From: Octopus sinensis
Taxonomy: Eukaryota
DNA: 64,000 nucleotides
Reading direction: 5' to 3'
Assembly: GCF_006345805.1 (NCBI RefSeq)
Contig: NC_042999.1
Coordinates: forward strand, 148,366,001 to 148,430,000
Below the pieces are notes generated by a model. It was not told where the DNA came from and searched no databases. It saw only the letters and a program-made list of their open reading frames with translations. Position 1 is the first letter of the stretch, and each line of letters opens with the position of its first letter. Below, piece by piece: positions 1 through 64,000 of the stretch. The translations under genes and the position numbers were made by a program.

Positions 1-325
1 AAAGTAGGCAGCTGAATTTAGGAGGGGAAGATGACCAAAGGTCTGGACGTCCTGCGATTACCACCATGGATGAAAACATTGATCATGTTCACCACATGGT
101 GATGGATGACATGTGATTGACTATAAATCAAATAGCCAATGCCACTAGCATAATCTGTGAGATAGTTAAGAATATTCTGGGCAATAAATTTGACATGATG
201 GAGGTTTCTGCTTAGTGGCTGCCACATCTGGCACCTGATCAAATGCACATCACGCTGATCACATCACGGGAAAATCTGACATTGTTTGAGATAGACCCAA
301 CTGATTTACTTGAATATTTCTTAAC
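1..325 (+). mobile_element. Decayed mariner transposase fragment
   Basis: Manual translation EDDQRSGRP...ENIDHVHHMV..D.*LTINQIA...VSA*WLPHL resembles the mariner HTH and WVPHEL region; contains stops. Confidence 0.8.
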
Positions 326-446
326 CCTATAGAGGCCATTGTTGTGATTTATATCTGTCTAAATAACACATACCCATATACACACACTTATTCTAAACAT
401 AGTATTATATTTACATCATAAATATCAACATCAAAATAAAAATCAA

Positions 447-760
447 ATGGAAATTGTAGTTGTGATACCTGTGCCGGTGGCACATAAAAAGCACCATCCA
501 AACGTGGCCAATGCTAGCGCCGCCTTGACTGACTTCCGTGCTGGTAGAAAGTACCAACCAATCGTGGCTGCTGCCAGCTTCCCCTGGCACATAAAAAGCA
601 CCCACTACACTCATGGAGTGGTTAGGAAGGGCATCCAGCTGTAGAAACACTGCCAGATCAGACGAGCCTGGTGCAGCCTCCTGGCTTCTCAGACCCTGGT
701 CGAACCATCCAAGCCGTGCTAGCATGGAAAACAGACGTTAAACGATGATGATGATGATGA
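447..760 (+). repeat. RTE-3'UTR-derived repeat, one representative of about 35-40 copies on both strands (e.g. 3118, 6600, 9640, 10565, 19070, 26090, 28260, 29790, 31140, 36645, 45150, 52605, 53480, 54782, 57765, 58678, 59230, 63345)
   Basis: Shared aagcacccactacactc...gttaggaagggcatccagctgtagaaac...ccatgctagcatggaaa..gacgttaaa(tga)n, same as 51180-51360; count is by eye. Confidence 0.9.
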
Positions 761-1051
761 TATCAGTTTTACAGCCTGTATGACAATTCTCTTGACCAAA
801 ATATAAACAACTAAACAGTTGGTCTGAAAGAAGATAAAACTGAGAATTGATAGTCCAATAAAGTAGTTTATTTGTAATAAATTTATGGTTTCATACTTTA
901 CTCCAGTAAGTGTATGATGTAACATACTAGATTTGTTTTTTCCGCAAAATATACCTGTGAAATAGGGATGCGTCTTATGTGCTGGCAAATACAGAATTTG
1001 ATTTTACTGAATACACCAACATATAATTTGTTTTTCCTTTGTTTACTAAAG

Positions 1052-1163
1052 TGCTCCATATAAAGCATTAGTGGTGAAGGCAAGTGGGTTGGCTGCTGGC
1101 AAAGGAGTGGTTGTCGCTAGATCAGTGGAAGAAGCTTGTCAATCAGTTAAGGATAATCTTGAG
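1052..1163 (+). CDS. GART: GART exon (first in window), GARS ATP-grasp region: APYKALVVKASGLAAGKGVVVARSVEEACQSVKDNLE
   Basis: Manual translation; VVKASGLAAGKGV is the PurD/GARS motif; AG at 1050-1051, GT at 1164. Upstream exons are outside the window. Confidence 0.95.
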
Positions 1164-1787
1164 GTAAAGTAGCCATATTTAACCAACCTAAAATTTCTCT
1201 AGTCTTTATCTCCACCATTCGTCACTTGCCACTATCAGCTCTTTATATACTTCCGTTTTCTTCCATAACTACCTGGTTACTTTACCTGTATATTTCTTCT
1301 CTTTGTGCTTCACCTGTTTCTCTTTTCCTCTAAGTTTGAAACTGGTTTTTTTCCACTCTCCCTCGCTACTGTATTTCCTAGCATGCAAGTCACATTTTTC
1401 AAACCAAACTTTACTACTAAAAATCGGAAGTCAGTTTATACACCAAGACAGCTTTGGCAGACTGGAAATTCCATGAGAAACTGCAACAGAATTTGGAAAG
1501 ATAGTGATGCTTGAATGTTTGCACTACCTGTTTACACTTTATCTACATCAGCATATATGCTGAAAAGTGCAGTATTTGATTGCATACTCTTCTATATCTG
1601 CTCTTCCCATTCTCCTTTCACTTCACCCATCCCCATAATTCTTGTAACCTTCTTATCTCAAACTCATCCTCTGGTAATCTTCATGTTTCTCATTGGTATT
1701 CTTTCTACTCTTCTTCATAATTTACTCATTTCTCTGTTTCCCTCTAGTACTCTGCTTGTCTTCATAGCTCACTCCACCATCTGCCTA

Positions 1788-2181
1788 TTACTCTTTTACT
1801 TGTTTCAGTCATTTGACTGCGGCCATGCTGGAGCACCGCCTTTAGTCGAGCAAATCGACCCCAGGACTTATTCTTTGTAAGCCTAGTACTTATTCTATCG
1901 GTCTCTTTTGCCAAACTGATAAGTTATGGGGACATAAACACACCAGCATCGATTGTCAAGCGATGTTGGGGGGACAAACACAGACACACAAAAACACACA
2001 CACACAAACATATACATATATACGACGAGCTTCTTTCAGTTTCCGTCTATCAAATCCACTTACGAGGCTTTGGTCAGCCCGGGGCTATGGCAGAAGACAT
2101 TTGACCAAGGTGCCACGCAGTGGGACTGAACCCAGAACCATGTGGTTGGTAAGCAAGCTACTTACCACACAGCCACTCCTG
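1788..2181 (-). mobile_element. tRNA-derived CORE-like SINE (caggagtggctgtgtggtaag head, accttgggcaag core, (TA)/(TG) spacer, taaaagag tail)
   Basis: Full-length copy, homologous to 11796-12182, 16139-16473, 19773-20178 and 43945-44297. Confidence 0.85.
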
Positions 2182-2420
2182 CGCCTATCTCAATGCCTAT
2201 CTTAATGTTTCCTACTTATATACCAACCATCTCCACTGCAGTTATACTCTCTCCTCTCAACCACAGCTGTACTCTCTTCATTTAACTGCAATTGTACTCT
2301 CTCCTCTCCACTACAGCTGAACTCTCTTCATCAAAACTGTACTTTCCTTTCTATTACAACCATACTCCCCCACCCCACCCCTAATCCTATTCACTGAAGA
2401 TTTTTCACTATTTTGTTCAG

Positions 2421-2489
2421 GACAAGATATTTGGTGCCGCTGGTGAGACTGTCATTATTGAAGAATTACTTGAAGGAGAAGAAGTGTCT
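2421..2489 (+). CDS. GART: GART exon: DKIFGAAGETVIIEELLEGEEVS
   Basis: FGAAG..IEELL.GEEVS GARS motif; ttcag| and |gtaagt; phase 0-0. Confidence 0.95.
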
Positions 2490-4444
2490 GTAAGTCAACA
2501 ATTCATTAATGCTCTGTGAATTTCATATGAAGTTCAGTAATTAGGTGGCAAGTAATGCTGTTCAATGGGTTTCAAACCCTACAGAGGACATTGTTGTGAT
2601 TTATATCTGTCTAAATTACAAAGATACCCATACACACACACACACACACACACACAGCCGTTCAAGAATTTGGACTTGGAGATCTCCATTTCCAGCGACT
2701 TTGAGGGCCACCTCCCAGTGGTGTCGGGCGTCAACGAAGAGCCCCCAAATACAACAAGACGACCAAAATTCTTTTTTTTTTCCCCCCAAGGTCTGGGGTC
2801 TCCCGCCCCCTAAGCCCTAGACCATCACCTAATCACCCTTGCCCGTCTTGTTGCTTAACAACAACAACACACACACAGTTATTCTAAACATAATACTGAT
2901 TTCAAACTTTGGCACAAGGCCAGCAATTTCAGGGGAGGGGTTCAGTCTACTGAATCAACCCTAGTGCTCAACTGGTACTTATTTTATTGACCCCAAAGGA
3001 TGAAAGGCAAAGTTGACCTCTGAGGAAAGACAGATGAAATTCCACGAAGCATTTTGTCCAGCATGATAACAATTCTGCCAGCTCAATTGCCTTAATCCTA
3101 AACATAATGTTAAATAATATCATCATCATCGTTTAACATCCGTTTTCCGCACTAGCACAGGTTGGACGGTTCGACCAGGGGCTGCACCAGGCTCCAGTCT
3201 GATCTGGCAGTGTTTCTACAGCTGGATGCCCTTCCTAACGCCAATCACTCTGCGAGTGTAGTGGGTGCTTTTTACGTTCCACCGGCACAGGTGTCGGGAG
3301 TCTGGCATCGGCACGATCGGTTGGTGCTTTTAACGTGCCACCGGCACGGAAGCCAGTCAAGGCGGCGCTGGCATCGGCCACGTTCGGATGGTGCTTTTTA
3401 TGTGCCACTGGCACATCCTCTAGGATTTGACCCCATTCAGCAAGAGATCTTCTATGTGATCACTCGATCTGCTTGAAATATTTGTCAAAATTCATATCTC
3501 ACCCTTAAAAAAAGATGAATTCCTTTGGATCATCTTATGATGTAGTTTGAGACACTACTAGAAGATGAGATAGTGATTTCTGGTACAGAAGGGACCTGGA
3601 GCTAAATTGCAACGTCATCATTGTCATTTTAATGTTCACTTTAGCATGCCTGCATGGGTCAGATGAATTTTATTGAGGCAGTTTTCTGTGGTTGGGTGCC
3701 CTTCCTGTTGCCAATCCTCACCTGTTTCCATGCAAGGTAATATTTTCTCATGGTCAGACATATTTTTCATGGAAGACTGGAAACAAACAACCTCAGTTGT
3801 ATATCATGGTAATGCTCATTTACAACTATCACATAATGTCAAAACAAGGGTATACACACACACAGCAGCCTTCTTTCAGTTTCCTTCTACCATATCCACC
3901 AACAACACTTAGGTCAGCATGGGTCTACTGCAGAAGACACCTGTCCAAAGTGTCACACAGTGGGATTGAACTCAAGGTCACATGGTTGGGAAGCAAACTC
4001 TTTAACCACATGGCCATGCTTGTGCCAACCCCAATTATTCACAGTACACAGTCATGGGTCTAATGTTTTAAAGGACGTTCAGCACTTAGGTTTTTGTTTC
4101 TTTACTTTCTGAAAATGTCTTAAATTTGTAGAACCAGACAACCCGCAATGAAATATTTCTTCATAAATGCCAATCCTGATTTTACTTTGCATATGGTATC
4201 TGTTTAGGTATCATCCATCTATCGGTGTATGTCTGCACATGCAAGGGTGTAGGTCTTTGTGCTTCTTTGTCTCAACATCACATGATTGTTGTAAATGGAC
4301 ACCACTATCAAACAACCAGTGTCCTTCATTTGCAAAGCTTGCCTGGCCATGGAAAAATATCACCTTCCTTGGAAATGGGTCTGAGTTGGTGACAAGAAGG
4401 GAATCTGAACATACAAAATCTGCCTCGACAATCTGAACCACTTG

Positions 4445-4869
4445 TAAGAACAAACTTGTAGTGAATTGTCCCCTTGTAATTCCACCAGACATAAATCATC
4501 AACTTGTGTTCAAAATGCCCTTGTTTGGTGAAGCTGTTTCAGAAGCTGGCCCTTGCTTAACACTGCCTCTGCCTTTTGGGATTGCAGGAAAATATCTCCC
4601 TTAGATTACTACGTGTTCTGATCCCTAACTCTCTTCTTGTGCTTGCGATGCTTCATCAATCAAGGAGAGATGGACACTTCAGTGAAGGAGTCCTTCACCT
4701 CAAAGGAGAAGAACTGGCATTAGTATGCGATCAAAGAACTGACAGGAAGGTGGCTTCAGACGATGCACCACAATGGTCCCTACTTTGAATGCTCGGCTGC
4801 TTTTGTTGTAACTAGATGAATAAAGCAAATATGTTACCAAAATGTTGCAAAACTTTTGACACACCACAG
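4445..4869 (-). mobile_element. Decayed, internally deleted mariner fragment with one terminus
   Basis: Minus-strand KLMIYVWWNYKGTIHYKF matches the mariner K.ML.VWW...G.I.YE motif; TA at 4870-4871 next to a TIR-like end. Confidence 0.55.
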
Positions 4870-5372
4870 TATGTATTTTTATTCATATATACATAATTGA
4901 CAAGTGCGTTATGATGAGATTTTGGGTAGAGGAAACCATGGGAAGGCCTAATATATGTGTATGTATATTTGTTGAGTTGCGTCACTTTTTGTTATTGATA
5001 TATCTGACTAAACATTATTGAAAGTAGTGAGTCAGCATGGTCACAGTCCAATGACTGAAACCAGTGAAAGAATAGAGACTTACTTTTTGCAGTGCAAGGA
5101 GACAGTAGAAATGTAGCTGGAACCTCATTTGAAACAGCAAGGCACTTTTATTTTTGTCACACAATAGGAACCTTCAACTAACAGCTGTTGCAATATTTTG
5201 CATCACTTATATGCTGATGTGAGTTTGCATACAAGTGATGTGACAAACAGCTGGGTTTACTTATATATTAATGTATACACATTACTAGATATAATACCAC
5301 AATTTATACATATCTTGAATAATTATTTTATGTTGAATGTATTATTTTCTTTCAAATCTCTTCTCTTTTTAG

Positions 5373-5564
<192 letters not shown>

Positions 5565-7811
5565 TAATGTTTATTTATTGATATTGCTTTCAATTAATCA
5601 TACATTATCTCATCTCTTTGAGGTTTCAATGATGTGATTGTTTACTTTTAGAATGACATTGTAGGGTAAGTGTGAGAAGCTGGATCTAGCTAGTTTGAAC
5701 ATAAAGCAGGTAAAATATTTTGGCCAGATATCATCATCATCATTTAGCATCCGTTGTCCATGCTGGCATGGTTTGGACGGTTTAACTGGGCTGGCATGCT
5801 GGAAGACTGCATCAGACTCCAGTCTGATTTGGCATGGTTTTCTACAGCTGGATACCCTTCCTAATACAAACCACTCTGAGAGTGCAATGGGTGCTTTTAT
5901 GTGCCACCAGCACAGGTGCCATTTGTGTGACACTGGATGCATTTAAATGGCCGGTTTAAATAATTAAAGAAATGTGGCATGACTTTACCATTTGATAATT
6001 AAAACCAGTGACAAAAGACAAAAGTGATGGTGCATGGCCTAATGGTTAAGGTATTGCACTCACAATCACAAGATTGCGATTTCAATTACCAGATCAGGTG
6101 GTGCATTGTGTTCTCGAGCAAAACACTTTGTTTCCCATTGCTCCAGTCCACTCAGCTGTAAGCAAATAACCTTGCGATGGACTGGCATCCCATTCTGGGA
6201 ATATGTTGTGATCTTGGTTCCTTATGGGTTTTGCAAACATTGTAAGCAACCTTGTGAGTCCTAGGACTCGAGAAGTAATGTCTGATGGTTGATGATAATG
6301 AAAAGACAAAACTAAAGCGATACTTGTTGTTATGGTTATCAGATTTACATCTTCATCGACAGTGCCACTGGATTGATAGAGCTACAGTATTGTTTGTCCT
6401 TTTTTGATATCAACTCACCTGATATGGTCGTAGGATACAATCTACTTGTTTTAAAGTGATCAAAATTAAATCCATTGAAACTTAATTTTTTCCAAATACA
6501 AGCTTCGCAATGATAAATAAATTTTTCTTAATTCCTTATTTTCAAAATTAATTGAAGGGCAATATAGTTCAACAGTAGTACAATAACAAAAGGGTTTAAT
6601 GAGCGTGATCGTTGCCAACTGGCTTCCGTACCCGTGGCACGTAAAAGGGCACCATTCGAGCGTGATCGTTACCAACGTTGCTTCACTGGCACGTGTAAAA
6701 AAATTCGAGCGAGGTCATTGCCAGTACCGCCTGACTGGCCCCGTGCAGGTGGCACATAAAAAGCACCCACTACACTCTCGGAGTGGTTGGCATTAGGAAA
6801 TGCATCCAGCTGTAGAAACTCTGCCAGATCAAGACTGGAGCCTGGTGCAGCCATCTGGTTGCCAGCCCTCAGTCAAAACCGTCCAACCCATGCTAGCATG
6901 GAAAACGGACGTTAAATGATGATGACTGTAAATTTCTCTTATAAATTGAAATCAATTTTGTTAGGCGATATGATATGCTTGAGAAGACCTGTTGAGTCAA
7001 GTAAAACCAAAATCGTATCTGTGGTCACTTCCCCCTGACTGGCCCCCATTCTAGTGGCATGTAAAATGCATCATCCAAACATGGTCGATGCCAATGTCCC
7101 CTGACTGACTCCCATGCTGGTGGTACATAAAGAGCACTATTCAAATGTGATTGATGACAGGCCCGTCTGACTGGCTCCTGTGCTGGTGGCACGTAAAAAG
7201 CCCCCAGAGTGGTTGGCGTTAGGAAGGGCATCCAGCTGTAGAAACATTGCCAGATCAGATTGGAGCCTGGTACAGCTGCTGGCTTTCCAGACCTCAGTCA
7301 AACCGTCCGGCCCATGTCAACATGGAAAACGGACGTTTAACAATAATGATGGCTTGTCCATATTCATGTTTTGTCTTAGATAAAGATATTTAATACTCAT
7401 TAACAAAGCTTTATGAAGGTAGCATGAGAAAGAAAGGATCAGCACTATATGATAGCAATACTACATCAAACAAATATTTCATTAGACTAGGTGCTGGAAT
7501 CAAATTATTCCATGAGCTAGGCAACAACAGCAGGAAACCAATTAAATATTTCTTTTTTTATTACAAGACTTAGAATTTTAGCAGTTTAAATCACTAATCA
7601 AGTTCACTAGACTTTTCTTTGCTTAAAATCTACGAAACCAAATAAAACCAAATAAAATTTTAAGTGATAAACCAAATAAAATTTTAAATATTTCAATGAT
7701 TATAAGATTTAGATATTGAGTTGTTTTTTTTTTTCTTTTGCATATATGTTTATTTGAATTTTGGTGTTATTTTTTTCAAATCATCATCTTTAATTTGTTT
7801 CAATGTATCAG

Positions 7812-7899
7812 ATTACAGAGTCTGAACTTAAACTTGTTAAAGAGACTGTTCTACAAAAAGCTGTTGATGGACTGAGATCAGAAGGAATGCCATTTGTAG
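7812..7899 (+). CDS. GART: GART exon: ITESELKLVKETVLQKAVDGLRSEGMPFV(G)
   Basis: Resembles the GARS helix ...TVLQ..VDG...EG.P; atcag| and |gtaagt; phase 0-1 keeps the frame with both neighbours. Confidence 0.92.
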
Positions 7900-7924
7900 G
7901 TAAGTAAATACCTGACAACTTACT

Positions 7925-8144
7925 CCCTGTAGCATTCAGATTATTCTGTCAAATGTAATAGTTATTGACATTGTTTTGAATATGTCATGCATTATCTCAT
8001 GGCTTTGAGATTTCAAGGATAACATTGTTTATTTTTAGATTGCTATCGTAGGGTAGGTGTGAGAAGCCAGATCTAGCCAATTTTAACATAAAACAGGTAG
8101 AATATTTAGTTAGGCTGGATATGGTCAGTTTAAATGCTAAAGGG
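7925..8144. mobile_element. piggyBac-type MITE, family 2; further copies at about 5534-5970, 12347-12554 and 46534-46690
   Basis: Termini ccctttagcatt / aatgctaaaggg|ttaa; shared interior tagcattcagatta.tctgtcaaat. Confidence 0.7.
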
Positions 8145-9938
8145 TTAATGTACCTTTTTGACAAAAAAAAATTAAAATCTTTATAATAGATTCATATTAG
8201 GTGAGAGCTTCTGTTACTTAGGAAACCTAATTAGCAACAATAAAAGGATATACTGAGAGCATAGCAGCCAGAATTAGAACATGGTGGAGAAAGTTTGGGG
8301 AACTATTATCCCTGATGATGAGATGTGGATTCTCTTTCCAGTCTATGAACTATGGTGCTGCTTAGTAGTGAAAGAACTGAAAGAAAAACTTGGTAAAAGA
8401 GGAAGCATCTGTGATGTGCAAGGGTGATGGCTATGCTAGTATGGACATGTAATAATGGGTGAAGAAGTGCTAGGAGATTCATGTAGAAAGATAGTAGAAG
8501 AGGAAGACCAAGGAGGACGTGGGCAAATGTGAAGGCCATTCAGGAAGCTGAGCATCATAAACAAGAAAGAAAGACAAGTGGTAGGAGACTGTGGTGGAGG
8601 GACTCATCCCGCCCATGCAAGCATAGAAAATCAAAAAGAAAAAAAATGATGAAGAACATTTTTATGTACTGGATCAGTAACCCAAAGGTCTCGAGATCAA
8701 AACCTCTTTTTTACAGTATGACTTTTTCACTAAAATGAAAGCAACATGCCATTTTTGCCTGATTGACAATACCAAATACTCAATCTTGTTTTAAAAATTT
8801 CTTTTTAATTACTGACATCCTACACACTGATTAAATCAATGTGATGAGAATAGTAAAATATACCTTTTCTTTTTTTCTTAAGCTTATAAGTAAATGGATT
8901 TGGTTTGCTGGAGTTTACATGTACTTTATGTAACATGCATGTGATTTTCCTTCATCCGTGCATACATATGTACATAGGTTCATTTGTTTTACATCTATCT
9001 TTCTATATTAGCATTTGTTAAATAGTGACTTATTTTGAGGCAGCATTAGAGAGCAATTGGTAGACAATAAGGAATGTCAGCACACACATACACATTTGGG
9101 TTCTGTGCAGTTTCCATTTGCCAATTCCATTCACAGGACATTGGCTGGCTCAAGGCTATAGTAGGAACTATATAGTTTTATATTTTATCACACAGTGAGA
9201 CATATATATATCATTATTTAATGTCTTCCTTCCATGCTGACATGGGTTGGACGGTTTGACAGGAGCTGGCCAGGCACCATGAGCCTGCACCATGCTTTTG
9301 TGTCTGCTTTGACAGAGTTTTTATGGCTGGATGCCCTTCCTAACACCATCAACCCTACAGAGTAGGCTGAGTGCTTTTTACTTGGCACCTGCACAGGCAA
9401 GATCAGTTTTGGCGTGATTTTTACAGCTTGATACCCTTCTAAATGTCAGCTACCATGCAGTGACAATTTAGCTATCGCACCGTATATATATATATATCTA
9501 CACACACACACATATATAGATGTGTGTGTGTGTATATATATATATTTCCATGGGCTTAAAATTATAAAAAAAATTTTTGTTCACATAAACTTTTTAGTTT
9601 CATCCAGTATTGGGACCATTATCGTATATATATATATATATATGGCACATAAAAAGCACCATCTGAACATGGCCAATGCCAGCACTGCCTTGACTGGCTT
9701 CCATGCTGGTGGCACATAAAAAGCATCAACCAATCGTGGCCCGTTGCCAGCCTCCTCTGGGCCCCTGTGGTAGTGGCACGTAAAAAGCACCCACTACACT
9801 CATGGAGTGGTTGGCATTAGGAAGGACATCCAGGCATAGAAACACTGCCAGATCAGACTGGAGCCCGGTGCAGCTTCCTGGCTTCCCAGACCCTAGTCGA
9901 ACCGTCCAACCCATGCTAGCATGGAAAATGGACGTTAA

Positions 9939-10172
<234 letters not shown>

Positions 10173-11795
10173 TGAAATACTTTGATAAACTCCATTGTCA
10201 GTCACATATGTTCTAAAAGTGCTTCAAAGACATTTCTAAACTGTATCAGTGTATGTCAGATTTTTTTGCACTAATCACAAATCATAATAGGTTTAAATAT
10301 GAGTTTCTTATGAAATTATCTTTTACCATTTCATGTTACTTGTTTCGGTCATTAGACTGTGGCCATGCTAGAACACCACCTTGAAGAATTTAAGTCGAAC
10401 AAATTGACTTATAATCTTTTTGTAAATTCTGGTACTTATTCTGTCAATCTCTTTTGCCAAAACACTAAGTTACAGGGATGTAAACACACCAACTCTGGTT
10501 GTCCAGTGGTGGGAGACAACAATTTTCAAAAAGACACACATTCATATATATATATATTTTATATAAGCCAGTGCCGCCTCGACTGGCTTCCGTGCAGATA
10601 GCACGTAAAATGCACCATCCGAATCGTGGCCGAAGCCAGTGCCGCCTCGACTGGCTTCCATGCAGGTGGCACGTAAAATGCACCAATCCGACCGTGGCCG
10701 ATGCCAGCCTTGCCTGGCACCAGTGCAGGTGGCACGTAAAAAGCACCCACTACACTCACGGAGTGGTTGGCGTTAGCAAGGGCATTAAGCTGTAGAAACA
10801 TTGCCAGATAAGACCGGAGCCTGGTGCAGCCTTCTGGCTTCCCAGATCCCCGGTCGAACCGTCCAACCCATGCTAGCATGGAGAACGGACGTTAAACGAT
10901 GATGATGATGGATGATGATTTATATTGTGAAATTTGATTTAATACTAAATTGAATTTTTCCCTGTAAGTTTGGAGTTATACTCCCTTGTAGTGAAGCAAC
11001 TTGTTGCTAAACCCTTAGTTATAGTTATAATTATATATATATAAAAAAACTTTTTGTATGTTTTTACCGAATATGGTTCTTTTCCATACCAAAACTACTT
11101 GGTAAAATTTATTAATTATTAAATTAATAATCCTTTACCTATCTATCTATATATATATATATATTGGCCTGCTCGCTTAGCCAGCGGGGTGGCGTCATTC
11201 GAAGGCTAAAACAATGCGAACGCATTGTGACCAGCGATGTGTAGCAACATCTGATGGTCTGGTCGGTCACGTGATATATATAGAAGCCCATCATATATAT
11301 ATATATATATATATATGATGGGCTTCTTTCAGTTTCCATCTACCAGATCCACTCACAAGGCATTTGGTTGACCCAAATTAATAGTAGAAGACACTTGCCC
11401 AAGTTGTCATGTAGTAAGACTGGACCAGAAACCATGTGGTTGCGATGCAAACTTCTTTCCACACAGCTACACCTGTGCCTATATTCATATTTACTTTAGT
11501 GCTTAATGTTCAGACACAGTTTATGAGCTTGTGATGTACACTGGTGATGTGTGTTTGTGTGTGTATTGTATGTTTTTCCTTCCGAGCATAGGCTGGACGG
11601 AATTATTTGTGGCAGGAATTTACAGCCAGATGTGCTTCCTGTTGCCAACCCTTACCCAATTTTCAAATAAGGGGTACTTTTTGTTATTTTGTAGCTCTTA
11701 AAATCCACAGTGTAAACATTATATCATCGTTTCACCTAGATGGGATAAGCAAAGCCATAAAAGTTAAGTCCCACAATCATATACACATATAGGCA

Positions 11796-12182
11796 CAGGA
11801 GTTACTGTGTGGTAAGTAGCTTGCTTACCAACCACATGGTTCTGGGTTCAGTCCCACTGCGTGGCACCTTGGGCAAGTGTCTTCTGCTATAGCCTTGGGC
11901 TGACCAAAGCCTTGTGAGTGAATTTGGTAGACAGAAACTGAAAAAGAAGCCTGTTGTGTATATGTATGTATATATATGTGTGTGTGTGTGTGTTTGTCCC
12001 CCCCAACATCGCTTGACAGTTGATGCTGGTGTGTTTACGTCCCTGTCACTTAGCAGTTCAGCAAAAGAGACCGATAAAATAAGTACTAGGCTTACAAAGA
12101 ATAAGTCCTGGGGTCGATTTGCTCGGCTAAAGGTGGTGCTCCAGCATGGCTGCAGTCAAATTACTGAAACAAGTAAAAGAAA
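11796..12182 (+). mobile_element. tRNA-derived CORE-like SINE, full length
   Basis: A/B-box-like head, ccttgggcaagtgtcttct core, gactgaaacaagtaaaaga tail. Confidence 0.85.
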
Positions 12183-12621
12183 TATACAACAGGTTTCTGT
12201 ACAGTTTCTTCCTCCCAAATTCACTCACTTTTATAGCCTTAAGATACTTGTCTAAGGAGCCATGCTGAAGGACTGAACCTGAAACTATGTGGTTGTAGAG
12301 CAAGCAATCTTCTTACCCAAACAACCATCTGTATCTTCATATAAATATTTAAACCAGCCACATCTGGCCCAAATATTCTACCTGTTTTGTGTTCGAAATG
12401 GCTAGATTTGGCCTCTTGTGCCTACTCTCTAATGTCATTCTAAAAGTAAACATTCACATCATCAAAATCTTGAAGCTGACATAATACATCATTAATTCAA
12501 AATAATGTGAATAAATAAGCGTAGCATTTGACAGAGAAATCTGAATGCTATAGGGTTAAAAAACAAAACAATTAGTTATTTAAATTGAGATTGTTTTGAA
12601 AATGTTCTTCTATTTTTACAG

Positions 12622-12790
12622 TCCATCCTTCCTCTGCTCAAATCGGATCTTCTCACAGTCTGCACTGCCTGCGTCAACGGTACACTGCAACATACCATGC
12701 CAGAATTTGATTCAGTATCCAAAGTCCTTGGTGTTGTCGTCGTTAGTGGAGGCTATCCTGGTTCATATAAGAAAAATCTTCCACTCACAG
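12622..12790 (+). CDS. GART: GART exon: SILPLLKSDLLTVCTACVNGTLQHTMPEFDSVSKVLGVVVVSGGYPGSYKKNLPLT(G)
   Basis: ILPLLKSDL and S.GYPGSY motifs; tacag| and |gtaatg. Confidence 0.95.
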
Positions 12791-12991
12791 GTAATGCTCT
12801 TTTTTTTATTTTTTTTTTATTAACGACTTGTGTGGTGTGGATTCGAGTCCAGAGTCTGAATTACTATCCCATTGCAATTTCAAATGTCTGCATTGCTTTC
12901 AAGAGTCTACTCAAAGGCCTAATTATTCTCCCACTATGCAGTATAATTGTTATATGTGTCATACCTAGACCACATTTAGAATTATAGACTA

Positions 12992-13342
12992 CTAGCAGTA
13001 TCGCCCGGCGTTGCTCAGGTTTGTAAGGGAAATAACTATATAAGCATTTTTAGAGAGTTATAGCAAAAAAAAATTATGGTAAATTTTTTTTTAAATCGTT
13101 GACTCATCGTAGACATTTTTAGAGAGTTACTTCCCTTATATAATAGCGAAAAAATTCATTAAAATGGGAAAAAATGATGGTAAATTTTTTTTTTAATCGT
13201 AGACTCATCGTAGACGCGCACTAATACCCAGAAGGGCTCAATATGAATCACGACTATAAGGTTAAACTGCACCGCAAAATGTGGGAGTAAGGAATCTAAA
13301 TCGTAGGAGACAGACACACAACCTCTCTTTTATATATAAAGA
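12992..13342 (-). mobile_element. Non-autonomous Helitron-type element with an internal ~100 bp duplication
   Basis: On the minus strand it begins A|TC and ends CTAG|T, with a GC-rich subterminal hairpin (plus strand cccggcgttgctcagg). Confidence 0.75.
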
Positions 13343-13404
13343 TATTCAGTTTTTCTGTCTGATTGATAAATTCATTCAACAAATATACAAGGCATACTCT
13401 TAAC

Positions 13405-13654
13405 CAGTGGTTCTTAACTAGGGTCCAGATGACCTTTGTGAGTCTATTTAAGGTTTTGTTGTTAAAATTTATATGCAATAAATTGGTTATACTTTTACAA
13501 TGCACAAAATATTTTAACAATTTTGTGACATAATTCCTAATAATATTTAACTAAAAATGGTAGGATTTTTTAAACATAGAATAGCTATGAGGATCCAGTA
13601 AAGTAAAATAGAGATTAAGGAGGTCCGTAGGCAAAAAATGGTTGAGAACCACTG
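13405..13654. mobile_element. hAT (Charlie-like) MITE
   Basis: TIRs cagtggttcttaac / gttgagaaccactg; homologous to 34982-35211. Confidence 0.8.
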
Positions 13655-14453
13655 CCGTATACAGTTATTTGATTTACTAGAAATAGAATCCATATCTCCC
13701 TCAGACTGCACTCTATCATCATCATTTAATGGTTACGATCGATTAGTGCTTTTTTACGTCCCACCGGCACAGGTATCACAGCTACAATTTCCATTTTGAT
13801 TTTCATTTTGATGCTGATCTTACTTGACTCAATAGGTTTCCTCAAGCACAGCAGGTCGCCCTACAATCCAAGGTACTTTTGAATGGGCTGAGTCATAGGC
13901 AACGCCCTTGCACACCCCACCCCACCACCTTTTCAACTATCTTTCTATCTATTTTTTTCAACTCTGTCACTAATTCCTTCTCTCTGCTGTGTTCTCTGCC
14001 ATTCTCCTCCAGCCTCAACTCTGCCAAGGATCATTTTCCACTCTTCTGTTCTCTGTAGTAATAGGAGCCAATTTAGGGCCTTAAACTTACAATTTATGAA
14101 GCAATCAGACTCTGGTCGAACCATCCAACCCATGCTTGCATGGAAAACATATGTTAAACGATGATGATGGTGACTGACTCCAGTGAGCTCACCAAGTAAC
14201 TTACAAGACAAATCTGCTCAGGTGGGAGGGGATGTAGTATTGAGGGAGGTGGCTTTGTACCAGGTGATGAAAGGTTCGAGTATGGTAGACAAATAGATAT
14301 AACTGATGTCTTGCTGTTGGGAAAATACATGTTTATTTCATTTAGGAAAAAGGGAGATGATACGCTTTATGTCTGTTTTCATTTAAATATTACGTTTTTG
14401 CATTTGTTTTGCAAGATTCTTGATGTGGAATTGTGTGTTGAAACATATTTCAG

Positions 14454-14824
14454 GATGGTCTTTTTTTCTCTTTTTTTTTTATGCCAAATAAACACACACA
14501 CTATATACCCGTCCTTCACTTCAGCTTTATTATTGATTTTGTTTTGTCTGAAATCTTTTGTTACACGCCCTGTGACCTCTTCAGTGACTCTCCATCTCAA
14601 GTGTCTCTTCCTGTCCTGTTTAGTCCATTCTAAAAAAGACAGAATGGACTAAACAGGATAGGAGGAGACATGTGGGAAGGAGAGTCACTGAAGAGGTCAC
14701 AGGACATGTGACAAAAGATTTCAGAAAAATGGCACTAAAATAATAATAATAACAACAACAAAGTTGAAGTGAAGAATGAGTATATATACTGAATGTGTTT
14801 ATTTAACAAAAAAAAATGACCATC
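14454..14824. repeat. Foldback palindrome with an 85-bp core stem (14547-14631 / 14641-14725)
   Basis: Manual alignment: 76 of 85 positions complementary, 9-nt loop; looser outer arms. Confidence 0.9.
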
Positions 14825-14928
14825 AACAAAATAAAACAATAATCATTTAAATTGGAATCATTAAATTGGAATCAGTTTGACATTTCGGTAACAAAAAGGG
14901 TCATAAATTTTTTTATTTTTTTATTTAG

Positions 14929-15145
14929 GTCTTGAAGAAGCTGAGGCATCTGGAGTGACTGTTTTCCATGCTGGTACATCTCTCCAAGATGGACAGATAG
15001 TGACTTCAGGTGGTCGAGTTTTGGCAGTGGTAGCTAAAGAAAAAGATTTTCAGTCAGCTTCTGACAAAGCCCAGAAGGGGGCATCTTTGATTAAGTTCAC
15101 TGATGCATTTTATCGAAGGGATATTGGACACAAGATTCTTTCAAG
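14929..15145 (+). CDS. GART: GART exon, end of GARS domain: (G)LEEAEASGVTVFHAGT...TSGGRVLAVVA...FYRRDIGHKILS(R)
   Basis: VFHAGT, TSGGRVL and YRRDIG GARS C-domain motifs; tttag| and |gtaaat (phase 2). Confidence 0.96.
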
Positions 15146-15356
15146 GTAAATTGTCACTTCAGTGAATTTCTGATTTAACAGCTGCACTTTTGCTGCATCC
15201 ACCTATGATTGCAGCAACAACTACTACATAAACAAATATAAAGATAAAATTGTCTGAAGACCAGTTTTTTCCTATTAACATTTTTTTCTCTTTAATTTCT
15301 TTAGGTAAATAGATATTAATGTGAAAATCATACCTTTTTAAAATAGACTGATTGGA

Positions 15357-15362
15357 ATTAAA
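15357..15362 (+). terminator. Candidate intronic polyadenylation signal for a GARS-only transcript
   Basis: ATTAAA about 210 nt into the GARS/AIRS intron, followed by U-rich sequence; an AATAAA also occurs at 15829-15834. Confidence 0.35.
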
Positions 15363-16138
15363 TTTTTAATCAATATTCTACTGAATATTGGAAGAATAAG
15401 CATAATTTCATATGTATCCCTATGTAAGAGTTGAATTGACAGTCATAAGAGCATTTGACAAAATGTTTCATATTTGTTTTGCTTTTTTGCACTCTAAGTT
15501 CAAATCTCAGTGAGGTTAATTTTCTTTCATCCTATCAAGGTCTATAAAAAAATATACTGATCCAGCTTGATGGATTGCAAGAACTGTAAGAATGCTAGAC
15601 CAAATGCCTTTGTGGCTTTTAGCCTTTCCTAGAAACCTTTATGAAAGTAGTGGGGAGTGATTCTATCATTAGTGTATTATCATTAGTCTTTCTGTATTGT
15701 GTAAGTTCTTAATAGACTTAGTTGTCTCCTCTGGATTTGAAACCGCCTCCCTTGCAATGAATGTCTTGGAAAATCTTTTCGTTTTGTATCTCTTACTTAA
15801 TCCTACAAGAAAATAGTTAACTTAGAAAAATAAATTAATAATAATACAAAACAGTAATTACTGTACTATTAATTATGACCAGACTTCGAGGGAGAAATAT
15901 GAGGACTGTGTGGTTCTTGTTTCCAACCTAATTGTCATCATCATCATTGTCTAATGAATCGGGAAATTCAGCATAGCTTTTGTCTAAAGAGATATTTAGT
16001 TTTCTGATTCTCTTTGTTACATATATATTTTTATATAAGCATCTATTTAGTTCATTACATATACACATATCCACATATTTGTACAATAGCTTGTTTCATA
16101 TCCACACATCGCTTTAGTTTGTTGCATATATATAGACA

Positions 16139-16283
16139 CAGGAGTGGCTGTGTGGTAAGTAGCTTGCTCACCAACATCATGGTTCTGGGATTGGTCCCAC
16201 TGCATGGCACTTGGGCAAGTGTCTTCTACTATATCCTTGAGCTGACCAAAGCCTTGGTAGATGGAAACTGAAAGAAGGCCGTC

Positions 16284-16315
<32 letters not shown>

Positions 16316-16473
16316 CCCACTATCGCTTAACAACTGATGTTGGTGTGTTTATGTCCCCGTAACTTAGCGGCTCAGCAAAAGAGACTGATAGAATAAGTTC
16401 TGGGGTTGATTTGTTCGACTAAAGGCAGTGCTTCAGGATGGCCACAGTCAAATGACTGAAACAAATAAAAGAA
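16139..16473 (+). mobile_element. tRNA-derived CORE-like SINE; the Tc1 element starts at its tail
   Basis: Same family consensus; the tail's final TA doubles as the Tc1 TSD. Confidence 0.8.
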
Positions 16474-16475
16474 TA

Positions 16476-17484
16476 AAGGGGTTGGACAAAATAATGCAAA
16501 AACCTTAGAATTTCAAACAAATTTATTTTAATATTGGGTAGGACCACCTTTGGCAGTAATTACAGCTTGAATTCTACAAGGTATGGACTCATACAAAGTT
16601 TGAATTGTTTCCACAGGAATTTTTGTCCATTCATCAGCTAAAACAGTCTCCAGTTCTTGTAGCGATGATGGTGGAGGATATCAATTCCTTGTTTTTCTAA
16701 AATGTACCATAAATGTTCAATAATATCAAGATCTGGGGACTGTGGTGGCCAGATAAGATGTTTAACTTCACTAGAATATTCCTCGTACCATTCAGTAACA
16801 ACTTTAGCTGTGTTAATTGGTGCATTATCATCCTGAAAGATTGTTTCTCTCCGGAAACAGTTCTGCAACTTTATCATGAATTTGATCAGATAAAATGCTT
16901 AAATAGTCATGACTATTAATTCTGCCATGAAGGTAAACCATTGGGCCAGCAGATTTCCAGGATATAGCCCCCACCCCACACCCCAAGTAGTGGTTTTCTG
17001 ATTGCAGCCCTCCCATGAGCAGCTCCCAGTGAACAATTTTTTGTGGAAACTGGGTTCTCAAGGTGGTCATTAAGCTCTGCAGTAATTTTGGGAGCTGTAC
17101 TTTTGTGATCCTTTCTAACAATTCACATAAGAGTCTGACAGTCCCTATCTGAAAGTTTAGGTTTGTTTCAACGAGGAGGTTTTTTCCCTCTTTCTCAAAG
17201 GCTGTCATTACTATTGAGACAGTACTTTTGGCTGTTTTTGTTATGCTAGCGCCTGCCATAGAAGCACCAACAATTTGACCTTTTTGAAAGGCCGATAGAC
17301 ATGTCATTTTAATGAATTTTAATTACCTTTTTTTGATAATATCTGAAAAGAAACAGCAATTTTAGCAAAACACATTAAGCAACATTAATAATAAATCAAA
17401 AAACATAAAAACAAGCTTTTGATGGTTCTATAGATATTTAAAAATTATGATGCTAAGCGTTTCCATTATTTTGTCCAACCCCTC
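16476..17484 (-). mobile_element. Tc1-like DNA transposon, internally deleted, both TIRs present
   Basis: TIRs (a/g)aggggttggacaaaataatg(c/g)aa, each flanked by TA; ORFs MTCLSAFQKGQIVGA... and FQDDNAP...WPPQSPDLDIIEHLW (DD34E C-terminal half). Confidence 0.92.
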
Positions 17485-19772
17485 TATATATACATACACA
17501 TGCATGTGCGTATATATGCTGGTGCTTTTGAAGATTGTAGGAGGTTTGGAGTAAAGTTTTTATTGTCTTCCAGTTTTTCCATATATTGATCATATTAAGC
17601 ATTCACATCATATTAGACATTGTAAACACCTTGAGACAGAAAATGAGATTCTTGTTGTGAGACTTGTCAGTAGGCCTGTTAAACTCTTCCATTGTCAAAT
17701 TGATTCATATAATGTATAATATCATGTACATTAAAATCTTCACTGCCAGTTTGCATGTGTGTGTGTGTGTGTGTGTGTGCATGCTTTTAACTTTCTAATC
17801 ACTGATTTTTCTCATTCACATAAATTAGAATGTTTTATCTTCTATTTTCATATTCGACATCACTAGACGTTATGCTTTTAAGAAAGTTGTATTGTTTCTA
17901 CGTTGTTTTAACATCGCTTTGTCCATGATGCAGAGAAATGCCATCATTCTCCTTTACCACATGTCACTTCACCTGTAAAACACATTTCCAAACCTGACCT
18001 GAACATCTTTTTTTTCTCTCTCTCATGTCATTAGTCTTCTTTTGTCATGGATACATTCTTCTCTTAATGCATGTTATTCAAAGTAGTTTTCACATTATAC
18101 TTGCATATCCAAATCATTTGTATCCTATCTGTGATCCAGTAATTCTAGTTGCAAAATATGAAGTTATGATCTGATAAAATTATGACAAATCTATTATTGA
18201 TTGTTCATCGGCATTCTTTTCTCTCCATTGTTTGTCTGTTATGTAACCTACCCGCTAAAACTGCACATGCTTTGGTCTCGATCACAGGTAGCAAAGGATA
18301 TTAGTTATCTGTATTTAGTATTTTTATTTCAATATTCTCCCAATGTCCCTTACTTCATTGAGTGAATGCACACCCAACAATTCTTGCATAATAAGGTTAT
18401 TTAGGTACTTGTGAATGAATTCATACATAACTAGAAGTATGATATAGTGCATGTATAAAATGAAAATTTATAGTTCATTAAAATATTACATAAAGTGAAA
18501 AATACTGACAATGACTGCTTGAAATTCCAAATCATTTCATCACTAGATACATCTATTTCTTTGTGAACAACTTCATTGACAAAAAAAAATCGCCATAAGT
18601 TCATAGTAAATTAGGAGCAAATAAATTTCTGTATTAAAAGAATATTGTCTTTGTTTTCTTTTTCTTTGATTATCTAATATAATAAATGCAAAAACTAATT
18701 TCTGTGTGTCAGTGTGTCACACTTAGATCCCCCTCTCTCACTATTCAATGACACTCCTATTATTCCTCATGATGGGGTGAGAGTAATAGTAGGCATAGAG
18801 ATAGTGAGGGTGGTGATAAAGACAGGCAGATAGAGAGAGAAAGCGAGACAAAGAAATTTAGGGAGAGTTGATGCTTTATTAAAAGTAGTAGTGTTGATGG
18901 TGGCAGTGGGAGTAATAAAAGAGAAAGAAAGAGGGAGATGATGTACAACTTTGTTTAACCATGTCTGTTTGACAGAAATTTCTGTCACCAACATACTGAA
19001 CACTATCATTTTTGTTTTATTTTTTGCTTTCTTTAATACATGCACATACACACATGTACATATACATCATCATCATCATAATCGTTTAATGTCTGCTTTC
19101 CATGTTAGCATGGGTTGGACAATCTGACTGAAGATTGGCAAACCAGATGGATGCCCTCCCTAACACCAACCACTCCGAGAGTGTAATGGGTGCTTTTACG
19201 TACCACCGGCACGAGGGCCAGTCAGGCTATACTGGCAACAGCCACGCTCAAAGGGTGTTTTTTACGTGCCACTTGCACAGGAGCCAGTCCAGCGGCACTG
19301 GCAACAACCTCACTCTTTTTTTTTTTCACGTGCCAAATACACTTTAATTGAAAGAAGGTTTCTCCAAAATTAAACATATCAAATATAATAAATGAGAATG
19401 TCAGTGTATCACACTTTTTCAACTTTAATAAATCCTTTCTACTGGAAGCACATGGCCTCAAATTTTGGGGGAAGAGATTAAGTCGATTCTATCGACCCCA
19501 GTTCGTAACTGGTACTAATTTTTATCGACCCTGAAAGGATGAAAGGCAAAGACAACCTCGATAGAATTCAAACACAAAATCTAACGGCAGATGAAATACT
19601 GCTAAGCATTTTGCCCAGCATGCTAACAATTCTGCCAGCTCACCACCTTAATATGATAATAATAATATGATAAATGTAAATGTCAGTGTGTCACACTTTT
19701 TCAACTTTACTCCTAAAGGCCGTAGCCCAACATATCATACCATCTATGGTATGATATGTCAGGCTGACTCCT

Positions 19773-20178
19773 CTCTTTTACTCTTTTACTTGTTTCAGTC
19801 ATTTGACTGCGGCCATGCTGGAGCACCGCCTTTAGTCGAGCAACTCGACCCCGGGACTTATTCTTTTTGTAAGCCCAGTACTTATTCTATCGGTCTCTTT
19901 TTGCCGAACCGCTAAGTGACGGGGACGTAAACACACCAGCATCGGTTGTCAAGCAATGCTAGGGGAACAAACACAGACACACAAACACACACACATACAT
20001 ATATATATATACATATATACGACAGGCTTCTTTCAGTTTCTGTCTACCAAATCCACTCACAAGGCATTGGTCGGCCCGGAGCTATAGCAGAAGACACTTG
20101 CCCAAGACGCCACGCAGTGGGATTGAACCCGGAACCATGTGGTTGGTTAGCAAGCTACTTACCACACAGCCACTCCTG
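19773..20178 (-). mobile_element. tRNA-derived CORE-like SINE, young full-length copy
   Basis: Same family; many CpGs retained. Confidence 0.85.
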
Positions 20179-20186
20179 CGCCGTTT

Positions 20187-20640
20187 ACTCTGTGAGTAAA
20201 TGAAAAACATTCCAGGCCGAATCCAGACCCCACAATCCTGAAGTTTTGGATTCCCAAGTTTTCATTACTGTGATTGTTTTCAGTGATTTTCTTTTTTTGG
20301 GGACTTTTTGCAACAAATTTTTTTGTATGATAACTATTTTCATAATCTAAAAACTAACTCTGTGAGTAAATTAAAGACAATCCGGACCTGCAATCCTGAA
20401 ATTTTGGATTCCCAAGTTTTCATTACTGTCATTGTTTTCAGGGATTTTTTTTTACATGACTTTTTGCAACAAATCTTTTTTTGTATGATGATAATTTTTT
20501 AAATCTAAAGGCAAACTCTGTGAGTAAATTAAAAACATTCCAGGTCGAATCTGAACCTGCAATCCTGAAATTTTGGATTCCCAAGTTTTTGTTACTGTGA
20601 TTGTTTTTGGCGATTTGTTTTACATGATTTTTTTGCGATG
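20187..20640. repeat. Tandem repeat of 158-170 bp, about 2.8 units
   Basis: actctgtgagtaaat recurs at 20187, 20357 and 20515; caatcctgaa.ttttggattcccaagtttt in each unit. Confidence 0.9.
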
Positions 20641-20890
20641 AATATGATCATCATTAGGAAATTACTCTGGAGGAAGCAATTGCAACAAATTCTCCAAAAC
20701 AGATCTTTGCAGATCTTCCCATTCAGGGTCAGTTGCTCAAAAACTATATACTAGCTAATGTTATATATGTGTGTGCATATTTAATATATTTCAGAGTTAA
20801 AGGCCTTTGAACTACCTTCACACCTACATTCCATTATGTTATTGAGACATAACTGAAACTTCATCTTTATTCACTGGGATACATCGGAAT

Positions 20891-21274
20891 AATGGAGGTG
20901 CAATGGCCCAGTGGTTAGGGCAGCGGACTCGCGGTCGTAGGATCGCGGTTTCGATTCCCAGACCGGGCGTTGTGAGTGTTTATTGAGCGAAAACACCTAA
21001 AGCTCCTTGAGGCTCCGGCAGGGGATGGTGGTGATCCCTGCTGTACTCTTTCACCACAAATTTCTCTCACTCTTTCTTCCTGTTTCTGTTGTACCTGTAT
21101 TTCAAAGGGCCGGCCTTGTCACTCTCTGTGTCATGCTGAATATCCCCGAGAACTACGTTAAGGGTACACGTGTCTGTGGAGTGCTCAGCCACTTACACGT
21201 TAATTTCACGAGCAGGCTGTTCCGTTGATCGGATCAACCGGAACCCTTGTCGTCGGAACAGACGGAGTGCTTCC
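20891..21274 (+). mobile_element. tRNA-derived SINE (head H1, tail T1)
   Basis: A box tggcccagtgg, B box ggtttcgattccc; perfect 10-bp TSD acatcggaat (20881-20890 and 21275-21284). Confidence 0.9.
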
Positions 21275-21351
21275 ACATCGGAATGGTTTTTACCGTTTCC
21301 AGGCTAGTTGGTAGAATTCATCACTATAATCTAACAAACCTAACTATTTAA

Positions 21352-21573
21352 CCTTTTTGTTACTGTATTTATTTTGAGATGCTCTGTGTTTCTTTCAATT
21401 ACTTTAAAATATAACAAAGAATTTAGTAAAATAACTTAGTTATCATTCAGCCAGTGTTGGGAACATAATTTTGTGATTAAGGTTTGGTGGAAGATTTTAA
21501 TTCGAAACTTATGAAAACAAGACATTTGTACTCAGAGCCGGAGCCGGTTTCAGCTGGGTTGGTAACGAAAGGG
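21352..21573. mobile_element. piggyBac-type MITE, family 1
   Basis: TTAA on both sides; TIR cct(t)ttcgttac / gtaacgaaaggg; homologous to 25387-25606. Confidence 0.8.
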
Positions 21574-24468
21574 TTAAAGTACAATATGTCAGCTATTTAT
21601 AACTGGTACTCTGTCCATTACGATGATGAGGATTCTAGTTGATCCAGTCTATGGAACATCCTACTCGTGAAATTAACGTACAAGTGGCTGAGCACTACAC
21701 ACACACACGCACACACATACATGTACTTTTAATGTAGTTCTCAGAGAAATTCAGCGTGACACAGAATATCACAAGGCTGGCTCTTTGTGAATTACAGTTA
21801 AAACCTGTTTTTTGCCAGCTGAGTGGACTGGAGCAATGTGAAATAAAGTATCTTCTTCAAGGACAACAACACGTGACCAGGAATCAATACTTCCTTGTAC
21901 AGCTGACCTTATGGGGCCAACAAGAGTTTAGTAACTTCTTTTTTTTTTTAGTGCAATGCAGATGACTGAATGCAAATTATCAATTTAGAAGCCAACTTGT
22001 TGATTCAGCTGCTATTTTTGAACTTTTTAAAAACGTAAAACATTTGGCATCCGAGAGTATTGTAGTTCACTTGAAGCATTGTGTATTGTTTGTAAAATAT
22101 GTGTCTTGAATGGCACAACAATAGACTATAATAACTGTTATAATTTAATTATCCATAGTCTAATATAATAGTATTTCAGAATATAAAAATTCCTTCAGAT
22201 ATTGCTAGGAATTGTTCGAGTCAATTTCAGTGGAGGGAGCAAGTTGATTACATCGACCCTTGTACCCAACTGACACCTAGTTTATCAACCCGGAAAGGAT
22301 GAAATGCAAAGTCATCTTTGGTGAAATCTCAACTTGGAACTTAAAAATGGACGAAATGCCACTAAACATTTTGTCCGGTGTGCTAACGATTCTGCCAGTT
22401 CCACTTTAATATTAGTAATATAACGAGGGAAATATAGTCCATTGTTGTTATTATAGGGCATTGTTGTGCCATTCAAGACACATTATATTTTATTTTGACA
22501 TCCATTTTTGCATTGAAAATGCTGGAGTGTAAAAGTAGTTGGTGCTGCCAATGGAAGAGATGGGTATCAGAAGACTTAGCAAGTTCAAAAAGGAATTCAG
22601 ACCTAAAAACTGGATTTTGCAAGGTCTGTCATTAAGGAGTTTACTTTGCAACCACGTGGTTTCAGGTTCAGTCCCTTTATGTGGCACCTTGGGCAAGTGT
22701 CTTCTACTACAATCCTGAATTAACTAACGCCTTGTGAGTGAATTCAGTTGATGGAAACTATAGGAAGCCTGTGATGTGTATGTGTGTTGCATGCACCTAT
22801 AGTTTTGTACCTGGATGTTGACATCTGGTTTTACTTGAGTGAAACAGTAATACATTTACATTCCTTGTTGACATTATAACTGGTTGCTCTGCACCTTTCA
22901 AAGATTTGCGGCATACGAAATCCTTTACTTGAAAGACAGTTAAAGGTTGATAACAGAAAGAGCATCCACCTGTAAAAACCTGCCTCAAATACACTCCCAT
23001 TTAAACCTTCAAACCATGCTAGCATAAAAAAGCAGGTATTGAACAAATGAACGTGAAGAATAATGATGTACTGTTTTAAAGATTTGTCTAACTCATTCAT
23101 ACCAGTGTAGAAAAATTATAAAAGAATAAACTGACAATTTACATTGGGTAGATTTGAAAATTCAAATATTCTACTTGAAGTGTTTAAATTGCTTTAAAGT
23201 TCAATATTTGTGTAAATTTCAATTACTCTGCTCTGAAATTGAAAAGGCTACCGAGTTTTCTCAGTTAGGTGAGATAAGATGAGTAAAATAATGTTTCTTG
23301 CTTGTGAAAACATCAAGAGATAGGATTTCATAACTGTCAAGTTTTCAAACCAATATTATTTGAAAATATTCAAACTTTGGAAAATTTGGTACAGTTGGCC
23401 ATTATATTGCAATCATTTTCAAAATTGTTTAAAATTTTCATATAATGCAACAAGCTTGTTTTTGTAATGCTTCATATAATGATATATATATATATTATAT
23501 TAACCACATAATATTAATTTATATTAATAATGTGTGTCATGTTTTTTTGTTTTTTTTTTAATTAAGTAAACATTGATTTCTTTCTTCATTAGCATCTGTA
23601 TAGAAAATGATGTAAAACAACATAAGGAAGGATGTTTCAACTTGAAAAAGCAAAGCCTTTTTTTTGTTTTTTGTGGTTGTTTTCAATACTAAGATAATTT
23701 GAATAATAGCGATTTTATTTGTATCTTAGAACAGAACTCATTGACACAGATCTTTCAGCAGTGAATTGAAGATTTTCCCTTTAGTATATTACTGAGACTG
23801 AATATGTTTTCTCTATTGACAATAATATTATTAATTGCTAAGTTTTAACTTGTAATCCATAAGGCCCTTTGGTTATACCTTAACTGGAGAAGGCAAAAAG
23901 AGACCATTCATGTGGTCTTTCTACTCTTTTAAGTTTTGTGATATGAACAGATATGCTGTACAGACATTTTTGCCAAGGATTTGCTGATCACTGTCAATGG
24001 TATGATTTATATTATTTGTTGGCAATGAATGGTTGCTCTGTGCTTTTGAAGAACCATAGAATACAAAAGTACCCCTTGATAAAACACTTGAAGTTTGGTG
24101 TCAGGAATGCCTTGAATAAGTCTCTTCCATCCCGTATTAGTGTTGAAAAGCAAATATTAAATAAGTTTTTCCCCAGTAATAAACATGTCTTGTGTTGAAT
24201 TCTTGTAAGTATGCAAATCTGGAAATATTAGGATAATTTTGATTTATATTTCATGGGATCATAAACTTGGACATTATTTTTAATCATGAAGGTGCACTGT
24301 AGATTGGGCCTTTTGCTGCCATGAGCCTAAAAACTATATACTTGTTTAGAATGAATAATATGTGCAAGCATTGTATTACTCTGCCTTTCCTTTCACTATA
24401 AAAACATATTTCTCAGAAGTTTTTTTAATGAAGAAGCTTAAAGGTTAAAACACATTGTTACGTTTCAG

Positions 24469-24694
24469 GGGTGTCCAGAACTTTAATAGTCTGTCCTATA
24501 AAGCAGCTGGTGTTGATATTACTGCTGGAAATTCTCTTGTTGAGTTAATCAAGCCGTTGGCTAAGGCTACCCAAAGGGAAGGCTGTGAAGCTGCATTGGG
24601 CTCCTTTGGTGCTATATTCAACCTACATCAAGCAAAGTACACAGAGGAACCTTTACTTGTGTCAGGTACAGATGGTGTTGGGACAAAGCTCAAG
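24469..24694 (+). CDS. GART: GART exon, start of AIRS (PurM) domain: ...[27 protein letters not shown]...[13 protein letters not shown]
   Basis: YKAAGVDI and [10 protein letters not shown] PurM motifs; ttcag| and |gtatgt. Confidence 0.97.
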
Positions 24695-25386
24695 GTATGT
24701 CTACTTGCTTATTATTTAAAAAAAAATTTGTACTTTTTCCTGCAAGTGAATTTCAAATGGCATTGGAGATATTACGAGTAGCATTGCAAAAGAACTAGAA
24801 GTTGTAATTTGGTTAGTGTTGACATATTTAATGTACTGGGCATGACAACTCTAACTCACAATACTTATGTTGTGAAGCAAAGACATTCATTCAATGTCTA
24901 ATAGTATTAGCAAATCAGAGCTAGAATTCTGAACATGTTTTGATTTTATTAAAATGCTTCAGTGAACCTTAGACATCACCATACTTGTTAAAATATTAAT
25001 GTGTGAATCACGAGTTGCATATACAATATTGTACATGCAAAGGGCTAAAAAAATTTGCATATTTCAAAAGAAAATTGAGATTAGCTTTAAAATGTTAATC
25101 CTAGCTTAACTCTTGGTTTTCATGCTTATGGTGTTTTTGAGTAATTAACCTCAGTGGGTAGGATTTCTTTCTTTTTTTCTTTTTTTTTTTTTTTTTTTTT
25201 AGGAATATAGATCTGCTGTAGCCTTGAAATTTGTATTTCTACCAAGCAGTATGTGCACATGAGTTTTATACATATGTATACATTTAACTTTGTGTAAATA
25301 GACAACATGGTAAGATAACAAAGTCCTCTCAATGGAATCTAAGCAAAGGAGACTTTATAAACAACTTTAGGTCCAACACTCTTTAA

Positions 25387-25606
25387 TCCTTTCGTTACTG
25401 TATTTATCTTGAGATGCTCTGTGTTTCTTTCAGTTACTTTAAATATAAGAAAGAATTTAGTAAAATAACTCAGTTATCATTAAGCTAGTGTCAGGAACAT
25501 GAATTGTGACTAAGGTTTGGTGGAAGATTTTAATTGAAAACTTATGAAAACAAGACATTTGTATTCAGAACCAGAGCCGGTTTCAGCCAGGTTGGTAACG
25601 AAAGGG
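25387..25606. mobile_element. piggyBac-type MITE, family 1, second copy
   Basis: TTAA TSD at 25383-25386 and 25607-25610; same internal sequence as 21352-21573. Confidence 0.8.
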
Positions 25607-28600
25607 TTAAACACACAGTTTAAGATTTAATATGATGCTCAAAAAAAGATTAGCATCTATTGTTAGTAATGTAATGGGAGATGTAAATCTATCCATGGCA
25701 TCCTCCACTCATGTAAATACATCATAAAGTGGAATGAGATCAGTTTACATCAATTTCAAACTTTCAGTGGGTGCAGCCATCATTACTAGATGGCTATTTT
25801 AAGTAGGGCTAGTTTCAGTCCTTTTTTTTCAGAAGCTGAATTGCTTCAATGTACAATATTTATTTGAGAGACAAACTAAGCAGCTACTTATTGGAACAAA
25901 TTCATGTTGTGTGCAGATTGTGATGCTGAACCATTTCACCATCATCATCATTTAACGTCCGCTCTCCATGCTGGCATGGGTTGAACGGTTTGACAGGGAG
26001 CTGTCCAGACTCCACCTGCCTGTTGTAACATGGTTTCTATGGCTGAATGCCCTTTCTAACACCAACCACTTAACAGTTTACGCAACATCATCATCATCAT
26101 CATTTAACATCCGCTTTCCATGCTAGCATGGGTTGGACGATTTTGACTGAGGGCTGGCAAACCAGATGGCTGCACCAGGCTCCAGTCTTGATATGGCAGA
26201 GTTTCTACAGCTAGATACCCTGCCTAACACCAACCACTCTGAGAGTGTACTGGGTGCTTTTTACGTGCCACCGGCACAAGGGCCAGTGAAGCGACGTTGG
26301 TAACGATCACGCTCGAATGATGCCCTTTTACGTGCCATGGGTACGGAAGCCAGTTGGCTGCTCTGGCAACGATCACGCTCGGATTGTGTTCTTGGCAGGT
26401 GCTTTTTAAGTGGCACCAGTACCTGAAAGGACAAGCTTGTATGTGTGGAAGACTGATTTTACTTAGCTTAATGTGGCTTATCCTGTACAGCAAATCACCA
26501 ATCTCCCAGTCCCACGTCTGCATACTTAAATGTCACAGTCATGGTATTGGACACATCAAAAATTCAAGTGATCCACTCCATACTGGAAGAGTGCAAGGAA
26601 ATAAAGGGAGTATGCATTAATCAGAAGATGGAAGGTTAGGTCAATGTTGGTCAGTAGCTTCTGTTTACTGGACTGAGAACCTAGTTATGGGTTCAAACTG
26701 GAGCTCTGGGTGGAGAAAATCTTGGGAGCAGTCATGAACATGGTGACCAGTCTCACTCAAAACTAGGTTGAAAACAAGCTGCCCTTGAAATATTGGACAG
26801 AAGTGGTTAACACCTACCACATGGCTGTCATGCTTTGTCCCACAAATCCTCTGGCCACCCCAGAATGTCTGGTCTTTCATTTCTTGTTGAAGAGACAGTT
26901 TTTGCTAGTTGAGGGATCCTTCTGCTGCTAACAAAGGCTGTGCAATCATAGGATCCTGTAGCTGATGATTCACAGTCTCTTACTGAGGCTGACATTGCTG
27001 CAGAGATTCCTGAATGATGGTGAATAGATGTCGTCTCCCGTTTATGCATCATATCACTCTGTAACTCCTCTCTTTGACCAAAGTACAAAGCAAAGTTTAG
27101 TGTTTGGCACCTGACATGTTGCCTGACACTCACTGCACTCTACTAGCTAAGCAGCATAGACGGGTCTTGGTGTTTGATCCCTTGTTGCAACCCATTGTCA
27201 TTTGGCGCAGACAAAATCATCGTCGTGTTGATATGGTTTTTACATATGAATTACCCTTCCTGTTACTAACTGGGTTAGTGGACTGAGTGCAGTTTATCAT
27301 GCCACCAGTGCTAGAGATGTTACCTACAGCAAAACTAAAGAATTCCTGCTTCCCTATCTTATTTGGAATTACTGCTCCCCCACTTCCTAGAAGAATTGCT
27401 TGTAGTGCAGTAATTGACAAAATCAGCACCGTTTGCTAATTGCACATTTCAAATAACATTCTTTGGCGTTAGGAAGGGTATCCAGCTGTAGAAACTCTGC
27501 CAGATCAAGATTGAAGCCTGGTTCGCCAGCTCTCAGTCAAATTGTCTAACCCATGCTAGCGTAGAAAGTGGACGTTAAACGATGATGATGATGATGATTC
27601 TTCATTCATAAATAATCTGTATGACTGTTTTCCTAATATTACTGAATTTTGCTGTTTAATACCTTAATATATTTGGGCTTGTGAGTGCTGGTGCCATGTA
27701 AAAAACACCTGTGTTGGTGTCATGTAAGAAGCACCCATTTAAGGCCATGTAAAACCACTCCTGCCATAAAAAGCACCCATGCTGATGCCTTATAAAGTGG
27801 TTGGTATTAAGAAGGGCATGCCAAAACAGACAATTTGAGCTTGAGCAGTTGGCCAGCTCTTATCAAACCATCCAACCCATGCCAGCATGGAAAAACAGAC
27901 ATTGAATGATGATTATATTCACTCCACTCTGTCTCAAAAAAACCCCCATTAGTTCTAATTCTTAATCCATTTGGTTTGTAGACCATGATTTAGACTCATT
28001 GGTTGATATTCACTACAATCTTAAACATGGTTGTGGCTATCTTCTGACCTCAGTTGCTAAATTATTGTAGCCATCCTCAATGACAGAGATGCTGTGACTA
28101 TTTACTAATCACAGAAACAGTCACTATGCCTATTTACTGACCACAAACTGGAGCCTGGTGCAGGTCTCCAGCTCACCAGTTCTGGTCAAACCATCTAACC
28201 AATGCCAGCATAGAAAACAGATGCTAACTGATGATGAATTGCAAAGTTATTGTGCAGGCACTTGAGCCCCGTGCTAGTAGGGTGCTAAGAGCACCATCCA
28301 AGTGTGATCGTTGCCAGAGTGACTAACTGGCTTCTGTGCCGGTAGCATGTAAAAGGCACCATTCAAGCGTAATCGTTACCAGCATTGCCTTACTGGCACC
28401 CGTGCCGGTGGCATGTGTAAAGAGATTCGAACAAGGTGGTTGCCAGTACCGCCTAACTGGCCCCCATGCCGGTGGCATGTAAAAAGCATCCACTACACTC
28501 TTGGAGTGGTTGGTGTTAGGAAGGGCATCCAGCTGTAGAAACCTTGCCAGATCAGATTAGAGCCTGGTGCAGCCTCCCAGCTTGTCAGTCTTCAGTCAAA

Positions 28601-30064
28601 CCGTCCAACCCATGCCAGCATGGAAAGCAGATGTTAAACAATGATGATTATTAAGAAGTTAAGTTTGCCGGTGGCACATAAAAAGCACCCACTACACTCT
28701 TGGAGTGGTTGGTGTTAGGAAGGGCATCCAGCTGTAGAAACTCTGCCAGATCAAGACTGGAGCCTGGTGCAGCCATCTGGTTCGCCAGCCCTCAGTCAAA
28801 TCATCCAACCAATGCTAGCATGGAAAGCGGACGTTAAACGATGATGATTATTTACTGGCTACAGCTATTACAGCTACCCTTTGTCTGACACAATCTAATT
28901 TACGATGTTTCTTCCCTGTGATTCGAGTCTTTACAATGTGTCTAGGATTGTGTTATGTCTTCTCTTTTGTGTATACATTTAATAGTGATTTCTCAAAATC
29001 ACATAAAGCCACATCTACATAAAAAGTGTACTCACTTGACCTAAAACCTATTTACTGACTATAAAGACTCTCCTGCATCTCATGTGAACTTGCTGACTCT
29101 GCTTTTATCAGATAATGACACTCAATGAATCCTGATTGCCTAATTTATATTACCTGAATTTTATTGCTCACATGCTTTTCTAAATTTACCTGTTTGTTTT
29201 TTTCTTTTATTTTCCTAAAATTCCCTCCCTTACATATTCAACTCATTTATCACTCCACTTTCCACACTTTTACTTGTTTCATTCACTGGACTGCGACCAT
29301 GTTGGAGCACTGCAACAAAGGTTTAGATGATTAAATTGATCTCAGTATATATTTCAAGTTTTTAATACTGCAAGCTGGCAGAATCATTAGAACACTGGGT
29401 AAAAAGCTTAGCGGCATTTCATCCATCTTCACATTCTGAGTTCAAATTCCACCAGGGTCATCTTTGCATTTCATCCTTTTGGGGTCAATAAAATAAGCAC
29501 CAGTCAAATACTAGGGTCGATGTAATTGACTTACCCCCTCCCCCGAAATTGCTGGCTTTGTGCCAAAAATTTGATAACCAGTATGTACTTCAAGTTTGGT
29601 ACTTATTTAATCAGTCTCTTTTCGGACAAATCACTAAGTTATGTTGATGTATATAAATCAACACTGATGGTCAGGTGGTAAGAGACAAATGCTAACACAG
29701 GTGCACATACAGGAAGGTGTCATAGCCGACAAATGGTGTAACAGTTCTATAGTCAACTGTTACAAGGGAAATGGAAGTACCTTCATCCTCATCATTGTTT
29801 TTATGTCTGCTTTCCATGCTGGCATGGGTTGGACGGTTTGACTAAGGACTGGTGAGGCAGAGGCTGCACCAGGCTCAATCTGATCTAGCAAAGTTTCTAC
29901 AGCTGGATGCCCTTCCTAACACCAACCACTCCGAGAGTGTAGTGGGTGATTTTACATGACACCGGCACAAGGGCCAGTCCGGCAGTTCTGGCAATGACCA
30001 TGCTCAAAAGGTGTTTTTTACGTGCTACCTGCACTGAAGCCCATCTGGCAGCACTGGCAGAGAT

Positions 30065-30320
30065 GGGTAATTACAGAGGTGTCATGTTACTGGACCAGAT
30101 CGTGAAAGTTACAGAAAGAGTTTCAGTTCATTAAATTAGGAAGAGAATTAGCCTAGATAAGATGCAGTTTGGTTTTGTGCCAGGGAGAAATACCACTGAA
30201 GCTCTCATTCTACCACGGCAACAGCAGGAGACATTTTTAGCTAAAAGTAAGCTTTTGTACATCAACCTGAAGAAAGCTTTTGACAAGGTGTCTCACTCTG
30301 TGATATGTTGGTTGCTAAGG
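30065..30320 (+). mobile_element. Old RTE RT fragment; others at about 41490-41890 (+), 8345-8640 (+) and 55990-56310 (-)
   Basis: GNYRGVMLLDQIVKVTERV and MQFGFVPGRNTT, homologous to 49320-49460. Confidence 0.75.
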
Positions 30321-31591
30321 TTCTAAAAGCACGTGTATATTCATAACTGGGCCCTTCACCCAATTTGTCCCTGTCCCCCTGCCTCCTCATCTCCCTATTA
30401 TTTTCCCTCCTTCACTCTTCTAACTACTGTGTTATTCTGTCAACTGATATTTATAACTACTATTCATCTGTCTTTCTGTTCTGAGTTCAAAATTCTGCCA
30501 AGGTCATCTTTGCTTCTCATCCTTTTGGTGGGGTCAATGTAATTGACTTACAAACTCCCCCAAACTTGCTGGCTTTGTGCCAAAATTTTAAACCTATATT
30601 GTCTAACTACTGTAAAACTACATATTTCATTTCCTATATTTCAGTTTATGTCTCTATTTTCCTTACAACCATATCCTATTGACAGCCCAACACTTATTCT
30701 TAACACTGTCCCTCTCCACTGACATCTTCCACTGATCACCCGTTCTATACTACTAGTTAACTCGCTCTCTCACCTGAACCACATCTGTTAACCCCTATAC
30801 TTCATTCTTAACACTGTCTCATATTTATCATCAAGCACCACCTTTGTTCACCAATCACTATATTCATTCCTAAATACTTTGACACTTCCACCCCTATCAC
30901 TTTATTCCTCATATTCCACACCATTGCAGCCATTACCTACAATTACCTATTTCCTTCTTACCTCTCATCCTTCTCCTGTCTACTGTTTACTGTTATTCTA
31001 CTGCTCTTCACCTTTCTTTACTGCTAGTCATCCTAACTGAGCCACTGCTATGATCCCTCCACCTTACTATCTCCAATTGATGCCTTGCTGTGGAACTGAA
31101 TCTGAAACTAGCTTGTTGGAAAGCAAACTTAACTTCTTAATCATCATCGTCAATGTTTAACATCTGCTTTCCATGCTGGTATGGGTTGGACGGTTTGACT
31201 GAGGACTGACAAGCCGGGAGGCTGCACCAGGCTCCAATCTGATTTGGCATGGTTTCTACAGCTGGATGCCCTTCCTAACGCCAACCACTCTGAGAGTGTA
31301 GTGGATACTTTTTACATGCCACCAGCATAGGAGCCAGTTAGGCATCAGCCACACTCGAATGGTACTTTTTACATGCCACCAGCATGGGTGCCAGTAAGCG
31401 GCACTGGCATCAGTCATGCTCAAATGATGCTTTTTACATGCAAGTCAGGCAGCACTGGCATTGGCCACACTCTTAAAAATGGGGCTAATTGTCTCAAAAA
31501 TTATGAAATCAGAAGTAACTGGAGGTTTTCATATGGGGCTCACTATCAGGGATCATTTTCAATTGAAACTGTTATTTTTTAATTCTATCAG

Positions 31592-31790
31592 GTTGCACAG
31601 AACGTTGGCTTTCATAAATCTGTTGGAATCGATCTTGTTGCTATGGTAGTCAATGATATTTTGGCTCATGGTGCTGAACCGCTTTTCTTTTTGGACTATT
31701 TTGCTTGTGCCAAGCTTGATGTGTTGCAAGCTAGAGATGTGATTGAAGGAATTGCTGAAGGTTGTAAATTATCTGGATGTGCATTAGTGG
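31592..31790 (+). CDS. GART: GART exon (AIRS): [44 protein letters not shown]...GCALV(G)
   Basis: [10 protein letters not shown] and [10 protein letters not shown] motifs; atcag| and |gtaagt. Not captured by the ORF track. Confidence 0.96.
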
Positions 31791-32070
31791 GTAAGTAGTT
31801 AATTAATTTACTATTTTTTGTCAAGCCTCTGTCAGAGGAGGAAAGGTGACCCTCATGACTTTACGAGACCACCAAACTTCATATAGGGAAACAGTGGAGT
31901 AATCTTCAGACTAGCGTCTAGGCCAAAATGCTAACAAAGAATAGATTCTACTAAAGATACCCAAAAGTCAGAGGATTGTATTAAACCAGTTGATAGATTA
32001 AGAACTGCTACAGTCCATATGATGGGCATTCACAGTCTGTTTATTCAATTTCACTTACAAGTTAATGGAT

Positions 32071-32200
32071 CAGTCAAGGAGATAATGTCATTGGATTGGC
32101 ATTGAATGGGATTCACAGCAATGGGTTCAAGTTTGGAAAATTATTGAAGTAAACCAACTCTCATATGACATGTTCTTCCATCTCAAGGAAGACTTTAGGT
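32071..32200 (+). pseudogene. Frameshifted copy of the 3' half of the GART AIRS exon (33156-33292)
   Basis: gtcattggattggca, cacagcaatgggttca, attgaagtaaaccaactctcatatga and aagacttt.ggta all shared with the real exon; small deletions. Confidence 0.9.
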
Positions 32201-32455
32201 ATATGTGGAAGATATTTACCCAAGGTAAACAAACTGCCGGCATCAGTTGTTAGTTGTCAGAGCACTGCATCCTTCAAAACTTCCATGCTTCCTGAGATTC
32301 GCCTACACTACACCTGATTTTCTCCCCTCCATACACATGCAAGCATGTATGTGACTCATACACTGTTCACTTTCCAGACATTTGTACATTACTGCATATA
32401 CTTTATATGCACTTTTGACAAGTTGTGGTGCACCTGAGCACTGTATACAATAATT

Positions 32456-32486
<31 letters not shown>

Positions 32487-33041
32487 AATAAGGTGACACG
32501 GTGGAATCAACCCTTGACCACATGATTCTGAAACAACTTTTTTGACCACATGGCCATTGCTGAGCCAATGTACTCAAGGGTGTTGTGTTAATGTTTATAA
32601 TTCTAGTTCTCAGTCACACAGCTATATATGTTTCCTTAAATCTCTGTAAAATTTCCACAATGGTTTCAATAGATTATGGGACAATATTTACTGTAGCCTC
32701 ATTCAGCCATATCTTGGTCTTGCACACTACATGGAGATCTCACTAGTGCTGATGCCATGAAAAAAAAACACCTCATATACTCTGTAAAGTGACTGGTGTT
32801 AGGAAGGACATTCAGCCACAGAAACCATGCCAAAGCAGATATTGGAGTACAATGCAGTCTTCAGACTCATTGGATCCTGTCAAACCATTCAACTCATGCC
32901 AACATAGAACATGAATATTAAAAGAGGATGATGATGGTGAGGGGGATGAGGGTGGTGTTGATGATGATGATGACTTACTGCAGAAAATAACAATTCTGCT
33001 TGTAATTATTTTTTTTTTCTTTATCTATATAAATATTTCAG

Positions 33042-33290
33042 GTGGGGAAACTGCTGAAATGCCTGGTATGTACCAGAAAGGGGACTATGATTTAGCGGGT
33101 TTTGCTGTTGGTGCTGTTGAAGCCAAACAATTATTACCTCGACTTGCTGACATTACAGTAGGAGATGCTGTCATTGGATTGGCATCAAGTGGAATCCACA
33201 GCAATGGGTTCAGTTTAGTTCGGAAGATCATTGAAGTAAACCAACTCTCATATGATATGCATTCTCCCATCTCATCAGGAAAGACTTTGG
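33042..33290 (+). CDS. GART: GART exon (AIRS): (G)[23 protein letters not shown]...[18 protein letters not shown]...GKTL(G)
   Basis: [15 protein letters not shown] and SSG.HSNGFSL motifs; ttcag| and |gtaaca. Confidence 0.97.
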
Positions 33291-34981
33291 GTAACATAAA
33301 ATTTAATTATAATTTTTTTTTTTTGCTTTTGAATGTTTTATACTTTTTCATATTGAACAATTTGACATTTCTGATATTTGACAATTTTCTGAGGAATCTT
33401 AAGAGTCAACCCTGCCATGTTCATTTTGCCTGAAAAAGCTTATCTTTGTGTTGTCTAGGTCACATAATTCCCCACGTTAGCAAAGAATTTGGGGTTTATT
33501 TTTATATTGTTTTTATGTATAACCAAAAGCTTGCAGCTGTTTGCTATTCAAAAAACATTCCTACAATATTTAATGAAGTTGTGTTCATAATTGTTAGCAT
33601 GTGTTAAGCTAGGGGAAGAAAAGCTCAGCCTAATTAGGGCATGTTTTCTTCCCATGAAGATGACTTCAAAGACTTAAATAGACAAACCTGTTTAGCTTGA
33701 TATTATAAATCTCCTGTCTGTATATTCTAGAAACATATTTGCTGACATTTAAGACACAAATTTAGAATCATCAGAAAAGACATAAATAAATCTCAAAGCA
33801 AATTCAACTTTAAATAATAGCATATAACACATTGGGTTGAATGGAAAAGGAACAGAAACCTGCATGTGAGACATGAACCTTTCACCTTCTGTAACCCAGA
33901 CAGACATGCTACCAATCATACTAAAGCAACCTCCTATCTTTCTAATTTTTAAAAATGGGTTACTGTAGATGTATGGTTCAAATGCTGCAAGCAGCTTTCT
34001 GCCATTTTTAAAACTCCAATGGGTTTTTAATCCAATGAGTTAGTTATAAGCAATTATTTGTATCATTAATAAAGATTAAATTTCATATTTCATGATACTT
34101 CTACATGTGTGTACTAAATGTGAACAAACTTTCTCATAAGATTAAGATATTCAATTTGATGGCAGAAAGACAAAAGGTTGCTTCAGTGTAACTGGTAACA
34201 CACTTGTCTGGATTACAAGAGATGTGTTCCCAATGGTTTGTGTCCTACAACCAGTATTATACCGCCCCCACCCCCTCCAATCAAAGATGGTTTTTCACCT
34301 AGGGCAGCGGACTTGCGGTCGGAGGATCGCGGTTTCGATTCCCAGACCGGGCGTTGTGTGTGTTTATTGAGCGAAAACACCTAAAAGCTCCACGAGGCTC
34401 CGGCAGGGGGTGGTGGTGATCCCTGCTGTACTCTTTCACCACTCTAAAGGCGGTGCTCCAGCATGGTCGCAGTCAAATGACTGAAACAAGTACAAAAAAA
34501 AAAAAAAAAAAATCTATTTATGGTATTTCAGAAGAAAATGTGGAGATAGAAGCCAAGTGAAACAAATGAATGTTGCTTCTATGTATCAAAGACATCTAGA
34601 TTACTTGCATATTAGCATTTTCAGACTTCAGTATATAAAAACATTATTTTAGAAATTTTGTAAATCCTTATCAAAAAATGTAGAAAATATTATTCATGAA
34701 AGGATAATAACATAAACTAGTCTTGATAATGTTGTGTGTACCATGCATGCAGTTTTGGCTTTCATAGCTCTCTTCCTTTACATGACTTACTACTGATTTT
34801 TGCGCCCTCTTTTACCATTTTCCAACTAGATGTAGTGCACCTGAATGCTGTATATATAATAGTCATCATTATTATTATTATTATTTAGTAAAAAACATTC
34901 CAGTCTATAGAAGACTAAATGTTTAGAATGAATAAGTGTTCTATGCAGTTCAACATATTTCTTAGCACAATTTGGCTAGAT

Positions 34982-35211
34982 CAGTGGTTCTCAACAAGGT
35001 TCCATCTGATCTAAGGAGGTCCAAATAAGATTTTGTTGTTAAAATCGGTTATACTTCTACAATGCACCAAATATTTTAACAATTTTCTTGTACAATTCCT
35101 AATAATGTTTAATTATAAAAATGTTATAGGGTTTTTCTAAACATTGAATGGTTGTGAGGGTTTATCTAAGTAAAATAAGAATCAAAGGTAAAAAATGGTT
35201 GAGATCCTTTG
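34982..35211. mobile_element. hAT (Charlie-like) MITE, second copy
   Basis: cagtggttctcaac start, degenerate right TIR; 8-bp TSD ggctagat / ggttagat (7 of 8 match). Confidence 0.8.
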
Positions 35212-35289
35212 GGTTAGATTCATTACTATTTTATATATTATTGAATAATTCTTCACAAATGTTATTTATGTTCCAAATTTCTGTTGCAG

Positions 35290-35492
35290 GGGAAGAGTTA
35301 TTGTGTCCAACTAAGATTTATGTGAAATCTGTTTTACCTCTCATGAGACAAAACCTTGTTAAAGCGTTTGCACATATTACTGGTGGAGGCCTCGTTGAAA
35401 ACATTCCAAGAGTTCTCCCTAGAGATTTAGCTGTTCAACTTGATGCTATGGCCTGGAATGTTCCTCCAATTTTTGGGTGGCTTCAAATGAAA
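35290..35492 (+). CDS. GART: GART exon (AIRS): (G)EELLCPTKIYVKSVLPL...AHITGGGLVENIPRVLP...PPIFGWLQMK
   Basis: LL.PT.IY and AHITGGGL.ENIPRVLP motifs; tgcag| and |gtaaaa. Confidence 0.97.
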
Positions 35493-35999
35493 GTAAAATC
35501 ATATTTCAGTTTCTTCACTTATTTTTTTCATTCTTTTCTTCTTTTTTTTTTAATGCATATTTTGTATGTAGGCCATACCACCAATGAATTGTAGTGGAAT
35601 TACAGCAAGATTATATTAAATCATTACTTTCTATAATTAACAATACAAACATCAAAATTTAGATTTTAACCTGCTTTCAATAGGAAATCCCAGTTGACAA
35701 TTTCTTGCTGCCTTTCACTGTAAATCCACTCTAAGATTAAAATCTGCATAATTCAAGATCAAATGTCTGACAAAAGACTGTCAGTTAAAAAAATAGATCT
35801 TAACTATAGATTATTCAAATTTTTGAATAATCTGTTACAACATTTCATCTAAATTTTAATCTGTCTAGAAAGATTGAATTTTAAGAATTTGAATAATAAA
35901 GATGATAATTTTATAGTTGAAAGTATCTGCATTTATGAATACTGAAGAGATGAAAGTGAAATGAGATAATAATGACTGATTATTTCGATATTGTCAAGA

Positions 36000-36420
36000 A
36001 GGCCGAGGGTGTCTTAGCATCACTCTGCAAGATCTTTGTCAGCCGCTCTTCAGCTGTCTATTTAAGGCTGTAGATGGCTATGGTGTGGGCATACTTGGAA
36101 TTTGCTTCACCAGTCTGGAACCCCTATCTTGTTCAGGCCATCGACCTCCTGGAAACTGTTCAATAACGTGCAACCAAGCGAATACCCTTCATCAGGTATC
36201 TACCATACTCTGAACACCTTGCTTCCCTGGGCATAGATACATTAAAGCTCCAACGTCTGACAACTAACTTGGTAAACATCCAAAAATTATTAACCATTTT
36301 GCCAACAACCACCTTGAGTACCTCTTTGAGCTCCATGTGTTGAACACACATGGGCATGCCTACAAAGTCAGACAACAGCACATGACTTTCAGAAAGAACT
36401 GTGTCATGCAGTGAGATCAA
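36000..36420 (+). mobile_element. CR1/L2-type LINE 3' coding remnant; related pieces at 60870-61240 (-) and 32240-32490 (+, 3'UTR with (att)n tail)
   Basis: Decayed ..ATKRIPFIRYLPYSEHLASLG.DTLKL..L...HGHAYKV reading, typical of CR1 C-termini; two mutually homologous copies. Confidence 0.65.
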
Positions 36421-37211
36421 GCTCAAAACTTCTTTTTATCACACAACTATCACTATTCCTATGTTGGGAAAATGAGTAATCTTTAGCATTATCTCTGTTT
36501 TCTCTATCTATTTTGAGTTCAGATCCCTCTAGGGATAACTTGGCACTTTATCAATCAAAGGATGATAAAATAGCTACCAGTAATATGCTGGGATCAATTC
36601 ATTTGGCAAAATCTTTCTCATGCATGTAATGGTTTAATTTTTACCCGCCTGACTGGCTCCCATGCTAGTGGCATGTAAAAAGCACCATCTGAACATGGTT
36701 GATGCCAGTGCCACCTGACTGGGCCCCCATGCTGGTGGCACATAAAAAGCACCCACTACATACTGGGAGTGGTTGGCATTAGGAAGGGCATCCACCTGTA
36801 GAAACCTTACCAGATCAGATTGGAGCTTGGTGCAGCCTCCTGGCTTGCCAGTCCTCAGTCAAACCGTCCAACCCATGCCAGCATGGAAAGCAGATGTTAA
36901 ATGATGATGACGATGATGATAACGTTTACTACTAGCTTTTTTTGTTTTTTTGTTATTCGTTTTTTGCCTCATTTTATCTTCTTGAAAGCCAGACATTTAC
37001 CCCCATTTTATATCTGCCTGGATGATGCTGTGATGAACTGAAGCTGTAAAATACTTCTAACAATTACAAATATCATGCTTGTTTGTTTTTTAATCTTTCC
37101 TCTGCTTAAAAATTATAAACACTGTTAATATTGACTTATTAATTGTGATTTTTAACCCTTAAACCTAGCTCTAATCCTTATTACTGAGATTTATTTGGTT
37201 GTTTTAAACAG

Positions 37212-37365
37212 GGAAAGGTTTCTGAAAGTGAGATGGCAAGGACCTACAATTGTGGAATTGGTGCTATACTTATTGTTGAAAACCAGCAAGCAAACTTTGT
37301 TAGGAAAAGTTTAGAAAATTCTGGAGAAAAATCTTGGATTATTGGATCAGTTGTTAAACAACAAG
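37212..37365 (+). CDS. GART: GART exon (end of AIRS): GKVSESEMARTYNCGIGAILIV...SWIIGSVVKQQ
   Basis: EM.RT.NCG.G motif; aacag| and |gtaggt. Confidence 0.94.
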
Positions 37366-38413
37366 GTAGGTCTCTCTTCCTTTCTCACATCAATCCTTAA
37401 TTAGTTTGATGATTTAAACATCTTGCACCAACAGTGAATTTTATTGGTGTGGATAGACACCAAATTTTGTTATGCAACCATGATATATTACTAAGTAATT
37501 AAAGGTTTATTAGTCAATACTGTGTCCTAGCTGTGTTAGCAGTGCTATTCATTCATGCTTTTTCTTTTAAGTTATCTCTGCAGGCTTTCTATAGAAATTA
37601 TAGCCAGCATTGAAGGTTACAACATATCATATACGAATACATCTATTTAAACAATGCAATCAAAGACAGAAAAATAGGCAACAGGTGTATCAAGAGTTGA
37701 ATAGAAAGAATACGACAAGGAGAAAAGTTGCACGAAAGCAGAGTGAACAGAAAATAGACAAAAACTAAATGGATGGGAAATTAGACAACAACAAAATACA
37801 CAGAATATTCAGAGCTGAGTTTTCCTCTTCAGTCAAAGATGCAAAGTATAACAATTTCATGCCAATTACCTTTGATACTGTTCAATTTTTGCAGGTGCCA
37901 GTATGTTTATTAAGCTACTGGGAAAAAGCTAGTGAATGTGTGCTAAGACAGAAAGAAACAAGACATTATATAAATACAACAGACAACGAATTATGCATAT
38001 ATAACAGCAGTAGACCTTACAGCTATATGCACACAAAGAAAAAATAGTAATAATTATACATATACCATAAATACAACAGAAAGAGCTTTGCAGCTGTCAA
38101 ATGAACTATGAGGGGTTGTGCAAAGAGAGAATAGAGTTAAGTCCTGAGGACATCTTGAATAATGTAACCTCAGACATACTTTTCCTGTAAGCAGGATGGA
38201 ATGTCATGACTGAAATAGACAACAGGATACTCAGGGTATAATAGTTGTCGTATAATCCCAGGGAAGATTTGGTGATGGATCAGACTTATCCTGTAATCAA
38301 AGCCATTTAAATAAAAGTCATTTTTTTTTCATTAATGTATTTAGGACTTTTTTTGTTTAATATTTGGTTTGCAAGATTCTTGATGTGAACTCATGTTGAA
38401 GCATATATTGTAT

Positions 38414-38832
38414 TTCAGTAGGGTCATTATGCCAATAATTAACACATCCATTGGTTCTATTTTACTTCTGTTATTTATATATTAGTCAATTGGTTAATCA
38501 ATCTAACCAATTAAATAATTGATTGTTTCATTAATCATTTGGTCAGTCAATCACTTAGGTATTTCAAAGTCCTTTCATTGTCATTTGTGATCTCATCCAT
38601 AACATGCCCTCTATGCTTCAGGTTAGTCTGTTGTCTCACTTTATGACCTCATTGATGAGATCACAAATAGAAATAAAAGGACTTTGACAAACCTAGCTGG
38701 TTGATTGATTGACCAAATTATTAATCAATCAATTGATTGGCTAAATGGTTAACCAACTTACAAACAAAAAATAATGCAGTGAAACAGAACCAGTGTGTGT
38801 GTATTTGTTATTGGCATAATGACCCTCCTGAA
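38414..38832. repeat. Second foldback palindrome; same outer-arm family, different core
   Basis: gggtcattatgccaataa / ttattggcataatgaccc and atttgtgatctcatc / gatgagatcacaaat arm pairs. Confidence 0.8.
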
Positions 38833-39131
38833 GTTAGGACTATTATCCACTGCTGTACCTTTAAAACCATGAAATGAGGCTGCTATTTCCAGCAGGTTGA
38901 TCAGCTACATAAAGGCATGTTGTTGGTGTGTATGGTTATTAAAAGTAAGGAAATTATGAAATATTTAGAAAAAAATCTTATAGAACATATGTAGCTCATC
39001 CTGAATACAGACTCCTTGGATGAAATGTTCAACAGAAATTATATATGGACTGAAGCCAACTAGAATCTTTTTATTTTGATATCTTTGTATATTTTCACTA
39101 AAATGAAATCACCAACAACTTCTATTTACAG

Positions 39132-39242
39132 ATAACCTGAGTGTTAATTTGATGAATTTGGCTCCAGCATTGCAGGGCAGTTGTATTTCAAAGTTAAAAA
39201 ATGACCAGAAGAAAAAAGTTGCTGTACTCATATCTGGCTCAG
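39132..39242 (+). CDS. GART: GART exon, AIRS-GART linker and start of formyltransferase: (D)NLSVNLMNL...KKKVAVLISGS(G)
   Basis: VAVLISGSG PurN motif; tacag| and |gtaata. Confidence 0.94.
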
Positions 39243-39402
39243 GTAATACATATATTTTCATTGCCATCAGGCATGGCTGAATGGTTAAGAAACTTACTTC
39301 TCATCATGTGAGTCTTTGGTTCAGTCCTACTGCACAGTACCTTGGGAAAGTGTCTTTCTCTTATCTTAGCCTCAGGATAACCAAAGTCTAGTGAGTAGAT
39401 TT

Positions 39403-39703
39403 TGTTTGTTCCTTCTCAAGCCACGCCTGGCTCATAAGGGCCTGTTTCCCGGTTTCCTTGGAGTATAGGTTCCCCACCTGGATGGGACACTGGTCGGTCG
39501 CAGGTGAGCTGCAAGATGCAGGAGGAAAGAATGGCAGAAAGTTGTGGCGAAAGAGTCAGCAGAAGTTCGCCATTACCTTCTGCCAGAGCCGCGTGGAGCT
39601 TAGGTGTTTCGCTCATAAACACACACATCGCTCGGTCTGAGATTCGAACCCGTGATCCTTCGACTGCGAGTCTGCTGCTCTAACCACTAGGCCATGTGCC
39701 TCC
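39403..39703 (-). mobile_element. tRNA-derived SINE (H1-like head, tail T3) nested in an older CORE-like SINE
   Basis: Minus-strand ggaggcacatggcctagtggttagagc and gggttcgaatctc; 15-bp TSD ctagtg(a/t)gtagattt. Confidence 0.85.
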
Positions 39704-39982
39704 ACATGGCCTAGTGTGTAGATTTGGTAAACAGAAGCTGAAAGAAACTTGTTGCGTTTCTGTCTGTGTGTACCTTTGTCTAGACATCATATGACGGTTG
39801 TAAATGAGCATTGTCATCTTACAAACGAGGTTTTTCATTTCCAGTCTCCCATAAAGAAAATGTTTAGCTATGAGAAAATATTACCTTGCTTGTAAAGCTG
39901 ATTACATAAGCAGTTGTAAAGACAGTTTCAGTTTTGTAATAATTAAGTAGAAATTATTTTTTACTAATCTATTTTATTCCAG

Positions 39983-40119
39983 GGACGAATCTCCAATCAC
40001 TGATAAACTTTACCCAAAATCCACAGAACAATAGCTCAGCTGAGATTGCCCTGGTGATTTCAAACAAGCCAAATGTCGGAGGTCTTAATCGTGCTCAACG
40101 TGCTAATATTCCTACCATG
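39983..40119 (+). CDS. GART: GART exon (GAR transformylase): (G)TNLQSLINFTQNPQNNSSAEIALVISNKPNVGGLNRAQRANIPTM
   Basis: GTNLQ.L and VISNK...GL.RA motifs; tccag| and |gtttgt. Confidence 0.95.
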
Positions 40120-41259
40120 GTTTGTACTGCTATGATCTTTTCTTTATCTAAACATCAACAAATACATTTTTCCATTAGTGCCTTGGATTTAAGAAATCCA
40201 AGCATTTGATTCCTTTATTGTTTAGATGATTTGAGAATTGAATTAAAACAATGAATGTGCAAAATTGCACAAAAAGTGAGTAAATTCGATATCAATAAAA
40301 AATAACTGGGTTATTTCCATTTCATAATTGAACAGTCAGTATTAGGAAAGGCTTCTAATTTAAATATATTTTCTCCATCAGTAAGAAAATATCTAAATTC
40401 TCAATGACGTCTGATATTACAGTATTGACCAGACCATCATATGCTGTTAGACACTGCTGGTCACAATGTGCTTCAAATTCTGTCTTAATTGCACCATTCT
40501 TTTCCATCATGACCCAAGTTGCTTAATTAGATTGTCTTCTCATCATTGTAGAGGCTTTCCAAATAGCCCTTTCCAATCTCTTGAATACCACTCGGCAACT
40601 GTATGGGTCCACCTGTTGTCTGTGAACCTTGTGACATGTCTGGCCCAATAGAACTTGTGCTTTCAGTATTCCATGACCACATAGTTCACTCTGCTCTGTT
40701 GCCAAATTATCTCATTTTGACTATCCTCTCATAAGGCTATTTCTAATATATTCATGGAAAATTCATGTTTTTATAACATAATACAAAATTGTTAGGGCAG
40801 ATGTCTTTCCTATCATTAATTTCTAAAAATATAAAGTACAATTGATAATGATTTCTATGCTTGGTAGATAAATCAAAGCAAGCTATGTGTTGTAACCTGC
40901 ACAAGGACATAAGCAATAGACTAAATTGTCCAGCCTATTGACTACTCAGTCAATACAACTTGTTTTTATGGATCATAACTTGATACATATAATGCCATGT
41001 ATGTAACATCCAGTGGTTGTAAGCTCTTGGAATGCTGTTTGTGATATGGTTTCAATCCCCAGTCGACCAATTTCACTGATTCCTCATACTTTTCTCTCTA
41101 AGTGGCACTGTTGTTACTTCTCTCTCTCATTTTCAGATTTCTTGGAATGTGGTATAGAAAAAACCAAATACCTAGTCTTCAGCAATACAGCACTGCTTCA
41201 TTTTGTTTATATTTTTTTCATTATATATGCAACATTTAACATTTTCATATTTTCTGTAG

Positions 41260-41377
41260 GTCATCAACCATAAGGAATTCAAAAGCCGAGAAGCGTTTGA
41301 TGAATTTGTTCATGAAGAACTTATTCGTGCGAAAATAGAGATTGTGTGCCTTGCTGGTTTCATGAGAATTCTCTCAG
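41260..41377 (+). CDS. GART: GART exon: VINHKEFKSREAFDEFVHEELIRAKIEIVCLAGFMRILS
   Basis: CLAGFMRILS PurN motif; tgtag| and |gtaaga. Confidence 0.96.
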
Positions 41378-42586
41378 GTAAGATCTACAGAAAGCCTTCA
41401 AAGATATTAATGTAATTTGTCTTTGAATGTTTTGTAAACATAGAGGAACTGCTGAAAAGTAAGAGACATGGAGGTACTATCATGAAAGGCTTTTAAATGT
41501 GGAAAATGCACAGAAGAGAGAGTATCTACTAGTCGTAGATCTAACACAAGTTGGCAGCAATATGGTTGATAAAGTATTTAAGGATATGAGGGCAGGTAAA
41601 GCTACTGGTCTATTGGTGATACTCACCGAGATTATTAAAATGTCTAGTAGAGTAAGGTACTCTAACTACCCATATAATCAGTCAGGTAGAACAGGAAGAT
41701 GTTAGTAACTGGAATAGTAATATCATCTTTGACTGCTGTGGAGGCAAAGGTGATGCATTGGATAAGGACATTACAGAGGCATCAAGCCAAAGGATCAGTT
41801 TATGAAAATTATTGAGAGTCATCACGCAACTAATTAGGAAAAGAATTAGCTTAGATGAAATGTAGTTTGACTTTGTGCCAAAAAGTGATACCACAATGTT
41901 TTGACTGTTGTATCATCCAGCATCCTTCAGATACTTCTCATGGGCAATAACATACTCAGAATTTTGAATCAGAATATTTTACCAAATTCAAGGGATTGTC
42001 CTACAGAACAACCTGATAATGAATGTAAGAGATAACATCAAGTGTTCAGTGTAATAGTTTACCCAATGTGTATGAGTTCAGTCTCTGCATTAGTCACACG
42101 CATGCACACATGTGAAGGTGCATGGTCTAGTGATTAGGGTGTTGCGGTTTCAATTCCCAGAGTGATGATTGGAAATAAGTAAAAATTGACAAGAAAGGCA
42201 TCCACCTGGAGAAAATCTGCCTTATAGAATTCCATTTGCCTTATGCAAGCATGGAAAAGTAGATGTTAAAACAACGATGATGAAGTGGAAGAGGAGGGCT
42301 TCTTTCAATTTCTACCCATCAGAAACCATTCACAAGACTTTAGTCAGCTCTGGGTTATAATAGATCTTTGTTGCAACGTACTGCACAACAGAACTGAACT
42401 CAAAAAAGACATGATGAACAAAAACCTGGAATGTCTTTGATCATAGGTCTACTTTAGCAGAGCTGGCTGAGGACTGAACAACACACTCCATGCTTTTTTT
42501 TTAAAGATATATAACCTCATTACTAATCCAATATCCATGTTTGTTTTACAGATGAAATCTATATTTGATTTTTTTTTCATTTACAG

Positions 42587-42726
42587 CTCCTTTTGTAAGG
42601 AAATGGCAAGGGGCAATGCTAAATGTACATCCATCTTTACTTCCATCATTTAAAGGAGCGAATGCACACAAACTAGTGCTTGAAGCAGGTGTAAAATTGA
42701 CTGGATGTTCTGTACATTTTGTTGCA
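42587..42726 (+). CDS. GART: GART exon: (A)[46 protein letters not shown]
   Basis: Catalytic N-x-H in LNVHPSLLP, and TGC.VHFV; tacag| and |gtaagt. Confidence 0.97.
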
Positions 42727-42850
42727 GTAAGTGTTATCACCATTTTTTTTTTTATTGTAGTTTGTAATTTCCTCGTCTTCAACACTATATCTCATGAAAC
42801 TTCACTGTACTTATGATAAACATGTTGAATATATATATATATATATGTTT

Positions 42851-43190
42851 GAAGGCGCATGGCTCAGTGGTTAGAGCGTCGAGCTTACAATCGTGAGGTT
42901 GTGAGCTCGAATCCCGGACCGGGCTGCGTGTTGTGTTCTTGAGCAAGGCACTTTATTTCACGTTGCTCCAGTTCACTCAGCTGTAGAAATGAGTTGCGAC
43001 GTCACTGGTGCCAAGCTGTATTGACCTTACTCTTTTCCTTGGATAACACTGGTGGCGTGGAGAGGGGAGGCTGGTATGCATGGGCGACTGCTGGTCTTCC
43101 ATAAACAATCTTGCCCGGACTTGTGTCTAGGAGGGTAACTTTCTAGGTGCAATCCCATGGTCATTCATGACCGAAGGGGGTCTTTACCCT
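42851..43190 (+). mobile_element. tRNA-derived SINE (head H2, tail T2), young
   Basis: tggctcagtggttagagc and gagctcgaatccc boxes; gttcttgagcaaggcact core. Confidence 0.85.
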
Positions 43191-43944
43191 GTGTGTATGT
43201 ATGTGTATCTGTGTTTGTCCTCCCCACCATTGCTTGACAACGTCTGTTTATGTCCCCATAACTTAGCAGTTCGGCAAAAGAGACTGATAGAATAAGTACT
43301 AGGCTTGCAAAGAATAAGTCCTGGGGTCAATTTGTTCAACTAAAGGTGGTGCTCCAGCATGGCTGCAGTCAAATGACTGAAACAAGTAAAAGAATAAAAT
43401 AATGTTGAATTGCAGTATCACATGATTGACCAAACTATTGGATGTTGTTATACATCACTGGTTACAATACACTTTGCAGTGTTTTAGCTTTTGAATCTAT
43501 TCATTTAATATTGAATAGATTGAGGCATGGCTATATGATTAAGAAGTATGCTTCCCTAGCTTTGGTTTGGGTTCATGTTTCCTTGAATGTCATCTGCTAT
43601 ATCCTCACGCTGAACAAAGACTTGTGAGAGTTGGTAGGCAGAAACTGAAAGAAGCCCATCATATATGTGCATACATGTGTGTTGTCTTGACATAATGCAG
43701 TAGATACAAAAAGAGCACCTCTATCATACAAGCAATGTCCCTCATCATCAGTCTTCTGTGAAAACATGTCCAGCCATAAGGATGTATTGCCTTGTTTAGA
43801 AACGAGTGAGAGTTGGTGATAAGAAAGGTATCTAGCTGTTAAATAAATCTACAACAAATCCCATCTGAGCCATGCAAGCATATAGAAAAGTGGAAGTTAA
43901 AACAGTGATGATGATGTACCTCCAAACTTTTCTAAGTAAATAGA

Positions 43945-44297
43945 CAGGCATAGCTGTGTAGTAAGTAGCTTGCTTCCCAACCACGTTTCCAGGTTTAGTC
44001 CCACTGCATGCCACCTTCGGCAAGTGTCTTCTACTATAGCCTCAGGCCAACTGAAACCTTGAGAATGGATTTGGGAGACGGAAGCTGAAAGAAGCCCAAC
44101 ATGTGTATGTTTGTGTGTCTGTGTTTGTCCGCCCATCATCACGTGACAACTGATGTTGGTGCATTTATGACCCCATAACTTAGCAGTTCAGCAAAAGAGA
44201 CCAATAGAATAAGTACTAAGCTTATAAAGAATAAGTTCTGGAGTCGATTTGTTCAACGAAAGGCAGTGATGACTGAAACAAGTAAAAGAATAAAAGA
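43945..44297 (+). mobile_element. tRNA-derived CORE-like SINE
   Basis: Same family consensus. Confidence 0.8.
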
Positions 44298-44480
44298 AAA
44301 AAAATTATTTTCAAGACTGCTTTTTGGGTAATGAGCCAAAAGTACACTCCTGAAAATAGGAATTAAATGTAAAATATAGAGTTGCCAACATTTAATCTCA
44401 ATGAATAAGTACAACCAGCCATTATTTCAAGCTAGTATACCTTGGTAACATATTCCATGCTTTCAATATTTGTTTTAGGC

Positions 44481-44878
44481 AAGGCGGTGAGCTGGCAGAA
44501 ACGTTAGCACACCAGGCGAAATACGTAACCGTATTTCGTTTGCCGTTACATTCTGAGTTCAAATTCCGCCAAGGTCGACTTTGCCTTTCATCCTTTCAGC
44601 GTTGATAAATTAAGTACCAGTTACACACTGGGGTCGATTTAATCGACTTAATCCGTTTGTCCTTGTTTGTCTCGTCTGTGTTTAGCACCTTGTGGGTAGT
44701 AAAGAGATAGGTATTTTGTTCATCTTTACGTTCTGAGTTCAAATTCCGCCGAGAGGTCGACTTTGCCTTTCATCCTTTTGAGGTCAATAAATTAAGTACC
44801 AGTTATGTACTGGTGTCGTTCTAATTTATTGCCCCCCCTCCCCAAAATTTTGGGCCTTGTGCCTAGAATAGAAAAGAG
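44481..44878 (+). mobile_element. Dimeric SINE (aaggcggtgagctggcagaa family); other copies at about 2890-3110, 19440-19650, 22200-22410 and 29365-29580
   Basis: Internal duplication of ttctgagttcaaattccgcc...gtaccagtt; perfect 14-bp TSD tatttgttttaggc (44467-44480 and 44879-44892). Confidence 0.85.
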
Positions 44879-47136
44879 TATTTGTTTTAGGCACTGATGT
44901 AGTAGCCAGTAGATAGACACCCTCTCAGACTTCTCATTGGCTCAATAAAACGTTCAGGATGCAACAGCTGGAAGGAGAGAGAGGGAGAGATGCACCAGGA
45001 CTCAGCTGGTATCTGTTTTGGTTGCGCAGACTGAAACATGAAATGAAATACCTTGCTTAAGGACACAGTGTCCTGTCCAGTTCAGGAATTGAACCCACAA
45101 CATTCTAATCATTAGCCAAACCCTGTGACCACTAAGTCACAGACCTTCACAATCATCATCATCATCGTTTAACGTCCGTTCTCCATGCTAGCATGGGTTG
45201 GACGGTTCGACCAGGGATCTGGGAAGCCAGAAGGCTGCACCAGGCTCCACTCTTATCTGGCAACGTTTCTACAGCTGATGCCCTTCCTAACGCCAACCAC
45301 TCCGTGAGTGTAGTGGGTGCTTTTTACGTGCCACCTATATCAGTGGATATAGTGCCACAATATCAGTGGATATCCATGGATGTTATATGTACTTTGTTTC
45401 TATTTTAATCAGAATTGATCGATAAGGTCACTCTGCTGTTTGTCTTGAAAATATTACCATCATCATCATTTAGTGTGCATGTTCCATGTTGGAATGGATT
45501 GGACAGTTTAACAGCATCCAACAGGTTAGAAGACTCAAGTGTCTGTTCTTACATGGTTTCAATAATTTCCTAATGCCAACCACTTCATAGTGTACTGGGT
45601 GCTTTTTTGTGTCACCAGCATTAATGAGATCTCCAAGTACCTAACAAAACAAGACTCTTTAACTGAGGAAGGTGGCTTATGCCAGGTATTGATAGGGATA
45701 GGAATGGGTATCTTACTGTAGAGCAGATACACGGCTACGCCCAGCTGAAAATGTAAAGATGGTCATGATGAAATGCTTAGACAATGTACAAGAGGGCAAA
45801 CATGAGAAAGATAGGAACTGAGGAACAAAATAAGCTTGTACATGAGGTGAGCAACTGATGGTTAGAAGTAGGGACATCGGTGATGCAATGAATGGCAAAC
45901 AGGAGCAGAGATATGGTCAATAGCATATATCAGTTATGGTGAAGGAAATAGAAGCAGGACAGAGGCGGGGCAGATGATAAGTGGCAGTGCAAAAAGAAAA
46001 GGGTGGAGTGGAGAGCAGCAGTGTAATAAGACTTTATAGACAAGAAATAAGATGATTTAAAGTGTAGGGAGAGAGGAAGGGATACTCAGTGGTGTGGGTG
46101 GAGATCAGAGGTATACAGGTGAATATTGGTATGGGATGATACTGAGATTGCAACATGGGGAGGTGGCTCTAAGGAAAGCAGGGAACTGATAGCAGAAAAT
46201 TGCAGGGGATGAAATATGGGCACCCTTGCTCTCATTATTATAATTACAACAGCTGAAATAGGGCTGTAATTAGAAGAGTGATGAAAGGATCGGTGTTAAG
46301 AAGATAGGTTGTGGGGAGCATAAACAAAACAACATACTTTAAGGCCCTTGTTTTTACCAAGGTGGATAAGTTTTGAACAGTAAATCACCAATCATCTTTT
46401 AACATCTCCTCCAAAAGGCTCAATGTCATACGATTGCTCTATAATGTAGCCTTTGAGTATAGTCTCCTTTCATACAACCTGATTGACTCTGTGTGTCTAA
46501 GAAGACCATATTCTATACTGCCAGATATTTTAACCCTTTAGCATTCAGATTACTCTGTCAAATATTCATAGTTTTAAATTAATCATGCATTATCTCATAA
46601 CTTCAAGATTTTGATGATATGGTTGTTTTAGCATGACATTGTAGGATAGGTGTGAGAGGCTGGACCTGACCAGTTTGGACAGATATGGCAGGCTTATGTA
46701 TCTGCAGTGATCACCAATCAATCAGGGGCTTTTCCTTCATGATTTTAATTGTCCTGTCTGTCAATTAGAATATCTGGTCCCTCTGTTGAGTTCATGTTGG
46801 GAAGATTATCTTTCTTTCATGCATTTTCCACCCACAGCTGAAGTGTTAATGCTGCCCACCCTGCTGATGAAGAGCATTGACCTGCAAGAGCCTTGTACCA
46901 GTGACACATTAAAAAGCACCCAGCACACACTGTAAAGTGGTTGGTGTTAGGAAGGGCACTCAACCATAGAAACCAAGCTAAATCAGAGGTCAAACCTGCA
47001 TGGAAAACGGGCATTAAAGGATGATGGTGATGAATAATCTTTCATAGTAATGCTTCTATGATTTCATTGCCATTGGTATCAACATAGCTACAGCTTGTTG
47101 ATCAAAACAAATAAAAACTAACTAAGATTTCAGTTA

Positions 47137-47648
47137 CCATAAATCCTCGTGTATAATCCGCATTTTTTTCACAAAATTTAAAGGTCAAAATCCCTAGTGT
47201 GTACTATATATGAGATTAAAAATGAAAATTATTTTCTAAGCAATGTCCGAGTCTCTATTTGCTGTTCGGCAATGTTTATTCAGACGTATTTTGTGATGTC
47301 AGACGCGAAAATACCTTAAGCTAAGCCTGTAAGCAATGAAGTCATAAAAGAATCATCCATAACTTGCAGTAAGCAACATTTATTAAACGTTATTACTGTT
47401 ATTTCTTTATTTTCTGCAAACGAAATGCACAAAAAAGCTACACATTTGCATTATGTTATATATACAATAATAATAAGGTACGTAACCGTATACATTTTTA
47501 CAAACCAAGGACGTTATATAGACCTCCTTGACTCAAGTTAGATAAGGGGTGCGTATTATACACAAGGTTTAGGTCTTTCAGAGGTACTGCCCCCTAAAAA
47601 TCCCCTGCATATTATACTCAAGGGCTGACTATACTCGAGGATTTATGG
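47137..47648. mobile_element. Tc2/pogo-like MITE
   Basis: TA-flanked TIRs ccataaatcctcgtgtataatc / gactatactcgaggatttatgg; subterminal tattatac.caagg repeats. Confidence 0.75.
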
Positions 47649-47795
47649 TATTTGTCTCGTGTGTTTACAAAACAAAAATTGGTGTAATTGTATTAATGCG
47701 TTTGGTCTTGAGACATTGTGTATACTGTCTAAACAAATATGTCACTTCTTTTTCCAATTTATTTTTCATCACTTTTTTTTGTTTTTTTAAATCAG

Positions 47796-47987
47796 CCTGA
47801 AGTAGACTCTGGAGCTATATTGGTTCAGAAATCTGCACCAGTTTATCCTAATGACACAGAAGATACTTTATCAGAAAGAGTCAAGCAACTTGAACACGTT
47901 GCTTACCCTGAAGCTCTTGAGCTTCTTGCTAGTGGAGAGATTTTATTGCAAGAAAATGGTAAAATATTATGGCGAGATTGGTGTTGA
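47796..47987 (+). CDS. GART: GART last coding exon: PEVDSGAILVQKSAPVYPNDTEDTLSERVKQLEHVAYPEALELLASG...WRDWC*
   Basis: VDSG catalytic Asp and L.ERVK..EH..YP motif; atcag|; TGA ends at 47987. Confidence 0.96.
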   Translation, partial: PEVDSGAILVQKSAPVYPNDTEDTLSERVKQLEHVAYPEALELLASGEILLQENGKILWRDWC

Positions 47988-48356
47988 GCCACTTTCACAA
48001 TAGCTGGGAAAAGAATTTGCATTGCAAACAAATGTTTACAGGAAAAAAAAAAAGAAAGAAAAACACAAACTGGTTTGCTTATGAATCTCATTAAAATACT
48101 CAGTTTTGTACCCCATTTTTTTCTCTCTCCTATATTTCTTAAAAGTTTGTTTTAGAGCTTGGATAAAAATAGTGCAATCAATAACTACTTTTTTGTTTTT
48201 TAGGAATTTGGTTAAATAGTCATTTGGTTGGATATGTTCAAACTTGTCTGTTTAAAACAATGAACTGTTTCAGAGTTTATGGAAGCAATACGAATGAATA
48301 TGTATAGTGTTCCATTTTGGATTTGAATTCCAAATTTTTATTTCTAAAAACTTCAA

Positions 48357-48362
48357 AATAAA
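48357..48362 (+). terminator. Candidate polyadenylation signal of full-length GART
   Basis: AATAAA about 370 nt after the stop; an ATTAAA also occurs at 48090-48095. Use is unverified. Confidence 0.4.
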
Positions 48363-48884
48363 AATTGCAAGTTCAAATCCAGCCTGGAACATTGTGTGTG
48401 TTCTAAACCAATACTTTCAAAATGATGTATAACTAGAAATACAAGATGACACCAATGGTCAAGTAAACTTTAATTAGTTGCTGTATTCCCATTGTGATAG
48501 GAAATACATGATTATGGTTGTGTAATTAAGAAGTTAGTGGTTCAGTCCCACTATGTGATACCTTGGGCAAGTGTTATATGTGTGTGTGTGAAGATATGTA
48601 CTAGTTGTTCCACCACCACGTTATTCTAGGTCGAGAGGGGACTTTGCAGATCTGTGGCTGGTGCAAAGTCCCCTCTCGACCTAGAATAACGTGGTGGTGG
48701 AACAATATTGTAGACAGGGCTATTAGAGAAAAGAGACAGGCTTGGAAGGTCTGGAAAAATGGGGGTAGCAGGGAATTGTATCAGACTGCCAAAAGAGAAG
48801 CTAGGAGACAGGTTTATTTAGCCAGAGGGGAAGCAGATAAGAAAATTTGCCAATGTTCTGCGCCGTGAGGACCAAAGACTGGAG

Positions 48885-50108
48885 GTGTTTCGTGTTGCAA
48901 GACAGTGTGTGAGAGAGAATCGTGATGTGGTAGGAGAGAAGTGTGTTCGCATGGAAGATGGTTCACTTGCGCTAAATGAGGATGCAAAGAGAGAGGTCTG
49001 GAGATGCCACTATGAAAGGTTGCTGAATGAAGAAAATGAATGGGATAAAGAGAGTCTGCCGAATGTTGACCCAACAGAGGGACCAGCTATCCAAGTTGAT
49101 AGTTCTGTGGTAGCTAAGGCAATTAGAAGCATGAAGACAGGGAAAGCCCCAGGCCCATCAGGAATCACTGCAGAGATGCTCAAAATGTCTGGTAGTGTCG
49201 GCTATAGCCTAGTCACCCATATAGTAAATCAGGTGATACACAAAGGGGTCATACCCAATGACTGGTGTAGCAGTATAATAGTCAACTGCTACAAAGGTAA
49301 ACGTGATGCCCTAGATACAAATAACTACAGAGGTATCAAGCTGTTGGACCAGGTGATGAAGGTTACGGAGAGGGTCATAGCCCAACTAATTAGAGAGAGA
49401 GTTAGTTTAGATGAGATGCAGTTTGGGTTTGTGCCAGGGAAAAGTACTACTGATGCTATATTCCTGGTAAGGCAGCTGCAGGAGAAATACCTAGCCAAAG
49501 ATAAGCCCCTGTACCTGGCTTTTGTTGACATGGAGAAAGCCTTCGACAGGGTCCCCCGATCCTTTATCTGGTGGGCAATGAGAAAACTAGGGATAGATGA
49601 ATGGTTAGTGAGAGCTGTGCGGGCCATGTATAGGGACGCCGCTAGTAGGGTGAGGGTTGGAAATGAGTACAGTGAAGAATTCCGGGTAGAGGTAGGGGTC
49701 CACCAAGGCTCAGTACTCAGCCTCCTCCTATTTATCTTAGTCCTCCAGGCAATAACGGAGGAATTCAAGACAGGATGCCCTTGGGAGCTCCTCTATGCTG
49801 ATGACCTTCCTCTAATTGCTGAGTCGCTATCAGAACTGGAGGAGAAGTTTCAGGTGTGGAAACAAGGATTAGAATCGAAGGGCCTCAGAGTCAATCTAGC
49901 TAAAACCAAAGTCGTAATCAGTAGGAAGGTAGACAAATCACAAACACCTTCAGGTAGATGGCCCTGCTCGATCTGTAGAAAAGGTGTAGGTAGAAACTCT
50001 ATAAGATGCACCAAGTGTAAGCTATGGACACATAAGAGATGCAGCAATGTCAAAGGAAGGCTAACTAGGAGATGGTTTTTGTATGTGGCAGATGCTCAGG
50101 AACAATAA
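48885..50108 (+). pseudogene. RTE ORF2 reverse-transcriptase segment, bounded by frameshifts near 48845 and 50070
   Basis: 407-aa ORF in the track with RT motifs; continuous with the 48605-48868 and 50072-50749 ORFs in other frames. Confidence 0.9.
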
Positions 50109-50749
50109 ACACTGAAAATGCTCTGAGACCAACTTCCGTCACTTTCCAGGGAGAAAAACTAGAAATAGTTGATAGTTTCCGTTACCTAGGTGACCAAGTC
50201 AGCAGCGGGGGCGGGTGTGCTGAAAGTGTAACTGCTAGAGTAAGAATAGCTTGGGCAAAGTTCAGAGAGCTCTTACCTCTGCTGGTGACAAAAGGCCTCT
50301 CGCACAGAGTGAAAGGCAGACTGTATGATGCGTGTGTACGAACAGCCATGCTACATGGCAGTGAAACATGGGCCGTGATGGCTGAGGATATGCGTAAGCT
50401 CGCTAGAAATGAAGCCAGTATGCTCCGATGGATGTGTAATGCCGGTACTCACACTCGGCAGAGTGTAAGTACCTTGAGAGAAAAGCTGGACCTAAGAAGC
50501 ATCAGTTGTGGTGTGCAAGAGAGACGTTTGCGCTGGTATGGTCATGTGGCGAGAATGGATGAAGATAGTTGTGTGAAAAAGTGCCACACCCTAGCGGTTG
50601 AGGGAACCTGTGGAAGAGGCAGACCCAGGAAAACCTGGGACGAGGTGGTGAAGCACGACCTTCGAACTTTAGGTCTCACTGAGGAAATGACTAGAGACCG
50701 AGACCTCTGGAAGTGTGCTGTGCGCGAGAAGACCCGGCAGGACAAGTGA
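50072..50749 (+). pseudogene. RTE ORF2 C-terminal segment
   Basis: FRYLG, MLHGSETW and RLRWYGHV motifs; TGA at 50747-50749. Confidence 0.9.
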
Positions 50750-52896
50750 GTCCACAACCCGTGGCCTTCTACATGGGATGGAGCCTGCCTACGTATGCAT
50801 ACCTTCCCTTCTTGGGACACAAAACTCTACTTGTGAAGACGTGTTGAGGCAAGTGAGGATCAGAATCGAAATCGATCAATGGAAATTGCGGATGTGCTAC
50901 CAGTGCCGGTGGCATGTCGAAACTCTGCTTGTGAAGACCCATTGAGGCAAGTGAGGATCAGAATCGAAATCGATCAATGGAAATCGATCAATGGAAATTG
51001 CAGATGTGTTACCAGTGCCGGTGGCATGTAAGAGAACTTCCGTTTCGCGACCGTTGCCAGCACCGCCCCGTTTCGTGTCCGTTGCCAGCCTCGCCTGGCC
51101 CTCGTGCCGGTGGCACATAAAAAGCACCATCCGTTCGTGGCCATTTGCCAGCTCTGTCTGGCACCAGTGCGGGTGGCACGTAAAAAGCACCCACTACACT
51201 CACGGAGTGGTTGGCGTTAGGAAGGGCATCCAGCCGTAGAAACACTGCCAGATTTGACTGGGCCTGATGAAGCCTTCTGGCTTCACAGACCCCAGTAGAA
51301 CCGTCCAACCCATGCTAGCATGGAAAACGGACGCTAAATGATGATGATGATGATGATGATGTATATGAGTGTCACTGTCATACAAACAGTGCCATTTCAT
51401 ACTTGAAAACAGGTGAGGGTTGATATCTAGCCTTAATAACATCGTTAAACATGATGGGAAGGACCTCCAGCTTTAGGAACTATATTAGGGGACAGTAGCT
51501 CTAAATAAGAATTGACCAGATCATTAGGGTTGATGATGATGATGAGGACCCGTCCAGTCCATGCCATGATGATAGTGACAAATTAATTTATTCAATTTTA
51601 AGGTGGATGCCTTTCTTACTAATTGCAATTCACTCAGCTGAAGATAATTTGAGGCAAGCAGTTATGTGATGTCATTATTGCTACATATTTCATGCTTGTG
51701 CATACTTTTATTTAAAAACAAGACAAAATACTCCACATGTGGAGTTTATTCAATGTGTGATTTTATTTCATTGTTACTCTAAGTTTAGGTTATTATTAAG
51801 GCAACTGCTACCAATCAACCTAAGGAGTATAAAAGAAATGAGGAAATTCAGTAACAAGATTGAAGACTGAACCTTGACATGTGTCACCTCCTACTGCAAC
51901 CCTTTGTCATCTGCCAAAGCAACCCTTTATTTGCTAGAAAGCCCTTCTTGTCACTAATATCTTTGTAACAAACTAGGTGTACTTCACTGTGACACTAGAG
52001 TTGTCAGTGACAGGATTAAAGCTTCCCTCCACCAGTTTTTATTTGGAGTTACTGCCTTCTTAGATCAGTAGCTTGCAGCATCCATATCATCATCATCATC
52101 ATCATTTAATGTCCATTTTCCATGCTGGCATGGGTTGGATGGTTTGGCATGGAGCTGTTCAGACTCCAGTTGTCTGTTGTGGCATGGTTTCTATGGCTTG
52201 ATGCCTTTCCTAATACCAACCACTCTACTGATTGTGCTGGGTGCTTTTTACATGCCACCAGCACAAGTACATTCTATGTGGCACTGGCACCTGCTAAGGG
52301 CTTGCCTGTATGTATGGATGGCAGCGATTTTACTTAGCTTGACGTTTCTTCTCAAGTACAGCAAATTTCCACAACTCCTGTCCCTTGTCATTTCCTATAT
52401 AATGAGATGACTCTAAAAAGTTAGATATTTCACAATACTTTAGTCTTCTCGCACCACAGGATGGAATGTATGCATTTATTTTCAGGCAAGTTGATTGTGA
52501 AGCAAATGTCTTTCTTGCTCCTTCAATATTCCTTTGCAGAGAATACCAGTCTGTGTTGTAGTTAACATCCCAAAAACTAAGTTGGAATTCTCAATGGTCC
52601 TATATATCATCATCATCATCGTTTAACGCCTGCTTTCCATCGTTGGACGATTTGACTGAGGTCTGGCGAACCAGATGGCTGCACCAGACTTCGATCTGAT
52701 CTGGCAGACTTTCTACAGCTGGATGCCCTTCCTAACACCAACCACTCCGAGAGTGTAGTGGGTGCTTTTACGTGCCACCGGCACAAGCACCAGTCAGGCA
52801 GTACTGGCAACGGCCACGCTCAAATGGTGCTTTTTATGTACCACCTGCACAGGAGCCAGTCCAGCGGCACTGGCAACGACCTCGCTCAAATGTTTT

Positions 52897-52937
<41 letters not shown>

Positions 52938-54406
52938 TGCAGTGAGTCTGAACTAGCTATCTATATGGTAGTAATCAATTGTTTTATCCACTTGCTCATA
53001 GAATCATATTCAATAATTCACTGCTTAGCTAACAAAACTTTTTTTGTTTGTGTACATTACATTACTTGCTTGCAGAAAACTTTCTAACTGTTAATACCTT
53101 AGACCATTAATAATTAAATATATTTGTTACCAATATTTACACACACATGGTATTACAGAAAAACCACCCATGCTGGTGCCACATAAGCACCAGTTCTGGT
53201 GCCATGTCAAAAGCACCCAGTACACTCTGTAAAGTGGTTGGCATTATGAGGCATTAAGCCATAGAAATCATGCCAGAACAGACAGCTGAAGCCTGGTGTA
53301 GCTCTCTGGCTTGCCAGCTCGTCAAATTGGCCAACCCATGTCAGCTTGGAAAACATACATTAAATGATGACACTGATTTATACAGAACACAATATACAAG
53401 ATTACATGCTATTCTCAAGTAATCAACTTCATCGATCAGATCAGTCTCTGAAGAACAATAAAGACTATGGCTATTGCTCCCGCTTCTTGGGCGTGCCAGT
53501 GGCACTTAAAAGGTGTGATCGTTACCAGTGTCACATTACTAGCACTCAAGCCCCGTGCTAGTAGGGTATTAAGAGCACCATCCGAGCGTGATCGTTGCCA
53601 GAGCAGCTATCTGGCCTCTGTGCTGGTGGCACGTAAACGACATCATTCGAGCATGATCGTTACCAGCATCGCCTTACTGGCACCTGTGCCGGTGGCATGT
53701 GTAAAAGATTCGAGCAAGGTCGTTGCCAGTGCCGCCTGACAGGCACGTAAAATCACCCACTACACTTTCGGAGTGGTTGGCGTTAGGAAGGGCATCCAGC
53801 TGTAGAAATTCTGCCATATCAAGATTGAAACCTGGTGCAGCCATCTGGTTCGCCAGCCCTCAGTCATATGTCCAACCCATGCTAGCATGGAAAGCAGACG
53901 TTAAATGATAATGACAATGATGATATATGTAATATAGATATATATAAATATATATGTAATATATATATATATATATATGATGCTTTACACATAGATATAA
54001 GGACACAAATTTATAGAGATGAGAAAAAGAACACTGTTGCATTGTTACCTTTCTTTCACACAGTTGTTTAAATGGTTTCCAGGACAATGTTGATACAACA
54101 TTGTAGATTTCACCTGGTCTTCTCCATCAGAATCTCATGACAATGATTTAATAAATAGAACAGCTAGAAAAAATAAACTGTTTATTTGATTGTTTACAAC
54201 TTACGATTCGTTTTGTTCCAGAGCAACATTTTCTTTCTCAGAGTAATATATATAAGCAGTTTATTGCTTAATCTTGTTTCTTAACATAGAATTGATACGT
54301 GTATTTCTCTCGGTCAGATAATGAAAGTGAATGATTAACATAAAATAGAAATGTATGAGTTAGTATAAAAGATTCATTGTTCAGAAATCCTGCTTAAATG
54401 TTACTT

Positions 54407-54583
54407 TCAAACAAGGCTACCAAATAAAGGAGTCATTAATTCAAGCAGTTTTTTAAAAGTTGGTCTGTCAGCTGGATTCAGCTTCCAAGTCACCAGGATG
54501 ATTGATCGTAGACTGCTGGGGCACTCATCAGGTATGTCCATTCTGTTACCCTCTTCAATAAACTCTTTAATGTCAGATGCAGG
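54407..54583 (-). CDS. CSK-like tyrosine kinase last exon: PASDIKEFIEEGNRMDIPDECPSSLRSIILVTWKLNPADRPTFKKLLELMTPLFGSLV*
   Basis: G.RMD.P..CP and W...P..RPTF subdomains X-XI; minus-strand ctacag|; exon breaks match those I recall for CSK. Confidence 0.92.
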   Translation of the reverse strand, partial: PASDIKEFIEEGNRMDIPDECPSSLRSIILVTWKLNPADRPTFKKLLELMTPLFGSLV

Positions 54584-57500
54584 CTGTAGAAAGAAATTAA
54601 AATTCAAGCTGTTGTAAATACATCTTTGTATTAGACAAGAAAATTAGTTTACAATGGCTGGGTGCAAGCGTAACTGTATGGTTAAGTTTGCTTCTCAATC
54701 ATATGGCTTTGTGTTAGGTCTCGTTACCTGGAATTTGAGGGAATTTGATAAGTGTAAACTAAAAAACCTTTATGTGCCTGAATCATCATCATCATCGTTT
54801 AACGTCCATTTTCCATGCTAGCATGGGTTGGACGGTTTGACTGAGGGCTGGCAAACCAGATGGCTGCACCAGGCTCCAGTCTTGATCTGGCAGAGTTTCT
54901 ACAGCTGGATGCCCTTCCTAACGCCAACCACTCCGAGAGTGTAGTGGGTGCTTTTATGTGCCACCGGCACGAGGGCCAATCAGGCAGTACTGGCAACGAC
55001 CTCGCTCAAATCTTTTTACACATGCGAGCGAGGTCATTGCCAGTACTCGCATGAATGTTTACAAAAATTATACTGAAACAATGGAAGCATCATTGTGGTT
55101 GGGCTGCACCGGGGGTATTTGCTAACATTTTCTTTCAAATAACCCACTAGCTTTGCATTTTTGAATCCCTCATTTGAAAAACAGGTAAAACTTGGCCATC
55201 TGGAAGAGGATCCAGCTACAAAATTCCTGCATCAATTTTTCTCCTGCCTAAGCCATGCTAGCATAGACAACAGATATTAAATGAAAAATAACTGAAACAA
55301 GTGCAACTCACAATATAGTGCTATTACTATATTTAGACTACATCAAAAGACCAACTGCCATAGATACACACATTTTCCTCTAATTACTAACACACAAGTA
55401 TAACCAGTCCAGGTGGAACCAGCTACAAAGATCATGGGAAACTGCTCCTTCTTTTCTAAGTACTTTATATGAAGAAAAAAAACACTTCTAATAATGCAAG
55501 CCTTGGAGTCATCATCATCATTGTTTAACATCCATTTTCCATGCCGGCATAGGTTGGATGGTTTGACTGAAAACTGGGGGGTGGGGGTGGGGCTGCATCA
55601 AGTTCCAGTCTGATTTGGCAAGGTTTCTACAACTGGATGCTCTTCCTAATGCCAACCACTCTGAGGGTGTAATGGGTGCTTTTTACATGCCATTGACCTG
55701 ACACTGGGATTAGCCATGGTCTCACTTAGCTTCACAGGTCTACACGAGCATGGTATATCACCAAAGGTCACTTGTCACTGTCTCCATGAGGCCCAACACT
55801 TGGTGCTTTTTTTATGTGCCAGTCTGATGGCATTGGCCATGATTATGAATTTCACTCGGTTCGACAGGTCTTCACAAGCATAGTTCAACGATTGAAGGGT
55901 GCTTTTAACAGGCCAGTTACAGGAAACTAGCATTGGCCACGACTATGATCTCATTTGGCTTGACAGATCTTCTCAAGCAAAGCATATCTCCAAAAGATCT
56001 TGGTCACTTGTTATTGCCTCTATGAGGCCCAACATTCAAAGATCGTGCTTCACCACCTCGTCCCATGTCTTCCTGGGTCTAATTCTTTCACAGGTTCCCT
56101 TCATTAGAGTTTGATACTTCTTCACACAGCTGTCCTTATCCATATGTATCACATGACCATATCAGTGCAGTCGTCTCTCTTGCACACCACATCTGATGCT
56201 TCTTATGTCCAAACTTTCTCTCGGAATGCTTACACACTGACACTACACATCCAGCAGAGCATACTAGCTTCATTTCTTACAAGTCTACGTATGTCCTTAG
56301 TAGTCCTGACAATAGTTTATTGCTGGCTGCTCGTTTATTTTAACCAATTACTATGAATTATCTATTTCCAACATGGGAAGCTTAAGCAACTAAAAAAAAA
56401 AAAAAGCAAATAAAATCTATCTTGCTTAACAAATAATCTGTCATTGACCTCAACAAGGATTTGCAGTTATACAAACAGGATATACTTGATTAGGTCAAAA
56501 GTATATATTGCAGCAAAAATAAAGTTTCTAAAACCAGTATTACTCATCAAAAGTTTTTTAAAAATCAATAAAAAGGCAGTGCTCCAGTATGGCCACAGTT
56601 AAATGATTGAAACAAATAAAAGAATAAATACACATAACTCAGCTTATTGATTCTATTTATACTGAATGATAGTCTTAGTTTCTCTTTAAAATATAAATGC
56701 ATATGTTGTATGTGTTTAAGGCTAGAAATTTTAAAATACACTCTATTCTGAAAACCATATTAAACTAAGGATTTTATGAAATCCTTTTTTGATTGCTAAT
56801 ACCACATAAAAAAGCACCCAGTACACTATAGTGGTAGGCATTAGGAAGGGCATCCAACCATAGCAACCATGCTAAAGTAGACAATGGAGCTTGGCATAGT
56901 CCTTGGATTTGTCAAACTATCCAACCCATGCTATCATGGAAAACGAATGATAATGAAATCCTTGATTTCAAAAGTTATATTGTGTAATTATTATCATCAT
57001 CTTTTAACATCCATTTTCCATGCTGGCATGGGTTGGACGGTTTGACTGAGGACTGGCAAGCCAGGAGGCCACACTAGGCTCCAATCTGATTTGGCAATGT
57101 TTCTACAGCTGGACGCCCCTCCTAATTCCACCCACCCTGAGAGTGTAGTGGGTGCTCTTTACGTGCCACTAGCATGGGAGCCAGTCAGGTGGTATTGGCA
57201 TTGGCCATGTTCGGATAGTGCTTTTTGTATGCTACTGAAGCCAGTCGGTGTGGGGGGTTGGTATCAACCACATTCAGGTGGTGCTTTTTATGTCCCACCG
57301 GCACAGGGAGCCAGTCAGTGGCACTGGCAACGACCCACATATGAATGGTGCTTATTGCATGCTACCAGCACGAGAGCCAGTCAGGTGGCACTGGTATCGG
57401 CCACAACTACAATTCCATTTGATTTTGATTTTACTTGACTCAATAGGTCTCCTCAAGCACGGCATGTCGGCTGACGATTCAAGGTACTTTTTAAATGGGT

Positions 57501-58945
57501 TGGTTATGCAACACTGGTGTAGGCCATGACTGATATCACCTTAGTTGCCAGGTCTTCTCAATCACAGCATATCTCCAGTCTTTCGATTATATGAGAATAT
57601 TTTCCACCCAAACACTATGTGCCTTATATCAATGCAACCTTAATCATTAGTTCCTACTCAATGCATTTGAGTATTTTACCATTCTTGTATTTACCAATTA
57701 CCTCCAGATTGTTCAAGGACAATCCATTTATAAGCTAAGTTTGTCACTTTCATCTTTATTCAAATTGGCATGTAAAAAGCACCATTCAAGCATGATCGTT
57801 ACCTGCATCGCCTTACTGGCACGTGAAAAACATTCGAGCGAGGTCGTTGCCAGTGTCGCTGGACTGGCTCCTGTGCAGGTGGCACATAAAAAGCACCATT
57901 TGAGCGTGGCCGTTGCCAGTACAGCCTGACTGGCCCATGTGCCGGTGACACATAAAAGCACCCACTACACTCTCAGAGTGGTTGGCGTTAAAAAGGGCAT
58001 CCAGCTGTAGAAACTCTGCCGAATCAGATTGGAGTCTGGTGCAGCCATCTGGTTTTCCAGACCTCAGTCAAATCGTCCAACCCATGCTAGCATGGAAAGC
58101 AGACATTAAACAATGATGATGATCTTTACTTGACTAACCAACAAAATCTAGAGACCTCCATTTCCACAAGTAGGCTTCAATATTACTTTTTACTCATGAA
58201 ATAAACAATAATAGTTAAAATAATAAAAACTTAGAGAATCTGACTGAGATGATTAAAAAGAACAAATTTAGTGTAATTGATCAAATGTAATCTGATAAGC
58301 TAGGTGAAGAACACCTTATACTCAGAAAGTAGATTAGAAAATTAGAAGTAGTGCTTGAGGTTATACTGACATGAAAGTCACATGGTGTTCACTTCAAAAA
58401 TAAGTGCTTACATGGGGATATAGATTTTATGCTGGCAGGAAAGATGCCTACATGAATGTGGACATAAAAATGAAGAAAGATCCATGAATTGAGAACAGAC
58501 ACTTCTAACAATAAAGACTTAGGAAGAAGTAGTTTCAACATATATGAGGGCATTGTTTCATCAATATGGCACAAAATAATGCATAATACAATTCATCTAT
58601 CCAATTTATGCCACCATGACAGATATACACACACAAATGTATTTTGGTTGTTTTTAAATATTAACAAAAATTAGGAATCATCATCATCATCATCGTTTAA
58701 CATCCGTTTTCCACGCTAGCACAGGTTGGACGGTTCGACCGGGGTCTGGGGAGCCAGGGGCTGCTCCAGGCTCCAGTCTGATCTGGCAGTGTTTCTACAG
58801 CTGGTTGCGCTTCCTAACGCCAACCACTCCGCGAGTGTAGTGGGTGCTTTTTACGTGCCACCTGCACAGGTGCCAGAGGGGTCTGGCATCAGCCACGATC
58901 GGTTGATCAAGATATATGGATATTTCTTATAAAATTTCAATTTCA

Positions 58946-59125
<180 letters not shown>

Positions 59126-62100
59126 TTAAAATTTATATTCAATACCATAACAATTACAAGTTTGTATGATACATCTGATCAAGTAATACTGTCCTGGGTT
59201 ACTTGATAATTGCAATAATAATTTTCCCATCGGACTGGCTCCTGTGCTGGTGGCATGTAAAAAGCACCATTTAAGCATGGTTGATGCCAGTACTGCCTGA
59301 CTGGTCCTATGCCAGTGGCACATAAAAAGCACCATTCAAGAGTGGTCGTTGCCAGTGCTGCCTGACTGGTTCCCAAGTCGGTTGCATGTAAAAAGCACCC
59401 ACTATACTCTGGGTGTGGTTGGCATTAGGAAGGGCATCCAGCAGTAGAAACCTTGCCAGATCAGATTGGAGCCTGGTGCAGCTGCCTGGCTTGCCAGTCC
59501 TCAGTCAAACCGTCCAACCTATGCCAGTATGGAAAGCAGACATTAAACGATGATTAGCCTTTTTGTTTGCATATGCTAAATATCATCAGCCCTTAGTCAT
59601 TAATTACTGTCTTGAGAACTAGGACGCATAGGGCCAGTTACCTAGTTTCTATGGTGCATAAGTGGCCAAGATCATCGGCATTCCCACTGAATAGGATGCC
59701 AGTGCGTCCCAAGGTCACTCAATTACATCTAAGTGAACTAAAGTAATATGAAATCAAATGCTTTGCTCAAGAACTCGCCCAAGAATCAAAACCATGATCT
59801 TGTAATTGTGAGTACATCATCCTCACCACTAGGCCATGTGCATTCACTAAGTTGGATATGCTAGATGTTATTGTTTAACCCCAGTCCAAAGTACCTTTAA
59901 GGGACATTATCAATGACCATTTATGTTGTTCTTTTCTAAGATGGTTGAATATGATTTGTAGAGAGCTGACACCTATTTTTAGCACGTTGAGCAATAACAA
60001 AGGTTTCTCATTAAATGTATGTAGAAACAGTAATTAGACCTCATAGGTGAATGCTTGACCATCTAATAAATAATTGTAGATTAATCTTCAGATCTGGTCA
60101 ATATGTTGTACCATGTATGACCATCCCACTTACATTAAATTCTTACTCAGTACTCTCCTATATTGGTTTCAAATTTTGGCACAAGGCTAGCAATTTCAGA
60201 GGAGGTGACAAGTCAATTACATTGACCCCAGTTCTCATGCTGCTTCTTTCTTTAACTATTAGCTTGTTAGCTTTTTTTAGCCTTCCTTCATGGAATTTTA
60301 CCTCCTTGATCTGCACAACATCACTATTTACACCCCTTCCTGCTGCTGTAGCATAGCTGACAGCTGGTTGAGTATCCATAACTTCGTTGGTCACAAATGA
60401 CATGAAAATTTCCAGAAATTGTCTTCATAAAGACACAGTTCAATAAATTTACAGAAATCTTCTACCCCATAGGGCAAAAGTTACAGTTTTCCACAGGACA
60501 CCAGTTCAAATTCCAATAAAATTTTCAATTCAAATATAAGATAAATTCACAATAACAGAACAGGAGACGAACTCACATACCAATGGTAACAACTGAAAAC
60601 AACACTGTGTCGCAGATGAAAAAGGCGTGGCCTGCTAGCTGCCGATGCTTATTTACCTTTGAAAGCATATAGATTTCAAGTGAAATAAATTCACTGATCT
60701 ACAAAATTAGAAATATTACATTTCTAAATCTCTCAGAGACTTATACAGTAGCAGCATGATAAAGTGATGGTTTGTTGCCAACTTAATGTAGCAGTCCCAG
60801 GAAAGGGAAGAATGCTATTGCTAATTAGCCCCAGGAAACACCGTTTCCAGTTGGCCATGTGACACAATCATTCTGTGTCCTTATGTTTACAAACAGGGGC
60901 AGATATCAGGTGTAGTGTTGGCGAATTTCAGGAAGCATGGAGGTTTTAAAGGCTACTAACAACTGATGCAGGTAGTTTGTTCCATGCTTCAGCAAGAGAG
61001 TGAAAAAATATTTCCGAAAGTCAAAGGAGCTGTGCTGTTTTCTGACCTTGTAGGCATGCCCACGTGTGTTAGACACATGGAGCTCAAAAAGGTACTCAAG
61101 ATGATTGTTGATGTGATGGCTAATAATTTTGTGGGTGTTTACTAAGTCAGTTGCCAGATGTCAGAGCTTCAATGTATCTATGCCCAGGGAAGCAAAGCAT
61201 TCAGAGTATGGTAGATGCCTGATGGAGGCATGATAGATGCCTGATATCTTGCCTGGGATCATGTCAGTAGGGTGGAATGAGACTTATTGGGACCTAATAT
61301 TTTGCACAGGCATTGCTTTGTCAGTGAGAGTCATACTCATGAACAAGTTGACAGCTGTCATATATGTGTATCTTTATATTTGGCATCCCACCATTGCTTG
61401 ACAACTAGAAGTTATGTGGAAGTCTGCCTCATATATATATGCATGTGTGTGTGTGTGTTATTCCTCCATTACTTGAAAATCAGTGCTAGTTTCTTTACAT
61501 ACCTGTAACTTAACAGTTCAGCAAAAGAGACCAACAGAATAATTACCAAATTTAATAAGGACTGGGTTCAATTTGTTGGACTAAAATTCTTCAAAGTCGT
61601 GCCCCAGCAAAGCTGCAGTTCAATGACTTAAATAAGACAAGCAATTAAATGACCAGATGTCTTAAGCTTAAGATCATTATAAACAGCTGATCATAGACAC
61701 AAGCATAGCTGTGTGGTTAAGAAGTTCACTTCATGACAACATGATTTCAAGTTCAATCTCACTATACCCCAACACGGCCAAGAGTCTGCCATTATAGCCT
61801 TGTGAGTGAATTAGGTAGATGAAAACCACAGGAGAACAGTTCATATCGAGTGTATGTGTATGCACATGTAAATATATGTAAATGTTGATATTCTGTGCTT
61901 ATCACTAATTGAACAAAATAGTAATGATGTTGACATTCTCTATTGATATTAGAACCAGTCACCCTGCACTTACAAAGACCTGGGGAATGAAAACAATTCG
62001 TTACTTGAAAAGCAGATAAGACCAGAGCATTTGACCATATAATCATCCCTCAAATAGACTCCCTTTCTAATCTAGGCCAGCATGGAAAAGCACACACACA

Positions 62101-62524
62101 CACATATATATATATAAAAGCAAACATTAGCTTATCTTTAACCTACATTATGTAACAAATGTTGTTACGAGTCATTGACATTTCAAATCTGATTGATCAG
62201 CAAGAAAATAAGGACACACAAAATTGCTTAATTTTGACTGGCAGACTTATGACTAAAGGGCATTTTAATCAGGAACTCTTGTGTTTTTAGGGTTAGGGTT
62301 AAGCTTTTAGAGGCATCAAAAACTAGCAAAAGCAACTTTTTTTTCTTCTTTTTCTTAGACAGTAGATATAATAGATGTGACAACTATTTCTACTAGGCCC
62401 ACATAAAAGCTCTACCATTGGCTCATAACTAAAGGCTACATATTTCAAACCCATATGGTCCTTTTTTGTTTGCTGTGGTGAGTTGCCAATCAGAATATTT
62501 TAAGTAACATATAAATAAACTTAC

Positions 62525-62620
62525 TCTGTCAACAATAGCTTCTGGTGCAGCCCATTTTATAGGAAACTTAATCCTTTTATCTAAAGCTCCAGTGTGATTG
62601 GATAAACCAAAATCAGATAT
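62525..62620 (-). CDS. CSK-like tyrosine kinase exon: ISDFGLSNHTGALDKRIKFPIKWAAPEAIVDR
   Basis: DFG and PIKW.APE motifs; minus-strand ttacag| and |gtaagt; 96 nt, phase 0-0. Confidence 0.92.
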
Positions 62621-64000
62621 CTGTAAAAGAAAACCTACATACAATAAACTTACAGTTACTAACATTTGACTCTGGCTTTCTGCATTTATAAAACAGGTGA
62701 AAATACCCTAAATTAGATGGTGATGAGCAGTTTGAAATATAATACATCTATATTTGAATAGTATATAAATATCATATATACAAACATGTTGAGTAGATAA
62801 AAACCTTATATAGACTGGAAACCAATAAAGAGACAAAAATTGGTACTCCATCAATTACGATAACAAGGGTTCCAGTTGATCCAATCAACGGAACAGACTG
62901 CTCGTGAAATTATCATGCAAGTAACTGAGCACTCCACAGACATGTGTACCCTTAATGTAGTTCTTAGGGAAATTCAATGTGACAAGGCTGGCCCTTTGAA
63001 TTACAGGTACAATTCATTTTTGCCAACTGAGTGGACTAGAGTAACATGAAATAAAGCACATTGTTCAAGGACACAATGCACAACCAGGTATTGAACTCAC
63101 GGCCTTATGATCATGAGTCAAATACCCTAACCACTAAGCCATGTGCTTCATGACTGGAAACCTACATGTATATATGAACTGCATTGCTATCATGTATATA
63201 ATACAACATGCTTGTTTTTGAAACTGCATCCTCATTTGTATCCAACACTGTTTAACAAGGACAGAAAAGTATGAAACAGAGAAAAACAGATACAAAATAA
63301 TTTGTATATTTTAAGAGAGAGCTATTCTTTTAAACATTATTACACCAACATCAAAATAAAAATCAAATGGAAATTGTAGTTAAGATACCTGTGCCAGTGA
63401 CATGTAAAAAGCACTGTCCGAACATGGCAGATGCCAGTGCCGCCTGACTGGCGTCCGTGTTGGTGACACGTAAAAGCACCAACTGATCATGGCTGTTTGC
63501 CAGCCTCCTCTGGCCCCTGTGCCGGTGGCACATAAAAAATCACCCACTACACTCATGGAGTGGCTAGCATGGAAAACGGACGTTAAATGATGATGATGAT
63601 TATTACTGTTTATGTCTACTTTTTCCATGTTGTTATGGACTGGACCGTTTCACTTGTTAGCCATTCTTCAGCCATTAATATTGTTCTCTCCACCCAAATG
63701 TTACACTGATCATTCCCCCACCCCCACCACTGTACCACCAAATTATCTCTCCTCAAGCACACTTCTGCAGCCTACCCAACCACATGTCATCTCTCTCTCT
63801 CCTATCATCTCCCTGTCAACTGTATCATCATTATAATCCTGCTGCTGATTCCCCTACTTTCTTCTGCATCCCTTTACTTTTCCCAATTCATGGATCATTG
63901 GTCATTCCCCCATACCTTATCCAACACTCCTTACATCTGCCCTTCAACCCTACCCAATCTTTACAGTTGTTGCCTGCCTCCCCTCTCCTTGTCTCTTGCT

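Follow-up and report, generated by a model that had tools for sequence, protein, structure and literature searches.

The window analyzed in this study, a stretch of 64,000 nt from the genome of Octopus sinensis, contains the GART gene, which encodes the trifunctional protein GARS-AIRS-GARTfase. The concatenated exons have XP_029633902 (P0146) as their top match in protein searches, and the Pfam domains GARS_N/A/C, AIRS, AIRS_C and Formyl_trans_N found in O. sinensis GART show the host gene to be the fused form. By exact spliced peptide mapping, residues 140-1004 of XP_029633902 are encoded in the window with 0 mismatches, and the 5' exons are located upstream, outside the window. The coding part within it consists of 17 exons and 16 introns with a single GT-AG solution for each junction, and the intron phases are, in order, 0,0,0,1,0,1,2,0,1,1,0,1,1,0,1,0. 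The features around the boundary between the GARS and AIRS domains are listed here, with a slash in sequences marking the exon-intron junction.

1052..47984, + strand: coding exons of O. sinensis GART, residues 140-1004; exact match to XP_029633902, with an AG acceptor preceding 1052
14929..15145, + strand: last GARS exon, residues 357-429, ending ...DIGHKILS + AG; Pfam GARS_C E=2e-22, profile positions 28-92 of 92
15146..15151, + strand: 5' donor GTAAAT of the phase-2 intron, without G at +5; TAA at 15147-15149 in frame after AGG
15146..24468, + strand: boundary intron GARS/AIRS, phase 2, 9323 nt, intron 7 of the window
24469..24694, + strand: first AIRS exon, whose initial G completes AG/G = Arg429; by spliced mapping

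The boundary intron follows directly after residue 429, and the GARS_C profile ends within the exon preceding it. A sequence-only reading of this DNA had described it as the longest of the 16 introns and the only one in phase 2, placed at the domain boundary, and this is confirmed by exact spliced mapping, the other 15 introns being in phase 0 or 1. Intron positions and phases of GART are kept from Lingula to Octopus, and the boundary intron is an ancient phase-2 intron separating the GARS and AIRS domains of animal GART. Its orthology to the intron used by human, mouse and Drosophila to produce GARS alone is supported.

Kan & Moran reportedly found in 1995 that polyadenylation in intron 11 of human and mouse GART gives rise to a monofunctional GARS (cited in PMC11297038, summarized in PMC8291708), and Henikoff et al. 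are said to have described in 1983 an alternatively processed transcript of Drosophila Gart (ade3; cited in PMC11297038). The passages on GART in PMC8291708 state that polyadenylation of the GARS transcript relies on a signal within the intron that separates the last GARS exon from the first AIRS exon, and that a TAA inside the boundary donor is combined with an intronic poly(A) signal in human, mouse and Drosophila. Both GART proteoforms were detected by native proteomics in human, as reported in PMC11297038. What the sequence-only reading had given as established, a monofunctional GARS made by intronic polyadenylation in Drosophila, mouse and human, matches the statements in these two sources. 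The function of monofunctional GARS and the reason for the conserved animal layout are presented in the same passages of PMC8291708 as open questions. For human, mouse and Drosophila the layout was thus known from publications, and its occurrence in a cephalopod is what is new here.

No other intron of the gene is as long as the boundary intron in any of the five cephalopods compared, where it measures between 3.9 kb (Argonauta) and 24 kb (Acanthosepion); it is of unremarkable size (368-447 nt) in Pecten, Lottia and Lingula. Interspersed repeats that have further copies in the window make up about 25% of the O. sinensis boundary intron. A SINE-like interspersed repeat is distributed across introns and flanks on both strands, its segments each matching around 30-40 other places of the window. 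Argonauta introns contain it as well, and it explains all but one of the intronic matches between Octopus and Argonauta.

595-745, 6760-6916, 7171-7390, 9784-9942, 10609-10899, 19057-19335, 28327-28841, 36746-36932, 53705-53905, 57949-58113, 59392-59554: examples of the SINE-like repeat

A short tandem unit at 20198-20639 in the boundary intron matches two places of the cuttlefish intron with ~80% identity (E down to 3e-30), probably as a repeat family common to both and not as orthologous conservation. The fly Gart gene has a nested cuticle-protein gene in an intron; in contrast, the search for nested coding sequence that is conserved gave nothing in the octopus boundary intron. A nested gene is opposed by the 0 matches from tblastx of the Octopus against the Argonauta boundary intron, and by the lack of a Pfam match for a 159-aa ATG-initiated ORF located on the minus strand at 16828-17307.

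Elsewhere in the gene, RefSeq isoform X3 of O. sinensis is one Gln short (VVKQ versus VVKQQ) at the donor of intron 12 (37360-37368), which fits a 3-nt alternative splice choice. An ATTAAA at 48090-48095, with a T-rich tract behind it, lies 106 nt past the stop codon of GART and is likely the terminal poly(A) signal of the full-length GART mRNA. Just past the 3' end of the gene, a non-LTR retrotransposon ORF (Pfam RVT_1, E=2e-30) occupies 48822-50746 on the + strand.

The in-frame stop and the donor-proximal hexamers

The sequence at 15140-15149 is ttcaag/gtaa, and reading on in the exon frame gives ...DIGHKILSR followed by a stop, with AGG at 15144-15146 and TAA at 15147-15149. The observation on which the sequence-only reading was built, a last GARS exon ending in AG/GTAA and a read-through of AGG TAA, is correct at 15144-15149. 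The AG/GTAA is common to the boundary donors of O. sinensis, O. vulgaris, O. bimaculoides, Argonauta and Acanthosepion, and the donors of these five cephalopods are weak, being GTAAAT in the octopods and GTAATT in the cuttlefish. In a phase-2 intron the G of the donor occupies codon position 3, and therefore GTAA and GTGA donors always produce NNG followed by TAA or TGA. GTAA donors are found in 10 of the 16 introns in the window, and introns 1, 4 and 9 likewise terminate within two codons.

A second phase-2 intron of GART, located after residue ~139 just upstream of the window, served as the control. Annotated proteins were mapped on the loci of O. vulgaris, O. bimaculoides, Argonauta hians, Pecten maximus, Lottia gigantea and Lingula anatina.

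L004 17377-19184: control phase-2 intron, by mapping of annotated proteins
L003 12583-13215: control phase-2 intron, by the same mapping
L001 5811-7213: control phase-2 intron, by the same mapping

The control intron has an immediate in-frame stop in all six species. In the same loci the boundary intron stops immediately in four of six, with Pecten (GTCAGT) and Lottia (GTATAC) stopping two codons later. The caveat attached to the sequence-only reading, that any phase-2 GTAA donor makes such a stop, is fully borne out by the control. The TAA in the donor as evidence for a switch is ruled out by the control intron and by the frequency of GTAA among the donors; a stop within a phase-2 donor is, by itself, not diagnostic of a switch. 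If the switch is not confirmed, this will be a useful caution, as such a stop says nothing by itself.

These stops favor an explanation without any switch. The boundary intron would then be constitutively spliced, the stop would be an automatic by-product of the phase-2 GTAA donor, transcripts reading into the intron would be pre-mRNA or retained-intron RNA that is degraded or untranslated, and the conserved 76-nt block described below would have another role, for instance in the regulation of splicing or the binding of a transcription factor. The background density of hexamers, their absence from the Lottia and Lingula boundary introns and the failure to find a cephalopod GARS-only ORF in protein collections and annotations, all detailed below, are on the same side. 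Three observations oppose it: the read-through tail is at most two codons in every genomic lineage examined; GARS-only products occur widely among animals, one of them in a mollusc-like transcript; and the sole single-copy conserved intronic block of the gene is built like a poly(A) site in the sense direction and recurs in cuttlefish. On balance we regard the absence of a switch as possible but somewhat unlikely.

The sequence-only reading had also pointed to two hexamers downstream of the donor, and both are present.

15357..15362, + strand: ATTAAA, +212 from the donor, weak candidate poly(A) signal; presence, with counterparts in octopods
15829..15834, + strand: AATAAA, +684 from the donor; presence only

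A total of 21 A(A/T)TAAA hexamers were counted in the boundary intron, where 18 are expected from base composition and 27 are found on the antisense strand, so that hexamer enrichment was rejected. Their density is 2.25/kb, with 0-3.46/kb in the other introns (1.48/kb pooled). Polyadenylation at ATTAAA 15357 or AATAAA 15829, leaving a short 3' UTR of 0.2-0.7 kb, is favored by the occurrence of ATTAAA at +206 to +220 from the donor in all four octopods (+206 in Argonauta), inside the best donor-proximal collinear match of the 16 introns. This match is the best score in banded local alignment of the first 600 nt between Octopus and Argonauta; however, 11 of 200 shuffles reach the score (p ~0.05), and intron 14 scores about as well. 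Hexamers aligning with AATAAA 15829 were found in O. vulgaris (+692) and O. bimaculoides (+638) but not in Argonauta, and the cuttlefish boundary intron has no hexamer before +539. Neither hexamer has a U/GU-rich tract downstream of it. Extra constraint near the donor was not detected either, the first 300 nt of O. sinensis being 96.5% identical to those of O. bimaculoides, within the range of other introns. Polyadenylation at these two sites is improbable on this evidence, and their role as poly(A) sites in the sequence-only reading is not upheld. The evidence cited earlier, the TAA donor and the hexamers, is non-discriminating, with nothing above chance as a signal.

The alignment of this intron in other molluscs, suggested together with that reading, gave a mixed outcome: the ATTAAA near the donor recurs in the four octopods, but not at a comparable place in cuttlefish, and Lottia has no hexamer at all. 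No A(A/T)TAAA was found in the boundary introns of Lottia and Lingula, and therefore the switch would not be universal in lophotrochozoans; if ancestral, it would not have been uniformly kept there. The deep bilaterian conservation that had been inferred is already noted in the literature, and it is too simple a description, as the conservation is not uniform.

A single-copy conserved block in the boundary intron

The 16 orthologous intron pairs of O. sinensis and Argonauta were compared with an HSP threshold of E<1e-4. Thirty of the 31 intronic HSPs belong to interspersed repeats, recur 6-39 times elsewhere in the window, and were rejected as candidate elements. The only single-copy HSP, with 0 other copies in the window, is located inside the boundary intron.

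18596..18671, + strand: single-copy conserved block, sense, poly(A)-site-like; 76 nt, 75% identity to Argonauta, E 1e-7
18620..18625, + strand: AATAAA, proposed intronic poly(A) signal; kept in Octopus (3 species), Argonauta (L001 16238) and Acanthosepion (L002 38181)
18647..18669, + strand: GTCTTTGTTTTC then TTTTTCTTTG, proposed GU/U-rich downstream element; 12-mer shared exactly with Argonauta

The block reads ...TTCATAGTAAATTAGGAGCAAATAAATTTCTGTATTAAAAGAATATTGTCTTTGTTTTCTTTTTCTTTG... A standard metazoan cleavage and polyadenylation site consists of AAUAAA, a spacer of 20-30 nt and a GU/U-rich tract, with cleavage usually 10-30 nt past the hexamer. The 12-mer GTCTTTGTTTTC is identical in Octopus and Argonauta and located exactly 21 nt past AATAAA in both. 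The cuttlefish was kept as a test lineage and was not used to derive the conserved core. Its 89.7-kb locus contains exactly one copy of the 11-mer GTCTTTGTTTT, in sense orientation, in the orthologous intron and 30 nt past an AATAAA. Across the five cephalopod loci (305 kb, both strands) this 11-mer occurs once per locus, always in sense orientation in the boundary intron and 21-30 nt past AATAAA. Either core 11-mer preceded by a hexamer was obtained in 30 of 5000 dinucleotide shuffles of the cuttlefish intron. An nhmmer search of the cuttlefish intron with the octopod block gave no match below E 0.1, because the spacing differs by ~10 nt; the site was found via the exact 11-mer.

A structured RNA, either miRNA or snoRNA, was rejected as the identity of the block, which forms no hairpin (MFE -9.5 kcal/mol, z ~0), and no Rfam match was found in the window. 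The block is not accompanied by conserved coding sequence either. From its sequence anatomy we infer that the module at 18596-18671 may be a poly(A) site in use, although it could be another kind of conserved intronic element. Given the usual spacing of 10-30 nt, cleavage would be expected at ~18638-18646. Octopus poly(A) sites are reported to carry the canonical A(A/U)UAAA in 71% of cases. The site at 18620, ~3.5 kb into the intron, is a better candidate than the donor-proximal hexamers, and the proposal gives an exact falsifiable coordinate near 18640. Public poly(A)-anchored long reads (FLAM-seq/Iso-Seq) from 18 O. vulgaris tissues, mapped to the O. sinensis genome (GCF_006345805.1), are described by Zolotarov et al. 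2022 (PMC9699675) under GSE192550 and PRJNA791920.

GARS-only products and the proposed switch

The match to Pfam GARS_C reaches the final profile position within the last GARS exon of octopus, and in alignments the column of the read-through stop is the end of stand-alone metagenomic PurD proteins and of Sycon GARS. The read-through product would therefore be a complete GARS of natural length. Any transcript that does not use the boundary donor encodes exactly residues 1-429, with no junk tail. In the calcareous sponge Sycon ciliatum (L006 10001-15903), GARS is encoded by a separate gene of 430 aa that has its own TAG stop at this column, and no AIRS or GARTfase exons were found within 10 kb downstream. 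The stand-alone PurD and Sycon proteins are like the octopus read-through product in their end column but come from separate genes, and the Sycon TAG is a real stop, not a donor.

A search with a 287-aa GARS query retrieved many proteins of ~430 aa, including RefSeq short isoforms in mammals, birds, a caecilian, fishes, Lepidoptera and an ant, as well as ORFs from transcript assemblies. The assembly ORF P0050 is 73% identical to Aplysia GART, so that its source would be a heterobranch-like mollusc, and in its contig the donor is read through as AAA AGG TGA. In P0046 the sequence AG/GTCAGT... is read to a stop four codons on. The chelicerate-like ORF P0040 runs on into non-donor (non-GT) sequence with an AATAAA 15 nt before the contig end, an ending that seems to indicate an alternative terminal exon.

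The last of these ORFs bears on a further explanation, in which exon 10 would be spliced to a small alternative terminal exon within the octopus boundary intron, with a candidate acceptor TTCATAG located 18 nt upstream of AATAAA 18620. Such splicing has precedents in the chelicerate-like contig L010, where the GARS ORF takes this course and ends near AATAAA, and in the Lepidoptera, whose short isoforms diverge from the long ones in a manner that direct read-through does not explain; the TTCATAG is also kept between Octopus and Argonauta. It is opposed by the poor pyrimidine tract before the AG, by the lack of an AG at this place in cuttlefish, and by the encoded tails, which by sequence reading would differ between Octopus (SKLGANKFLY, then stop) and Argonauta (RK, then stop). 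We consider an alternative terminal exon in octopus highly improbable.

No cephalopod GARS-only protein was found by homology search; the best match to the 287-aa query is just 64% identical, and therefore no cephalopod is among the GARS-only results. Exact look-up of seven predicted cephalopod GARS-only products (three Octopus species, Argonauta and a sepiid) in ~15 billion sequences found 0. The annotated GART proteins in RefSeq of O. sinensis and O. bimaculoides and in the O. vulgaris models are all full length. In cuttlefish (sepiid)-like RNA assemblies the full-length ORF is present on at least 15 contigs and the short ORF is absent. These cephalopod negatives are weak, because splice branches interrupt De Bruijn contigs, and read-through ends are seldom modeled in annotation pipelines.

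We propose that coleoid cephalopods may produce a GARS-only mRNA by intronic polyadenylation of the composite-terminal-exon type. In this type, a large intron with a weak donor is either spliced or cleaved at an intronic AAUAAA and U-rich site, the two processes being in competition, as in the secreted/membrane switch of immunoglobulin mu. Octopus GART resembles this type in having its longest intron behind a donor without G at +5. The weak donor GTAAAT and the longest intron of the gene would give time for the cleavage machinery. Cleavage would take place near 18640 at the conserved site, which is composed of AAUAAA 18620, a spacer of ~21 nt and GUCUUUGUUUUC with a U-rich tract. The predicted mRNA consists of the GARS reading frame of 1.29 kb followed by ~3.5 kb of 3' UTR (~0.9 kb in Argonauta). 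An intron-derived 3' UTR of 3.5 kb is long, which counts against the proposal. The locus is shown to be competent for such a switch, in that the donor is weak, the intron very long, the stop immediate and the domain complete, and it contains a conserved sense poly(A)-site-like element. A GARS-only mRNA arising in octopus by intronic polyadenylation near 18640 is plausible, and on these sequence features we would give it about an even chance.

The octopus locus is similar to human and mouse GART in that a trifunctional gene has an intron with TAA in its donor between the last GARS and first AIRS exons. The short product would end at the same residue position, as ...ILSR in octopus against ...QQPR in mammals. 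The poly(A) site, mRNA and protein have been demonstrated in mammals, whereas the octopus site is a sequence candidate ~3.5 kb into a 9.3-kb intron. Drosophila Gart (ade3) likewise has TAA in the donor, and the fly is a protostome precedent for the switch. The claim of the sequence-only reading that the same switch exists in a cephalopod is upheld as regards the orthologous intron, the complete GARS and the conserved poly(A)-like module; the TAA and the two named hexamers fall away as evidence, and no cephalopod GARS-only transcript or protein was found. The cephalopod interpretation is thus partly supported, for reasons other than those first given.

A further reading joins these features into one history. 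The TAA in the donor would be the fossil stop of a once separate purD/GARS gene, the boundary intron a former intergenic spacer, and the module of AAUAAA + GUCUUUGUUUU a descendant of the poly(A) site of that GARS gene. The GARS-only mRNA would then be the ancestral gene still expressed inside the fusion, with its site kept in coleoids since the octopod/decapodiform split. The read-through stop at the exact column where stand-alone PurD and Sycon GARS end is a point in its favor, yet we hold this history to be speculative and clearly unlikely.

If intronic polyadenylation near 18640 is confirmed, the cephalopods would add a third major bilaterian lineage with the switch, and they would provide a conserved cis-element whose exact position is known and which is open to mutation. 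Lottia and Lingula, with no canonical signal in an intron of about 400 nt, would by comparison show where the switch was kept or lost.

The GART proteins also differ in length between animal groups (P0150-P0230). Those of heterobranch gastropods, Diptera and Lepidoptera have ~1350-1390 aa, and those of cephalopods, bivalves and other gastropods ~1000 aa, so that dipteran GART is longer than the cephalopod form. The greater dipteran length presumably reflects a duplicated AIRS domain, and the distribution suggests such a duplication in each of the long-protein lineages, one of them within Mollusca.
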